64,000 nt of DNA from Dehalococcoidia bacterium (GCA_965203975.1 CBDBDT010000001.1:438880-502879); one strand, 5' to 3'; shown: positions 1 to 64,000, counted from the first letter of the stretch. Notes: a model not told the origin generated them from the sequence alone. Program-made: numbers and translations.

Positions 1-630
1 GCCCGGGAGCGGGTGGCGCGCTTGTTTGACGCGGTGGGACTGGCCCGGCCGGTGATGACCCGTTTTCCCCACGAGTTGAGCGGGGGGATGCGTCAGCGGG
101 CGATGATCGCTATGGCTCTGAGCTGCGAGCCGGACCTGATAATCGCCGATGAGCCCACCACCGCGCTGGACGTTATCGTGCAGGACCGCATCCTGCGGGA
201 ATTGAAGCGAATCCAGCAAGAACTGGGGATGAGCATGCTGTACATCACCCACGACATAGCGGTAGTGGCGGAGGTAACGGAACGGACGGGCGTGATGTAC
301 GCGGGGCAGCTGGTGGAACTGGGGGATACGGCCCAACTGTTCCGACAGCCGATGCACCCGTATTCCGGGGCCCTCCTGTCGTCCTTCCCCAGCGTGGTGG
401 GGGAGAAACGGCCCCTGGAGACATTGGCCGGGGAGCCGCCCAACCTGATTCAACCGCCGCCGGGATGCCGTTTCCATCCCCGCTGTCCGCTGGCGACGGA
501 CATCTGCCGAACGGTCATGCCGCCGCGGGTGGACTTTGCCGGTGGGTGGGCAGCGTGCTGGCATCCCCTGGCGGGAGAGGAGCCGGACCCAGAGCTGGTT
601 GCGGGAGAGGCGGCCCAGGATGGCGCGTGA
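1..630 (+). CDS. Peptide/nickel-type ABC transporter ATP-binding protein (DppD/OppD-like), 5' end cut by the window edge
   Basis: The frame is open to position 1. It has the ABC signature LSGGMRQR, Walker [13 protein letters not shown], and an oligopeptide-type C-terminal extension (GCRFHPRCP). The stop is TGA at 628-630. Confidence 0.85.
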
Positions 631-1690
631 CATGACCGGTGCGGCCGGAGTCAGTGCGCCATCCGAGGCATTGGTCCGGGTGGAAGGGATGACCAAGCTG
701 TTTCCAGTGGGCGGCGGCCTGCTGCGGGGGCCGACTGGATACGTTCACGCGGTGGACGGGGTGGACTTTGACATTCGCCGGCAGGAAACGCTGGGACTGG
801 TGGGGGAATCGGGATCGGGAAAGACCACCGTGGGCAGGCTGCTGGTGAAGCTGCTGGAACCGACGGAGGGGCGAATCCTGTTCCGGGGATCGCCGGAGGA
901 ATCCGGCCAGGATGGGCGGGAGAGTGGGGGACAATCGGGCGGAATGGTGGACACGGCTACCCTGAAGGGGACAGGGTTAAAGGAGTTCCGGCGGCAGACG
1001 CAGATGGTCTTCCAGGACCCCTACGAGTCGATGAATCCGCGCCGGACTGTTTTCGATACCGTGGCGGAGCCGCTGAACGTGCAGGGGATGGGGACGCGGC
1101 AGCAGCGGTTGGGCCGGGTGTCGGAGCTGCTGGGCATGGTGGGGTTGACCCCGCCCTCGGCCTACCTGTTCCGGTTTCCCCACGAACTGTCCGGGGGGCA
1201 GAGGCAGCGAGTGGCGATTGCCAGGGCGCTGGTCGTGGGGCCATCCTTCGTGGTTGCTGACGAGCCGACGTCGATGCTGGACGTGTCCATCCGCACCGGC
1301 ATCATGACGCTGATGCAGGAACTGAGTGACCGCCTGGGCATAACCTACCTGTACGTTACGCACGACCTGGCAGTGGCGCGTTACATGTGCCGGCGGATCG
1401 CGGTCATGTATTCCGGCAAGATCGTGGAGCTGGGGGAAACGGAAGAACTCCTGAGCCATCCGCAGCACCCGTACACGCGGGCGCTGCTTTCGGCAGTGCC
1501 CGTGCCGGACCCGGGTTACCGGAGGGAGCCGGTGGATATCCGGGGCGAGACCACGGCCGCGGTGGACCCGCCGGACCGGTGCCGGTTCTACGACCGGTGC
1601 CCGGTGAGGGAGGACGTCTGCCGGGACAGCCCCCATCCGCTGCTGGAGGAGAAATCCCCGGGACACACGTCGGCATGTTACCGGGTGTAG
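620..1690 (+). CDS. Peptide/nickel-type ABC transporter ATP-binding protein (DppF/OppF-like)
   Basis: ATG at 620 overlaps the upstream stop. It has Walker [10 protein letters not shown], signature LSGGQRQR and Walker [13 protein letters not shown]. The ORF-track start at 536 was rejected as a 5' extension. A roughly 20-aa Gly/Ser/Glu-rich insertion follows RILFRG. Confidence 0.85.
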
Positions 1691-1724
1691 ACTGGGCGCC
1701 AGTACCACGGCTTGCGGGGGTTGC

Positions 1725-2603
1725 ATGAAGGTCCACCTGGTAGACGGCACCTACGAACTTTTCCGTGCGTACTATGCCCTGCCATCCGCTAAGGCCCCGG
1801 GCGGAAGGGAGGCGGCGGCCACCCGGGGGCTCATCCAGACGCTGCTAACCCTGCTGAGGCGGGACGACGTGACCCACGTGGGATGTGCCTTCGATCACGT
1901 GGTGGAGTCCTTTCGGAACGACCTGTTCGACGGGTACAAGACGGGGGATGGGATGCCCGAGGACATCAAGGCCCAGTTCGGATTGGCGGAGCAGGCGACC
2001 CTTGCCCTGGGCCTGGTCACCTGGCCGATGACCGAGTTCGAGGCGGACGACGCAATCGCTACGGCAGCATTCCAGTGGAGGGACGATCCGAGGGTGGAGC
2101 AGGTGGTGATGTGCTCGCCGGACAAGGACCTGGCCCAGATGGTATCCGCCAGCCGGGTAGTGGCATGGGACCGGCGGCGGGATACCGTGATTGATGAAGA
2201 AGGAGTGAGGGAGAAGTTCGGGGTGTCTCCGGTGTCAATCCCCGATTACCTGGCGCTGGTGGGAGACGCGGCGGACGGGTTTCCGGGGATTCCCAGGTGG
2301 GGAGCGAAGACAACGGCGCAGGTGCTGGAGAGGTATGTCCATCTTGAGGCCATTCCCGATGACCCGGGCGACTGGGAAGTGGAGGTGCGGGGAGCGAAAG
2401 GGGTGGCGGAGAGCTTGTCCCAACGCCGGCCGGAGGCGGGACTGTACAAGCGGCTGGCCACCCTCCGGCTGGACGTTCCGTTGCGGGAGGGTCTGGATGA
2501 CTTGGAGTGGCAGGGAGCGCGGCGGGAGGAGTACCAGTCCCTATGCGACGAGTTGGGGTTCAGCGGCTTACGGGACGCACCGCACCGGTGGCTCGGGGAG
2601 TAG
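1725..2603 (+). CDS. 5'-3' exonuclease / flap endonuclease family protein (Pol I N-terminal-domain-like)
   Basis: The N-terminus MKVHLVDGTYELFRAYYALP, the acidic clusters (FEADD, SPDKD) and the H3TH-like GDAADGFPGIPRWGAKTA are typical of the family. Confidence 0.8.
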   Translation: MKVHLVDGTYELFRAYYALPSAKAPGGREAAATRGLIQTLLTLLRRDDVTHVGCAFDHVVESFRNDLFDGYKTGDGMPEDIKAQFGLAEQATLALGLVTWPMTEFEADDAIATAAFQWRDDPRVEQVVMCSPDKDLAQMVSASRVVAWDRRRDTVIDEEGVREKFGVSPVSIPDYLALVGDAADGFPGIPRWGAKTTAQVLERYVHLEAIPDDPGDWEVEVRGAKGVAESLSQRRPEAGLYKRLATLRLDVPLREGLDDLEWQGARREEYQSLCDELGFSGLRDAPHRWLGE

Positions 2604-2776
2604 GCGGGCGGGCCGCGATTCCGGGCTAGGCAACCCGCCGAGTGCCTCGCCGGGGCCAGGGCCATCGATGATGATTTTTTCGAGATGGGTTGGTTCGCCT
2701 GCGGCGCGGGAGATGATTCCCTGTCCGGTGATGGGCACGTTGGGCCTCCGTGGGGTTGGTGGGTTTGGGCGGGATA

Positions 2777-3172
2777 TTACCTGGCAAGAATGCCGTAGGG
2801 AGCCCGGCGTTTTTTCTCCAGGATTGCGTTCAGGAATCGCCTTTTGACGTGACGGGAAGGCTCTTCCTGGCACTTGATCGGCCGAATTAATCCCTTATAT
2901 TGGATTTTGCCGGGGGAGCGTGTCCGTCGGTGGACAACCTCGTAAGATATCCGGGTTTCGTCGGACTGTGGGGATGCCGTCAGGATGGGCACAAGCAGCT
3001 TGGCCGCGTGCTCAATCATCACCCCGTGATGGTCAAAGTCATCGGTAAAGAACACGGTGATATTCTCGGCCACGTCCTCTCCATTGGATGCAGGCAGGCC
3101 ATTGGAGAGGTAAAGGGTGTCGGATTTCGGATCGTAGTCTATTCGCAGCTTGGGAGTGAAGGAATTCCCCAT
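2777..3172 (-). CDS. Hypothetical protein with a DUF2283-like N-terminus
   Basis: The internal Met start gives MGNSFTPKLRIDYDPKSDTLYLS, which resembles the DUF2283 'YD.e.D.lYi' motif as I remember it. The remainder is unassigned. Confidence 0.35.
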   Translation of the reverse strand: MGNSFTPKLRIDYDPKSDTLYLSNGLPASNGEDVAENITVFFTDDFDHHGVMIEHAAKLLVPILTASPQSDETRISYEVVHRRTRSPGKIQYKGLIRPIKCQEEPSRHVKRRFLNAILEKKRRAPYGILAR

Positions 3173-3381
3173 CTCTTCAAAGCTCCATGATCGATGAATC
3201 GGTTCAGCAGTTTGCCCTCTTCCACTATCACCCAGATCCACTTGCCAGCTTCTTCAATATGCCCATAACACCGAAATCTGTCGTGCGACTGGATTTCGGT
3301 GTGATACGGGTTGGACAGCACACGCTCAACCCATTCGTCTGCTATTTCCGGGTGGCTGTACCTGAGACGTTTTCGTAGTAC
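3139..3381 (-). pseudogene. DUF4258-like small toxin-like ORF with no canonical start
   Basis: The frame reads ...YSHPEIADEWVERVLSNPYHTEIQSHDRFRCYGHIEEAGKWIWVIVEEGKLLNRFID. There is no ATG upstream, only an internal GTG at 3321. It overlaps the start of the DUF2283-like ORF. Confidence 0.25.
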
Positions 3382-3409
3382 CAGGTGGTCTCCGCCGGGG
3401 CATTGTACC

Positions 3410-4645
3410 CTAAACCGCTCCTTCCGCCTCCAACCCGGATAGCTCTTCCGGGGTCAGTCCGCCGAGGGTGGTGAGGATTTCGCGGTTGTTTTCGCCGAGG
3501 GTGGGCGGCGTGGCCGCGGCGAAGTCCACGCATTCCGTGAGGTGGATGGGGGTCTTGAGAGAGGTGAACTGCCCGCCCAGGGTGTCGCCGGTGGAGACGA
3601 ACATATCGCGGGCGGAAAGGTGGGGGCACTGGTCCAGGTCGGAAATTGTCTGGGCGATGCCCATGGAGAAGCCGATCTCGGTGAGCTTTTCGGCCACTTC
3701 CCACTTGGGCAGTTGACTGGACCATTCCTCGATGGCGGGGATGACGTTCTGGAAGTAGAACTCTCCGTCCGGGTCCTGTCCCAGGTAGCGGGGGTCATCG
3801 GCGAGGTCTTCGCGGCCGATGAGCTGCCACATGGCCTTGAGGCGTTCCGAGGAGCGGACGCCGGCCATGAGGACGTACCCATCCCTGGCCTTGAAGGGCA
3901 TCCCCGCGGTCACCAGCCGGTCCCGGGAGCGGGCGGGATTGCGGCCGGTAGACTGGTAGACATTCATGCTGCTGACGAGATGGGAGACCATGCACTCGTA
4001 CATCCCCATGTCCACCATCTGCCCCTGCCCGGTCTGATCGCGGGTGCGGAGAGCAAGGACGATCCCCAGGGCGGTCCAGAGGCCGGGCACGGAGTCGCCG
4101 ATGTTGTCTCCGACGGCCTGGGGCGGGCTGTCGGGCTCTCCGGTCACCTCCATCCATCCGGCCATGCCCTGGATGCTGAGGTTGTTGGCGGGCCAGGTGG
4201 AGTAAGGGCCGCGCAGCCCGTCGCTGTCGCCGTATCCGGTGATGCTGGCGTAGACGAGGCGGGGGTTGATTTCATGGAGGGTGTCGTAACCGAGACCGAG
4301 CCGCTGGAAGGCACCCGGGCCCCAGTTGTCGATCAGGACGTCGGATTCTTTGACGAGGCTGCGGAAGGCGTCCTTGCAGCGGGGGTTGCGGAGGTCGAGG
4401 GTTACGCTTTTCTTGTTCCGGTTGATGCCGAGGTACCGGGAGCTGACCTGCTGTCCGTCCGGCCCCGACAGGAAGGGACCGCGGCCCCGGGAGAGGTCTC
4501 CGCTGCGGGGCCTTTCGACCTTGATAACCTCGGCGCCCATGTCGGCGAGGATGAGGGAACAGAAGGGCCCGGCGACGATATGGGTCGCATCCAGGACGCG
4601 GATTCCGGTAAGAGGAAGGGGCAGCTTGGTGGTGGGGTCGGTCAT
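3410..4645 (-). CDS. Family III CoA-transferase (CaiB/BaiF family)
   Basis: It has LTGIRVLDATHIVAGPFCSLILADMGAEVIKVERP. The start at 4645 has a GGAGG 8 nt upstream. The ORF-track start at 4690 was rejected. Confidence 0.9.
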   Translation of the reverse strand: MTDPTTKLPLPLTGIRVLDATHIVAGPFCSLILADMGAEVIKVERPRSGDLSRGRGPFLSGPDGQQVSSRYLGINRNKKSVTLDLRNPRCKDAFRSLVKESDVLIDNWGPGAFQRLGLGYDTLHEINPRLVYASITGYGDSDGLRGPYSTWPANNLSIQGMAGWMEVTGEPDSPPQAVGDNIGDSVPGLWTALGIVLALRTRDQTGQGQMVDMGMYECMVSHLVSSMNVYQSTGRNPARSRDRLVTAGMPFKARDGYVLMAGVRSSERLKAMWQLIGREDLADDPRYLGQDPDGEFYFQNVIPAIEEWSSQLPKWEVAEKLTEIGFSMGIAQTISDLDQCPHLSARDMFVSTGDTLGGQFTSLKTPIHLTECVDFAAATPPTLGENNREILTTLGGLTPEELSGLEAEGAV

Positions 4646-4887
4646 AAGAATGCCTCCGGAGTTTGGGGTCGGCGTACGATCCAGGGGCAATCATACTCCA
4701 CTGCAAAGCCCGGAGGCGGGTCTCACATCGGGTTGGACGTAGACCACACCAATGCCGCATTCATGTAGTCGGAGAACCGGTCAACCCGAAGTCCCTACGT
4801 TGGCAAACAATCGGTCATCTGTTGAAGGTTCGTTTTTCCTAAAGCTATCCATTTCGACTCCTTCTCCGAGTTGGGATATTCCACAAC

Positions 4888-4908
4888 CGAACGGAAGGGT
4901 TCCGTTCG
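4888..4908. promoter_or_regulatory. Perfect 9-3-9 palindrome cgaacggaa-ggg-ttccgttcg, a candidate operator
   Basis: Read directly from the sequence. It lies in the AT-rich divergent intergenic region between the CoA-transferase (-) and SBP1 (+), and abuts a TTGACT hexamer at 4914-4919. Confidence 0.3.
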
Positions 4909-5036
4909 ATCCGTTGACTTCAAAGGGATTGATATAATATATTATCCAACGACTCTTGCGATTTGCGTGTGTATATCTCAATACCTACTCCTTTCACATT
5001 GCAAAAATCGCTGCTAACAGTATTGAAACGTACTAT

Positions 5037-5066
5037 TTAACCAATCATACAACGTAACCTTATAAT
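5037..5066 (+). promoter_or_regulatory. Sigma-70-like promoter candidate (TTAACC, 18-nt spacer, TATAAT)
   Basis: The hexamers at 5037-5042 and 5061-5066 were read by eye in the AT-rich island upstream of SBP1. Confidence 0.3.
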
Positions 5067-5149
5067 CGTAGGCCGCCGGTTTTCGACGTAACCGGCGTGG
5101 ACAGGAGGGGAGGATCTTATAAGCATATTGCGGCTCGAAACACCAGCAT

Positions 5150-5180
5150 ACCGGATGTAGACCATCCGGTCTTTTCGTTC
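5150..5180 (+). terminator. Intrinsic-terminator-like hairpin inside the SBP1 5' leader
   Basis: An 8-bp stem (accggatg/catccggt) with a 5-nt loop is followed by CTTTTCGTT. No + strand gene lies upstream, so it may be an attenuator or the end of a small RNA. Confidence 0.4.
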
Positions 5181-5345
5181 AAGCGCATTGCCAGGACCCA
5201 CCCAAGCATTTCAATGGCATGACCCCGTCTTTACCCCGGTTGTTTCCAGGCTGATTCTTTCCAACCCATGATTCCGGCCGCCATACCCGGGGGTATCCAA
5301 GGCATCGGGACAAGTCCAACTCTTCGAGCTTCGGGAGGTTCAACC

Positions 5346-7148
5346 ATGGCCAACCATTGGTTAAGGAACTCCACGGCAATCGCACTCACCCCTGGAATCC
5401 TGATTCTCCTCTTGGCGGCAGTAGCCTGCGGGTCCGCCGCCGCACCGGCGGATACTACGGAACCCGCTGTTGCGACACCCGCCCCTGCTGCTGCGGAATC
5501 CGCCCCGGCCGATGCCGCCCCCAGCGCTCCCACTGCGGTACCGAAAGCGGCCGTAGCGCTGGATACCCCTGAGACAGAAGTTAACCCCGGAAAGGCAACG
5601 TTCATGGTCCCTGACTGGGGTAACGAAAGGTTCGACTATCTCCTAGCCACCGGCCCGGTCCACCAGTATGGCCGAGTGTTGCACTCCTTCATGGTGGCAA
5701 CCAACGAGGATTTGGAACTGATCCCGGGCTTGGCTACAGCGTGGGAGATTTCAGACGACGGTCTCACTTGGACCTTCACCGTCAGGGAAGGCGTCAAGTT
5801 CCATGACGGCACGGAAATGACCCCCGAAGACGTCCTCTGGAGTTGGCGGCATTACTTTAGCCCCGGTGTTGAGGAAATCTCGGTGGGTTCAGTCGCCATC
5901 GCCCTTTCTCGTATCCACGACAAGATAGAGATGGCGGGGCCCAACCAGGTAAGTCTGACCACCACAATCCCCGACTCCAGCTACGCCGGTTACCACATGT
6001 TCGAGGGAGGGCCTCTTATCTACAGCGTGATTCCCGCGCGGGACAGCGATAACCTGTGGGACCAAGCGGAGGCCGAAGCCTACCAGGAGAACCCTATCGG
6101 TACGGGGTTCATGAAGGTGGTCAGGTTCGTCCCTTCCGAAGTAATCGAGTTCGAGCGGTTCGACGACTTCTACTTCCAGCCGGCCAACGGCTTCGACGAA
6201 GACCGCAGGGTCAAGTTTGCCTCGTTGGAAGTACGCCAGATTCCCGAGGAATCGACCCGGGTCGCGGCCCTGAGGGCCGGGGATGCCGACCTGGCCCCTG
6301 TGAGCATTCGGGCCAGGGAGCAGTTGGAAGCTGGCGGCGGGCGCTTGGTGTTCGGCCCGGAAGGTGTCTACATGCGTCCCAAGATGTTCGGTTGCTGGGC
6401 TGAAAACGACTATCCGTGCAGCGACAAGCGCGTCCGCCAGGCCCTGGCCTACGCCATCGACAAGGAGTTGATGCGGGACCGGCTCTTTGGAGGAAGCGAG
6501 GTCTTCCAGGTCAAGGGTTGGGCTCACGTCACCCCCAGCGCCATGGCTTACAGTCCCGATTTGGCCCCGTTCCCCTTTGACCCCGATAAGGCCCGGGCAT
6601 TGCTGGCAGAGGCGGGGTACAAGACTCCAGACAATCCCGACGGCAAGGATTTCGGAACATTCGTCGTAAACACCTGGGTGTCCACCGCCATGCCTTTCCT
6701 GCCTGAATCAGCGCAGCTGGCTGCCGAAAACTGGAAGCGCGAACTGGGCATCGAGACCGAGGTCAGGGTGGGGGATGAGACCGCGTTAAAGAAGGCCCGC
6801 AAAACCGGGGAACTTGACGGGCAGATCCTGTGGCGGGAGAACGAAGCCCGGTGGGATGGATCGGGTATTACCCGTGTGGTCTACGGAGAGCCCGAGAGGG
6901 TGGATCGTCCTCACAACAACCCCGAGATTTTCAACTTGGTGCTCGACGCTTTGGCGATCGTAGACCCAGACGAGCGGGCCGGGGTTTGGAACGCGGTCTA
7001 CAAACGGCTCCAGGATGAGCAGTACGAGCTCGCTGTTGGGTACGTCAATATCCCTTGGGGTGTCGGTCCCAGGATCGCGACCTACGAGCCCTATCCCATG
7101 GCTTTTTACCCATCAGCCCATCACAAGATTACCTTGCAAGAACCATGA
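5346..7148 (+). CDS. ABC transporter substrate-binding lipoprotein, family 5 (DppA/OppA-like), SBP1
   Basis: The start MANHWLRNSTA has a GGGAGG RBS. It has a lipobox LAAVAC|GS, a Pro/Ala-rich linker and an SBP_bac_5-like body (GTGFMKVVRFVPSEVIEFERFDDFYF). Confidence 0.9.
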   Translation: MANHWLRNSTAIALTPGILILLLAAVACGSAAAPADTTEPAVATPAPAAAESAPADAAPSAPTAVPKAAVALDTPETEVNPGKATFMVPDWGNERFDYLLATGPVHQYGRVLHSFMVATNEDLELIPGLATAWEISDDGLTWTFTVREGVKFHDGTEMTPEDVLWSWRHYFSPGVEEISVGSVAIALSRIHDKIEMAGPNQVSLTTTIPDSSYAGYHMFEGGPLIYSVIPARDSDNLWDQAEAEAYQENPIGTGFMKVVRFVPSEVIEFERFDDFYFQPANGFDEDRRVKFASLEVRQIPEESTRVAALRAGDADLAPVSIRAREQLEAGGGRLVFGPEGVYMRPKMFGCWAENDYPCSDKRVRQALAYAIDKELMRDRLFGGSEVFQVKGWAHVTPSAMAYSPDLAPFPFDPDKARALLAEAGYKTPDNPDGKDFGTFVVNTWVSTAMPFLPESAQLAAENWKRELGIETEVRVGDETALKKARKTGELDGQILWRENEARWDGSGITRVVYGEPERVDRPHNNPEIFNLVLDALAIVDPDERAGVWNAVYKRLQDEQYELAVGYVNIPWGVGPRIATYEPYPMAFYPSAHHKITLQEP

Positions 7149-7234
7149 AAGTGAGGATGCAGGACGAATCATAACCCGGGGATATCCAAGGCATCGGGAC
7201 AAGTCCAACTCTACGAGCTTCGGGAGGTTCAACC

Positions 7235-9067
7235 ATGGCTACCCATTGGTTCAAGAATTCCACGGCAATCGCACTTACCCTGGGAACTCTTCTCCTCCTT
7301 TTGGCAGTGGTGGGTTGCGGCTCTGCCGCCGCACCGGCGGATACTGGGGAACCCGCTGTGGCGGCGCCCGCCCCCGCTGCTGCGGAATCTGCTCCTGCCG
7401 CCGCGGCCCCGGCCGCTCCTACCGCTGTGCCGGAAGTCGCGCAGCAACCAGGCGATGAAATGGTGGAGGTCCACCCGGGCAACGTTACCTGGATGATGGC
7501 CGCCTGGGGCGATGAGCAGTTTGACAAGGTCTACAGCGAGGGCGCCAGCAACAGCTACGGGCGGATCTTCCAGGCGTTCCTCCTGGAAACCAACGAGAAG
7601 ACAGAGATCATTCCGGGCATGGCCAGCGAGTGGGGATATTCCAGCGACGGCCTAAACTGGACCGTTACCCTGAGAGACGGGGTCAAGTTCCATGATGGGA
7701 CCGACGTTACGGTGGAGGACCTAGTCTGGTCCCTCAACCACGGTCATGGGCCGGAGAGTTTCAACTACACCTACTCCGGCTCCATAGCATCTTTTTCCAA
7801 GGAGCAGACCAAACCGGTCGAGCAGACCGGGCCAAACGAGGCAACCGTTTACTTCAAGACCATTCAGACCGGCTTCCCGGTGCTCCTGATGGCTGCTGGA
7901 CCCGCCTGGGGTTCGATGATGCCCGCACGGCCTCCGGTACCCGGGCAGGAGTTCATCACAGTGGACGCCGCCCAGGAAGCGGCATACCAGAAGAACCCCA
8001 TCGCTCCCGGACCCATGAAAATCGTCAACTTCGTCCCGTCCGAGGTGGTCGAGTTCGAGCGCTTTGACGACTACTATTTCCAGCCCAAGAACGGCCTCTA
8101 CGAAGACCGAAGGGTGAACTTCGAGACGCTGGACCTCAGGCTGGTGCCCGAGGAAGCAACCCGGGTGGCTGCCCTGAGGGCGGGGGACGCTGATATCGCC
8201 CCGGTGAGTCTGCGGGCCCGGAACCAGGTGGAACGGGGCGGCGGCCGCATAGTCTGGGCCGGTGAAGGCGGCTATTTCCGCATCATGCTGATGGGCTGCT
8301 GGTCTGGCGGAGAGCGGGAGGGGATGGTGAGCTACCCCTGCGAGGACAAGCGGGTGCGCCATGCCCTGGCTTACGCCATCGATAAGTCTCAAATTCAGAA
8401 ACTCTTCGGGGGGCCGGAAGCGCTGGAGGTGGAGCGCGGAGGCTGGAACGTCGTAACACCCAGCACCATTGGCTGGAGCCCCGACATAAAGCCAGTGGAA
8501 TTCGACCCGGACAAGGCCCGGGCGCTCCTGGCGGAAGCGGGTTACAGGACCCCGGACAACCCCAACGGCAAGGACTTCGGGCCGCTGATTATCAACACTT
8601 GGGTGTCAGCGCTGATGGTCTTCCTCCCCGAGTCGGCCCAGCTGGCCGCCGAGATGTGGCAGAGGGAGTTGGGCATAGATACCGAGGTGGTGGTCGGGGA
8701 GGAAGTTGCGGTAAAACGGGAGAGGTCGGCGGGCAACCTGGATGGCCAGGTGATCTGGAGGGACAACGAGACCCGGGTGGATGCCACCCAGATCATCGGA
8801 ACAACCTATGGGCGCCGGGACTACAGGGCCCGTTTCCACAATAGAGAGGACCTGTTCAAGCTGACTGAGGAAACCGTAGCGGTTTTCGATGATGATGAGC
8901 GGCCAGCGGCGCTGAATGCGTGGTACCGGCGGCTGCACGAAGAGAAGTACCAGATTGGCATCGGCACCGTAAACATCCCGTGGGCCCTGGGGCCGGATGT
9001 GGCCGACTGGCAGCCGTATCCGGTGGCCTTCTTCCCCAGCAGCCTCCATACGCTGAAGCTGAAGTAA
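7235..9067 (+). CDS. ABC transporter substrate-binding lipoprotein, family 5, SBP2 (tandem paralog of SBP1)
   Basis: It has MATHWFKNSTA, a lipobox LAVVGC|GS, a Pro/Ala linker and an SBP_bac_5-like body. Its leader and signal peptide are nearly identical to those of SBP1. Confidence 0.9.
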   Translation: MATHWFKNSTAIALTLGTLLLLLAVVGCGSAAAPADTGEPAVAAPAPAAAESAPAAAAPAAPTAVPEVAQQPGDEMVEVHPGNVTWMMAAWGDEQFDKVYSEGASNSYGRIFQAFLLETNEKTEIIPGMASEWGYSSDGLNWTVTLRDGVKFHDGTDVTVEDLVWSLNHGHGPESFNYTYSGSIASFSKEQTKPVEQTGPNEATVYFKTIQTGFPVLLMAAGPAWGSMMPARPPVPGQEFITVDAAQEAAYQKNPIAPGPMKIVNFVPSEVVEFERFDDYYFQPKNGLYEDRRVNFETLDLRLVPEEATRVAALRAGDADIAPVSLRARNQVERGGGRIVWAGEGGYFRIMLMGCWSGGEREGMVSYPCEDKRVRHALAYAIDKSQIQKLFGGPEALEVERGGWNVVTPSTIGWSPDIKPVEFDPDKARALLAEAGYRTPDNPNGKDFGPLIINTWVSALMVFLPESAQLAAEMWQRELGIDTEVVVGEEVAVKRERSAGNLDGQVIWRDNETRVDATQIIGTTYGRRDYRARFHNREDLFKLTEETVAVFDDDERPAALNAWYRRLHEEKYQIGIGTVNIPWALGPDVADWQPYPVAFFPSSLHTLKLK

Positions 9068-9109
9068 CGGGACAAACGGTCAAGGGCCTTTCTCGGCCCG
9101 ACGCACAAG

Positions 9110-9138
9110 GCCCCAGCCCGGAGGGTCCGGGCTGGGGC
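9110..9138 (+). promoter_or_regulatory. Intercistronic 13-bp perfect hairpin between SBP2 and the permease gene
   Basis: The stem gccccagcccgga/tccgggctggggc encloses a ggg loop, and a tgttttc tract lies about 10 nt downstream. It could be a partial terminator or an mRNA stabiliser. Confidence 0.5.
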
Positions 9139-9170
9139 ATCAGTGATTGTTTTCGCTTCGGGGATAAGCT

Positions 9171-10088
9171 ATGCAGCGATACATATTCATCAGGATAGGA
9201 CAGGCGGCGATCACATTGGTGATCCTGAGCCTGGCGGTGTTTCTGAGCGTGCACCTGACCGGGGACCCCGCGCTGTACCTGCTGGGACCGGAGGCCACGG
9301 AGGCGGACTACGAGCAGATGAAGAAGAACATGGGGCTGGACCGGCCCCTGCCGGTGCAGTACGCCAGCTTCCTGGGCAACGTGGTGCAGGCGGACTTCGG
9401 GATGTCCCACATTCGCGGGGTGCCGGCCCGGGACATCCTGCTGCAGCGGCTGCCGGCCACGCTGCAGCTGGCGGGAGTGGCCTTCATCCTGACCATAATA
9501 GTGGGGATTCCCCTGGGGATTCTGTCGGCCATCAAGCGGGACTCCATCTTCGACCAGATCGGCAAGTTCTTCGCGGTGGTGGGCATCGCGGCGCCCAGCT
9601 TCTGGATCGCCATCATGCTGATCCTCTTGTTCGGGGCCATTCTGGGGTGGCTGCCGACCTACGGGCGGGGCGGGATCGAGCACTTCATCCTGCCGGCCTT
9701 CGTGCTGTCTTGGCACAGCATGGCTGGGGTGCTGCGGCTGGCCCGGTCCAGCATGCTGGAGGTGATGGACAGCGAGTACGTCAAGTTCGCCCGGATCAAG
9801 GGATTGTCGGAGCGGATGGTCATCTTCAAGCACGCCATGAAGAACTCGGTGATCCCGGTGCTGACCTTCTCCGGGCTGACCCTGGCGGGTCTGCTGAACG
9901 GGTCGGTGGCGATTGAGGTGGTGTTCGCGTGGCCTGGGATTGGGCGGCTGATGCTGGAGGGGATCAAGAGCCGGGACTTCCCGGTGGTGCAGGCCACGGT
10001 GCTGGCGGCTGGGTTCTTCTACATTGCGACGGCGCTGATCGTCGACATCACCTACGCCTACGTCAACCCCCGGATCAGGTACGATTAG
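9171..10088 (+). CDS. ABC transporter permease (DppB/OppB-like)
   Basis: 305 aa and hydrophobic, with the N-terminus MQRYIFIRIGQAAITLVILSLAVF and the C-terminus YAYVNPRIRYD typical of DppB-type permeases. Confidence 0.9.
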   Translation: MQRYIFIRIGQAAITLVILSLAVFLSVHLTGDPALYLLGPEATEADYEQMKKNMGLDRPLPVQYASFLGNVVQADFGMSHIRGVPARDILLQRLPATLQLAGVAFILTIIVGIPLGILSAIKRDSIFDQIGKFFAVVGIAAPSFWIAIMLILLFGAILGWLPTYGRGGIEHFILPAFVLSWHSMAGVLRLARSSMLEVMDSEYVKFARIKGLSERMVIFKHAMKNSVIPVLTFSGLTLAGLLNGSVAIEVVFAWPGIGRLMLEGIKSRDFPVVQATVLAAGFFYIATALIVDITYAYVNPRIRYD

Positions 10089-10128
10089 CAGGTACGACTA
10101 ACCGGCACGACTAAAGAGGAGGGTACCC

Positions 10129-11016
10129 GTGGCTAGTACAGCTACACTGGCGACCGGCAGAGGCAGAATCGAACAGATACTGGCGCTCCCCAGAAGGGCG
10201 AGACAGGCGCGGCTGCCCTGGTTCCCGCTGGCGATCATGACGGTGCTGCTGGTGTGCGCCCTGTTTGCGCCGCTGCTGGCCCCCCATGACCCCACCGAGA
10301 TCAAGATGCTGGACTCGCACCTGGCGCCTGGGGACAATCCGGCCTACCCGCTGGGCACGGACATCATGGGCCGGGACATGCTGAGCCGGCTGATCTACGG
10401 GGCCAGGACGGCCCTGTTCATCAGCCTGATCGCCTTGGGGACCGGAGCGTTTGTGGGGACCGTGCTGGGGCTGGTGGCGGGCTTCAAGACGGGCTGGGTG
10501 GACCACCTGATCATGCGGACGTCGGACGCGGCGCTGGGGTTTCCGACGATCCTGGTGGCGATGATCATCGTGACGATACTGGGAGCTGGGATCGAGAACA
10601 TCATCCTGGCGGTGGCGCTGACGGTGTGGGCGCGGTTTGCGCGGATGATCCGTGGTGACGTGCTGGCGATCAAGGAGCTGGACTTCGTGACCTTTGCCCG
10701 GATAGCGGGACTGTCGATGCCGGTGATCATCATCCGGCACATCTTCCCCAACACGGTGAACACGCTGATGGTGATCACCAGCCTGCAGATCGGGCAGGTG
10801 ATCCTGCTGGAGGCGTCATTGAGCTTCCTGGGGCTGGGGCTGCCGCCCGGGGACCCGGCCTGGGGGATCATGGTGGCGGAGGGGAGGGACGTGATCCTGG
10901 ACGTGTGGTGGCTGGCCCTGTTCCCGGGCCTGGCCATCACCGTGGTGGTGCTGGCCTTCAACTTCTTCGGGGACTGGATGCGCGACACCCTGGACCCCAA
11001 ACTGCGGCGGGTCTAG
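10129..11016 (+). CDS. ABC transporter permease (DppC/OppC-like)
   Basis: It has a GTG start with a GAGGAGG RBS, PLGTDIMGRDMLSRLIYGAR, and a C-terminal FGDWMRDTLDPKLR. Confidence 0.9.
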   Translation: MASTATLATGRGRIEQILALPRRARQARLPWFPLAIMTVLLVCALFAPLLAPHDPTEIKMLDSHLAPGDNPAYPLGTDIMGRDMLSRLIYGARTALFISLIALGTGAFVGTVLGLVAGFKTGWVDHLIMRTSDAALGFPTILVAMIIVTILGAGIENIILAVALTVWARFARMIRGDVLAIKELDFVTFARIAGLSMPVIIIRHIFPNTVNTLMVITSLQIGQVILLEASLSFLGLGLPPGDPAWGIMVAEGRDVILDVWWLALFPGLAITVVVLAFNFFGDWMRDTLDPKLRRV

Positions 11017-11037
11017 GACAGGGTCAATAGCAACGAA

Positions 11038-11071
11038 ATCTGGCGGCATGGAGCCATCCATGCCGCCAGAT
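11038..11071. terminator. Hairpin between convergent genes (14-bp perfect stem)
   Basis: The stem atctggcggcatgg/ccatgccgccagat has a 6-nt loop and is followed by TAATCTTTCC. It sits between the permease (+) and the LLM oxidoreductase (-). Confidence 0.55.
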
Positions 11072-11148
11072 TAATCTTTCCCCGATCCGCCGCCAAGCGG
11101 GGATTCACACCGGGTACAGAAATCCCTCAGCGCTGGCGGCGGATTCCC

Positions 11149-12159
11149 TCAGCTGCAGGCTGGTATGACCTTCTCCCCGAACAGCCGGATCGCCGCCATT
11201 ATCTTCTCGTGGGGAGGGCCCCCCGAGTGGGCGTGACGCAGCCGCAGCAGGAAGTAGTCCGTGCCCACGTCCTCGCTCCAGCGCTGGAAGTCCGCCACGC
11301 ATTCCTCCGGATCCCCTAGTATCAGGCGATCCGGTCCCAGGTTGTCCAGGGTGATCTCGTCCTCCGAGCCGATGCTGCGGAACTCCGACAGGCCGTTGCG
11401 CCAGTAGTACCTGTAGGCCGTCATAACCTCAGGGCCATAGACACCCTCTGCCTCGGCGCGGGTCTCAGCCACCCAGGCGTCCCGCATCAGGGCCACCATC
11501 GGCTCCCGTCCGGCGTTCACGGCCGCCTCCCGGTAGGCGTCCACCAACTCGATGGTGCTGCCCAGATCGGTGCTGGGTCCGGCCACGAATCCGTCGGCCA
11601 TGCGGCCAGCCCGACGGGCTCCGGGAGGAGTGCTGGCCCCGATCCACAGGGGAGGAGCGGGCTGCTGAAAGGGACTGGGCCGGATGTGGAGGTTTTCCAG
11701 TTGGTGGAACTCGCCGTGAAAGGAGAAGGGATCCCCGCTCCAGCAATGGCGGATAACCTCCACCCCCTCTTCGAACCGGCCCACCCGCTGGCGCACCGGC
11801 ACCTCGAAGGCGCGGAAATCCGCCTCCTGGTATCCCAGGCCCACGCCCAGGATGATCCTGCCCTTGGACACCAGATCCAGGGTGATCACGTCCTCGGCCA
11901 GATGCACCGGGTTGTGGAGGGGCAGCAGGATGACCGATGTGCCCACGTTCAGGGTAGTGGTCTGGGCAGCCACCGCCGTGGCCACGATCAGCGGTGACGG
12001 CAGGAACCCGTCTTTGTCCTGGTGGTGCTCGCCAAAGAAACATGAGTCGAAACCCACTTCCTCGGCCAGCTTGGCTTCGGCGACAACCTCGTCGATCCGC
12101 TGATCCAGACGCTCTCCCCTGGGCGGGTCGGCAATAGAACTGTAAATCCCAAATTTCAT
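11149..12159 (-). CDS. Luciferase-like (LLM class) flavin/F420-dependent oxidoreductase
   Basis: It has MKFGIYSS...FDSCFFGEHH...LLPLHNPVHLAEDVITLDLVSKGRIILGVGLGY and an AGGAG RBS. Confidence 0.85.
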   Translation of the reverse strand: MKFGIYSSIADPPRGERLDQRIDEVVAEAKLAEEVGFDSCFFGEHHQDKDGFLPSPLIVATAVAAQTTTLNVGTSVILLPLHNPVHLAEDVITLDLVSKGRIILGVGLGYQEADFRAFEVPVRQRVGRFEEGVEVIRHCWSGDPFSFHGEFHQLENLHIRPSPFQQPAPPLWIGASTPPGARRAGRMADGFVAGPSTDLGSTIELVDAYREAAVNAGREPMVALMRDAWVAETRAEAEGVYGPEVMTAYRYYWRNGLSEFRSIGSEDEITLDNLGPDRLILGDPEECVADFQRWSEDVGTDYFLLRLRHAHSGGPPHEKIMAAIRLFGEKVIPACS

Positions 12160-12596
12160 ACTGTCTCCTTCAATCTTGCCAAGTATGAAAGTAATTCCCC
12201 ACCCGGCGCGACAAACCCGTCATCCGCCGTACCTGGCAGACAACATCACCCCTGCGAAGCACGGCACAGTCGAGAGTCTGCACATCTCCCAACTAAGCCT
12301 CCAAGTTCGTCAACCGGTAGTGTGGCTAACGGGGAATGGTTCTGCAAGTCCGAGTATTTCCTGTGGCCCTGCAGTATTGATCCAACGGATGCGTCCCTCC
12401 CCGCCAGGTTGCTCTTTCACGGGGCTTGTGCCGCGTCCACCCGCGGGTTTAAGCTTGCCCTCTTGTCACGACACTTGGAACCCACCTTCTCAACATACTC
12501 CGGCGCCGAAGGGTATATCCCCCAACCAGCGTCCGCCCAGGTGAAGGGCAGCCGTCCTTCCTGGCCGGCGCAGATCTTCAAGGAGCAGGTGCTGCC

Positions 12597-15500
12597 ATGA
12601 CGACCAACGAAACGGAGCAGGTCCGACCCGAGGTTGTTTCTCTTCCCGAGGAGCTGCTGGGAGCGGTGCGGTGGCGCTGCATCGGTCCACCCAGGGGAGG
12701 ACGGGTGGTGGCGGTCGCCGGTGATCCCGCCGACCCGATGGTGTTCTACTTCGGAGCCTGCGCCGGCGGCGTGTGGAAGACCAACGATGGTGGGACCTAC
12801 TGGGAGAATGTCTCCGACGGCTACTTCAACACCGCCTCGGTGGGGGCCATCGCCGTCGCTCCGTCCGACCCCAACGTGATTTACGCCGGTATGGGGGAGT
12901 CCTCCATCCGCGGGGACGTAACATACGGGGATGGAGTGTACCGCTCCACGAACGGAGGCCGGTCCTGGACCAACGTGGGCCTGTCCGATGCCCGTCACAT
13001 CGCCCGGGTGCGGGTACACCCCGCCGACCCTGATCTAGTGTACGTGGCAGCCCTGGGACACGCCTACGGTCCCAACGAGGAGCGGGGCGTGTTCCGTTCC
13101 AGGGACGGAGGGAACAATTGGGAGCGGGTACTGTTCCGCAGCGAAAACGCCGGGGCGGTGGATCTGTCCCTGGATCCGAACAACCCCCGCGTCCTCTACG
13201 CGGCGATCTGGGAAACCCGGCGGACACCCTGGAGCCTCGTCAGCGGCGGAACGGGAAGCGGCATCTTCAAGTCGGTGGACGGGGGCGACTCCTGGACCGA
13301 AATTACCGACAACCCCGGCCTGCCCGGCGGCCTCAAGGGACGCATCGGTGTCGCGGTATCTCCGGCCAAGACGGGCCGGGTGTGGGCCACCATCGAAGCC
13401 GAGGACTGCGGTGTGTACCGCTCCGAGGACGGGGGCGATACCTGGGAGTTGGTCAGCGACAACCGGGACCTGCAGGGACGGCCCTGGTACTACCAGCACA
13501 TCTTCGCCGACCCCCAGGACCCGGACACGGTGTGGATCCTCAACTACCAGTGCTGGAAGTCGGTGGACGGGGGACGCAACTTCAACCGGGTTACCACGCC
13601 CCACGGCGACGACCATGACCTGTGGATCGACCCCAGCAATACCCGGCGGATGATCGAAGGCAACGATGGGGGAGCCTGCGTCACCTTCAATGGAGGAGAG
13701 AGCTGGTCCAGCATCTACAACCAGCTCACCGCCCAGTTTTATCACGTGGACACGGACAACCAGTTTCCCCACCGGGTGTACGGCACCCAGCAGGACAACA
13801 CCGCTATCAGCGTGCCCTCTCGCACTCACAAGGGGGCCATCCCCTGGGGTGATTGCTACGTCGTGGGAAACTCGGAAAGCGGCCACATTGCCGTTCATCC
13901 CGATGATCCCAACACCGTCATCTCCGGGGCCATTGGAAGCTCGGCGGGCGGCGGCGGCAATCTGCTGCACTACGACCATTCGACGGGGCAGGTGCGGATA
14001 ATTACGGTGTGGCCGGAGCTGAACACGGGATGGGGGGCCAGGGACATGAAGTACCGCTTCCAGTGGACCTTTCCCATTCTGTTCTCGCCCCACGATCCGC
14101 AGACCCTGTACGTGGCCGGCAACCAGGTGTTCCGCTCCACGGACCTGGGCGGCAGCTGGGAAGCCATCAGCCCCGACCTGACACGCCACGACCCGGAGAC
14201 CCTGGAACCCTCGGGGGGCCCGATAACCAGGGACACCTCAGGCGCCGAGACCTATGCCACCATCTTCGCCTTCGTTGAATCTCCCAACGAGGAGGGCGTC
14301 TTCTGGGCCGGCTCCGACGATGGGCTGGTCCACCTGTCCCGGGATGGAGGGGCCACGTGGTACCCTGTAACCCCCCCCGACCTGCCGGAATGGACCCTCA
14401 TCAGCATGATCGAGGTCTCACCCCATGATCCCGCCACGGCCTACCTGGCCGCCACCCGTTACAAGCTGGACGACACCCGTCCCATGCTCTTCAGGACCAC
14501 CGATTACGGCCAGTCCTGGGCTTCAATAACCGAAGGCATCCCTCAGGATGACTATACCCGAGTGGTGCGGGAGGACCCCGTTCGACCGGGCCTGCTGTAC
14601 GCCGGCACCGAGACCGGCGTGTATGTGTCCTTCGACCAGGGGGAGTCGTGGCAACCGCTGCAGGCCAATCTGCCGGTGGTCCCAGTGTATGACCTGGTGA
14701 TCAAGGACAACAACCTGATTGCCGCCACCCACGGGCGGTCCTTCTGGGTCCTGGACGACCTCAGCCAACCGCGGCAGCTCTTTTCATCCATGGCGGAACA
14801 GTCGTTCCACCTATTGCAGCCTCAGGATACGTACCGGGTCAGGACGCCCTTCCGCGAGCGGAAACCCACCGTCGGCAAGAGCTACCGCGCTGGGCTGGGC
14901 GCCGATGTTACCTACAGCGAGTCACTTGGGAAGCATGGTGAGATCGTGCGTCAGCTGTGGGATGCGGGAGAGAACCCGCCCGATGGGGTGATGGTCCACT
15001 ACTATCTGAAGGAAACCCCTGAGGAGTTGACTCTGGACATCCTCGACGAGAACGGGAAGACCATAAGGAGCTTTTCCAGCAACCATCCGGAACCGGAAGC
15101 GGATCCTCCGGAACCGAGGGTGCCTGCCGAGATAGGAATGAACCGCTTCGTCTGGAACATGCGGTACCCGGCAGCCCAGGGGGTGCCGGAAGACAAGAGT
15201 ACCGAGGACTCCCTGGTGGGACCACTGGCACCGCCGGGAACCTACCAGGTGACGCTCCGGGTCGGCGACGAATCCCAGACCCGGACTTTCCACATAGTCA
15301 AAGATCCCCGGGCTGCGGCCCGCCAAGAAGATCTGGAGGCCCAGTTCCAGTTCCTGATCCAAGTCCGCGACAAGGTGTCGGAGACCCACGCTGGGATCAA
15401 CCGGCTGCGGCGGGTCCGGCAGCAGGTAGAACAGTGGGTGAGCCGGGCCCAGGGTCACCCATCGGAAGGGACGGTGGCCGACGCCGGGGAGGCGGTCAAG

Positions 15501-15782
15501 GAGAAATTGAAGCAGGTTGAAGACCAGTTGATCCAGTCCGAGTACCGGGGGGCCCGGGACCGGCTCCACCTGCCGGTGCGGCTCAATCGCAAGTTGGCGG
15601 AACTCTCCGCCGTTGCCGCCAACGCCGACTTCGCCCCTACTGAGCAGGCTTCCCAGGTCTTCGAACACCTCTCCACCGAAATAGACCGGCAATTGGCCGC
15701 TCTGCAACAAGTTGTGGATGACGACGTTTCCCAATTCGTCGGCTTGGTTAAGGACCTGGACATCCCTGCCATCGTTCCATAA
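12597..15782 (+). CDS. BNR/Asp-box repeat protein, sortilin/VPS10- or GH74-like double beta-propeller
   Basis: It has at least 10 Asp-box motifs (for example TNDGGTYW, STNGGRSW, SRDGGNNW, SVDGGDSW, SEDGGDTW, STDLGGSW, SRDGGATW, TTDYGQSW, SFDQGESW). It is 1061 aa with no obvious signal peptide. Confidence 0.8.
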   Translation: MTTNETEQVRPEVVSLPEELLGAVRWRCIGPPRGGRVVAVAGDPADPMVFYFGACAGGVWKTNDGGTYWENVSDGYFNTASVGAIAVAPSDPNVIYAGMGESSIRGDVTYGDGVYRSTNGGRSWTNVGLSDARHIARVRVHPADPDLVYVAALGHAYGPNEERGVFRSRDGGNNWERVLFRSENAGAVDLSLDPNNPRVLYAAIWETRRTPWSLVSGGTGSGIFKSVDGGDSWTEITDNPGLPGGLKGRIGVAVSPAKTGRVWATIEAEDCGVYRSEDGGDTWELVSDNRDLQGRPWYYQHIFADPQDPDTVWILNYQCWKSVDGGRNFNRVTTPHGDDHDLWIDPSNTRRMIEGNDGGACVTFNGGESWSSIYNQLTAQFYHVDTDNQFPHRVYGTQQDNTAISVPSRTHKGAIPWGDCYVVGNSESGHIAVHPDDPNTVISGAIGSSAGGGGNLLHYDHSTGQVRIITVWPELNTGWGARDMKYRFQWTFPILFSPHDPQTLYVAGNQVFRSTDLGGSWEAISPDLTRHDPETLEPSGGPITRDTSGAETYATIFAFVESPNEEGVFWAGSDDGLVHLSRDGGATWYPVTPPDLPEWTLISMIEVSPHDPATAYLAATRYKLDDTRPMLFRTTDYGQSWASITEGIPQDDYTRVVREDPVRPGLLYAGTETGVYVSFDQGESWQPLQANLPVVPVYDLVIKDNNLIAATHGRSFWVLDDLSQPRQLFSSMAEQSFHLLQPQDTYRVRTPFRERKPTVGKSYRAGLGADVTYSESLGKHGEIVRQLWDAGENPPDGVMVHYYLKETPEELTLDILDENGKTIRSFSSNHPEPEADPPEPRVPAEIGMNRFVWNMRYPAAQGVPEDKSTEDSLVGPLAPPGTYQVTLRVGDESQTRTFHIVKDPRAAARQEDLEAQFQFLIQVRDKVSETHAGINRLRRVRQQVEQWVSRAQGHPSEGTVADAGEAVKEKLKQVEDQLIQSEYRGARDRLHLPVRLNRKLAELSAVAANADFAPTEQASQVFEHLSTEIDRQLAALQQVVDDDVSQFVGLVKDLDIPAIVP

Positions 15783-15875
15783 AAGAATACAGGCACGGAA
15801 CAATCCCCGGAGGCAGCGTTCGGCCTGCTCCAGGAAACCAGGGAAGGACTCCATAAAAGGAGGGGAATCCGGGTT

Positions 15876-16805
15876 ATGCGAATCGGACTGTTTGTGGGCG
15901 CCCTGGAACTCATGCGGGACGTGGCTGAGCGCCTGCGCCGCATTTCCGACGCTGAGAGAGACGGGTTCGACAGCTACTGGCTCCCCCAGCACTTCGGGGC
16001 CGACATGCTCACCGTCATCGCCATGGCGGGAATGCAGACCCAACGCATCGAGCTGGGCACCGCCGTCGTACCCACCTACCCGCGCCATCCGGTGGCGCTG
16101 GCCCAGCAGGCCCTGACCGCCCAGGTGGCCGTAGGCGGACGTCTCACCCTGGGCATCGGAGTTTCTCACCGCTCGACCATCGAGGAGTGGCTGGGAATTC
16201 CCTACGCCCATCCGGCCCGGCACATCGAGGAATATCTCTCCGTCCTGCGTCCCCTGTTGCGGGAGAGCGGCGTGGACTTCCAGGGGAGGGAGTTTCGGGT
16301 AGCCGCCGAACTGCAGATCCCGGACGCGGACATGGTAAGTTGTCCGGTGGTGATGGCGGCACTGGGTCCCCGCATGCTGGAGATTGCCGGCCGCCTCGCC
16401 GACGGCACGGTCACCTGGATGACCGGTTTCAACACCCTGCGGGACCACGTAATCCCGCGCCTGCAGGAGTCAGCGGCGGCGGCCGGGAATCCCTCGCCCC
16501 GGGTCTGCGCGGGGTTCCCCATAGCGGTCACCGACCGCCCCGACCGGGCTCGGGCCCGGGCCGACCGGCTCTTCCAGCACTACGCCGCCCTCCCCAGCTA
16601 CCGCGCCATGCTGGAACGCGAAGGGGCCGAAGGACCCGGCGACATTGCCATCGTGGGCAGCGAGGAAGCGGTGGAGGAGCAGCTGAGGCGCCTCGGAGAG
16701 ATGGGCGCCACCGACTTGCTGGCCACCATCTTCCCGGTTGACGGGTCGCAGACCTCGGTCACCAGGACCAGGGCGTTCTTGAGGAGCCTGGTCGGGAGGA
16801 TTTAG
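15876..16805 (+). CDS. LLM class F420-dependent oxidoreductase-like protein
   Basis: It has MRIGLFVGA..., FDSYWLPQHF and LTLGIGVSH, with an AAGGAGG RBS. Confidence 0.8.
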   Translation: MRIGLFVGALELMRDVAERLRRISDAERDGFDSYWLPQHFGADMLTVIAMAGMQTQRIELGTAVVPTYPRHPVALAQQALTAQVAVGGRLTLGIGVSHRSTIEEWLGIPYAHPARHIEEYLSVLRPLLRESGVDFQGREFRVAAELQIPDADMVSCPVVMAALGPRMLEIAGRLADGTVTWMTGFNTLRDHVIPRLQESAAAAGNPSPRVCAGFPIAVTDRPDRARARADRLFQHYAALPSYRAMLEREGAEGPGDIAIVGSEEAVEEQLRRLGEMGATDLLATIFPVDGSQTSVTRTRAFLRSLVGRI

Positions 16806-16861
16806 CTCCCCGGCCTCGCATGCCCGCCACACCTCCAAAGTCGGTATGCGATAAGGCAGGT

Positions 16862-18133
16862 ATGAAGAACAGCGAGTCCGACCCCTCGGCAGGACGGCGG
16901 CATGGGGAATGGCTTTGGGAGTTCGCCAGCGCACGCGGGATGAGCCGTCGCCAGTTCCTGCAACTGATGATGGCGGGTGGCGCCTCGGCGATCATCGCAG
17001 CCTGCGGCGGCACCCCTCAACTGGTGGAGACGCCTCAACCGGTCGCCACGCAGTCCGGTCCCAGCTCAGTCTCGACGTCCCCCTGGTTCAAGAACCCGGG
17101 GCCATTCATCAAGCACGGCGACAAGGGACTGGAGGCCCGGTTGGAGAACATGCAGGGCCTCATCACACCCAACCGTCTCTTTTTCGTTCGCAACAACTCC
17201 GCCAGCCTGGGCCTGGACCTGTCGGACTGGAGACTCGTCGTAGAGGGAGATGCGGTGGCGGAACCATTGGAGTTGACTTACGGCGATATCAGGAGCCTGC
17301 CCAGCCGCACGTTGACGTCGTACTTGGAGTGCGCTGGCAATCACCGTGCCATGTTCGATCTAGTGAAGGGACAGAAAGCGTCCGGCACGCAGTGGATGAC
17401 CGGAGCCATAAGCAACGGCGAATGGGCCGGGGCAGGTCTGAGGGACGTGCTGACTCTGGCCGGAATCCATGCCAGCGCGGTCAGCGTGCTGCTGGTCGGA
17501 CTGGACACTGAGTCGCCCGAAGAGGGGTTTCGTTACGTGCTGCCGGTGGAAAAGGCGATGCACCCGGACACGCTGCTGGCCTACGGGCTCAACGGCGAGA
17601 CCCTGCCCAGAGACCACGGCTTCCCCCTGCGGGCGGTCGTGCCCGGCTGGGTGGGCAGCGCCAACATCAAGTGGCTTGGGCGCATCGTGGTGTCCTCCCA
17701 GCCGATGTGGACGCGCAACAACACTACCTCCTACGTCCTCATGGGTGACCAGTACCCGCCACAGGGGGAGTCTCAGGGCCAGCCTGTTACAATCCAGGCG
17801 ATAAAAAGCGCGCTCGCTCTACCCTGGCCAGCCGAACTTTCCGCAGGCCGCCGCCGTATCCAGGGGTACGCCCAGTCCCCGACAGGCCCCATCTCACGCG
17901 TAGAATGGAGCGCGGACTCGGGCCGCACCTGGACCGACGCGGATCTGCCGGGACGACAGCCTGACTATTCATGGGCCCGGTTCGAGTTCCTTTGGGACGC
18001 GGAGCCGGGCCAGCACGCCATCATGACCCGCGCCACCGACGTTGCGGGCAATACCCAACCCGACGAAGTTCCCTTCAATGAGAAGGGATATCTTTTCAAC
18101 CAGCCGGTGCCCCATCCGGTAAACGTGACATAG
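16862..18133 (+). CDS. Sulfite-oxidase-family molybdopterin oxidoreductase with a Tat/lipoprotein-type signal
   Basis: It has a twin-arginine motif SRRQFLQLMMAGGASAIIAAC|GG and a Mo-ligand cysteine context YLECAGNHR. The start is uncertain (16820, 16862 or 16940). Confidence 0.8.
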   Translation: MKNSESDPSAGRRHGEWLWEFASARGMSRRQFLQLMMAGGASAIIAACGGTPQLVETPQPVATQSGPSSVSTSPWFKNPGPFIKHGDKGLEARLENMQGLITPNRLFFVRNNSASLGLDLSDWRLVVEGDAVAEPLELTYGDIRSLPSRTLTSYLECAGNHRAMFDLVKGQKASGTQWMTGAISNGEWAGAGLRDVLTLAGIHASAVSVLLVGLDTESPEEGFRYVLPVEKAMHPDTLLAYGLNGETLPRDHGFPLRAVVPGWVGSANIKWLGRIVVSSQPMWTRNNTTSYVLMGDQYPPQGESQGQPVTIQAIKSALALPWPAELSAGRRRIQGYAQSPTGPISRVEWSADSGRTWTDADLPGRQPDYSWARFEFLWDAEPGQHAIMTRATDVAGNTQPDEVPFNEKGYLFNQPVPHPVNVT

Positions 18134-18235
18134 ACCCAATAGCCGGTGCTCTATGACCGCATCGTGCCCTTCGAGCCCTGCGAGGACGGGTTCGGGATAA
18201 TACGGGACCCCCAGACGGCAAAGCACAGACCTTTG

Positions 18236-18478
18236 TTACCGGCGACGGCTGGTTCTTCTACAAACTGGCGACCAACCTGGCCTAGTTGTAGTCGTCGTTC
18301 CGGTGGGGCGCACTTCGGCGCTGCCCTTCCCGTCCCAGACCCGTTCCAGCAGGTGCTCCTAGTTCAAAACCCGCTCGGCGTTGGCGGCAAGCTCCATCAG
18401 CATCCCGTACTCAAAGGCCACTGTACGTTCCGGTTCACCAGCCTCGCGGCACGAACCCGGCACCTGCCAGTCCTCTAA
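18236..18478 (-). pseudogene. Fragment resembling an OmpR-type winged-helix DNA-binding domain, with an in-frame TAG
   Basis: The frame reads ...TVAFEYGMLMELAANAERVLN*EHLLERVWDGKG, which resembles the LT..EF.LL..L..N.GRV.SR..LLE.VWG pattern. The TAG is at 18359-18361. There is no receiver domain and no start codon. Confidence 0.3.
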
Positions 18479-18972
18479 TTCCCCGAGGGAAAGCGCCAGC
18501 GCGTGGCATCCTCGAAGAACACCTTCCAGGCAAACGCGACGGAAGGCTCGAACACCAGCACATCCTGGCTTTCGTAGTCATCGGGCGATTGGCCGTGGCT
18601 CTCGTCGTACTTGGCGCGGGACATCTCGAAGAGGCGTTCCGCGAGCGCCCGGTCGGAACGTATCACCCTGACGGTCCCGTGGAGTATGACCGCGCTTTCA
18701 CCATCCTCCAGGTTCACGCAGGCCCGAGGATTCCGCTCCAGGTTGCGGCGCCAAACTACTTCGGGGGCTCCCCCGAAGTAGAGCCGGTCGTCGAGCCAGA
18801 AGCCATCTACGGGCCGGGTGTGCGGCGAGCCCCCCGGCGTAACGGTGGACAGCCAGTAGCGGCTGGCATCGGCCAGCCGGCCGGCGACATACGACCAGGG
18901 CAGAAGCCCCTCGGGATCAGCGGGGACGCCGTAGTCCTCCGGCAGTTGCGGGCGGGCGGCGACCGGTTCCAT
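18475..18972 (-). CDS. Pyridoxamine 5'-phosphate oxidase-like (FMN/F420-binding split-barrel) protein
   Basis: The start MEPVAARPQL has an AGGAGG RBS. The motifs WLSTVTPGGSPHTRPV and AVILHGTV are typical of the PNPOx-like fold. The ORF-track 5' extension was rejected. Confidence 0.75.
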   Translation of the reverse strand: MEPVAARPQLPEDYGVPADPEGLLPWSYVAGRLADASRYWLSTVTPGGSPHTRPVDGFWLDDRLYFGGAPEVVWRRNLERNPRACVNLEDGESAVILHGTVRVIRSDRALAERLFEMSRAKYDESHGQSPDDYESQDVLVFEPSVAFAWKVFFEDATRWRFPSGN

Positions 18973-19102
18973 GTCTGCCTCCTTTGGATGGCGGGGTTCG
19001 TCGGCCCGAGCAGGTTGATGGGTGTGCCGACTCGCCCTCGTCTCTGGCCGCGGCGGCAAAGGCGACGAGCGTCGTGCCACATCCAGCCCTTTCCCATCCC
19101 AG

Positions 19103-19858
19103 TCACTTCGCGGTGATTCCGCCGTCGATGATCAGCTCAATGCCGGTGATCCAGGCCGATTCATCTGAGGCGAGATAGAGGGCGCCGTAGGCTACGTCGC
19201 GGGAGTGGCCGAGGCGGCCCAGAGGGACCTCGTCGGTGCGCTGCCGCAGAACCTCCGGGTTGTCGCTGATCCCTGACAGCATGGGCGTATCGACGGGGCC
19301 GGGGTGGATGGAGTTGCAGCGTATGCCCTCGGGGGCGTGCTGGATGGCTGTCGTCTTGGTGAAGGTGCGAACCGCCCCTTTGGATGCACTGTAGGCGGCT
19401 CCGGTCAGGGCACGGCCGAGGATGCCGGCGATGGAGGAGATGTTGATGATTGAGCCTCCCCCGGCCCGGCGCAGGGCCGGAAGGGACTTTCGCGTCCCCA
19501 GGAAAACGCCCTTAGTGTTGACCGCCATAATGCGGTCCCACAGTTCCTCTGAGGTGTCCTCTATGGGATCGGCGTTGGCGATCCCGGCGTTGTTGACGAG
19601 GACGTCCAGCCTGCCGAAGCGGCCCTCGGCAGTGTGGACCGCTTCCTCCCAGTCGGCGTCGCTGGTCACGTCCAGGTGGACGTAAACCGCCTCGCCGCCG
19701 GACTCGCTGATTCGCCGTTCGACGGACTGCCCCTCATCATCGAGGACGTCGCCGAACACCACCTTGGCGCCTTCACTGGCGAACAACTCCGTCTCCAGGG
19801 CCCCCTGGCCCCTGGCGCCCCCGGAAATCAATACGATCTTCCCATCCAGCCTGCCCAT
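19103..19858 (-). CDS. SDR family oxidoreductase
   Basis: It has the cofactor motif ISGGARGQG, NNAG, and the catalytic YSASKGAV. The start MGRLDGK has an AGGAG RBS. Confidence 0.9.
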   Translation of the reverse strand: MGRLDGKIVLISGGARGQGALETELFASEGAKVVFGDVLDDEGQSVERRISESGGEAVYVHLDVTSDADWEEAVHTAEGRFGRLDVLVNNAGIANADPIEDTSEELWDRIMAVNTKGVFLGTRKSLPALRRAGGGSIINISSIAGILGRALTGAAYSASKGAVRTFTKTTAIQHAPEGIRCNSIHPGPVDTPMLSGISDNPEVLRQRTDEVPLGRLGHSRDVAYGALYLASDESAWITGIELIIDGGITAK

Positions 19859-20156
19859 GGTAGTGGCTCCTTTAGTATTTGAGAATTGGTGATGCCATTC
19901 TACCAGTGGGACCCAGTCCCATGGTCCGGTTTGCTGGAAAACATGAAGCCTTTCGATAACCGAGAGATCTGCATTTGTTCCGGAAAACAACGTAAGTTGT
20001 AGACGAATTACACATCAGAACCAACGCCTGGCCAGGACCTTTCTCGCAGGAATCCCACAGCCGGTAGTACAAACACTGGGGGCAGGTCAGCAGCTGCCTG
20101 TGTACAGCCGCCGTCTCTTGCCCTCAGGGAGGCCTCCGGCAAGTCCTGGACTCTGT

Positions 20157-20837
20157 CTATTGCCACAGGTCGGGATCGGGTCGGTTCATCAGTACGAAGC
20201 CCAGGTATCCATACCAGATAACCAGTAGCACGTAGAAGCCCCGGGCCAAGGTGATAAAGGTGTCGCGGCCGTCGTTGTCGAGTACGGCTATCATGAAAAA
20301 GACCATTACGGCCAGGCTGACAAGGGCAGCCAACAGCGAGATTATCCGGTTGAAGTCGTCTCTCGTGGAGAGGCCCAACGCGAAAATGAAGCCGCCAAAC
20401 CCAAGCGTTATCCCACCGGCGTAGAGGAGAGCGGAGCCGACATAGTAGACGGGAACGCTTTCCCTGATCTGGTCGCTGGTTTGGGCATCGGCCAGAATTA
20501 AATCCATGCCGCTGCCTAGAATCCAACCGGTCAGTCCCACGAGGATCATGAAGAAGCCCATCTGGGCAAACGCCTTGCCGTTGCCCTGCAAGGTTACGTT
20601 TCGCATCAGCGCATAGAGGCCCGAGAGTATTATGGCCAGGCCAAGGATTATCCCGATGTTGGTTACCTTGGCCAGCGCGGCGTTGGCACCCTTGGCCGTT
20701 ATGGAGCCAACAGCGTCTGACACGTCGGCGCTGTCTATTAGCAGTCCACCCGGCTCTATGAGAAAGAAGACGAAGGCGATTATCGGGCCGAATATGAGGG
20801 ACAGACCCGCTAGCTGGTTCACCGATATAGTGCCCAT
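20157..20837 (-). CDS. Hypothetical integral membrane protein
   Basis: It has multiple hydrophobic segments. The start MGTISVNQ has an AAGGAGG RBS. I did not recognise a family. Confidence 0.6.
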   Translation of the reverse strand: MGTISVNQLAGLSLIFGPIIAFVFFLIEPGGLLIDSADVSDAVGSITAKGANAALAKVTNIGIILGLAIILSGLYALMRNVTLQGNGKAFAQMGFFMILVGLTGWILGSGMDLILADAQTSDQIRESVPVYYVGSALLYAGGITLGFGGFIFALGLSTRDDFNRIISLLAALVSLAVMVFFMIAVLDNDGRDTFITLARGFYVLLVIWYGYLGFVLMNRPDPDLWQ

Positions 20838-21304
20838 GTTTGAACCTCCTTTATGTGGTGTCATGAGAGGGATCCATTGGGTTCAATCCCTCCTGGCCCA
20901 CATCCTGACGCCGGAGTTGTGGCATTGCAATAGGAAAGTGGCCTGCCTCCGATAGTATCTTGGGGCGTCGGTGCCCACAAACGTGTCCATAACGCATCCT
21001 GACGGTTTAAGGGCACAGGGGCCAGAGATCATGGGACCTGGGGAGAGGCGCGAGACACCGTATGACGCCAGGTAGAAGATTCCGGCCTGGAATAGTCTGC
21101 TTATGTTTTGACTTTCAAAAGAGCCCGTCGATGGAGATGGACATGTCGCTGCCCTACCGGGCGGCCCAACGGCCAAAGTTGGTCTAGTGTGGTTATAGGA
21201 GACAACGTCAAGCCGCTGAATACCTTTCCAACGCCTAAAGATTCGCCCTGCTCAGTATCCCTGTTCTTTATGTCAGATTCGGCCTGTTGCAAGAGTAACA
21301 GGCG

Positions 21305-23047
21305 TCACTGGTAAAGTTCCTCGCCGCGATGCAGGCGGAGGGCGATCTGGTAGGTCTGGCCCTGGGCCCGGGGCGTCGGGCAGTGGGCCGCCAGGTAGCG
21401 GGACAGGCCGATCATCACCTGGCGGCCGGACTCAGTGCCTTCCCTGGAGTCGAACTGGCGGAACCCGGCGTCCACGATCTGGAAGGAGTGGAAGCCGGCG
21501 TCCTCCCGCAGCATCATCCGCCCCAGCGTCGCCATCAGGCCTTCCGGGACTCCCCGGCCGGCGAGATAGCCGGACACCGCCTGGGCCGATTCTTCCACCT
21601 GCTGCCTGACGTTCACCATCTCCAGCAGCCGGTCTAGCTGCTCGGCGGCGGGAACAGGACTGGCCGTAGCATCCGGGAGCCGCTGGGGCGGCATATTGAG
21701 GAAGCGGTCCAGGTATACGCTCATGGCCACGTCGAAGACCCCGCGCAGCAACTCCGGGGTCGGAGTCCGCTGCAGGGCCTGATGCAGGGCGTTGGCCGCG
21801 GTGAGGGTGTTGTGCACCGTGTCCCAGTCCCGGAACTCGTTGGAGGTGTGGAAATGGGCCATCCGCAGGAAGGCCGCGTGGGCCACGGCTGACCCCAGCT
21901 GCTGGGGGGTGGCGCCCTCGGCGATAGCCCGCTTGATGGCCCCCATGATCTCACCGGGTTCGTCTCCCAGGATCCCGGCCGCCAGGGATTCTGTCCTGTT
22001 CCAAGTGCCGGAACTTCTGCGGCCCTGCTCCAGCAGACCTGGGAGTTCCCGTCTCGCCTCCCAGACCATTGAGGCCAGGTCCACCGGCTGGCGCCACCGG
22101 CTGAGCTCCTGGCTGCGGCGGGCCCGGGCCATCCCGTGGACCAGGCTGGGCAGCACCGGTCCGGCCATCTCCCAGCCCAGGTGGTCCAGCAGCTCGAAGG
22201 CCTTGTTGGCGAAATCCACCACGTGGCCGGCGTCGAGGTAGATGTGGTCCGTGGCGGCGGCGAAGATCATGCTAGCGACGTCGGCCCTGGAAAATCCCAG
22301 AGCAATGGCGGTGGTCAGACACCGCTCCGCTCCCTCCTCGTCCCGCACGTCGATGAAGTCCCGGAACCACCGGGAGAAGACCTCCGGGCGGGTCTCGCCG
22401 GTGGGCAGTGGCTCCACCGGGAATCGGGGGGCCTTGCCGGCGCACTCCCGGGCGACATGCAAAAGACCCTGGTAGAGGGCCCGGGGTCGGTCTTCCTGGT
22501 GCAGCTTGGGCAGGATGTTGGCGGTGCAGGTCAGGATGCTCATGGCGGCGCCCCAGCCGTTGGCCGAGTAGGTGGCGCCGAACTTGGCGCCGATCCGCAA
22601 GGGTTCCCGGTAGTCCGCACCCGTTCCCTCCATGCCCAGCACCGACTTGGCGATGACCAGCCGGATGTTGTGCTCCAGCCCGTCCTCCAGGCGCCGCCGC
22701 CAGTGTCGCCCCTCGTCCCGGGGCGCGGGCTCCGGGTCCACCCACACCTGGCCGTCCACCACGGTCACCGGGAAGCTGCGCACGTCGTCGGCGAAGGGAT
22801 TGAAGGTGCCGCCGCTGGATAGGTCGAAGCGGGCGTGGTGCCAGTGGCAGGTGAGGATGCCGTCCCTGACGCTGCCCCGGTCCAGGGGAAAGCCCATGTG
22901 GGGACAACGGTTGTCCACCGCGTAGGCTGCTCCATCGTGATAGAACACCGCGATGGCGTGTCCCCCACCGGTGACCACGGTGCAGCCGCGCTCCCTGATC
23001 TCCTCCAGGGTGCCCGCCCTGATGCGTCCCTCCACAGTCGTTGCCAT
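21305..23047 (-). CDS. Rieske [2Fe-2S] domain protein fused to a large uncharacterised, probably helical, C-terminal domain
   Basis: It has the Rieske ligand motifs CPHMGFPL and CHWHHARF in the first ~110 aa, a GGAGG RBS, and about 470 aa with no motif I can assign. Confidence 0.8.
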   Translation of the reverse strand: MATTVEGRIRAGTLEEIRERGCTVVTGGGHAIAVFYHDGAAYAVDNRCPHMGFPLDRGSVRDGILTCHWHHARFDLSSGGTFNPFADDVRSFPVTVVDGQVWVDPEPAPRDEGRHWRRRLEDGLEHNIRLVIAKSVLGMEGTGADYREPLRIGAKFGATYSANGWGAAMSILTCTANILPKLHQEDRPRALYQGLLHVARECAGKAPRFPVEPLPTGETRPEVFSRWFRDFIDVRDEEGAERCLTTAIALGFSRADVASMIFAAATDHIYLDAGHVVDFANKAFELLDHLGWEMAGPVLPSLVHGMARARRSQELSRWRQPVDLASMVWEARRELPGLLEQGRRSSGTWNRTESLAAGILGDEPGEIMGAIKRAIAEGATPQQLGSAVAHAAFLRMAHFHTSNEFRDWDTVHNTLTAANALHQALQRTPTPELLRGVFDVAMSVYLDRFLNMPPQRLPDATASPVPAAEQLDRLLEMVNVRQQVEESAQAVSGYLAGRGVPEGLMATLGRMMLREDAGFHSFQIVDAGFRQFDSREGTESGRQVMIGLSRYLAAHCPTPRAQGQTYQIALRLHRGEELYQ

Positions 23048-23121
23048 TGTTCGGCCTCCAGTCTATTGGGTTGTTGGGCATCGCGGCGATATCGCCCTTG
23101 GACATTCCCGCTTCCTCTGGT

Positions 23122-23894
23122 TCAGTGCTGCCCGATGAACTCCAGCACCAAGCCGTTCCAGACCTGGGGCCGTTCCCAGAATCCGGCGTGCCCCGCCTCC
23201 GGCAGGGAGACGAACCGGGAGGTTGGAAGGCCCGCCGCCAGCATCCGCATCAGCGCCGGGGGTGAGAGAAGGTCAGCTTCTCCGGACAGCACCAGGGTGG
23301 GAACCGCCATGCTTTGCAGGCGGGCATAGGTGATGGGCTGGCGGAGGGGCTGCGGGGGCACCGCCCCACCGGGCCGGCTGGCCCGTTCTATTTCCAGCCA
23401 TTGGTTGGTTCCTTCGGGATCGGTGCCCCGGTAGGAGGGCCCGAGTTCGCGAAGCTCCACCGGGAGGTCCTGTATCTCGGAGGGACGGAGCCGGTGCTGC
23501 ACTTCCAGGTAGGACTGGTCCTGAACGCCTCCGATGGTGTTGGCCGCCACCAGGCTGCGGACCCTCTCAGGGTGGGTGAGAGCATAGTCCAGGGCGGTGA
23601 CCCCGCCCGCCGCCGTCGCCACCAGGTGGGCCGACTTCAGGGACAGACTCTCCACTAGGGCATGCAGGTCGTCTCCGGCGAACCCCGGCTGGTGTTCCGG
23701 GGAGGTGGGCCTAGAGCGGCCCCAGGTGCGCCGGTCGTAGGCGATGCAGCGGTAGCCGACGGCGGTGAAGACGGGCAGCTGATGTGCCTAGCCATGGCAG
23801 GTCCCGGTGCGGCATGAAGGAAGACTACCGGGGTCCCGGGCCCGCCGGTGTCCTCGTAGTACAGGTCAACTCCAGGCAGAGACAGGTATGGCAA
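23122..23894 (-). pseudogene. Alpha/beta hydrolase, frameshifted
   Basis: The N-terminal piece MPYLSLPGVDLYYEDTGGPGTPVVFLHAA (frame A) continues as HQLPVFTAVGYRCIAYDRR...LVATAAGG in another frame. The shift lies near 23785-23800, and a TAG blocks the second frame just upstream. The expected nucleophile elbow reads ATAAGG, with no Ser. Confidence 0.7.
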
Positions 23895-24376
23895 AAACTT
23901 CCCTTCCTACTGAAAGGTTTGAACCAAGCACCCGGTCGCTGCACATGCCATCGTGCCGTTTGCTGCGCCCGCCGCTGAACCCAGTATAACCGCGGTTCCC
24001 AGGGGTTGCAGACGAGGTGACGTTCATCCAGCTATGGGGAGCAGGACTTTCCCTTGGCTGGCCGTCTGAATCGCTAGGTTCACCTCAATGTTGTGACTTC
24101 AGTGGGCCTAGAGGCCCGCTTTCCGCTGGTAACCCCTCGTGGAACCTATGGCCCTCCGCCGTCACCCCTCCCGCAAAGTTCGAACATCTGCCGGGTATCC
24201 TTGATCTATTATGTCGGAATATATGGCTGATTGGCCTGCAAAGATCTGTTACCGACACATCAATCTTCTTAGAGGGTTATGAAAACGTAGGTACTTGGCT
24301 TTATTCGTACCGGTATACCTATATTTTTAATGGAACTTAGTATTCTTAAGGTGAATTCCAGCGATTTACAAATATC

Positions 24377-24407
24377 TTGACGTCATACTTAGCTTGTTTG
24401 TTACAAT
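24377..24407 (+). promoter_or_regulatory. Sigma-70-like promoter candidate (TTGACG, 19-nt spacer, TACAAT with a TG extended -10)
   Basis: The hexamers at 24377-24382 and 24402-24407 were read by eye, about 135 nt upstream of SBP3. Confidence 0.35.
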
Positions 24408-24541
24408 ATCACTCACATACTGTGGCGCGTAAGGTCCCTTCCGTTCGATCCCCACCGCTGCTGCTTCGGTATAGAGGACAGCCTAGCCAACGGTCTGGAA
24501 TGGCGTTAACCCACACACCATAAATATTAGGAGAATCGCTG

Positions 24542-26341
24542 ATGCTGTACTTTAAAGCGCTCAAACTGGGTTCGGCCTTGGTAATGGCACTGATGCTCGC
24601 GGTAGCTTGCGGGACAGCGGCCCCTGCTGAAGAACTGCCCGCTCAGTCCAGCTCCAGTCCCGCCTCCGCCGCAACGCCCAGCACCGGCTCCGGAACAGGA
24701 TCTACGCCCCCTTCCAGCGGTAGCTCCAGCACATCCTCAGAAAGTGCCGCCCCTATCGCTGCTCCTCAAGCCGAGGCACAACCTGCATCGGCGACGATGG
24801 AAGTCAACCCAGGAAAAGTGACCATCATGGTCGGAGATTTGGGTAACGAACGGTTCGACCAAACATTCGTGGGTGGAACACCAGGATTTGGGAACTATGG
24901 TTCGATCGTTCACGCGACTCTCATAACTAGTTCCGAGGACAGGGGTGTGATCCCAGGCATAGCCACCGATTGGAGCTTGTCCGATGATGGCTTGGCTTGG
25001 ACCTTTACCATAAGAGAGGGGGTGAATTTTCATGATGGGTCGGAGCTAACTGCAGAGGACGTGCTGTGGACTCTTGATCACAGTTTTGGTCATCAAGCTC
25101 CGGAGTACTCCGTCAGTACTACAGCGGCAAGGATAGCCCGCGATCTGAAGAGCATTGAGTTGAGCGGGCCAAACCAAGTAGTGGTGGCTACGACACAGAT
25201 TCGGTTGGATATACCCCAACAAGTTGCGGACAATGATCCCGGATATTTCCCTCCCATGCCTAAGAGGGACAAGCTACACGACCTTGAGGCAGAAGCTGCA
25301 TATGACCTGAACCCGATTGGCACCGGGTTCATGAGCTTGGCAAGCCACAATAAGGCATCCAAGATGGGGTTCGAACGCTTTGATGACTTCTACTACCAGC
25401 CCAAGAACGGCTTGCCTGAAGACAAGCGGGTGAGATTCCAATCGTTGGATTTGTTCTTGGTACCGGAGGAGTCCACTAGGGTGGCGGCAATACGGTCGGG
25501 TGAAGCAGATATCGCCCCAATCAGCATGCAAAGCAAGAAGGCGGTAGAGGACGGTGACGGCCGTTTGGTGTTCGCTAGTGAAGCCGTGATTTCTCAACCC
25601 GGTCTTCAGGGATGCTGGGAACCTCAGTATCCCTGCCACGACATCCGCGTCCGACAGGCCCTGGACTTAGCCATCGACAAGAAATTAATACAGGAAACGC
25701 TCTATGGGGGTCCCGAAGTCTTCGAGATAAAGGGGTGGAAGACTGTCAGTCCTAGCACAATCGGATACACCCCCGAGTTGGACCCTTGGCCCGCCGACCC
25801 AGACAAAGCCCGGCAATTGATGGCAGATGCCGGCTACCCCGGCGGTGAAGGTTTCGGCGATTTCGTCATCAACGTCCGTCAGGGCACCGCACTGCCGCTT
25901 ATGATTGAAACTGCCCAACTAGTCGCCGATATGTGGAAGAAGGAGCTGGGCTTGGAGGTGGAAGTAAGGGTGCTCGAAAGCCAAGACAGCAAGAGAAGGA
26001 GATACGCGGGTGAACTCCATGGACAAGTATACTGGGAGGAAAATGACACGCGGGTAGATGCTTCATCTCAGGCCAATTCATACGGCGACCCCGAGAACAA
26101 GAGCCGGTGGCACGGGGACCCCGAACTACACCGAATGGGCCGGGAAGCTTTTCTGATGCTGGACCCAGTCGAACGAGAGAAAGCCCTCACGAAATTGTAC
26201 CAGCGTTACCGGGAAGAAAGTTATCACTTGGGGATTGGATACGCAAACACTCCTTGGGCGGTAGGACCGCGTGTCGTGTCTTGGGAGCCTTATCCCCTGA
26301 CATTGTTCCCATCCGCTCTTCACAAGTTAACACTCAAGTAA
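24542..26341 (+). CDS. ABC transporter substrate-binding lipoprotein, family 5, SBP3
   Basis: It has an AGGAG RBS, a lipobox LAVAC|GT, a Ser/Pro/Ala-rich linker and an SBP_bac_5-like body (GTGFMSLASHNKASKMGFERFDDFYYQP). Confidence 0.9.
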   Translation: MLYFKALKLGSALVMALMLAVACGTAAPAEELPAQSSSSPASAATPSTGSGTGSTPPSSGSSSTSSESAAPIAAPQAEAQPASATMEVNPGKVTIMVGDLGNERFDQTFVGGTPGFGNYGSIVHATLITSSEDRGVIPGIATDWSLSDDGLAWTFTIREGVNFHDGSELTAEDVLWTLDHSFGHQAPEYSVSTTAARIARDLKSIELSGPNQVVVATTQIRLDIPQQVADNDPGYFPPMPKRDKLHDLEAEAAYDLNPIGTGFMSLASHNKASKMGFERFDDFYYQPKNGLPEDKRVRFQSLDLFLVPEESTRVAAIRSGEADIAPISMQSKKAVEDGDGRLVFASEAVISQPGLQGCWEPQYPCHDIRVRQALDLAIDKKLIQETLYGGPEVFEIKGWKTVSPSTIGYTPELDPWPADPDKARQLMADAGYPGGEGFGDFVINVRQGTALPLMIETAQLVADMWKKELGLEVEVRVLESQDSKRRRYAGELHGQVYWEENDTRVDASSQANSYGDPENKSRWHGDPELHRMGREAFLMLDPVEREKALTKLYQRYREESYHLGIGYANTPWAVGPRVVSWEPYPLTLFPSALHKLTLK

Positions 26342-26399
26342 TGCTCGGCTAGCTGGGTAGCTCCGCCTCTCGCTCTCGTCTGGAAAGGTTCCTATATTG

Positions 26400-26444
26400 A
26401 GCCCCATCTCCGGCGCACTGTTATAAGCCGGGGCATGGGGCTCA
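26400..26444 (+). promoter_or_regulatory. Intercistronic hairpin between SBP3 and the permease gene
   Basis: It has a 9-bp outer stem gagccccat/atggggctc and an inner ccggc/gccgg helix. Its position is analogous to the hairpin at 9110-9138. Confidence 0.45.
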
Positions 26445-26471
26445 AGCGGAAGGGAACTCTGGAGATGGTCA

Positions 26472-27389
26472 ATGCAACGGTTCATCCTTGTAAGAGTTTT
26501 CCAAGGGGTGATCACCCTGCTGATCCTCAGCTTGGCGGTGTTCCTGAGTGTTCACCTGACCGGGGATCCGGCTCTCTACCTGTTGGGCCCCGATGACACA
26601 CAAAAGGATTATGAACAACTGAAGAAAAACATGGGCTTGGACCGGCCTCTGCCGTTACAGTATGTGAGCTTCTTAGGGAACATCGCCCGGGCAGACTTTG
26701 GCGTTTCTCAACTCCGCGGTCAACCGGCACGGCAGTTGCTAATTGAACGCTTCCCAGCCACCTTGCAACTGGCCGGAGCCGCTTTCTTGCTTACGGTAGT
26801 CGTGGGCATCCCCTTGGGCATTTTATCGGCGGTAAAACGGGACTCTATACTCGATACCTTGGGGAAATTCTTTGCCGTGGCTGGCATAGCGGCTCCCAGC
26901 TTCTGGATAGCCATCATGTTGATTCTGTTGTTTGGCGCCATTTTGGGGTGGCTGCCCACCTTTGGAGCAGGGGGTATCGACCACTTCATCCTGCCGGCCT
27001 TTGTGCTGTCTTGGCACAGCATGGCTGGAGTGGTGCGGTTGGCCCGGTCCAGTATGCTGGAGGTGCTTGATAGCGAATACGTCAAGTTTGCCCGAATCAA
27101 GGGGCTTTCGGAAAGAACGGTGATCTACAAGCATGCCCTTAAAAACGGGGTCATTCCAGTGATGACCTTTTCCGGCCTGACCTTAGCAGGCCTGCTGAAC
27201 GGCTCGGTAGTAGTTGAGGTGGTTTTTGCCTGGCCCGGTATCGGACGGCTTATGCTTCAGGGAATCAATACTCGGGATTTCCCCATAGTGCAGGCCACGG
27301 TGCTGACTGCGGGTGCCTTTTATATCGCCACTTCCCTAATAGTAGATATTCTTTATGCTTATGTTAATCCCAGGATCCGGTACGATTAA
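26472..27389 (+). CDS. ABC transporter permease (DppB/OppB-like), paralog of 9171-10088
   Basis: It is the same length (305 aa) and is identical to the first copy at roughly four fifths of positions by eye. Confidence 0.9.
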   Translation: MQRFILVRVFQGVITLLILSLAVFLSVHLTGDPALYLLGPDDTQKDYEQLKKNMGLDRPLPLQYVSFLGNIARADFGVSQLRGQPARQLLIERFPATLQLAGAAFLLTVVVGIPLGILSAVKRDSILDTLGKFFAVAGIAAPSFWIAIMLILLFGAILGWLPTFGAGGIDHFILPAFVLSWHSMAGVVRLARSSMLEVLDSEYVKFARIKGLSERTVIYKHALKNGVIPVMTFSGLTLAGLLNGSVVVEVVFAWPGIGRLMLQGINTRDFPIVQATVLTAGAFYIATSLIVDILYAYVNPRIRYD

Positions 27390-27402
27390 CTAGGAGGGTT
27401 CC

Positions 27403-28284
27403 GTGGCCGCTTCGTTGAACCTCGCTACAGGTAGATTTGACCGGTTACTTGCCATACCCAGGCGGGCCAAAAAAGCTCACCTGCCTTGGTTTCCCGTAAT
27501 CATCATGACCACGGTGGTGATCTGTGCCATATTTGCGCCCCTAGTAGCTCCCCACGACCCCACCGAAATAAGCATGCTCGACGCCAAGCTCGCACCCGGG
27601 GAAAACATGAGCTACCCTCTAGGCACAGACATTATGGGGCGCGATATGGGTAGCCGCCTCATATATGGTGCCCGCACCGCGTTATTCATCAGCCTGATTG
27701 CCTTGGGCACCGGGGCTTTCGTGGGCACGGTACTCGGATTGGCAGCCGGCTTCCGCGCAGGGTGGGTCGACATATTGATAATGCGCGCTGCGGATGCGGC
27801 CTTGGGCTTCCCGACGATCCTAGTGGCGATGATCATCGTCACCATTTTGGGGGCGGGAATCGGAAACATCATCCTAGCGGTCGCGCTAACCGTCTGGGCA
27901 AGGTTCGCCCGGATGATACGAGGTGATGTTCTGGCGATAAAAGAGCTGGACTTTGTGACCTTCGCCAAAATAGCCGGGTTGCCGACGCCTTCGATAATAG
28001 CCCGCCACATATTCCCCAACACCATCAATACCTTGATGGTCATCACCTCCCTGCAGATCGGCCAGGTAATCCTGTTGGAAGCATCGTTGAGCTTCCTAGG
28101 ACTAGGTCTGCCTCCGGGAGACCCAGCATGGGGAATCATGGTTTCAGAGGGGCGTTCGGTTATCCTCGACGTATGGTGGTTGGCTCTACTGCCAGGCTTG
28201 GCTATAACGGCAGTCGTCCTCGCCTTCAACTTCTTCGGGGATTGGCTGCGTGATACCCTCGACCCTAAGTTGCGCAGGATCTAA
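27403..28284 (+). CDS. ABC transporter permease (DppC/OppC-like), paralog of 10129-11016
   Basis: It has a GTG start with an AGGAGGG RBS and is very similar by eye to the first copy (for example PLGTDIMGRDM, FGDWLRDTLDPKLRRI). Confidence 0.9.
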   Translation: MAASLNLATGRFDRLLAIPRRAKKAHLPWFPVIIMTTVVICAIFAPLVAPHDPTEISMLDAKLAPGENMSYPLGTDIMGRDMGSRLIYGARTALFISLIALGTGAFVGTVLGLAAGFRAGWVDILIMRAADAALGFPTILVAMIIVTILGAGIGNIILAVALTVWARFARMIRGDVLAIKELDFVTFAKIAGLPTPSIIARHIFPNTINTLMVITSLQIGQVILLEASLSFLGLGLPPGDPAWGIMVSEGRSVILDVWWLALLPGLAITAVVLAFNFFGDWLRDTLDPKLRRI

Positions 28285-28411
28285 GCCTGCAACTCGCGGC
28301 GGGACTTTCCTTAAACCGACCCGTGCAGGCAGCCCATCATGCTGTCCATAGCGTTCCGGGCGATGCTGCTCACTATCCGCTGGCCGACGCAGGCCCCGGA
28401 ACCGCCTAACG

Positions 28412-30100
28412 GGCTCTTCCGCACGTTTGGTGATAGTTCCAAAACAGTTTAAGATTGGAGAGAAGCGTTCATAGGCCCTTGGGGAATTTGTGTGGGAGGG
28501 GTGTCATGGGGCAAGGGTCGGTATGTCCCGAGTCTTCGTACTGGAAAGTCAAAAGGATGGCGGTGGAGGGGGACAGACTTGTCCTCCACCTGATGCCGGT
28601 TCGCACCTGGGTTTCCTGTCCTTTGTGCGGAGGTCCCAGCCGGCGTATCCACAGCCATTACCGACGTCGGGTTATGGACCTGCCGTGGTTCAGTTGGCCG
28701 GTGCAGTTGATCATCCGGGCCCGCCGCTTTTTCTGCGATAGCCCTGGGTGTGAGCGCCGAATATTTGTCGAACCTTTCCCCAAAGCCCTGGGCCGCTACG
28801 CCCGTCAGACCCAACGGACCCACGGCTCTCTGTTGGAATTGTCCCACTGCAGCAGCGCCGAGTTGGCAGCCCGAGTAGCGCGGCTCCTGGGGTTCGTCAC
28901 CAGCCCCGACTCGTTGCTCCGGCTGCAGCGACGGGAGCATTTCTCTCTCGTTCCACCCCGGGTTCTGGGAGTGGACGAGTTTGCACTCAGAAAAGGGAGG
29001 ACCTACGGGACTCTGATGGTAGACTTAGAGCGACGCGTGCCCGTGGACATTTTCGAGGGCATTGCTGCCAAGGACCTTACGGCTTGGCTGCAGGACCATC
29101 CGCAGGTGGAAATCCTGGCCAGGGACCGGGCCTGGGCCTACCGGTTGGCTGGGCAGACGGCCCTGCCGCAAGCCCAGCAGGTGGCGGATCGGTTTCACCT
29201 GGTCCAGAATGTCAGCCTCGCCCTGAAGGACTTGCTCCACTCCAGGGGCTGGCAGCAGGCCGAATCCTCTGGAGAAGCGGGGACTGCTTCCCCAGAATCC
29301 CGGGCCACTCGATCCAAGAGGGACCGCTGGGAAGCGGTGAGAGCTCTAAAGGACAGCGGGCTGTCGTTGATCGCCATTGCCAGAAAGTTGGGCCTGAACC
29401 GCAAGACTGTGAGCATGTACATGGCCTTGGCACAGCCTCCCGAATATGCGGGGCATCCGCCTGGGGCTTCCAAAGTCAGACCCCACTTGCCTTATTTGAG
29501 GCGGAGATTGATTGAGGGTTGCCACAATGCTCGTACTCTCTACCGGGAGGCAATCGAGCGAGGATACTCCGGCTCCGAACGCCAGATCCGGAAGGCGGTG
29601 CAGCCATGGCGAAAGGCCACTGGTCGCCCTGTCAAATCCAGACCGCCACTGAAATGGCTGGTTCTACGGCCCCGCCGGGGATTGAACAGCTCAGAAAAAG
29701 CGGAACTGGATCACCTTCTCCATGCCAATCCCCCTCTCGCCCTGGGACACCAACTTAAGGAGTGGTTTCACGAGATCGTCGAACAAGGTGACCTGGACGC
29801 TTTGGAGGACTGGGGCCACGAAGCCAGTCGGTCGGGGTTGAAGCAATTCAAGCCCATCGCCAGGAGTTTCCGCCAGGATTACGAAGCCATCAAGATGGCG
29901 CTGACCAGCCCATGGAGCACCGGACAATGCGAAGGCCAAATCTGCCGGGTGAAATTGATCAAGCGTATGGGGTATGGCCGGGCAAGCCGGACCTGTTGCG
30001 TCAGCGAATATTGCACCGGTGTGCCGCCTAACAAGCACTCTTGGCACTTCCATTCCCTGCGGCCAATTTCAATCCCCTTCACCAAAAATGCGGAAGAGCC
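28412..30100 (+). mobile_element. ISL3-family insertion sequence (1689 bp)
   Basis: The terminal inverted repeats are ggctcttccgcacgtttggtga (28412-28433) and tcaccaaaaatgcggaagagcc (30079-30100), matching at 20 of 22 positions. They enclose an ISL3-type transposase. The flanking 8-mers differ, so I see no target-site duplication. Confidence 0.85.
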
Positions 30101-30167
30101 AAATAATGGGCTCCACCTCAGTCGGAGTTGGGATCAATGGCGGACCGGGAAGATGACCTGGAGTTGA
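28506..30167 (+). CDS. ISL3 family transposase with a probable 1-nt frameshift near the C-terminus
   Basis: It has an N-terminal zinc-finger region CPLCGGPSRRIHSHYRRRVMDLPW...FFCDSPGCERRIF and the DDE region. After ...RMGYGRA the annotated frame runs past the right IR to 30167. An alternative frame reads GKPDLLRQRILHRCAA* and ends at 30031 inside the element. Confidence 0.8.
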   Translation: MGQGSVCPESSYWKVKRMAVEGDRLVLHLMPVRTWVSCPLCGGPSRRIHSHYRRRVMDLPWFSWPVQLIIRARRFFCDSPGCERRIFVEPFPKALGRYARQTQRTHGSLLELSHCSSAELAARVARLLGFVTSPDSLLRLQRREHFSLVPPRVLGVDEFALRKGRTYGTLMVDLERRVPVDIFEGIAAKDLTAWLQDHPQVEILARDRAWAYRLAGQTALPQAQQVADRFHLVQNVSLALKDLLHSRGWQQAESSGEAGTASPESRATRSKRDRWEAVRALKDSGLSLIAIARKLGLNRKTVSMYMALAQPPEYAGHPPGASKVRPHLPYLRRRLIEGCHNARTLYREAIERGYSGSERQIRKAVQPWRKATGRPVKSRPPLKWLVLRPRRGLNSSEKAELDHLLHANPPLALGHQLKEWFHEIVEQGDLDALEDWGHEASRSGLKQFKPIARSFRQDYEAIKMALTSPWSTGQCEGQICRVKLIKRMGYGRASRTCCVSEYCTGVPPNKHSWHFHSLRPISIPFTKNAEEPNNGLHLSRSWDQWRTGKMTWS

Positions 30168-30446
30168 AGGTGCTGTCCCGCTCTCTGGCCTCGGTAGAGG
30201 CGTACCTGGCCGACTCCAGTGTTTACGACATCAGCCGGTTCAACGGAGACCTTTCGGAAATCGGCCTTACCATGCCGCAGGTTGATGCGGCCTATGTCAC
30301 CATGTTCTTGGAAAAGTCGTTGATTCATAAGCTACCCCCCCCGAACATGGTCCAGTTTTCATCTTCCGGGAAACCCTGGCAAAAAGGCGGTGATGTCGTT
30401 GGCAGCGGCTTGCTCGTCAGCCCTATGGACTGGTTTGAGAGTCGGT

Positions 30447-32798
30447 TCAACCGCGAATGGGGATGTTGGCGGCTGGCTTCAGGACAAGCGTTTTCACAGT
30501 TGCCGCCTCAACGGCTTCGCCGGTCCAGGCAACCGGCACTCCGGTACCCTCCAGCCACGCGGGCAAAAGGTCCTTGTAGTGGGGCGAGAGCGGGTTGCCC
30601 GATTGTCCGCCAGGCAGCGAGAACAGCGACCGGTCCCAATCGCCGACGTCCAACACCATGCGCATCGACGGGACTACCCCCGGGCCAGCCAACGGGTCTT
30701 CGCCGAGGGTGCCGGCTTGAGCGACCGTGTTGACGTCTCCGGGGCACTGGAACGTCCCCAAGTTGAAAATAGCACCCAACATTGGCATCCGACCCAGTGG
30801 GTGCCTGAGCGTGGCTGTACGGGCGCGGCCCCAGTGCCAACGGGCCGTGGGTTCACCCAGTCGCCGGACTGCCTCCGAGTACGCGGAACCCAGCGCATCG
30901 TCGATTTCCGCCTGCCAGCCGCCCAGGAACCATCCGGGAGGCCGCTCTCGAATCAGGCGAGACACTCGTCCCACCTGGCGCGCCGCGAAGGAGGTGCTTC
31001 CGCTGGCCGTGAATAAGCTTCGGTCCAACAGCCAGGCCGCCGAACGGGGTGCCCTTGCCGTCACGACCCGACGAGACATTTCTGCCAGGAAGAGATGGAA
31101 CAGGGTTGCACCAGCAGAATCAGGGGCCATGCGGCCGTCCCAGGTCTCAAGAATCTCCCGCGCCGCCCGGGTCTCAGCGTTGACTGGGGTGTCGGCCAAA
31201 AGAGACTCTCGCATCTCGGACCATGGCAACGACTTAACATCCAACTGGAGGGCTGCGGTCAAATCAACGTCCCAGTCCCGACGATTTTCCAGAGCCTCCG
31301 TGATCCTGCCCAGCCGGTAACCATCGAGCCAGTCGACCCCCAGGAATGGACCGGAACCGTGGGGTTCGGGCTGGGTGTTGGCGGCGGCGAGGTAGCCGCA
31401 GGATGGGTTGAGTGTCCGCGGCATCTCGTCGAAGGGAACACCTTCCTCTTCCCACCCCGCGCCCGGCACCCATCCCGCGCTGGGCAGGACTCCGTAGCCG
31501 CGCCGCCGTCGCGGCGCCTGGCCAGCTAATAGGTAACCGACGTTCCCTTGGGCATCGGCATAGACCAGGCCGAGAGGAAGAATGGGCCAGTCTGAGAAGG
31601 GGGCGCGAAACTCCTCGAACGTCTTCGCTTCGAAGATGCCCAAGAATCCCCGCACCGGGAGGGGGTCCAGCCAGACCGCCCGCATCGAAAGGGCGGCAAG
31701 CTCGCCATCCAGCGCGGGACTGATTATTGGCCCACGCGGAGTGACCAGGACCTCCTCAACAACTGGGTCGGCGCCCCTGACGCTGATCACTTCCCGGCGG
31801 ACCTGGCACTGGACGTAGTCGCCATTCTCGAGAACCGACCGACCGTCGGGTCCAACCCGCTCCAGGAACAGGTCGGTGTTATCCGTGAGCCCAGCGGTGA
31901 CACCCCAGGCGCATTTCCCGTTATGGCCGGCCACTATGGCCGGAGTTCCAGCAAGAGCAGCGCCGGCGACGGCCCAGAGCGGAGACTCCATCCGCGCCAG
32001 GTACCAGTGTGGCGGGACGGCAGGCGAGAGATGGGGATCGTTGGCCAGCAAGGGGTAACCCGACCGGGTCCGGCTACCCGACACCGCCCAACTGTTGGAA
32101 CCGCCGCCGGTTCCAACAGTCTCCTGAAACAATGCCAGGTCTTCGGCGAGATGTTCTGCGGCCTTGCCAGCCACACCGGAGGAAGGCGCGATGATCCGGT
32201 GCCACTCGGGATATCCAGGGTCAAGCTCGAGGAGCGCATCCGGGCCGTCCATGTCCAGAACCATCAACCTGGCAAGTTCAGAGTCCCAGTTGGACGGCAT
32301 CTGGAACGACTGTAGCTTCAGAATGGCCATCACGTCGACGGCCGAAAACTCGGTGGGTTGGGCCCGAAGCAAGACAAACTCGTGGGGACGGCGTGCCAGC
32401 CCTGTATTCCGGCCCGCGTTCACGCCCAAAGCAAAGGTGTCGACTATGGCAGCAATCCGGGGCTCCAGGACGTGGAGTTGTTCTTCGGCTGCGGTGTGCA
32501 GCCCGACGCGACGGAAAAGGCGGTCCACCCGCAGGGTTGCCTGCCCGAACAACTCCGATAGGGTTCCAGAAGCCGCACGCTTCAACAGTTCAATCTGAAC
32601 AGCCCGGTCTTGACCCTGGCAAAAGCCGAACCCGAAGAACACGTCGAGTTCATCCTCGGCCTTGATCATCGGGATGCCATGCCGGTCCCGGCGCAATGTA
32701 ATCTGCCCGCGGGGGCCTTCAACACCCAGAGCGCCGGTTGTGATGGGCAGCCGGGAACCCAGCAGCAACCGGAATAAGCCGAGGTTCAGGGCGGACAA
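30447..32798 (-). CDS. Penicillin acylase family (Ntn hydrolase, S45) protein
   Basis: It has a TTG start with a GGAG RBS, the processing/nucleophile context GGGSNSWAVSG, and is 783 aa. I found no clear signal peptide. Confidence 0.85.
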   Translation of the reverse strand: MSALNLGLFRLLLGSRLPITTGALGVEGPRGQITLRRDRHGIPMIKAEDELDVFFGFGFCQGQDRAVQIELLKRAASGTLSELFGQATLRVDRLFRRVGLHTAAEEQLHVLEPRIAAIVDTFALGVNAGRNTGLARRPHEFVLLRAQPTEFSAVDVMAILKLQSFQMPSNWDSELARLMVLDMDGPDALLELDPGYPEWHRIIAPSSGVAGKAAEHLAEDLALFQETVGTGGGSNSWAVSGSRTRSGYPLLANDPHLSPAVPPHWYLARMESPLWAVAGAALAGTPAIVAGHNGKCAWGVTAGLTDNTDLFLERVGPDGRSVLENGDYVQCQVRREVISVRGADPVVEEVLVTPRGPIISPALDGELAALSMRAVWLDPLPVRGFLGIFEAKTFEEFRAPFSDWPILPLGLVYADAQGNVGYLLAGQAPRRRRGYGVLPSAGWVPGAGWEEEGVPFDEMPRTLNPSCGYLAAANTQPEPHGSGPFLGVDWLDGYRLGRITEALENRRDWDVDLTAALQLDVKSLPWSEMRESLLADTPVNAETRAAREILETWDGRMAPDSAGATLFHLFLAEMSRRVVTARAPRSAAWLLDRSLFTASGSTSFAARQVGRVSRLIRERPPGWFLGGWQAEIDDALGSAYSEAVRRLGEPTARWHWGRARTATLRHPLGRMPMLGAIFNLGTFQCPGDVNTVAQAGTLGEDPLAGPGVVPSMRMVLDVGDWDRSLFSLPGGQSGNPLSPHYKDLLPAWLEGTGVPVAWTGEAVEAATVKTLVLKPAANIPIRG

Positions 32799-33039
32799 TT
32801 AGAGGAACTCCGATAGATCGACGAAGATCACCACCAAAAATTGGTCAGCCAGTAAGGATAGATGACTAGGCTAGGTCCCGCTGTGATTTTAGGCGACGGA
32901 TATACCAGCAGTGAAGACTACACGGTTATGACTTACCCTCGATGTCTGACCACCTATAGTAATGGTCTGGACAAATGTTGGAACTAGAAACAAGGGGGGT
33001 TGGCCGAGTTCGGGTAGTCAAAGATGGTTATTCAAATAA

Positions 33040-33068
33040 TTGATTATAACCCGTATATATGCTATTAA
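33040..33068 (+). promoter_or_regulatory. Sigma-70-like promoter candidate (TTGATT, 17-nt spacer, TATTAA)
   Basis: The hexamers at 33040-33045 and 33063-33068 lie in the AT-rich island about 150 nt upstream of gene A. Confidence 0.3.
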
Positions 33069-33213
33069 AACTTCACTATATGCTTTCCCAACGCGCTTTT
33101 ATCGACGCATATGAAGGCTCAGTTATTCCTAAACGGTATTCCGGCCCATGTGGACCAATAGCGTTTGTTTCGGAATAGTACCACCGCACAGGTTCATAGA
33201 TGGAGGTAAGAAG

Positions 33214-34836
33214 ATGATCAGGGAAACTGGCGTACTTAGCCCGCTGCCCGTTAAGGAGACACTCCAGGAACTCCAGGTTCGCCATGTCGACAATCTGGGC
33301 GGGAAAACCGTTGGGTTCCTGTCCGCATTCTGGCCACCGTACGAACTCTTGGTTGAAGGGCTCACTGAACTTCTCCGGGGAAAATTCGAGGTGGCGGCAA
33401 CTCCCCGGGCCGACTACACTGGCCGCCCTCCATTGAAGGGGGTATGGGCTGAGAGGAAGGAGTGGGCCGACCAACTGGACGCCGCCGTCGTTGGAATCGG
33501 GGCTTGAGGAGGCTGCGTCGCCTGGAGTGTCCAGGCCACCAATGACCTTCACCGGCGGGGGATTCCATCGGTGTGCGTCGTCACGGAAAGTTGGCAGGAG
33601 CAGGCCTCCAACCTGGCTGAGAACCTGGGCATGGCCCGGGGCCAAATGGTGGTATTGCCGAAGGACTTTTCCTTCTGGCCAGACGAGGCTATCCGGGCAT
33701 ACGCCCCGGAAGTGGTGGGGGATGTGGTCCAGGGACTCACTCGCCGGGAGCAGCGGGCGGCAAGCCTCATATCCAGTCACCCGGACGAGGCCGGAACCCT
33801 CGAAGATTCCGAGTTGGCGCAGGAACTGTTCCTGGAACGGCAATGGACCGATGGGTTGCCCATCGTTCCCCCTACTGGAGACAGGGTTCGGGAGATGATG
33901 GTGGCCGTCAATCGCGACCCCCAAGATGCGGTGGCATCGCTGGCCCCTCAATGGAGGCCCGCTACCATAGAGAAAATAGCGGTCAACGCCGTGATGGCGG
34001 GATGCCGACCGGAGTATTTTCCGGTGGTGGTGGCCGCGGTGGAGGCTATTGCGGATCCGGCTTTCGACCTGATCGCTCACGCCACCTGCACGTCCTCCAG
34101 CACGCCCATTTTCATCGTCAATGGACCGGTACGGGAAGCGATTAACCTGGAAAGTGGGTACGCCCTGTTCGGGTCCGCAGCCCATGCCAACGCCACTATT
34201 AGCCGTGCCCTGCGCTTGATTCGCCGGAACATCGGCGGACAGATCCCGGGGCTTACCGACATGACCACCTTTGGTTTCCCGGGAGGCGGCCAGAACCTCC
34301 TGATAGCTGAGAATGAGGAGCTCAACCCGTGGGAACCCCTCCACGTTCAGCGTGGGTTTCGGCCTGAGGACTCCACGGTCACCGTGGCGACGGTGGTGAC
34401 TTTCCAGAATATGTGCCACAACCGGACTACTCTGCCGGAGTCCCAGTTGGCCGTCATCGCCTCCGGGATCGCCCAGATGGGGTATAAGGACTACCAGAAC
34501 AGTCCGTTGGACGTGGGCAATGTGCTGGTGATGATCGCGCCTGCCTACGCCCAATGGTTCAACGAGGCCGGGTTCACCCGCCAGGACATCCAGGCCTTCC
34601 TCCGGGATAAATCCCGGGTGCCCCTTGAAGAATTGCCTCCGGAGTTGATCCCAAATGCCGAGGCGGGAGGCCGCATCGACGGTCGCTGGGTTTACTCCGT
34701 GGCAAGACCAGAGCAGATCGTGGTTTTCGTGGCCGGTGGGTACAACGGCTTCAGGGTTGGGACCGAGCCCGCGATCGTCATGCACACCAACCACCAGAGA
34801 TGGGAGTTCGTGACCAAGAAAATCGCCTGGGGCTGA
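33214..34836 (+). CDS. Candidate selenoprotein A: UGSC-like N-terminal module (motif U-G-G-C, TGA at 33505-33507) fused to an unassigned ~400-aa domain
   Basis: ORFs 33148-33507 and 33571-34836 share one frame and are separated only by a TGA. Read-through gives AAVVGIGA-U-GGCVAWSVQATNDLHRRGIPSV, which aligns with paralog B. The start MIRETG has a GGAGGT RBS. Confidence 0.7.
33517..33539 (+). promoter_or_regulatory. Candidate bacterial SECIS-like stem-loop for gene A
   Basis: The core stem gcctgg/ccaggc has a 5-nt loop AGUGU starting 21 nt after the U of UGA. Two further pairs follow beyond a C-C mismatch. Confidence 0.4.
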
Positions 34837-34862
34837 TCGGGGTCAGCCGGAGGTTGCGCTTA

Positions 34863-35784
34863 GAAACTATCTCAAAACCCTGAGTTGCCGTTGCCGCCGG
34901 TACCAGATTAGGGCGCAGGCCAGTTGGATCAGGCCTATGTAGTTGGATGCCTTCTTGTCGTACCGGACCAGGATCGCCCGGCACTTGGATAGCCAAGCCA
35001 GGGTGCGTTCCACCACCCACCGTCGGGCCGGATGGCGTTTCACTCCTGCGGTGTCCAGCTTCTCCTCCCCTATCCGCCGGATGTGCCCCCGGTATCCGTG
35101 AGCCGCCACCGCCTCGCGGCCCGTTGGATTGTCGTATCCCTTGTCCAGGCACAGATGCTCAATCGCGGCATCAGGACGCTCCACCACTATGCCATTCAAG
35201 GTCATGTCCAGCAGCTTGGTGTCGTGAACATTGGCTCCGGCTACCACCAAGCTCAATGGCCCTCCACCCTGGTCGACCAGGATACTCCGCTTGCTGCCTG
35301 CTTTGCCCCGGTCCGTGGGATTGCGGCCTATTGAATCCCCCCAAAACGGGCCTTGCCCATGGCGCAATCGGCAGCCTGCCATTCCCAATCCACACCACCC
35401 AGTTCCTCGCACTCCGAGACCAACTCCGCCCAGATGCGCTCCAGCACACCCAACTCCACCCAGCGCTGGAAAGTGCGGTGAATGGTGCTGTCGTCCCCCA
35501 GTTCCCGGGGCAGGCGGTTCCAGTGGCAGCCGGTGCGCATGCGGAATATGATGCCGTCCAGGATTCGCCTGGGATGAACCCGCTTCCGTCCCGTAGCCTT
35601 GGGAGGGTCCATTTCCAGAATCACCGGGTGAATCTGCTCCCACAGATCGTCCGGAACCTCCCAAATCGTTGCCAAAGTGTCGCTCTTTCCCGTCATCATC
35701 CACCGCCTCACCAGATCCCCCTTCATCCTAACCGAACCGGATTATCCCTCTCCCTTTCGACTCCTACCGTTTTGAGATAGTTTC
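34863..35784 (-). mobile_element. IS5-family insertion sequence (IS427/IS1031-like, 922 bp)
   Basis: It has perfect 16-bp terminal inverted repeats, gaaactatctcaaaac (34863-34878) and gttttgagatagtttc (35769-35784). These are flanked by a TTA direct repeat (34860-34862 and 35785-35787). Confidence 0.85.
34867..35699 (-). CDS. IS5-family transposase OrfAB, produced by a -1 frameshift at T4G6 (35337-35346)
   Basis: OrfA reads ...RMRTGCHWNRLPRELG...AMGKARFGGIQ*. The -1 frame continues as GDSIGRNPTDRGKAGSKRSILVDQGGGPL...DKGYD... (DDE domain). The fused reading RFGGDSIGRNPTDRGK matches the family pattern as I remember it. Confidence 0.8.
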
Positions 35785-35949
35785 TTAGTCAGTCCGCTGT
35801 GGTCCGGGCACAGCCGGGCAGCTAGAGAGGAACCGCCTCTCCAGCAAGGCCCGATCTGCAATGTGGCTGGAACTTACTCGACGATTTCGCTATCCAACCT
35901 GCCCGGCTTCCCGTCGTTGGGTCAAAGGGTTTGACCACCGCGAAACCCG

Positions 35950-37629
35950 TTAGGGACTTCTTTTGGGCCGGTAGGGGTCTACCATGGCTGACTCATGCCG
36001 CCCGGGGTGGCTGGGCATGATCACGATTTTCGACCTGCTTCCCCCAACGCAAATGATCTGGTAACGGTCTGGACTTTCCCTGATCGGCATGAGGATTTCA
36101 TCCCGCTCTCTCTCCGACAGGTCCAGCAGCCATCTCCACTGGGGAGCAACCGTCTCCGGTTGCAGGGGCCGGGTAATCATCATTTTCCCAAGGTTGAATT
36201 TGGCGTGGTGATGGATGAACTCCTTGGCTTGGCGCTTGGTGAACCCGGCCTGGGCCACGGGTTGGATGAAATCCGGCGATGCGAGGACTATCGTGTCCCA
36301 GGCGCTTCCTTTATGAACGCTGCCGTTTACGGCTGCCATATCCCAGGTGCAGAAGATGGAGTTGTACGCGATGTTCTTCAGGAGCAATTCAGCGGTGGGA
36401 TTGCCCTGATCGCTCACGTCCACCTCTCCCCTGGTGATCAGCACCGTCACCACGCTGTCCCCTGATTCAAACCCTTGCTCAACGTGGAACGGCTCCCAGG
36501 GACTCAGTTCCTCGTTTTCGGCCACGCACACGGTGAATTTCCTGACCGAACCCATGACGTCCATGTCCAGGTGTCCGAGGTACCAATGCCCGATGTTCTT
36601 GAGGCACAGGGTGTAGGCCCTCCCGATGGTCAGATTAGCCTGATTTTCGCGGCCCGGCCCCATCGCCACCCGGGAGTTGAGGCCTAACTCATTTGCTATC
36701 GGGCCATTGACCACCAGAAACGACGCGTGCGCCGAGGTGCCCATTAGAAAGGCTTCCGCAGCTTCCGGGTGGAACTGGGACACAGCCTTCAACGCCGCCA
36801 TGATTACGGGCATATGCTCCGGACGGGCGCCGGCCATGGCCGCGTTGACCGCTATCTTCTCCACCGTCGCCAGCCCGTACCCCGGGGGGACTTCACAAAG
36901 CACATGGTCCCTCGGGAGATTAGTCCCCTTCAGCAAGGACTCCACGGCCTGAGGCGTGGGCGGCAGCAGTGGAAAGCCATCGCCCCAGTCCCGCTCCAGG
37001 TATTGCCGGTTCATTTCATCCAAAGCGTCCAGTTGGTCCTCCCCCAAGAGGCGCTCGATGCCAGCGGGTTGGGCTTTGTGGGGCGCTGCACCGTCCTTGG
37101 TCGTATCGGTGGTAAGCTGCCGGACCAGGGTGTCGAAGGTCTGCTCGACCTGTTCCAACGTCTCTTCGGGGGCCAGGTTGCGCAATATCCCTGGAACCAC
37201 CACATAACGCAGGTCAGGCATCCCCAGCACCCTGGTGCTAGCAATGGTTCCCTGTTCGAACCTCCCCGAGGCAAGCAAAACCGCCGGCTTCCCTTGCTTT
37301 TCAATTTCAATCATGTCGTGGCCCAGCCACAACGTGCAGGCCCCTCAATCGGCGGCAGCTCCCACCACCACGGCACATTCATTGGCCGCCTGTTTCAAGA
37401 CCTCCGGCGGTGCAGGATGCCCCCCGACGTAGAAATTGGTGCGGACGTCGGTGAAGCGCTCTGCCAGCAACTCGCTGATGCGTTGCAGGGCCACGTCGCC
37501 GTTCCGAAACCCGTTCCACAGGAGGCCGACCGTCTTGCCTTCCAGGGTTCTTGGACGCCGGGATACCCCGTAACGCTGCAGGTCGCCTCGCTGTTGGGCC
37601 ACCGGATTCAGGACTTCCAGTTGGAACAT
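35950..37629 (-). CDS. Candidate selenoprotein B: paralog of A (motif U-G-A-C, TGA at 37345-37347)
   Basis: ORFs 37345-37698 and 35950-37332 share one frame. Read-through gives CAVVVGAAAD-U-GACTLWLGHDMIEIEKQGKPAV. The start MFQLEVL has a GGGAGGG RBS. The C-terminal domain is homologous to A (DWGDGFPLLPPT / WTDGLPIVPPT; EKIAVNAAMAG / EKIAVNAVMAG). Confidence 0.7.
37315..37333 (-). promoter_or_regulatory. Candidate bacterial SECIS-like stem-loop for gene B
   Basis: An 8-bp stem (gttgtggc/gccacgac, with one G-U pair) has a UGG loop starting 22 nt after the U of UGA. Confidence 0.4.
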
Positions 37630-38022
37630 ATTGCCCTCCCGGCTGGCAGATTCTTGTTTTTCCCAAACGATTTCACCCATCATTGGGCTAAAATGCATCG
37701 ACTTTGGTTATGGCATGGCCGACAGGATGCGTTTCCATCAGAAAAGGAGGGTTCTATAATACCATCCCGTCGGCAGGGCTTTGCTCTTGGAACGGTTGGA
37801 AAAAGCGATTTCCCGCTCGACAACCACGGCCTCGATACCAGCGTGTTGGACGCGGGCAAGATCCTGATCCCCGTGATGAAATTTCAATTGGCCACCCCAA
37901 CCATGGGGAGGGAAGCCTGTTGCCTTCGCCACTTCCGAAGACGACTGCTTGTCGCGAAACGAGATAAACTACCCTTAAGATATTACGATTATCCAGGAAA
38001 TAACCAACGTGGAGGGATGGAA

Positions 38023-39372
38023 ATGGACCGAATCACCGAGTATTTGAGTGACTATGCCGAGTCCCTGGAGTTCGCTGGTCTCCCCCAAGATGTCGTGGAC
38101 AAATCCAAGCGGTTGATTATAGACACCCTGGGTTGTGCTTTAGGTGGATATTCCAGCGAACCCAGCAAGATCGCCCGAGCAATGGCTGAAGCCACCTGCT
38201 CCAACCCGGCCACTGTCATCGGTAGTGGGCAGAAAACCACGCCGGACCTGGCCGCCTTCGCCAATGGCACTATGATCCGGTACCTGGACTTCAACGACAT
38301 CGTCATGTCCAGATTCGGAGGCGGGCATCACAGCGACGACATCGCGGCCATCCTGTCCCCCGTTGAGGTGGTCCATGGCAGCGGCAAAGACGTCATCACC
38401 GCCACCGTCCTGGCCTATGAAGTCAACACCCGTTTCCCGGACAAGTTGAGTTTGCAGGCCAAGGGTTGGGACGGGAGCGTGTTTGGTGTCATCGCCTGCG
38501 GTGTTGCCGCCGCCAAGGCCTTTGGTCTGGGCAGGGACCAGATAGCCCAGGCCATCAACCTGAGTACGGTTGCCAACAGCGGCCTTTACCAGACCCGCAT
38601 AGGGTCCGTCTCCCACTGGAAAGGCGTGGCCATGCCCAATGCCGCCCGCAATGCGGTATTCGCCGCCATGTTGGCTTCCCAGGGCATGACCGGACCGGAC
38701 CCTATCTTTGAGGGTCGCGGAGGGCTTTTCAACGCCCTGGGAGAGAGTTTCGAACTGGACCAGTTCGGAGGAAACGGGCGACCTTTCAGAATCCTGGAAG
38801 CCAGTCTGAAGCATTATCCGGTAGGGGCGGTTGCCCAGACGGCGGTGGAAGCGGCCCTGGCCATACGTCCCAAACTGAACGGCATCGACGACATAGCCGA
38901 GGTCTACGTAGAGACCTTCAGTTCGGTGATGTCGGGCGACGCTGACAAATGGGACCCCCAGACGAGGGAAGCAGCAGACCACAGCATGCCTTACAGCGTG
39001 GCGACCGCCCTCCGCTATGGCCCGCCGCAGGTCTATCACTTCTTCCCCGATTACTTCCGAGACCCAACGACGCTGGAACTGATGCAGAAGATCAAGGTGG
39101 AGGTCACCGAAGAAGCCCAACAGGCCTATCCCGATGCGATGCTCGATACGGTGGAAGTGGTTACCAAATCAGGGCAGCGTCTAAAGGAACGGGTACCGCA
39201 TCACCGGGGCCATTACATGAATCCCATGACCGACGAGGAACTGGAAGCCAAGTTTTGTTCCCTGGCCCAGGGACTCCTGAGCGAGTCCCAAATCAGCGGG
39301 CTGCTGGAGCGGCTGTGGAACCTGGAGCAGGTGGAGGACATTGGCGAGGTGATGGAGCTTCTGAAGGTTTAG
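38023..39372 (+). CDS. MmgE/PrpD family protein (2-methylcitrate dehydratase-like)
   Basis: It has MDRITEYLSDYAESL...RLIIDTLGCALGG and a GGAGGG RBS. The 867-aa ORF-track version was rejected because its first ~418 aa are antisense to gene B. Confidence 0.85.
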   Translation: MDRITEYLSDYAESLEFAGLPQDVVDKSKRLIIDTLGCALGGYSSEPSKIARAMAEATCSNPATVIGSGQKTTPDLAAFANGTMIRYLDFNDIVMSRFGGGHHSDDIAAILSPVEVVHGSGKDVITATVLAYEVNTRFPDKLSLQAKGWDGSVFGVIACGVAAAKAFGLGRDQIAQAINLSTVANSGLYQTRIGSVSHWKGVAMPNAARNAVFAAMLASQGMTGPDPIFEGRGGLFNALGESFELDQFGGNGRPFRILEASLKHYPVGAVAQTAVEAALAIRPKLNGIDDIAEVYVETFSSVMSGDADKWDPQTREAADHSMPYSVATALRYGPPQVYHFFPDYFRDPTTLELMQKIKVEVTEEAQQAYPDAMLDTVEVVTKSGQRLKERVPHHRGHYMNPMTDEELEAKFCSLAQGLLSESQISGLLERLWNLEQVEDIGEVMELLKV

Positions 39373-39675
39373 GGGGGTGTCCAAGTCGATTTAACCCCAC
39401 GCGAGGTTCAACCGCTTGGTGGCAAAACGCTACTGGCCGACGACGAAGAAGTCTGCAGTGAGGACGTCATCGTTCGTGTTACCGCCGTTTAGGGGCCGAG
39501 GGAGGCAGATCAGCTGAACCTGGGCTGACCCTGTCGAAACGTCGGGTTCAGCCGGGATTCCTTTGGAGTTCAAGCCGTATGGTTGGGTTGGTGTAGCCTC
39601 TTGAGGACAGGACCCCCTCCGTAGGTTGCTGCTCTGGTTCAACCTGACCCAATAATTGTAGGGGGACAATAATGG

Positions 39676-39705
39676 ACCGAGGGTGGGGGTTCCCCCACCC
39701 TCGGT
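39676..39705 (-). terminator. Strong hairpin immediately after the CoA-transferase stop
   Basis: The arms accgagggtggggg and cccccaccctcggt are perfectly complementary around tt. The hairpin lies in a convergent intergenic region. Confidence 0.5.
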
Positions 39706-39707
39706 GG

Positions 39708-40925
39708 CTAGCCCGGGACCTCGTCGTAGTGGTCCGACTCGGAGATGACCTGCTTCTCCCGAAGCTCGGCTATGCGGTCGTCTGAGTAGCCCAGAACGCC
39801 AGAAAGCACTTCCTCGTTGTGCTCTCCGACGGCGGGTAACGAGCCGATGATGGCCGGTGTGCGGCTCATGTGCCAGTAATCGCCGTTGACGGGCATGGTC
39901 CCGGCGCGGAAGTCGGGAACCTCCACAATGATCCCCCGCTCCCACGGATGGGGGTCCTGGGCAGCCATGGGAATGGTGTTCACTGGAGCGATGGTCACGT
40001 CGTGGTGGGTGAAGTGCTCCACCACTTCCGCCGGGGTCATCTCCGCCAGGATTTCGTTGATCGCCTGATCCACCACCGCCCGGTTCTTGCTCCGCTCTGG
40101 ACGGGAAGTGAAACGGGGGTCTTCCAGCCAGTCCGGCCGGCCCAGGGCATTGCAGACCCGGTGCCACTGGTGCTGGTCTCCGGCGGTAATCAGCACATGC
40201 CCGTCCTTGCACGGGTATATCCCGCTGGGCGGCGCGCCGCCTCCCTCGCCCCGCTTCGGCTCAACGCCCGCGCCAACGTAGGCGGAGACAGGAATCTCCG
40301 TGTAGCTGTAACCGGTGTCGGCCAGACAAACGTCTATGGACTGGCCCATGCCAGACCACTCCCGCTCCCGCAGGGCTGACAGCACTCCGATGGCAGCGTG
40401 CAGGGCGGTGGTGCGGTCGATGAGGGATACCCTGGCCTGGACCGGCGGCCAGCCCTCCTCCCCGATGGTCATGGTGACGCCGGAGATACACTCGCCCACC
40501 GGCCCGTAGCCGATTTTTTCTGAATATGGGCCGAATTGCCCATAGGCGGAGGCGTTAACCATGATGATCCGTGGGTTGAGCTCTTGGAGCACGTCATACC
40601 CGAATCCCATGGTCTCTATGGTCCCCGGTCGGAAGTTCTGAAGGAAAACGTCGGAGACCTTGACTAACTCGGTCAAGACCTCCTTGCCCTCTTCGGTGCG
40701 CAGGTCCATGCTGAGGCTCTTCTTCCCGGTGTTGTGGGATGCCCAGTAGGCGCTCTGCCCCCGGACCCACGGCCCGTGGTAACGTGTCTCCTCACCCCCG
40801 ATTCTTTCAATCTTGATTACCTCCGCCCCCATGCGGGCCAGAACCTGAGCACATCGGGGACCGGCCTGATGGCGGCCGAGGTCGAGCACCCTGATCCCAT
40901 CCAAAGGTGGTCTGTAGTCCGGCAT
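39708..40925 (-). CDS. Family III CoA-transferase (CaiB/BaiF family)
   Basis: The start MPDYRPPLDGIRVLDLGRHQAGPRCAQVLARMGAEVIKIER has an AGGAGGG RBS. The ORF-track start at 41156 was rejected. Confidence 0.9.
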   Translation of the reverse strand: MPDYRPPLDGIRVLDLGRHQAGPRCAQVLARMGAEVIKIERIGGEETRYHGPWVRGQSAYWASHNTGKKSLSMDLRTEEGKEVLTELVKVSDVFLQNFRPGTIETMGFGYDVLQELNPRIIMVNASAYGQFGPYSEKIGYGPVGECISGVTMTIGEEGWPPVQARVSLIDRTTALHAAIGVLSALREREWSGMGQSIDVCLADTGYSYTEIPVSAYVGAGVEPKRGEGGGAPPSGIYPCKDGHVLITAGDQHQWHRVCNALGRPDWLEDPRFTSRPERSKNRAVVDQAINEILAEMTPAEVVEHFTHHDVTIAPVNTIPMAAQDPHPWERGIIVEVPDFRAGTMPVNGDYWHMSRTPAIIGSLPAVGEHNEEVLSGVLGYSDDRIAELREKQVISESDHYDEVPG

Positions 40926-41409
40926 GTCAACCCTCCTTTCTGTATTGAGTATTTCGTAGCATTCGTCAGTATATGTGACCGTAAGCAACTTGAATGATAG
41001 ACCTGCTGGTTGCAACTTTATACGCACCACGCCCTTCGCTGCAACAAAGGCGGATTTGCCCATGGTGTAAGGTCCCAAGTAAGGCTGGAACTTTTGCCCG
41101 GGCTGGCTGACACCGAAAGCCAATCTTAATGTGTATCTGGACAACGGTGACGACACCTACTCCCAGTACAGGATCTTCTAGGGCGAACTTGACCTGGATG
41201 CCGTGGCGGAGGAGCTGGAGGCCGGGGGGTTCAGCGAGGAGACCTACCGCGATTTCCCGATATGACAGAGAGGGTCCGGCTCCACGACCCTGGTCCTCCT
41301 GCAAGAACATGGCGGCTACATCGTGGACCACGAGAGGGAGGCCGGGGACATTCTGAGAACGATGGACCGGCAGGCGGGCTTCCTGGATGGCTAGGCCGAC
41401 CTAGGGCGG

Positions 41410-41751
41410 GTGCTCCAGGCCATCGGAGAAGGAATCTGGACCGTGGGCTTCACCTGCTGCAAGGAAGACCATTACACCCTGCCCTACACGAACCTGTACG
41501 ACTCCGAAAAAGAGCTGGGACTGCTGTCCAGCTTCCCCAGGCTGCTGACGGGTTGCGTCGCTAACGCCACCGCCGTCGGCGGAGCGGACGAGGACACCAC
41601 CGAGGCCGTCCCGGCCGTCCCGTTCAGCACCCCTCGCCGGGCAGAGTCGGAGCTGGAAGGCCTGCGGGGATTCATGGAAGACAGCGACCTCATCAATGTT
41701 GAGGATGACATGGTGGTGGAGCTGACGGACGATTTACGAATGATGGGATGA
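41410..41751 (+). CDS. Hypothetical acidic protein, possibly the 3' part of a disrupted gene
   Basis: It is a GTG-start ORF. The same frame upstream is protein-like but is broken by TAG 41179, TGA 41263 and TAG 41392. Confidence 0.3.
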   Translation: MLQAIGEGIWTVGFTCCKEDHYTLPYTNLYDSEKELGLLSSFPRLLTGCVANATAVGGADEDTTEAVPAVPFSTPRRAESELEGLRGFMEDSDLINVEDDMVVELTDDLRMMG

Positions 41752-41967
41752 GCTTTCACGCCGGCGGATCTGGACGGATACTTCGGTTCCCCTAGGGGTG
41801 GAGAACTCCTCTGGGGTTCTCATCCAGTTTGGACCCTTCCGTGAAGCCCGAGGGTCGTCGAACCCGGGATGGTCCTAGTTGGAGGACGTGGAGGGGAGTC
41901 ACGGCGCCGAGGCGCATGAGCTAATGTCGTCGTTGCAAGACCACTTCCAATCTTTTTGGACACCCTC

Positions 41968-42855
41968 TTACCGGCGCTGCCTGGGGTGTTTGGCCAGAAA
42001 ATCGTCGGCAATTTCCTCAAACGTGGCGAAGCGCACGCCTTCGTGAGAGCGGATATATTCCGTGATGCGCTCCAGCATCAGCAGCACCTGGGGCCGGCCG
42101 CTCACGTCCGGGTGGATGGTGATGGGGAACACCGCCTCGTCGTACTCCCGGTACACCCAATCGAACTGGTCCCGCCACATGGACTCAATGTCCCGGGGAT
42201 TTACGAACCCGTGGCTGTTGGGCGACTTCTTGATGAACATCATCGGCGGCAGGTCGTCCAGATACCAGTTGGCGGGTATCTCCACCAGGTCGGTCTCCTC
42301 GCCCCGCTCCAGGGCATGCATCCAGTAGTCTGCCGGCATGGCGAAGTCAATCTTCGTCCAGCGGTCGCCTACCCGGACATAGTAGCACTCGAAATCGCGG
42401 TGCATCAGGCTGTGGTCATACTTGATGCCGTGCTTCAGCAGCAGTTCGTTGGTGACGTGGCTGAACTCCCACCACGGTGCGACGTAGCCCCGCGGACGTT
42501 GCCCCGAAACCTCGGTGATCAGATCGATGCAGCGCAGCAGCACCGCCTCCTCCTGCTCCGGGGACATGGCGATGGGATTCTCGTGGGAGTAGCCATGCAT
42601 TCCGACCTCATGCCCCTGCTCCACAATCATCCGGCATTCGTCCGGAAAGGTCTCGATGGAGTGGCCCGGGATGAACCAGCTGGTCTTGATGTCCAGCCGT
42701 TCAAAGAGTCTCAGCAACCGGGGCGTTCCCACCTCGCCGGCGAACAGGCCGCGCGAGATATCGTCAGGTGAGTCCTCCCCTCCGTAGGAACCCAGCCAGC
42801 CGCCAACGGCGTCCAGGTCAACCCCAAAGGCGCACAGAATTCGTTTGTCGGCCAT
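41968..42855 (-). CDS. Polysaccharide deacetylase (NodB homology / PuuE-like) family protein
   Basis: It has [11 protein letters not shown], the metal-site-like [11 protein letters not shown], and is 295 aa. Confidence 0.85.
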
Positions 42856-43705
42856 CTCAGATCTCCTCGCCGCGTCCCGTTGCCGATGCTCTCTCTATCA
42901 TACACGCACGACTTTCCATGCTGCCATTCCCCGGCCTTGTGTTGGCGCCGATGCAAGAATGAGAAGAGTGCATAACGCCATGCAAATTGGGGCTCAGGAT
43001 CAGGAGGTGGAGTTATTCTTTGGAATTCCCGGTTTGGAAAGCCGGGATTAGTATCGTAGTGACGTAGAGTTGGAAAGTACCGGTGTGTCAGCATCGGCCT
43101 TGGATAGAGGAAAGGAGGTTGATTGTGAACGGGAGCTCTGAGACTTATTTGAAGCTCAGTTCTGGGTAGCTCCTGGCTGTGTTGGAGGATCGGCCTTTTC
43201 CTGGAGGATGGTGACCGGCATTATTGAAGGTTAATGAGGAATGGAGAGGGCGTGTCAGGGACCGAGGCGGATGACTGTACGTCGCTCGGTGAGATTCCAG
43301 GTGCATCCGGTTTGTTTCCGCCGGATCTGGCCCTGTTGCCAGCTTACGCGCCTGCGGTTGGGGTATCTGGCGTTCTTGGGCGTTGGGCCCCTGCCATAAA
43401 AGGGTAAAAACCAATACGATGGATAGGACAAACAGGATTAATTCCCTTCAGTTGCACACTCTGAGCTGCTCCCCTTATCCGATTTGTTGGTTAAACCCGT
43501 TCGCGACTTATGCACACATGTGGAGAGGCGTAGGAACATGGCATTCGAAGTGTTCAGTCCATTTATGAGATGCGCGGAGTGAGGTGGAACCCATTAAGTG
43601 AGATATGCGCCATGGTTCCGGAGTCGCTTGAGTCCTCGAGACAAATCTCAACCCTGGAAGAATTCACAACCGATAGCCCAGACCTAGAGGAACTGGGGAG
43701 ACTAG

Positions 43706-44098
43706 CCAAGGAGTTCGACCACCTTAACATTTTGGGGATGTCCTCTAAAGAGGAAATCCACTCTGACCCACCCCCAGACCGGGTATTGAGGCAGCGTCAT
43801 CGACAGGGCCGCGGCCCTGATGGAGAGCCTCACGATGAACCATCCCTACCTGGATGGGAACAAGAAGGCGGGGTTGTTCCCGCCAGCGACCCTCCTGCGC
43901 CTGAATGGTCTCAGAACCGAGTGCAACAGCGGGGAGACCCATGCCCACTTGATGGACCTCTTTATAAGGCAGCACCTTCCGGCGCCCGCAGTTCAAAGCC
44001 TGGCTGGAGGAACACGTCGTCCCCCGGAACACCAACCAGGCGGCCCAGAGCCGAAGGACCGACACTGGCCCCGTCCAGGACGGAGGACCCTGGGGTAA
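43706..44098 (+). pseudogene. Fic/Doc family (death-on-curing-like) remnant
   Basis: It has the Fic motif HPYLDGNKKAG (43841-43873) and an in-frame TGA at 43787-43789. There is no start codon. The C-terminal FKAWLEEHVVP is in a different frame. Confidence 0.45.
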
Positions 44099-44656
44099 AC
44101 TTGCCGATCAAAAGACCGAAGGCAGGCATGTCCGCGCGGTTGCGGACATTGCCAGTCGGGCGAAGGGAGGATGACATCCCAGAACGGCATCCTCACTCGC
44201 GATAAGTGACCGTGTTCCAGAGTCCCATCGGGCGAATCCAACTTTCCTCCGCTTTGACAACTGCCTCCAGGACACCCAGATCAACATGGTGGAGCATGTG
44301 CTGAAGATGCCCGAGGGAGAATTTCTGATGATACGGAACTTTGGCCGGAAGCCGCTGGAGGCGGCACCAAACTGTTACTAGATCAACCCAACAAGCGTAA
44401 AGGCTCTCTCGCTCTGGAAGGGAACCGGCTCGCCAAACCCCCGGCCCAGGAGGATGTGGAAAGGATAGGCCTGAGGGATGGGGCCGCCATTTCCTCCGGC
44501 GAATGCCCTGCGTCGGCAACCCTGTGGCGAGTTCGCACCCACCGATTAGAAGCCCCGGGCCAAAGGGGGAGGTAAGGCCCGGGGCAGGAACCCGCGGCTG
44601 TGGGAATCCCCTGGTCCGCTGGGGACTCCCCGCTGGTTAGGACCTACGGTTAGGAC

Positions 44657-46531
44657 CTACTTGAACGTCATGGTCCACAGGGCGCTGGGGTATGGAGACA
44701 GGGGCCACGGCTCCCAGGTGGCTACCCGGGGGCCAACGCCGTAGGGCTGGTTCAGGTAGCCCGGGCTGAAGTCGTAGTGCTTGTCGAACACGGCCTTGAG
44801 GGCGGTGTGGTAGGCCTCATGCCGCTCCTCCATGGTGCCAACCGTGCCCAGGGCCGGCAGGATGATGTTCTCGGCCAGATCGCCGTCCTGGGCGATATAC
44901 CCGTCGGCGCTGTAGCGGCCCAGCATCCGGCGCCCTCCGTCGAAGGTGTTCTCATTGGTCCGCACGAGGTACTGCCCGGCAATCTCGCCGGCGTACTGGG
45001 TCTTCTTCAGGGAGACTTCCTCCCCGACCTTGACCTCGCAGTTGATGCCCAGGTGGGTGTTCCACATATTGCAGATCAGTTGGGACACCTCGACCGTGAG
45101 GGGAGCGCCCGCGCCGGTCCAGGTATGGATGGGGAAGACCCTGCCCCCATTGAATCCCTCACCGTTGGGATAGCCGGCATCGGCCATCAGCTGCTGGGCC
45201 TTCTCTGGGTCGAAGGTCAGGGGTGCGATGTCTTCCTCGTAGCCCAAGCCAGAAGGGCTGGCGATGCCCTGGTAGCCGGCGATGGTGAAGACCCCCTCGC
45301 CGCCGTAAAGCTGCTGTACCAACGTCTTGTCGATGGCGTAATCCAGGGCGTAACGTACGTTGGTATCGTTGCACATGACGGGGAGGCCGTCGTTGTCGGT
45401 GGCCCGGTCGCACCCGTTGGCGTTGATCCAGATATGCACCGCCTCCTCCACGTACATCACCTGGCCATCGCTCTGCTCGATCTGGTCGATGACCGTCAGG
45501 TCGGCCTCGATCAGGTCGGCGGAACCCGCCTGGAGAGCAGCGACCCTGGTTGAAAGCTCCGGCACCAGCCGAAGAGCGATCTGGGTGAAGGGGTAGGGCC
45601 GTTCGTCGGCCAGGAAGTAGTCTTCGAACCGCTCGTAGAGGAACTCCTCGGTGGGGAGGTGGGACACGATGTTATACGCGCCCACCAGGCCCGGGGAGGG
45701 GTCCTTCTGGAATTCGCTGAACCTGTCGCAGACATCCACCGGGGTGCAGTTTTCCACCGTTTCTCCCTTGGGGAGGCTCATCCAGTAGTCCTGGTTGACG
45801 ATGATTCCCTGGGTGCTGTTGTCAATCTCGCCCCAGGCCGCAGCTATGATGCCCAGGGGAGTTTCGGTGGTGACGCTGAACGTGTCGGGGCCGGTGATTT
45901 GCCGGTCGGTTATCTGCCGGGCGACCCGCACGGCGGAGACACTGGTGGCCTCCTCGTTGACGTTCATCGTATTGCTGAAGTAGACGTCTTCGACGGTTAC
46001 CTCGCTGCCGTCGTGGAACTGGATGCCTTCCCGGATGGTGAACTCCCAGGTGTGGCCGCCATTGGAGATCTCCCAGGCGTTGGCGATACCGGTCTCCGGG
46101 TCAATCACCAGGCTGCCATCCTCGTAGTTGGCCCCGATTAACCAGGTCTGGCTGAGACGGTGCCAGAGGTTGTTCTCGCCGGAACTGTACTTGGGGGCGA
46201 ACTGCTCGTTGCCCTGACTGGTGACCATGATGGTGAACTTGTCCACGCCTTGAGAGACCGGCTCCATGGCCGGGGCATCGGCGGGAGCGGCTGCGGCAAC
46301 GGGAGTGGGAGCAGCCATCTCCGCCTGGCCGGAACCGCCGGAATCAGGGGCCGCCGCTGGGGCGGCAGCCGGCTGCTGTTCCGCCGCTGCGGGCTGCTGT
46401 TGCTGGGCCGGTTCGGCCGCTTCATCGGTCTGGGCCGCCGACCCGCAGGCTACCGCCATTGCCATCAACAAGAGGAAGCCGAGGTGCCAAAACAGTTTGG
46501 TGCCGCGTTTGATCCGGGTCCAAGTGTTCAT
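44657..46531 (-). CDS. ABC transporter substrate-binding lipoprotein, family 5, SBP4
   Basis: The start MNTWTRIKRGTKLF has a GGAGGAGG RBS. It has a lipobox AMAVAC|GS, a Gln/Pro/Ala-rich linker and an SBP_bac_5-like body. Confidence 0.9.
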   Translation of the reverse strand: MNTWTRIKRGTKLFWHLGFLLLMAMAVACGSAAQTDEAAEPAQQQQPAAAEQQPAAAPAAAPDSGGSGQAEMAAPTPVAAAAPADAPAMEPVSQGVDKFTIMVTSQGNEQFAPKYSSGENNLWHRLSQTWLIGANYEDGSLVIDPETGIANAWEISNGGHTWEFTIREGIQFHDGSEVTVEDVYFSNTMNVNEEATSVSAVRVARQITDRQITGPDTFSVTTETPLGIIAAAWGEIDNSTQGIIVNQDYWMSLPKGETVENCTPVDVCDRFSEFQKDPSPGLVGAYNIVSHLPTEEFLYERFEDYFLADERPYPFTQIALRLVPELSTRVAALQAGSADLIEADLTVIDQIEQSDGQVMYVEEAVHIWINANGCDRATDNDGLPVMCNDTNVRYALDYAIDKTLVQQLYGGEGVFTIAGYQGIASPSGLGYEEDIAPLTFDPEKAQQLMADAGYPNGEGFNGGRVFPIHTWTGAGAPLTVEVSQLICNMWNTHLGINCEVKVGEEVSLKKTQYAGEIAGQYLVRTNENTFDGGRRMLGRYSADGYIAQDGDLAENIILPALGTVGTMEERHEAYHTALKAVFDKHYDFSPGYLNQPYGVGPRVATWEPWPLSPYPSALWTMTFK

Positions 46532-48229
46532 GTTCGCCTCCTCCGATCTTGTTTTCAGCCGATGGTCACCGGGGCCCTTGCTGTCAAACCCTCCCCCAAG
46601 CGTGATATAGCAGAGAACGCTGCGGCGCCTCCGTGCTGATGGGCGCAAACTAACACTCAAGCTCCTATGTGTCAATATTTCGAATATATAATACGCATGT
46701 ATATATATGTGTTTCGGAACAGAAAGGCTATAACATTAATGTTATCTGAACTTCATCCGGGGACATGGTATCAGTCTCCGTCGCTCCAGCGATGAACGCA
46801 AACAACGGGACTCTAACCGCCGACCTCGCCGGTTGAACCCGAATTCTCCACATCCCCGGTTAACCCCTCGCATGCAATCGTCCCGGACCCCGGCCCGGTC
46901 ACTCCATGTCTTTGAGGATGGGCTGCAGATCCCGCAAGGGAAGCGAGACCCGCCGCATGAGAACGACTTGTAAACCAAAGATGGTTCGACACCGGGCCGG
47001 GGCCGTCGGAAATTCGCCGCCCGCCCTGGTTCCGCGGATGAGGAAACCCAGGAGGAGAGGGGAGCACCGGACGGGGGGACTTCCAAACCTCGGCATTCAT
47101 GATCAGGCCTAGGGAACGGAAGAGACCGGAAGCAGGGGATAAATCCCCTGTCCGCAGTCCCGGTCAAAAAAGGATGCCTCTCTCTAGCTCAACCCGCCTT
47201 CCCAGCCCTTCCAGTAGGCTTCCAGCCCTTCCGCCCGGTATATCCTTTCCCGCCTGACCCCAGCCCTCGAGTCCTCGGCCGTGACTACCTCGAGGAGGAA
47301 CTGCGGTAGAGACTCCACGAGCACGGCTTCCCTGGTCCCGGGAAAGGGAAATGACCAAGCGATACCCAGGCCATCCGCGGAAATCCCGTACTCGGCGGGG
47401 GTATCAACCATGACCGGACACCTGTAATCCCCGACCTCCGGGGAGCCAGTGGGCCCAACCGGGATCTGACATCGGCAGTTCTGAACCCGAAGAAGTCGAT
47501 GCCGTTGACCAGTACCACCGGGTTCCCGTATGCGCACGCGATCACCAGTGCACCGCGGTGAAGTCTCTGAATCCAGAGCAACCCTAATGGACGGACCACG
47601 CAACCTTCAGGCTTTCTTCTTCGTTCTACTTACCGAGCATCAGGCTTCCGGTTCCATGCCGCAGTTGTTCCCACGCCACCAGGACCAGAGGATTCCCCGC
47701 AGCATCGGTGGTATCCCATACATCCGCCAAACGCGTTCCCAAAGGAACCACCCTCTTCTTCTCTCCGGATGGACGGGATTCCGATTCGGCAGCGATGGAA
47801 GACGGCCAAGCCGTGGTGGCGGTCCTGGACCCGCAGAAAGGCGCACCCCTCATTCACAGCCCAGAGAGGCCCGATACGAGTCGACCTCGAGGCACCAAAC
47901 CGCCGGGGTACCCAGGGTAAGGGTGGGGAGATCAGGTTCCATCCCGGGACAGCCGGTCTGGGTCCAAGTGCCCAAAAACCGTTGGTGGCCTGTGCTACCC
48001 GATCAGTTGGCTGGAGTTACTTGCACCCCACGCCCGCTTCTAGTGGTCGCTGGACAGGGCACGGGAACAAGGTCGTGATTACTAGGAGGCAGAAATCGCG
48101 TCTGGATGGCGATAGCCGGGTTCAAGGAAGATCCCCGGAGGCAGGGAGGAGGGGGTACCCCCGGCCGGGCCAACGCCAGCTCCAAGGCCCGGGGTAAGGG
48201 TGGAGGGATATTGTCCGGTCCTGTAGAAC

Positions 48230-49015
48230 CTATCTTTTCCTTGCCACGAACACCAATGGCCCGGGACCGGTTGTCCCATGTGGGTTCTGGTCGAAGTCGC
48301 CGTACAGGGCTTCGACCTCGAAACCGCAACGTTCAAGAAGATGCTCGGCCTCGTGACGGAACAGGTATCGCTGTTGGAAGGAATGAAGCACCTGCTCTTT
48401 GCCTCCATCGGGATATACGACGTCCAGAATCAACTCGCTCTCGATCCTCTGGTTTCGTAAATCGACGGATTTGTTCCTGTGCCTGAGTTCGATAGTGCTA
48501 CCTGTGGGAAGCCCGAATCCTTGGGGTTGCCCTTCCTCGGCGAATCCAGGCCTGGCAATCCTTGGGATGTCCGGTTCGAATACCTCGAAGGCAAACCTGC
48601 CGCCCGGCCCCAGGTGTTCATGCGTGCAGTCCAGACACGACAACTGCTCTTCCGCCGACAGCAGGTGCAAAAAGGAGTTGAAGGGACAGATAACCAGTCC
48701 GAACCGGTTCTCCAGTTGAAAGGATTGCATCCGGCCTTGGACCAACTCGACCTTATCACGCACCTCCCGAGGCTCCTTTTCCAGGGCTTCCCGGCACGGG
48801 CGAATCATATGCTCCGAACTTTCCAGCCCGAATACCGGCTTCCCCGACCTTGCAATGGGTATGAGAGCCCGGCCCGTTCCACTGGCGAGTTCCAATACGG
48901 GACCGTTGGACTCCGCGGCTAGCCTTGTGTAGAACGCAACGTCAGGACGATTCTGGTGGCTCGGAATCGCGTCATAAACCTCGGCTATGAGGGGATGTTC
49001 GATGGAACCCGACAT
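48230..49015 (-). CDS. Class I SAM-dependent methyltransferase
   Basis: It has motif I VLELASGTGR and the post-I acidic residue GLESS. The start is MSGSIEHPLIAEVYD. Confidence 0.85.
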   Translation of the reverse strand: MSGSIEHPLIAEVYDAIPSHQNRPDVAFYTRLAAESNGPVLELASGTGRALIPIARSGKPVFGLESSEHMIRPCREALEKEPREVRDKVELVQGRMQSFQLENRFGLVICPFNSFLHLLSAEEQLSCLDCTHEHLGPGGRFAFEVFEPDIPRIARPGFAEEGQPQGFGLPTGSTIELRHRNKSVDLRNQRIESELILDVVYPDGGKEQVLHSFQQRYLFRHEAEHLLERCGFEVEALYGDFDQNPHGTTGPGPLVFVARKR

Positions 49016-49214
49016 CGCTTGTGCTCCCGAATGTAAGTTGAGTCGCCACCGAGCTAGGCCAAACTCCATTAGCCCAGTCTATCAGGTAAGAACACCACCC
49101 CTGATCACGCCTTACGTTAATCCCACCAATAATTTGCCCGTAGGATTCCTAAGCGCGGGCGAGATGGCATGGCTCCCGCCTTAGTCTAAGCGACGAGAGA
49201 AGGGAGACTGGGCG

Positions 49215-49243
49215 TTGACTGCCAACGAATTAATTGGTATCCT
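49215..49243 (+). promoter_or_regulatory. Sigma-70-like promoter candidate (TTGACT, 17-nt spacer, TATCCT)
   Basis: The hexamers at 49215-49220 and 49238-49243 lie upstream of the inositol-phosphate synthase gene. Confidence 0.3.
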
Positions 49244-49349
49244 CAGCCACTATATAAGGCTGTTTATCACGACACCCCGCAATAAATCGCCTAAAGGAAC
49301 CTGTAATGGCCGCTTTATATGAACAAAAATATTGGTGGGATAGATTCTG

Positions 49350-50858
49350 ATGAACAATGCGCAAAGGATCATCGATCGTTTCGGTGGTCAGTCCTCCCTG
49401 GCCAAGCTCCTGGGAAAGCGGCAGAGCACGGTGCAGCACTGGGCACACACCGGAAGGATCCCGGCCCAGTGGCATGAACTCCTGATGGCGCTGGCGGTCC
49501 AGCGGGGCGTTGGCCTGGAGCCCAAGGACTTTGTGGAGTCCAGCACCGTCGGCATCAGACCGGCCGGAGGCAGGCTCGGCGTGCTGTTGGTGGGGCTGGG
49601 AGCGGTATCCTCCACGTTCATTGCCGGGGTAGAGCACATCAGGCGGGGGACCGGTGTCCCCGTGGGTTCGGTCACGCAACTCGCCACCATCCGCCTGGGC
49701 AAGCGGACCGAGGGCCGGACCCCCCTCATACGAGACTTCGTTCCGTTGGCCGATCTGGAACAGTTGGTCTTCGGGGCCTGGGACCCCATCCCGGACAATG
49801 CCTACGATGCAGCTGTGAAGAGCGGGGTTCTCGACCGCTACCAGGAACTGGAACCCGTGGCAGGCTTTCTGAAGTCGATCGAACCGATGCCGGCGGTGTT
49901 CGTTGATGACTACGTCAAGCGCATCCGGGGCACAAACGTCCGGCCCACTGGCTCCAAGCTGGAGTCCGCGGATGCCATACGGGAAGACATAAGGCGCTTC
50001 AAGGAGCAGAACGACTGCGACCGTCTGGTCATGGTTTGGTGCGCATCGACGGAAAAATTCATCACGGAATCCCAGGTACACCAGGACATCGAGGGGTTCG
50101 TGGGAGGGTTGCAGGACAGCGACGAATACATCGCTCCTTCGATGATCTACGCCTACGCGGCGCTCATGGAGGGCGTACCCTTCATTAACGGTGCACCCAA
50201 CCTGACCGTGGATATCCCCGCTCTGGAGAGACTGGCCCGTGATCAAGGCGTACCGATATGCGGGAAAGACCTGAAGACGGGTCAGACCCTGGTCAAGACG
50301 GTCATCGGCCCAATGCTCAAGGCCAGGATGCTGGGCATGGACGGATGGTTCTCAACGAATATCCTCGGCAACCGGGACGGGGAGGTGTTGGACGAACCCG
50401 AGAACTTCAAGACCAAGGAGGAATCCAAGCTGGGGGTCCTAGAATACCTCCTTCAACCCGAACTCTATCCCGACCTCTACGCCGATGCCTACCACAAGGT
50501 GCGGATCAACTACTATCCTCCCAGGGGTGACAACAAGGAAGGCTGGGACAACATCGACCTGTTCGGCTGGCTGGGGCGGAGGATGCAGCTCAAGGTCAAC
50601 TTCCTATGCTCGGACTCGATCCTGGCGGCCCCGCTGGTGCTGGATCTTGCCCTTTTCATGGACCTGGCGCAGCGTGCTGGAATGGCGGGCATCCAGGAAT
50701 GGCTTTCCTTCTATTTCAAGAGTCCGCAGCATGCGCCGACGGTCTATCCGGAGCACGACCTGTTCATCCAGCAGACCAAGCTTAAGAACACCCTAAGGTG
50801 GCTCATGGGCGAGGACCAGATCACCCACCTGGGGATGGAATACTACCGTGGGGACTGA
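49350..50858 (+). CDS. ino1: myo-Inositol-1-phosphate (inositol-3-phosphate) synthase with an extra N-terminal HTH-like domain
   Basis: The core has LVGLGAVSSTFIAG (NAD-binding), INGAPNL and STNILGNRDGE. The first ~65 aa (LAKLLGKRQSTVQHWAHTGRIP) look like a Cro/YdaS-type helix-turn-helix. Confidence 0.85.
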   Translation: MNNAQRIIDRFGGQSSLAKLLGKRQSTVQHWAHTGRIPAQWHELLMALAVQRGVGLEPKDFVESSTVGIRPAGGRLGVLLVGLGAVSSTFIAGVEHIRRGTGVPVGSVTQLATIRLGKRTEGRTPLIRDFVPLADLEQLVFGAWDPIPDNAYDAAVKSGVLDRYQELEPVAGFLKSIEPMPAVFVDDYVKRIRGTNVRPTGSKLESADAIREDIRRFKEQNDCDRLVMVWCASTEKFITESQVHQDIEGFVGGLQDSDEYIAPSMIYAYAALMEGVPFINGAPNLTVDIPALERLARDQGVPICGKDLKTGQTLVKTVIGPMLKARMLGMDGWFSTNILGNRDGEVLDEPENFKTKEESKLGVLEYLLQPELYPDLYADAYHKVRINYYPPRGDNKEGWDNIDLFGWLGRRMQLKVNFLCSDSILAAPLVLDLALFMDLAQRAGMAGIQEWLSFYFKSPQHAPTVYPEHDLFIQQTKLKNTLRWLMGEDQITHLGMEYYRGD

Positions 50859-51148
50859 ACACGTTCAACGTCAGTGCGTTAAGTCTCCCGTGCGGGCACA
50901 CTCGACTCAAGAGTGGTCCGGGGATCGAAAGGGGGACGACTGCCACTTCACGCCCGTCGTCCCTGAGCGGGGCCTATTGATGGCAATCGTGGAACCGAAG
51001 TGTTAAGATTCTGCCCCGCAGAGAGTCACTGCATTGAATTCGCAACTTCTTTGGCGGTTTACGCAGTTCCGCGGATTCCCCGTCGTGGTGCGGCGGGACC
51101 GCCAGGACAGGATAGGCAACCACGGGTTACATCTACGCCCTGAGAGGG

Positions 51149-51901
51149 GTGTTCCTCCAGCAGCTGAAATACGGGATGGACCTGAGCACGGTTATCTTTT
51201 CCCTGGTTACCCACGTTCCCCTGGCCGTTGTTCTCGCGTGGATCGCCGCCCGGGGTTCCGGCACCGTTCCCGCGGATTACCTCTTCATCGGTATCTTCCT
51301 GATGTCGGTGTGGAACTGGATCGCCATCCGGATGGGCTGGTCCCTCACCAGCGAACTCATCGGCGGCACCTTCGACTACACGACGACGTCCCGGACCCCG
51401 CTGGGGATCGTCATCTTCGGGAGGGCGGTGGCCTTGACGGTCGCCAGCATACCCTCGGGCATAGCCCCCATGCTGATGATCCTGTGGGTGTCGGGCCAGG
51501 TGATCCAGGTGGCCGACCCCCTGGCCGTCGTAGCGGCCCTGGTGATGGGGGTGTTCAACGTCATCTCGGTCGCCTTCGTCTTCGCGCCCTTCTTCCTGCT
51601 GGTCCGGGGTCGGGAGGGCCTGTTCAACCTGATCCGTCCCCTGGGAGTGGTGTTCTGCGGGTTCCTGTACCCGGTGACGTTCCTTGCTCCCGGGCTGGAG
51701 GTGGCGGCCCGGTTCCTGCCCGTGTCCTGGGCCATGGACGCGGTGCTGCTGGCCATCGAGTCGGAGGGTGCAACCCTGCAGGCGGTCCAGTACCTGGGGA
51801 TCGCCTTCGTCATCTCCTGCGCCTACCTGGCGGTCTCCCAGCTGTTGCTCCAGCGGGTTGAGTACCGGGTACGGGTGGCCGGCGACCTGGGACGGTTCTA
51901 G
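51149..51901 (+). CDS. ABC-2 type transporter permease
   Basis: It has a GTG start and a hydrophobic six-helix-like profile, and it sits upstream of a DrrA-like ATPase. The start is uncertain. Confidence 0.7.
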   Translation: MFLQQLKYGMDLSTVIFSLVTHVPLAVVLAWIAARGSGTVPADYLFIGIFLMSVWNWIAIRMGWSLTSELIGGTFDYTTTSRTPLGIVIFGRAVALTVASIPSGIAPMLMILWVSGQVIQVADPLAVVAALVMGVFNVISVAFVFAPFFLLVRGREGLFNLIRPLGVVFCGFLYPVTFLAPGLEVAARFLPVSWAMDAVLLAIESEGATLQAVQYLGIAFVISCAYLAVSQLLLQRVEYRVRVAGDLGRF

Positions 51902-51914
51902 TGGGGGAGGCCCG

Positions 51915-52700
51915 GTGACCAACTTCTTGATCCAGTCCTACCTGTCCTACCGGGCGCTGTTCTTCTGGCTGAACTGGCCGGCCTACCTGGGCAACGTGTT
52001 CGTCGTCCCGGTGCTGTACATCGCCATGCTCATGCTGACCGGCAGGTTCGCGGACAGCCACCTGGACTCGGACTTCTATGTGAAGGGAATGGCCGCCTAC
52101 TCGCTGCCCTTCATCATCATCTGGGGCGCCACCCAGTGCTTCTACTATGAGCGGGTGCTGGGAACCCTGGCCGTGGTCTTCGGGTCCTCGGGCAACCGGT
52201 GGCTCATCTACTGGAGCAAGGGCTGTCTCCACTATCCCAACGGAGTGCTGGCAGTGGTCACCAGCATCGTCTTTTCCTGGATATTCATTGGCTTGGAGCT
52301 GTCCGGTGCCAATTGGGTGACCCTAACGGCTTCGATACTGGTGCTGGGGCTCTCCTGCACCGCCTTCGCCTTGTTTGTGAGCGTCTTCACCATAGTGATA
52401 CGGGACTGGCTGATCATCAGCGCCACCGGGTCGGGCCTGCTCATCGTCTTCACCGGAGTGGTGATTCCGACGGAGAACCTGCCCTTCTTCCTGGGGAACA
52501 TCGGGGACATTCTTCCCCTGACCCACGGCGTCGCCGTGTTCCGTGAGGCCTTCCTGGGGAGCGACGTGATATCCCAGGAGCAGGACCTGATCTGGGAGCT
52601 GGCCGTAGGTGCGGCCTACGGCGTTGCGGGGTATCTCCTGTACCGGTTCATCGAGGCCGACGCCAAGCGGCGGGGGGCCTACGAGACATCGAACCTGTGA
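51915..52700 (+). CDS. ABC-2 type transporter permease (second subunit)
   Basis: The GTG start has a GGGGGAGG RBS. It is hydrophobic. The ORF-track start at 51684 overlaps the previous gene and was rejected. Confidence 0.7.
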   Translation: MTNFLIQSYLSYRALFFWLNWPAYLGNVFVVPVLYIAMLMLTGRFADSHLDSDFYVKGMAAYSLPFIIIWGATQCFYYERVLGTLAVVFGSSGNRWLIYWSKGCLHYPNGVLAVVTSIVFSWIFIGLELSGANWVTLTASILVLGLSCTAFALFVSVFTIVIRDWLIISATGSGLLIVFTGVVIPTENLPFFLGNIGDILPLTHGVAVFREAFLGSDVISQEQDLIWELAVGAAYGVAGYLLYRFIEADAKRRGAYETSNL

Positions 52701-52731
52701 CCGGGAAGAAACGGGGAGCGGAGAGCGGAAA

Positions 52732-53700
52732 GTGGACGCAGGCGAAAAAGTAGTCGAATGCTCGGACCTGGGAAGGGTCTACTCCACCCGGGGGATCACA
52801 GGGCGCCGGCGGGAGTTCGTGGCCCTCAAGGACCTGAACCTGGCGATAACCCGGGGGAGCGTCTTCGGGCTGCTGGGGCCCAACGGGGCGGGCAAGACCA
52901 CGACGGTACGTATCCTGTCCACGCTGCTCACCCCCAGCAGCGGGAGCGCCCGGGTCATGGGCTACGATGTCCAGAGCCAGGCCAGGCAGGTGCGGAGGAA
53001 CATCGGGTTCATCCTGGGCGGGGACCGGGGCCTCTATGGCCGGATAACCGGTGAGCAGAACCTGCGGTACTTCGGCGCCCTGAACCACCTGAACCCCCGG
53101 GAATGCCGCCAGAGGTCGGCCCAACTCCTGGAGCGGGTCGGGCTGGCCGAACACGCCAGGACGCCGGTGGAGAACTACTCCAGGGGAATGAAGCAGAGGC
53201 TCCACATCGCCCGTGGGCTCCTCATGGACCCGCCGGTCCTGTTCCTGGACGAACCGACCATCGGGCTGGACCCGATCGGGGCCCAGGAGCTCCGTAACTA
53301 CGTGCCGGAGCTGGCGGCCGAGGGCAAGACCATCCTGCTGACCACCCACTACATGGCCGAAGCCGACATGCTCTGTGACACCATCGCCATCATCAACCGG
53401 GGAGAGCTGGCCGCCATGGGCACCCCCGACGACATCAAGCGCCGGTTCAGCCGGGTTGGGATCGTCGAGGTCCTGGTGAGGAACGCCAGGGGAGGGTTGC
53501 TGGAGGAAGTCTCGGCCATCCAGGGTGTCGAGCACGTGGAGTCCTCCGCCGAAAACGCCTTCCAGAAGCTGACCCTCTCGGTTGCCGCCGGTTTCGACGT
53601 CAGGGACCGGGCAACGGAGGCCGTTGGGCCGGACAACATCGAGAGCATCGTCATGCGGGATCCCACCCTGGAAGAGGCCTACATCAGCATCCTCCGGTAG
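52732..53700 (+). CDS. ABC transporter ATP-binding protein (DrrA/ABC-2 exporter type)
   Basis: It has Walker A GPNGAGKTT, signature YSRGMKQR and Walker B VLFLDEPTIGLD. I chose the GTG start at 52732. Confidence 0.9.
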   Translation: MDAGEKVVECSDLGRVYSTRGITGRRREFVALKDLNLAITRGSVFGLLGPNGAGKTTTVRILSTLLTPSSGSARVMGYDVQSQARQVRRNIGFILGGDRGLYGRITGEQNLRYFGALNHLNPRECRQRSAQLLERVGLAEHARTPVENYSRGMKQRLHIARGLLMDPPVLFLDEPTIGLDPIGAQELRNYVPELAAEGKTILLTTHYMAEADMLCDTIAIINRGELAAMGTPDDIKRRFSRVGIVEVLVRNARGGLLEEVSAIQGVEHVESSAENAFQKLTLSVAAGFDVRDRATEAVGPDNIESIVMRDPTLEEAYISILR

Positions 53701-53712
53701 CTGCCCGGCCTT

Positions 53713-54465
53713 TCATCCGGGGCTGTTGAACAGCCCGGCGATCAGCCAGTCCGATACCCGGCCGGAGAGGTCCGGCAGCACTCGTCGGTTCAGGACCAGG
53801 CCCCAGTGAGATGCCCCCGCCGCCTCCATGTAGTCCGCGGGCAGCGCCATCCCATCGTAGGCCGACCGGGGCCAGTTCCGGTCAGCGCTCCCGGTGACCA
53901 CCAGCAGTGGACAGGGCAACGAGGGAATCACCACGCCGGCCCGGCGCTCGTCCCTGGCGGTCCTGGACTCCGGAGACGCCGATCCCAGGGCAACCAACCG
54001 CTCCTGGGTATCCAGGTCAGGCATCTCCGGCTGATCGCTGGGGTCATCGCTGGTGATGCCGTACTCTTCCGGCCCGAAGGTCCCGCGACGGATTTCCACT
54101 CCGGGGTCCTGCTCCGTTGCCGGAGTGCTGGGGGCCAGGGCCACGCAGGCCCGGGCCAACCCCCTGGCGGCGAACATCAGGGCCACCAGACCGCCCATGC
54201 TCCAGCCCATCACCACCGGGGGTTCCGATAATTCCGAGGCTGCCTCGGCCACGTCATCCGCGTAGTCCATCATGGAAGCCCCATCCACCGAGCCCGGGCT
54301 CAGGCCATGGCCCCGCAGATCGACAGCGTGGCTGCTCCAGCCCAGGCTGGCCAGGGACTCCTGCCAATACTTCCAGACTGAAGCGGAGTTGGCTGCCCCG
54401 TGAACGAGAAGGACCGGGGGGAGGCCGGACGGGCTGGAAGGGTGAACTGTCCTCACATAGATCAT
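53713..54465 (-). CDS. Alpha/beta hydrolase
   Basis: It has VLLVHGAANS and the nucleophile elbow GWSMGG, and is 250 aa. Confidence 0.8.
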   Translation of the reverse strand: MIYVRTVHPSSPSGLPPVLLVHGAANSASVWKYWQESLASLGWSSHAVDLRGHGLSPGSVDGASMMDYADDVAEAASELSEPPVVMGWSMGGLVALMFAARGLARACVALAPSTPATEQDPGVEIRRGTFGPEEYGITSDDPSDQPEMPDLDTQERLVALGSASPESRTARDERRAGVVIPSLPCPLLVVTGSADRNWPRSAYDGMALPADYMEAAGASHWGLVLNRRVLPDLSGRVSDWLIAGLFNSPG

Positions 54466-54501
54466 GCCGGTTTCACTCCCCTTTACGAATCGGGTCCCAC
54501 C

Positions 54502-55218
54502 CTAACTCCGCCCAACCGGCAAGATCAGGTCCAGGACTGTCCGGGTATCCGACAGGTCGGGAAGGACATGGTTGGGATGGCAAGCCGCAAGCTCCTTTAC
54601 GGAAAAGAATCCGGTGGCCACGGCGATGGTTTCGATCCCGTTGGCAGTGCCGGCCTCAACGTCCGAGGGGGTATCTCCCACCAGGAAGACCTCTCCCGTT
54701 CCATAACTCAGTCCGGAGACCCCCTGACAGCGTTCGATGGCGGCGGCCACCACCTGCCGCTTCTCCATGTGATCTCCACCGAACCCGCCTTCCTGGAAGA
54801 AGCCGTCCAGCCCATACCGCCCCAGCTTGATGAAGGCTGCTTCCCGGAAGTTGCCGGTCTCCAGGCCCAGTTGCACCCTGGGATCTGCGTCCAGCGCCGC
54901 CAGCAAATCAGGCGCCCCGGGGCAGATGGAGCCGCCCAACCAGTCGTCCAGGTTCCTGGCCAGACCCTCGAAGTAGGCCGCCTTGAAGGCGGACATATCC
55001 GGCGGGGTTTCCGACTCCCCGGTCATCTGACCCCACTTCCGGTAGACCTCAATCATCAGGGGCAGGTCCATGCCGCCGGTGAAGGGGACGTCATCAAAGG
55101 CATCGGGGATGCCGTGGGCCCGCTCGAAAGCAGCGTTCATCGCCCGCCGCTGCGGGAGGTTTCCCGAGCCGATGCCGATCAGCGTGTTGTCGATGTCGAA
55201 GAGGACCAGGCGCCGCAA
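54502..55218 (-). CDS. HAD family hydrolase
   Basis: It has motif I LFDIDNTL and a C-terminal VGDTPSDV motif. Confidence 0.85.
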   Translation of the reverse strand: MRRLVLFDIDNTLIGIGSGNLPQRRAMNAAFERAHGIPDAFDDVPFTGGMDLPLMIEVYRKWGQMTGESETPPDMSAFKAAYFEGLARNLDDWLGGSICPGAPDLLAALDADPRVQLGLETGNFREAAFIKLGRYGLDGFFQEGGFGGDHMEKRQVVAAAIERCQGVSGLSYGTGEVFLVGDTPSDVEAGTANGIETIAVATGFFSVKELAACHPNHVLPDLSDTRTVLDLILPVGRS

Positions 55219-55413
55219 TGAGCTTTCTCCCGCATTGGCTCAACCGGGCCAGTTTACCACCGGGATTCGACCTGCCGGCCTGAGGTGCAGGCAATGAACG
55301 TTACCCATCGGTTGTTCCTGGCCACTGGCCATGACATCATGTCCAGGTAACGGAGTGGGGGTTGTGGGAGTTAAACCGGATTCCCGACAACTCCTTACGC
55401 TGAAGGCCAGGCT

Positions 55414-56760
55414 GTGATTGCCCGACTGAATAGCCAACTGTCCTGGATGAACCGTGACGCCAGGCTGATAACCGCAGCCCGGGGCACGCGAACCTTCGCC
55501 CAGAGCTTCATTTCCGTCATCATAGCCCTCCACCTGGCCGAACTGGGCTTCAACCTGGTGCAGATCGGGGCCATTCTTACCGTGGGGATTGCCGGGGTTT
55601 CATTCTTCGCATTCGTGGTGGGGCTGGTCAGCGAAAAGGTGGGGCGGAGGCGCCTCCTGATCACCTTTTCCCTCCTGGCGGCGGCTTCCGGGCTGGTGAT
55701 GTACTTCACCGAGACCTTCATCCCCCTGATGGTCATCGCCTTCCTGGGAAGCCTGTCCACCGGCGGCGGGGGTGGCGGGGAGAGCCCGGCCCAACCGCTG
55801 GAAGTCGCCATTCTCCCGGATACCGGGCCGCCCGAGAGGCGCACCGATATTTTTGCCATTTACAGCATCGTAGCTCGCACCGGGACCTTCCTGGGAGCTC
55901 TGGCAGCCGGGCTACCGGTCCTGTTCCAGGATGTCCTTGGACTGTCCGTCCTGGCGTCGTTCAAGGCGATGTTCCTGGGCTTTGCCGTATGCCAGGTTGC
56001 CGGGGCCGCGCTGTACTCCTTCATCTCCCAGGCATCTGAAGCGCCGGCCGCTCGCCAGCAGTGGCAGAACCCGCTGAAGCTCCCGTCCCGTCGGAGAATC
56101 TTTACCCTGACCGGGTTGTTCAGCGTGGACACATTCACGACGTCCATGGTGATGCAGAGCCTGATGGCTTACTGGTTCTACACCAAATTCGGGTTGACGC
56201 TGGACTCCCTGGCGTTGGTGTTTTCCTTGTCCCATCTTCTGACCGCATCTTCCCTGTGGATAGCTGCCAAGATATCGAACAGGATAGGGCTGCTGAACAC
56301 GATGGTTTTCACCCACATCCCTTCCAGCTTCTTCCTGCTGGCCGCAGCCTTCGCTCCCTCGGTCACACTGGCGATAGTGTTTTGGCAATTCCGGGCCTTC
56401 CTCAGCCAGATGGACGTTCCCACCAGGGACTCCTACACCATGGCGGTCATCAACCCCGAAGAACGGGTGGCCATGGTCAGCATAAACATGGTGAGCCGCA
56501 GCGCGGCGGGGGCCATCGGCCCCACGGTGACCACGGCCATCTGGAACATCACCGCCGCATGGACTCCCCTGGTGGGTTCGGCCCTCCTAAAAATTGGCTA
56601 CGATCTTTCTCTCTATTTCATGTTCCGGAACGTCGGCCCCCGGAGGAAGAGGAACGTCTGCGGAACCGTGGGCAGGGTCCCAAGGCATCAGTCCCCGACC
56701 AAGGGCCGTAGAATTCTGTGCTTTTCAAGCCTGGAGAAGGTATGGGTTTGGAACGGATGA
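55414..56760 (+). CDS. MFS transporter
   Basis: It has a GTG start, multiple TM segments and a motif-A-like SEKVGRRRLL. The 3' end is ambiguous because of a C5 run at about 56636-56640. Confidence 0.8.
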   Translation: MIARLNSQLSWMNRDARLITAARGTRTFAQSFISVIIALHLAELGFNLVQIGAILTVGIAGVSFFAFVVGLVSEKVGRRRLLITFSLLAAASGLVMYFTETFIPLMVIAFLGSLSTGGGGGGESPAQPLEVAILPDTGPPERRTDIFAIYSIVARTGTFLGALAAGLPVLFQDVLGLSVLASFKAMFLGFAVCQVAGAALYSFISQASEAPAARQQWQNPLKLPSRRRIFTLTGLFSVDTFTTSMVMQSLMAYWFYTKFGLTLDSLALVFSLSHLLTASSLWIAAKISNRIGLLNTMVFTHIPSSFFLLAAAFAPSVTLAIVFWQFRAFLSQMDVPTRDSYTMAVINPEERVAMVSINMVSRSAAGAIGPTVTTAIWNITAAWTPLVGSALLKIGYDLSLYFMFRNVGPRRKRNVCGTVGRVPRHQSPTKGRRILCFSSLEKVWVWNG

Positions 56761-56842
56761 AGTTCAATGCGAGACCAGGGTTCCGTCCTCGCAAGCGCCA
56801 GTGCCGAACAGGGATCTACGGAAAGGGATCGAACTTAAGGAC

Positions 56843-57202
56843 CTAAGCGTGGCCGGCGTAGCCTTGGAGCCCGGCTAACCATTCACCGTATCCCCGCCCC
56901 CCCAGCGTGGCATCAAGGCTGGTGGGCAGCGCCTCTAGGTCGGGGTGGTCCAGGACAGCCTGGACACACTCCAAGCTCCCGCCCACGTAGGTGTCGCAGA
57001 GGTCGATGTCCGTCGCCACGCACCAGGCCCGGTCCTCGGGCCACCAGACGTTGGGCGAATACCCCCAGAAGGGGAAGCCAGCCTCATCGAGGAATGCCAC
57101 CATTCCTTCCAGAGGATCCTGGAAGAGTAGGTAGTCCCTGCCGCACCCCTTACCACAGGTGAGGAGGAGATAGCGAAAGCATCGATCAAGAACAGGCTCC
57201 AC
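56843..57202 (-). CDS. Hypothetical protein
   Basis: It is a 119-aa ORF with protein-like composition (PNVWWPEDRAWCVATDIDLCDTYVGGS). I did not recognise a family. Confidence 0.4.
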   Translation of the reverse strand: MEPVLDRCFRYLLLTCGKGCGRDYLLFQDPLEGMVAFLDEAGFPFWGYSPNVWWPEDRAWCVATDIDLCDTYVGGSLECVQAVLDHPDLEALPTSLDATLGGRGYGEWLAGLQGYAGHA

Positions 57203-57243
57203 TGACCTTGATAGCCGGGGTTGTCCGCCCTATGATTGGCGGT

Positions 57244-58644
57244 ATGCTCCTCACCATCTCCACGACGCATCAGCCAGCCACCGACCTGGGATTCCTGCTG
57301 CACAAGAACCCGGGCCGGTTGCAGTCGTTCCGGCTGCCCTTCGGGCGGGCTGACGTCTTCTACCCCGAAGCGGACGCCGACCGCTGCACCGCAGCTCTGC
57401 TCCTGGATATTGATCCGGTGGGGTTGGTGCGGCCGAAGGCCGGAGGGGCCAATGCCGGCGGCTGGCCGGAACAGTACGTCAATGACCGCCCCTACGTCGC
57501 GTCCTCCCATCTGAGCGTGGCGATTGCCACCGTATTCCGCAGCGCCCTGGCGGGCAATAGCCGGGACCGCCCTGAGTTGGCGGAGTCGGCTATACCCTTG
57601 GAGGCCCGGATCCCAGCGGTCCCGTCCGAGGAGGGAGCGGACCTGATCTGGAGCCTGTTCGAACCTCTCGGGTACTCGGTCGATATCCAAGGGCAGCCGC
57701 TGGACGGGCGATTTCCCGAATGGGGCGACAGCCCCTACTTCAGCGTGAGCCTCGCGTCAGAATGCCGGCTCCGAGACCTGCTGGCCCACCTCTACGTGCT
57801 TCTGCCGGTCCTGGACGACGACAAGCATTACTGGGTCGGTGACCAAGAGGTGGACAAGCTGCTGCGCTTCGGCGAGGGGTGGTTGGGCAGCCATCCCCAG
57901 CGGGACTTGATCTCGCGCCGCTACCTGAAGCACCAGCGCGGTCTGGTGCACCAGGCCTTGGCCCAACTGCTGGATGCCGGCCAGTCCGATCCTGGCGCCA
58001 CCGCGGCGAGGCAGGAGCAGGAAGAGGAGCGGCTGGAAGCCCCGCTGCGGCTGGGGGAGCAGCGGATACAGTCCGTGCTGACCACGCTCCGGGAGTTGGG
58101 GGCAACCAGGGTGCTGGACCTGGGTTGCGGCGAGGGAAGGCTAATGGGCGAATTGCTCCGGGAACCCGGGATTGGTGCGGTGACCGGCCTGGACGTTTCC
58201 TACCGGGCGTTGGAAACGGCCCACCGACGCCTCCGCCTCGATACCCTGCCCGACCGGCAGCGGGAGCGCATCACCCTGCTGCACGGTTCCCTGACCTACC
58301 GGGACCAGCGGCTGTCCGGCTACGACGCAGCGGTGGCCATGGAGGTGATCGAACACATCGACGCCCCGCGCCTGGACGCCTTCGAGGAGGTGGTGTTCGG
58401 GTCCGCCAGGCCCGGCGCGGTCCTGATCACGACGCCCAACGCGGAGTACAACACCCTTTTCTCCGGCCTTCCCGCCGGGACATTTCGGCACCGGGACCAC
58501 CGGTTCGAGTGGACGCGGGAGCAGTTCCAGATCTGGGCGAGGCTGGCAGCGGAACGCCGGAAGTACGAGGTGCGGTTCGAGGACATCGGACCCGAGGACC
58601 CCGTCCACGGCGCACCGACCCAGATGGGGGTCTTCACCCGATGA
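57244..58644 (+). CDS. hen1: 3'-terminal RNA ribose 2'-O-methyltransferase Hen1 (bacterial type)
   Basis: The N-terminus MLLTISTTHQPATDLGFLLHKNPGR is typical of bacterial Hen1. The C-terminal MTase has VLDLGCGEGRL and AMEVIEHI. The stop overlaps the pnkp start (ATGA). Confidence 0.85.
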   Translation: MLLTISTTHQPATDLGFLLHKNPGRLQSFRLPFGRADVFYPEADADRCTAALLLDIDPVGLVRPKAGGANAGGWPEQYVNDRPYVASSHLSVAIATVFRSALAGNSRDRPELAESAIPLEARIPAVPSEEGADLIWSLFEPLGYSVDIQGQPLDGRFPEWGDSPYFSVSLASECRLRDLLAHLYVLLPVLDDDKHYWVGDQEVDKLLRFGEGWLGSHPQRDLISRRYLKHQRGLVHQALAQLLDAGQSDPGATAARQEQEEERLEAPLRLGEQRIQSVLTTLRELGATRVLDLGCGEGRLMGELLREPGIGAVTGLDVSYRALETAHRRLRLDTLPDRQRERITLLHGSLTYRDQRLSGYDAAVAMEVIEHIDAPRLDAFEEVVFGSARPGAVLITTPNAEYNTLFSGLPAGTFRHRDHRFEWTREQFQIWARLAAERRKYEVRFEDIGPEDPVHGAPTQMGVFTR

Positions 58645-61214
58645 AGATTACCATCCCTGAACTGTGCCTGGTGGCGATCATCGGGCCCAGCGGGTCGGGG
58701 AAGTCCTCCTTCGCCGCCAGGCATTTCAGGCCCACCGAGGTGGTGTCCTCGGACGCCTGCCGGGCGATGGTGGCGGATGACGCCGCCGACCAGGCCGCGA
58801 CCCCCGACGCCTTTGCCCTGCTCAACTTCATCGCGGCCACCCGGCTGCGGGCCGGACGCCTCACCGTCATCGACGCCACCAGCGTCCAGCCCCAGGCCCG
58901 CAAGCCTCTGGTGGCGCTGGCTAGGGAACACGACTGCTTGCCGGTGGCCGTCGTGTTGAATATGCCCGAAGCGCTGTGCCTGTCCCGCAACCGGGAACGC
59001 CCCGACCGGGCGTTTGGCCCCCAGGTGGTGCGCCGGCAAGCGGAACAGCTCCGGCGGTCGCTGCGCGGGCTGAAACGGGAGGGCTTCCGGCACATCTTCG
59101 TGCTCAACTCCCCCGAGGAGGTGGAGGCGGTCACCGTGGAGCGCGTTCCGCTGTGGGTGAACCTCCGACACGAGCACGGGCCCTTCGACATCATAGGCGA
59201 CGTGCACGGGTGCTACGACGAGCTGGTCATTCTTCTCCGACGCCTCGGGTACAGACTGGAAACCCGGGTCGGCGCCTACGGGGAAGCTGGCTTTTCGGCG
59301 ATCCATCCCGAGGGCCGGAAAGCCGTGTTCGTCGGCGACCTGGTGGACCGGGGCCCGGGCGTGGCAGAGGTGCTGAAGCTGGTCATGGGCATGGTGTCCG
59401 AGGGTACCGCACTGTGTGTCGCTGGCAACCACGAGTCCAAGCTATCCCGCAAGCTCCAGGGCCGGAATGTGCAGGTGTCCCACGGACTGGCGGAATCGCT
59501 GGCCCAACTGGAACCGGAGTCCCCGGCTTTCCGGCAGCAGGTCGCTGCGTTCCTCGACGGATTGATCAGCCACTACGTTCTTGACGATGGCGGGCTAGTG
59601 GTGGCCCACGCGGGGATGAAGGAGGAATACCAAGGGCGGGCGTCCGCGCGGGTGCGGGATTTCTGCCTCTATGGCGAGACCACCGGGGAGACCGACGAGT
59701 TCGGCCTCCCGGTCCGCTACAACTGAGCCGCCGGCTACCGGGGCCGAGCGATGGTGGTCTACGGCCACACCCCGGTGGTGGAGCCCGTCTGGCTCAACAA
59801 CACCATCAACGTGGATACGGGCTGTGTGTTCGGCGGCAGGCTGACCGCGCTCCGCTACCCCGAAAAGGAGCTGGTATCAGTACCGGCGGTGCGGGTCCAC
59901 TATGAGCCGGCGAAACCGCTGGCCGAACCCTCCCAGCAGGAGGAACCCTCTGGGCCCAGCGAGACCCGCGCGGCAAACCTTCTTGACATTGACGACGTGC
60001 TGGGGAAACGCATTGTGGCAACCCGGCTGAGGGGCAACATCACGATCCGGGAAGAGAACGCGGCGGCGGCACTGGAGGTGATGAGCCGTTTCGCCCTGGA
60101 CCCACGCTGGCTGGTGTACCTGCCGCCCACCATCTCTCCCTGCGACAGTTCCAGGCTCCCCGGCATGCTGGAACACCCAGCGGAGGTGTTCGCCTATTTC
60201 CGCAACAACGGCGTGTCCAGCGTGGTCTGCGAGGAGAAGCACATGGGGTCGCGGGCCATCGTCGTTCTGGGTAGGGACGCCGCGGCTATCGAGCGGCGGT
60301 TCGGCATCACCGACGAGGGCACTGGCGCCTGCTACACCCGGACGGGAAGAGGGTTTTTCGAAGACCGCTCCCTCGAGGGGGAGTTCCTGGAGAGTGCCGG
60401 CTGGGCGGTCGGGGAAGCCGGTCTCTGGGAGGAGCTGGGGACCGATTGGATGGTCCTCGACTGTGAACTCATGCCGTGGTCCGTGAAGGCGCAGGACCTG
60501 CTCCGCGAACAGTACGCGGCCGTGGGCGCCGCGGCCCGGACCAGTCTGACGGCCGCGGAGGCGCTTCTCCGTCAGGCGTTGGAACGGGGCATTGACGCCG
60601 GCGAGAGCCTCGCCGGCGTCGAAGAGCGGCTTCGTCTGTCCCAACTCTACAGCGACGCCTATGCACGTTACTGCTGGCCGGTGACGTCGCTGGCGGACCT
60701 CCGGCTGGCGCCCTTCCACCTGCTGACCAGCGAGGGCCAGGTGCATACCGACAAGACCCATCCCTGGCACATGGGCATGGCCGAACGCCTAGGTCAGGCC
60801 GATCCCGGGTTGTTCCGGGCAACCAGGCATCGGACGGTGGACCTGGACTCCCCGGACGAGCTGGAAGCGATCTGCTGGTGGGAGGAGCTGACCGGCAACG
60901 GCGGGGAGGGGATGGTGGTGAAGCCGACGGACTTCATCACCACCGGGAAGCGGGGCCTGGTGCAGCCCGCCATGAAGTGCCGGGGGGCCGAATACCTGCG
61001 AATCATCTACGGGCCGGAGTACACCCTGCCGGAGAACATGGACCGGCTGCGCCATCGGGGGCTCTCCACCAAGCGGTCGCTGGCGCTTCGTGAGTTCGCC
61101 CTGGGCGTGGAGGGACTGCAGCGTTTTGTCGGGGGAGAGCCTCTCTACCGAGTGCATGAGTGCGCCTTCGCCGTGCTGGCCCTGGAAAGCGAGCCGGTTG
61201 ACCCCAGGCTCTAG
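58641..61214 (+). pseudogene. pnkp: Polynucleotide kinase-phosphatase/ligase Pnkp, interrupted by one in-frame TGA (59724-59726)
   Basis: It has the kinase P-loop GPSGSGKSS, the phosphatase motifs GDVHGC, GDLVDRGP, GNHE and VYGHTP, and the ligase motif CEEKHMGSR. ORFs 57879-59726 and 59751-61214 are in the same frame, reading ...[23 protein letters not shown]. Confidence 0.8.
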
Positions 61215-61546
61215 GAGCAAGAGGGAACACGAACGCCCGAAACGGCGGACCGAGCTCTGCCAAGCTCCACTATGGGTCCTGCCGGAACCGGCGGTTTTCC
61301 CGCTGGTCCTGGAACAGGGTCACCTCCCCGTCGTCCTCCCGCGCCCTGGGCCAGTTCCCAGGCCCTCCGGCCCGAAGCGGTCGGTTCTCCTGCGTCGGCA
61401 GGGTCGGCCAGCCCATAGACGCGGGCCAGTTGTCTCACCCATCCCTCGGATAAACCTACGCGCTGGGCGACTTCCCCTGGGGTAAGTCCCTGTTCTAGGA
61501 GACCGGCGATTACCTTCAGCCGGTCATGCCATTTCCGGTCGCGGTC
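61211..61546 (-). CDS. Small HTH-containing ORF with an unclear start
   Basis: The frame reads ...[32 protein letters not shown]..., a helix-turn-helix-like segment. The only starts are an internal GTG (61438) or non-canonical codons. Confidence 0.25.
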
Positions 61547-61861
61547 TATAATGGTTTTCTACTGGTAGTGATTCATTGGCTATCTTGGGAGCTTGGCCTT
61601 TCGTCCTCCACCCGACTTTTCAACGGCAGCGGGCGCACGGGCAGGCGGCAAAGCTTTCCCGGGCGAAGGCGGCCTGGCTGGAAACTGCGCCGGGGAATAA
61701 TAGAGAGTTAATGTAGTATATCAATGCCCCGTTGATGGGATTCTCAGGGGCTATTGACACCACGGGTTGCCCTGAGCAGACTGACGAGGCTATAGGTAGG
61801 TTTTGTCGGAAGGGGAAGCCCGGTTGATACGAGTTGCGTGGGGGGGTAAACCACGCTACCC

Positions 61862-61903
61862 AAACATAGGGGCAGCCTTTCGTGTGAGGCTGCCCCTATG
61901 TTT
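61862..61903. terminator. 16-bp perfect hairpin downstream of SBP5
   Basis: The stem aaacataggggcagcc/ggctgcccctatgttt has a 10-nt loop. A second small hairpin (gcgtgg/ccacgc) lies at about 61836-61856. Confidence 0.45.
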
Positions 61904-61981
61904 AAGCCGATTGTACGAAACTACAGGCTATCCGTGGACTTGCCTTATTTCCTGTACCAGCCATAGTGATGGTTTTGGGGG

Positions 61982-63838
61982 TCATGGGCTGAACCACATC
62001 GTGCTAATCCTGATCCGTCGATCGAACCGTGGCTCCCATTCCAGCTTGGGGTCCACCGCGTAGAACACCGGCAGGTCGAACATCGGCAGCAGCAGGACAT
62101 CATCGTGGACCCGGTCCGCCAGTTCTTCGAGAAGACGTTGCCGTTCGTCCCCGGATGCCGATAACGCCGGAACGAGCTTTCCCTGCAGACCCCCCTCGCT
62201 GGGATCGCAGACAAAGGAACGAGCCGCACAGTTCAGGTAACGCGTGGCCTGCCTTCCAAAGTCCAGGGTCTCATTGGAGAAACCGCCCGCCGACAGGATA
62301 TGTCCCGTCGGGCAGTTGGCTCCCCCTTTGTCCAGGGCAGCCTGCATATCCTCCAGGGTCGGTTTCGCCGCTTGCGGGTCCAACCCCCGGTCGACCAGGA
62401 CTTCGCTGATGGCTTTGCCGATGGCGCAGTTCCGCAACTCGTTTCTTACCGAGGGTTCCAGCACGGTGATTTCCGCGTTGATCCCCACCTCGTTTAGGAA
62501 GCCATGAATCGACTCGTAGAGCTCAACCTGCTTGGGAATGCGCGCCGACCTGCCGCCGACCTTGATCACGTTCTCCGGATCATAATTAGCCTCGGCCAGG
62601 AGTTGCTTGGATTTTTCCGGGTCGTACTCGTAGGGAGCGGTGTTCCGTTCGGTGGACCCGATGACGCCGGGCCACATGATGTTCCCCCGGCAGGGCGGCA
62701 GACCTCCGAAGAGGGTATCCACGATTTGCTGGCAGTCGATGGCGTGGACGATGGCCTGGCGCACCTCCTTTTTCTTCAACTCCGGGTGCCACAGGGTGTT
62801 GATCCAGAAGCCGTAGACCTCCGCAGAGCCTCCTGACTTGAGCTGGTCTTCCTCAAGAATTCCGATGGCGTCAACCCCAGCGTCCCATGCGATGTCAGCC
62901 TCCCCGGCCTGCACCATGGCCGCCATTACGGTGGTCTCGGCTCGCCAGAGCCACTTCGCCTCCCGGATGAAGGACTTCTGGAACTCGAAATGGTCATCCA
63001 CGGTCACATAGTCGTCGAAGGCTTCCATCGTGATGGATACGCCATGAGACCATTCGGTCTGCCGGTACGGGCCAAACCCGACCGCCTGCAACGCCCGTTC
63101 GTCTTCCGAGGACCTGGTGAAGAAGTCCGGGGCGGTGAAGGACAGGAAGAAGGCGGTGTTGGGGAATATGGGGCAAGGCTGTTCACAGGTGATGTCCACC
63201 GTGAATTCGTCCGTGGCTTCCGATGTATGCCCGCCGGTATACCCGAAGCTTGAGTTTTCGTTGGTGGAAACCCCCTGGTAGGCCAGAGATGGGAGAGCCG
63301 CCTCGGCGTTCCATTCCTCGCCGTTGTGGAACGTGACGCCTTCCCGCAACTTGAACCGCCATACCTCAGGGGCCAACTGCTCCCAGCCTGTGCTGGCAGG
63401 AGTGGGTACGATCCGCAGATCATCCCCCGACTGCCAGGTGAGGGAGTCCACCAGGTTGTCCTTCACCACCGATGAACTGGTGCCTCCCACGTACCCGAAG
63501 GGGTCGACGGTTACCGGTTCCGCCGCGATGACCAGCGTGACACTGTCCCGGGCCGACACGGTTCCCTCAGGAAGAGGGGTCGAAGTTGGGACCGCTGTTG
63601 GGCGATCTGCCGGCGGCGGGGTAGGAGCGATGGCCGTCGGCTCGGGTGCCATCGCCGTGGGGGTGTCGGGTGCAGTGGAACTTTCCGCCGGAGCGGAGGC
63701 CTCTTTCGGGGCAGGCTCCCCTGGTGCCGCAGGTGCCGCTGCCGTGGGCGAGGCTGACTCACCGCAGGCCGCAATCAGGATGACCGCCATGGCAACTACA
63801 AGGATGGGTCCGTTCTTGAGAACTTTGGTCAGTTCCAT
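61982..63838 (-). CDS. ABC transporter substrate-binding lipoprotein, family 5, SBP5
   Basis: The start MELTKVLKNGPILVVAMAVILIAAC|GES has a lipobox. It has a long Pro/Ala/Thr-rich linker and an SBP_bac_5-like body. Confidence 0.9.
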   Translation of the reverse strand: MELTKVLKNGPILVVAMAVILIAACGESASPTAAAPAAPGEPAPKEASAPAESSTAPDTPTAMAPEPTAIAPTPPPADRPTAVPTSTPLPEGTVSARDSVTLVIAAEPVTVDPFGYVGGTSSSVVKDNLVDSLTWQSGDDLRIVPTPASTGWEQLAPEVWRFKLREGVTFHNGEEWNAEAALPSLAYQGVSTNENSSFGYTGGHTSEATDEFTVDITCEQPCPIFPNTAFFLSFTAPDFFTRSSEDERALQAVGFGPYRQTEWSHGVSITMEAFDDYVTVDDHFEFQKSFIREAKWLWRAETTVMAAMVQAGEADIAWDAGVDAIGILEEDQLKSGGSAEVYGFWINTLWHPELKKKEVRQAIVHAIDCQQIVDTLFGGLPPCRGNIMWPGVIGSTERNTAPYEYDPEKSKQLLAEANYDPENVIKVGGRSARIPKQVELYESIHGFLNEVGINAEITVLEPSVRNELRNCAIGKAISEVLVDRGLDPQAAKPTLEDMQAALDKGGANCPTGHILSAGGFSNETLDFGRQATRYLNCAARSFVCDPSEGGLQGKLVPALSASGDERQRLLEELADRVHDDVLLLPMFDLPVFYAVDPKLEWEPRFDRRIRISTMWFSP

Positions 63839-64000
63839 GACCACCTCTTGTCGGCAGATTGAGAACCCCGGGAAGGGTGAGTGGAACCTATCAATCGTTT
63901 TGCAGTTTATCTGGGTCAAAAAGTAATGGCAATCCTTTTATTAATGCCGAGTTATCAACGAAACATGATTCTATTTGCTTTCAGATAGGAGTTTCAAGAA

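Follow-up and report, generated by a model that had tools for sequence, protein, structure and literature searches.

A hen1-pnkp locus in the genome of a Dehalococcoidia bacterium raises the question of what an in-frame TGA in the middle of pnkp represents: a genuine lesion, an error in the assembly, a division into two working proteins, or a codon that is read through or recoded. We addressed this question within the 64,000-nucleotide stretch of DNA that contains the locus, which we refer to as the window and to whose first nucleotide all coordinates are counted. The TGA lies at 59724-59726 on the plus strand and is the sole interruption of an 857-codon pnkp gene at 58641-61214, the translation of which yields 857 codons, a terminal TAG, and one internal stop. 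The codons surrounding it read CGC TAC AAC TGA GCC GCC GGC, such that the base following the TGA is a G. The part of pnkp that precedes the stop (58641-59723, plus strand, codons 1-361) encodes the 5'-kinase and the first two-thirds of the 2',3'-phosphatase, and the part that follows it (59727-61214, plus strand, codons 363-857 and the TAG) encodes the last phosphatase strands, a linker, and the ligase/adenylyltransferase domain. The ORFs that span these two parts, 57879-59726 and 59751-61214, share one common frame. The public record divides the gene accordingly into two CDSs, P0123 (361 aa) and P0121 (487 aa, beginning at ATG 59751), both on one contig of 1,352,577 bp and both identical to the translations of the window's two pnkp ORFs.

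To place this stop among others, we considered every stop in the whole window that is flanked on either side by at least 70 stop-free codons and judged by eye whether the GC1/GC2/GC3 values on both sides have a coding signature. Three stops have such a signature on both sides, namely the pnkp TGA and two TGAs in genes of the UGSC family. Given the coding signature on both of its sides, the pnkp stop is not a chance ORF pattern.

The identity of the interrupted gene is clear from its domain content. Upstream of the stop, Pfam identifies AAA_33 (the kinase) and Metallophos, and downstream of it PNKP_ligase with an E-value of 4.6e-173. When the two parts are fused with an X at the stop, the resulting protein scores 1383.8 bits against the NCBIfam equivalog model for bacterial Pnkp, TIGR04075, for which the cut-off is 750, and the match extends from Pnkp residue 1 to 857 and from profile position 1 to 851 of 851. 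It is also 94% identical to P0001, an intact protein of 857 aa. The solved domains of Clostridium thermocellum Pnkp (CthPnkp) match strongly as well, including its kinase (PDB 4gp6), its phosphatase (4j6o), and its ligase (3ty8 and 4drf); the E-values of the pnkp 3' part against 4drf and 3ty8 are 5e-161 and 7.8e-146, respectively. The first-pass annotation had proposed that the two long ORFs of one frame together encode a single full-length Pnkp of about 857 codons from ATG 58641, interrupted by the TGA at 59724-59726 and by nothing else. Direct reading, the translation of 58641-61214, and the end-to-end match to TIGR04075 bear out both parts of this proposal.

The gene that precedes pnkp is hen1 (57244-58644, plus strand), which encodes the 3'-terminal RNA 2'-O-methyltransferase that is the ligase-activating partner of Pnkp. 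Its ORF opens with TTG 57208, and the likely start codon is ATG 57244 (MLLTIS...). Pfam identifies Hen1_L (5.2e-110) together with methyltransferase domains in its product, and the NCBIfam model TIGR04074 matches it with 684 bits (cut-off 340) across profile positions 1-462 of 462. The hen1 stop codon, TGA 58642-58644, overlaps the pnkp start codon, ATG 58641, as ATGA. The earlier description of hen1 as intact and overlapping pnkp in this manner thus holds, the former by virtue of the full TIGR04074 match and the latter as read directly in the sequence. The same arrangement, with an adjacent and co-oriented hen1 that encodes Hen1_L and a methyltransferase domain, is found at two related loci, L001 and L002.

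The catalytic motifs of all three Pnkp activities are present on the plus strand of the window, including the P-loop, the phosphatase set, and the ligase lysine motif. The kinase P-loop GPSGSGKS occupies residues 15-22 (58683-58706). Four phosphatase motifs lie upstream of the stop: GDVHG (residues 186-190, 59196-59210), GDLVDRG (residues 232-238, 59334-59354), GNHE (residues 262-265, 59424-59435), and AHAG, which contains His323 (residues 322-325, 59604-59615). Two more lie downstream of it: YGHT, which contains His376 (residues 374-377, 59760-59771), and VDTG, which contains Asp392 (residues 391-394, 59811-59822). The ligase lysine motif EKHMGS occupies residues 532-537 (60234-60251). In CthPnkp, Asp187, His189, Asp233, Arg237, Asn263, His264, His323, His376, and Asp392 are essential for the phosphatase (PMC3675462).

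In these respects the locus resembles the Pnkp-Hen1 systems of the C. thermocellum and Anabaena variabilis type (TIGR04075 plus TIGR04074), with which it shares a two-gene operon of hen1 followed by pnkp, the kinase-phosphatase-ligase order in one frame, kinase and phosphatase numbering that is collinear with that of CthPnkp, the full set of catalytic motifs, and full-length matches far above curated cut-offs. It differs from them in its host, an uncultured Dehalococcoidia bacterium (Chloroflexota), and in its frame, which is broken at the codon for Trp362 so that no trifunctional protein is encoded as written: domain order and collinearity are kept, and the three domains do not lie in one uninterrupted polypeptide because of the TGA at codon 362. 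Judged by its sequence, the window pnkp as written is a disrupted member of the Pnkp family, that is, a pseudogene or a hypomorph.

We determined which residue the TGA replaces by aligning the phosphatase domain to 4j6o. The alignment is free of gaps and places the TGA opposite the Trp of GLPVRYDWASDYRGKALVVYGH (VRYDWASDYRG in CthPnkp). Since the numbering of the window Pnkp and CthPnkp is collinear, the TGA column corresponds to Trp362, a residue that sits at the base of the Pnkp-specific alpha6-loop-alpha7 insert and packs against Tyr341 (PMC3675462). Among the closest homologues, taken as the best 120 of more than 8000 matches, all 120 have Trp in this column, and all are single proteins of 853-879 aa, nearly all of them 857 aa in length. 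The closest intact proteins are P0122, which is 96.3% identical and is encoded on the short-read scaffold L002, and P0001, which is 93.8% identical and is encoded at L001. The codon is TGG in L001, in L002, and in the 86%-identical L003, and the 24 nucleotides around it in L001 and L002 are otherwise identical to those of the window. Given the TGG in these relatives and the identical flanks in L001 and L002, a single G>A transition at 59726 (TGG>TGA) explains the stop. The first-pass annotation had expected an aromatic residue, probably Trp, at this position of an RY.W motif, with a TGG to TGA transition as the simplest cause, and had pointed to C. thermocellum Pnkp for comparison; Trp362 of CthPnkp, the 120 closest homologues, and the TGG of L001, L002, and L003 agree with it on each point. 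It had also allowed for homologues that naturally end here and are followed by a separate ligase gene, a case that the 120 single, full-length proteins contradict.

We propose that the locus is a canonical hen1-pnkp RNA-repair operon in which one G>A change at 59726 has turned the TGG codon of the invariant Trp362 into TGA. Everything concerning expression of the pnkp allele we infer. Translation would end after residue 361, so that the 5'-kinase would be kept and the metallophosphoesterase fold left incomplete, and the truncated product would be devoid of the entire ligase domain, of Asp392, and of His376, a metal ligand. In the repair pathway, the phosphatase takes off the 2',3'-cyclic phosphate, Hen1 methylates the 2'-OH, and the break is sealed by the ligase, which the N-terminal domain of Hen1 activates. 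With the truncated product, this sequence of healing, methylation, and sealing could not run, and repair of breaks with 2',3'-cyclic-phosphate and 5'-OH ends should fail. Hen1, being encoded upstream, should still be made and would be left with no ligase partner. Two routes might allow some leakage. First, near-cognate tRNA-Trp(CCA) could misread the UGA, with a yield of perhaps 0.1% to a few per cent of the normal amount, and because the lost residue is Trp, such misreading would rebuild the exact wild-type Pnkp. Second, translation might re-initiate at the first ATG past the stop (59751-59753, plus strand, the M in GRAMVVYGH), which would give a ligase-containing fragment. Nothing suggests selection for either route.

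The second route invites the idea that the gene is functionally split, with a 361-aa kinase fragment and a re-initiated 487-aa fragment working together or separately. The in-frame ATG lies 24 nucleotides past the stop, structures of the kinase, phosphatase, and ligase domains of CthPnkp were obtained from individual constructs (PDB 4gp6, 4j6o, 3ty8, and 4drf), and a separate ligase occurs naturally in the Pnkp1-Rnl-Hen1 system of Capnocytophaga gingivalis (PMC4411300), where healing and sealing reside on separate polypeptides beside hen1. This last likeness is superficial. The split in Pnkp1-Rnl-Hen1 falls between complete domains, its Rnl is a distinct ligase, and its structures (PDB 4xru and 4xrp) match the window protein weakly, with an E-value of about 3e-7. 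In contrast, the break in the window is not at a domain boundary: it cuts into the metallophosphoesterase fold, with His323 on one side and His376 on the other, and the part downstream of it is a bona fide PNKP_ligase that is contiguous with the rest of the protein in every listed homologue. Residues 362-370 would be lost upon re-initiation, so neither fragment would have a complete active site, and the sequence before ATG 59751 (ggggccgagcg) is a weak likeness of a Shine-Dalgarno sequence. Moreover, no homologue among the best 120 proteins or at the 82 genome loci that we surveyed is divided at this point, and the sister lineages have TGG and so give no hint that a split has been retained. 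We therefore regard a functional split as very improbable.

The first route, misreading of the UGA, has a more specific form in which a leaky UGA would have been selected for low, condition-dependent production of full-length Pnkp. In E. coli reporters, TGA is the leakiest premature stop and is mainly replaced by Trp, a G at +4 raises read-through, which ranges from less than 1% to a few per cent, and cold and starvation raise it as well (PMC11126739). The window stop, a premature UGA, has a G at +4 and in this resembles the classical leaky UGA alleles of E. coli, in which near-cognate tRNA-Trp is the main misreader; here, insertion of Trp would restore the wild-type residue. Single nonsense codons free of frameshifts are also found in 4 of 83 pnkp genes. 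The window stop differs from the classical alleles in that it has no conserved context or structure, and both read-through and selection for it would be hypothetical in this organism. RNA folding at the stop is no better than that of shuffled sequences, either for the 121 nucleotides around it (z = -0.28) or for the 60 nucleotides that begin with it (z = -0.66), so there is no stimulatory structure, and no Rfam family was found in the 64-kb window. The other stops in pnkp genes lie at different codons, are of two types (TAG and TGA), and stand in place of Tyr, Gly, and Gln, so that there is no conserved site or mechanism, and the closest relatives have TGG. For these reasons, programmed or regulated read-through seems to us highly unlikely.

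Fresh inactivation, a base-call error, and dependence on read-through were the three outcomes for which the first-pass annotation had allowed. What remains to be weighed is whether the stop marks a genuine allele of very recent origin, null or strongly hypomorphic, or an error in the consensus sequence. We favor the real allele, and do so with some reservation, since the reality of the base is inferred from one assembly of the strain. A consensus or base-call error, under which the organism would have TGG and a working pnkp and the A at 59726 would have arisen in a long-read metagenome assembly of low coverage, is the less probable of these two readings and still a possibility to be taken seriously. 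Such an error would account for a one-base difference in flanks that are otherwise as in the relatives. The 1.35-Mb contig suggests a long-read metagenome assembly, in which isolated substitution errors occur, and the record name of a sister contig, 'ctg61163_7.90x_l', seems to indicate that its coverage was just 7.9x. Lone nonsense codons in the operon were found at 2 of 12 other loci from assemblies with UUID isolate names; with the window added to this group, the proportions become 3 of 13 as compared with 4 of 70 for the remaining loci (Fisher p = 0.07). One of these UUID-named loci, L010, also carries a 2.6-kb insertion in pnkp, which speaks for real decay there and thus against error as the explanation. 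The sister lineages keep the gene intact, as P0122 (96.3%) and P0001 (93.8%) illustrate, which weighs against a real null allele. The metagenomes, to which the first-pass annotation had looked for population variants with TGG, weigh against it as well and on the side of error: three loci that match a degenerate pattern were found in JGI metagenomes, all of them with TGG and none with TGA, and the exact 24-mer, its variable base given as R, has no match there.

The quality of the surrounding sequence argues in the opposite direction. Between 45.4 and 61.9 kb, approximately 13 kb of the window align with L002 at 95-97% identity without a frameshift, and the genes for an SBP, a methyltransferase, inositol-1-phosphate synthase, an HAD hydrolase, an MFS transporter, and hen1 are intact in both. 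The remainder of the window consists of long intact ORFs, and no other suspicious in-frame stop was found across the 64 kb, such that no broken gene other than pnkp is evident in the aligned region or, as far as is obvious, elsewhere. Errors in long reads are usually dominated by indels, and since frameshifts are lacking, the window consensus looks accurate. Nor is there an asymmetric excess of G>A changes relative to L002, and the strictly polarised GC>AT skew of the window lineage does not differ from that of L002. A 3.5-kb indel encompassing ABC-transporter and hydrolase genes distinguishes the window from its closest relative.

We also considered a systematic G>A assembly-error signature as such. 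The spectrum of differences between the window and L002 is symmetric (84 G>A versus 75 A>G, with 24 GGCC sites lost and 22 gained), and no shared sequence motif was found among the G>A contexts. The window lineage at first seemed to have an excess of GC>AT changes (38:8, p = 0.003), which fell to 19:5 with L003 as a second outgroup and then did not differ from the 23:12 of L002 (p = 0.38). We rejected this candidate on the strength of the symmetric spectrum, the lack of a motif, and the lack of a difference under strict polarisation, and we do not take the outcome as evidence either way.

If the allele is real, its age might be reflected in the substitutions that the gene has accumulated. We polarised the codon changes in pnkp with L001 as the outgroup. 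The ratio of non-synonymous to synonymous changes is 9:24 in the window lineage (the stop excluded), 18:29 in L002, and 36:82 in L001. Within the window lineage, the part before the stop has 2:16 and the part after it 7:8, and the corresponding values over the same two parts in L002 are 6:16 and 12:13. Relaxed selection downstream of the stop was thus considered and discarded, since L002 shows the same difference between domains; the somewhat larger proportion of non-synonymous changes past the stop is attributable to the ligase domain, as L002 behaves likewise. Ten residues of the window Pnkp are unique with respect to the best 120 homologues, among which the intact proteins range from 0 to 11. 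One substitution, R571G, affects a residue for which all 120 close homologues have Arg and CthPnkp has His, and it is too little to support a claim of decay. Because the motifs are intact and the substitution pattern reveals no detectable relaxation, the lesion is either very recent or an artefact. This total lack of decay, with every motif intact and no relaxed selection seen, is also what an error would be expected to look like.

The behavior of the operon in other genomes provides a context for a real allele. At least 589 pnkp/hen1 loci were matched in genome contigs, and our survey comprised 82 loci from species-representative genomes in addition to the window. The hen1-pnkp operon is independently broken in 6 of these 82 genomes, and thus in 7 of 83 (approximately 8%) with the window included; three of the broken operons, those of the window, L003, and L010, are from Dehalococcoidia. 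Lone in-frame stops in pnkp are found in L003 (Dehalococcoidia), where the Tyr565 codon TAC is changed to TAG, in L032 (Verrucomicrobiales), where the codon for Gly190 of GDVHG is changed to TGA, and in L034 (Actinomycetota), where the codon for Gln331 is changed to TAG and hen1 contains a frameshift. In L010 (Dehalococcoidia), the codon for Gln441 of hen1 is changed to TAG, and the 2.6-kb insertion lies near the 3' end of pnkp. L031 and L057 each have a frameshift in hen1. Lone stops therefore affect four of the 83 pnkp genes, the window included, and frameshifts none. L010 and L034 represent genuine decay because each carries multiple lesions. In-frame stops that appeared to lie in hen1 of L013, L015, and L052 were dismissed, as the alignments there ran upstream of the true start codon.

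Recurrent breakage fits frequent gain and loss of an accessory operon, and on the reading that we favor, the window allele would be the first step of such a recurrent gene loss. A bolder interpretation is that single nonsense mutations strike pnkp-hen1 repeatedly and serve not as dead ends but as down-switches, reversible or leaky, the window UGA being a selected hypomorph from which read-through by tRNA-Trp gives small, condition-dependent amounts of wild-type protein; we give this interpretation very little credence. The gene family is well known and the pnkp stop itself ordinary, either a nonsense lesion or an error in one base, and it involves no new coding trick. For annotation, this means that the public 361-aa and 487-aa CDSs are to be taken together as a single disrupted pnkp, and that the genome should not be counted as having working Pnkp-Hen1 repair unless reads show TGG. 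The importance of the finding beyond annotation is small.

A final explanation is that the UGA specifies an amino acid, Trp or Gly under a reassigned code or else selenocysteine (Sec). The two other in-frame TGAs of the window lend this idea its interest. They lie in paralogous genes that Pfam and NCBIfam assign to the 'UGSC family (seleno)protein', where they form the motifs U-G-G-C and U-G-A-C (U-x-x-C), and each is followed by a compact hairpin of 7-8 bp that starts approximately 15 nucleotides past the UGA, suggesting that the machinery for Sec is probably present. A reassigned code is another matter. TGA ends 17 of the 42 ORFs in the GC3-guided map of the window, hen1 among them, and the hen1 homologues in L001 and L002 end at the same position. 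The window contains just three in-frame TGAs with a coding signal on both sides, two of which are explained as Sec, and no tRNA gene, a suppressor tRNA included, was found in its 64 kb. Reassignment of the genetic code is thus effectively refuted. As for Sec, it replaces Cys in redox motifs. The pnkp column is occupied by a structural Trp in all of the best 120 homologues and not by Cys, the stop has neither a Cys/Sec column nor a SECIS hairpin, and the sequence that follows it is the same coding sequence as in the relatives that bear TGG. Altogether, we attach next to no probability to a decoded UGA in pnkp, and the disrupted-gene reading stands. In-frame TGAs in such a genome thus call for judgement case by case, with two probable Sec codons and one lesion in a single window. 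The two UGSC genes, for their part, are probably selenoprotein genes of an organism that decodes Sec, as their motifs and hairpins would predict, and an IS lies between them.

In 6 of the 82 other genomes that we compared, the pnkp-hen1 operon has been broken independently. Three of these carry a lone nonsense codon in pnkp: at Tyr565 in L003, one of the nearest relatives (7693-7695), at Gly190 in L032 (1361-1363), and at Gln331 in L034 (6970-6972). Frameshifts interrupt hen1 in L034 as well as in L031 and L057, while L010 has both a nonsense codon in hen1 (5888-5890) and a 2.6-kb insertion close to the 3' end of pnkp (8529-11126). When the window is counted together with the 82 other genomes, each of the four lesions in pnkp itself is a lone stop codon, with no frameshift among them.

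Downstream of the stop codon in the window's pnkp, a window-specific AGG to GGG change in codon 571 (position 60351) replaces arginine with glycine in the ligase domain. This residue is arginine in all of the 120 closest homologues (the best 120 of more than 8000 matches) and histidine in the characterised Clostridium thermocellum Pnkp. Arg571Gly is the sole hint of a damaging change 3' of the pnkp stop.

We also compared the surroundings of the operon with those in close relatives. A segment of approximately 3.5 kb at window positions ~50906-54455 is missing from L002, a scaffold that is 95-97% identical to the window; it is a strain-level indel adjoining the hen1-pnkp neighbourhood. Its genes specify an ABC-2 permease (51684-52700) together with an ABC ATPase (52609-53700), and, on the minus strand, an alpha/beta hydrolase (53713-54465). 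On the other side of the operon, the 94%-identical relative L001 has, downstream of pnkp, a stretch (12835-20648) with an ORF that carries a Cas12f1-like TnpB domain and a hybrid histidine kinase bracketed by two copies of a pair consisting of a resolvase and a 527-aa ORF. The window lacks this arrangement past pnkp, where an SBP_bac_5 gene on the minus strand comes next.

Elsewhere in the window, a plus-strand gene of the UGSC (seleno)protein family (33148-34836) has an in-frame TGA at 33505-33507 within its N-terminal UGSC-family domain (...VVGIGA-U-GGCVAW...). The region past the TGA is covered by a match to Pfam PF24696, and the match to "UGSC family (seleno)protein" in NCBIfam runs across the TGA itself, scoring 65 bits, which is under the cut-off of 125. 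A 7-bp hairpin begins ~15 nt 3' of the UGA, and this codon probably specifies selenocysteine. The large C-terminal region of the gene matches no Pfam family.

An opposite-strand paralogue (37707-35950) likewise has an in-frame TGA, at 37347-37345 (...VVGAAAD-U-GACTLW...). This codon divides the Pfam UGSC profile, with positions 1-92 upstream and 100-171 downstream; the NCBIfam score is 93 bits, again under 125, and an 8-bp hairpin lies ~14 nt 3' of the UGA. The paralogue is thus another likely selenoprotein gene in the window, implying Sec machinery in this organism. Between the two paralogues lies an IS element, represented by a minus-strand DDE_Tnp_1 transposase ORF (34867-35703).
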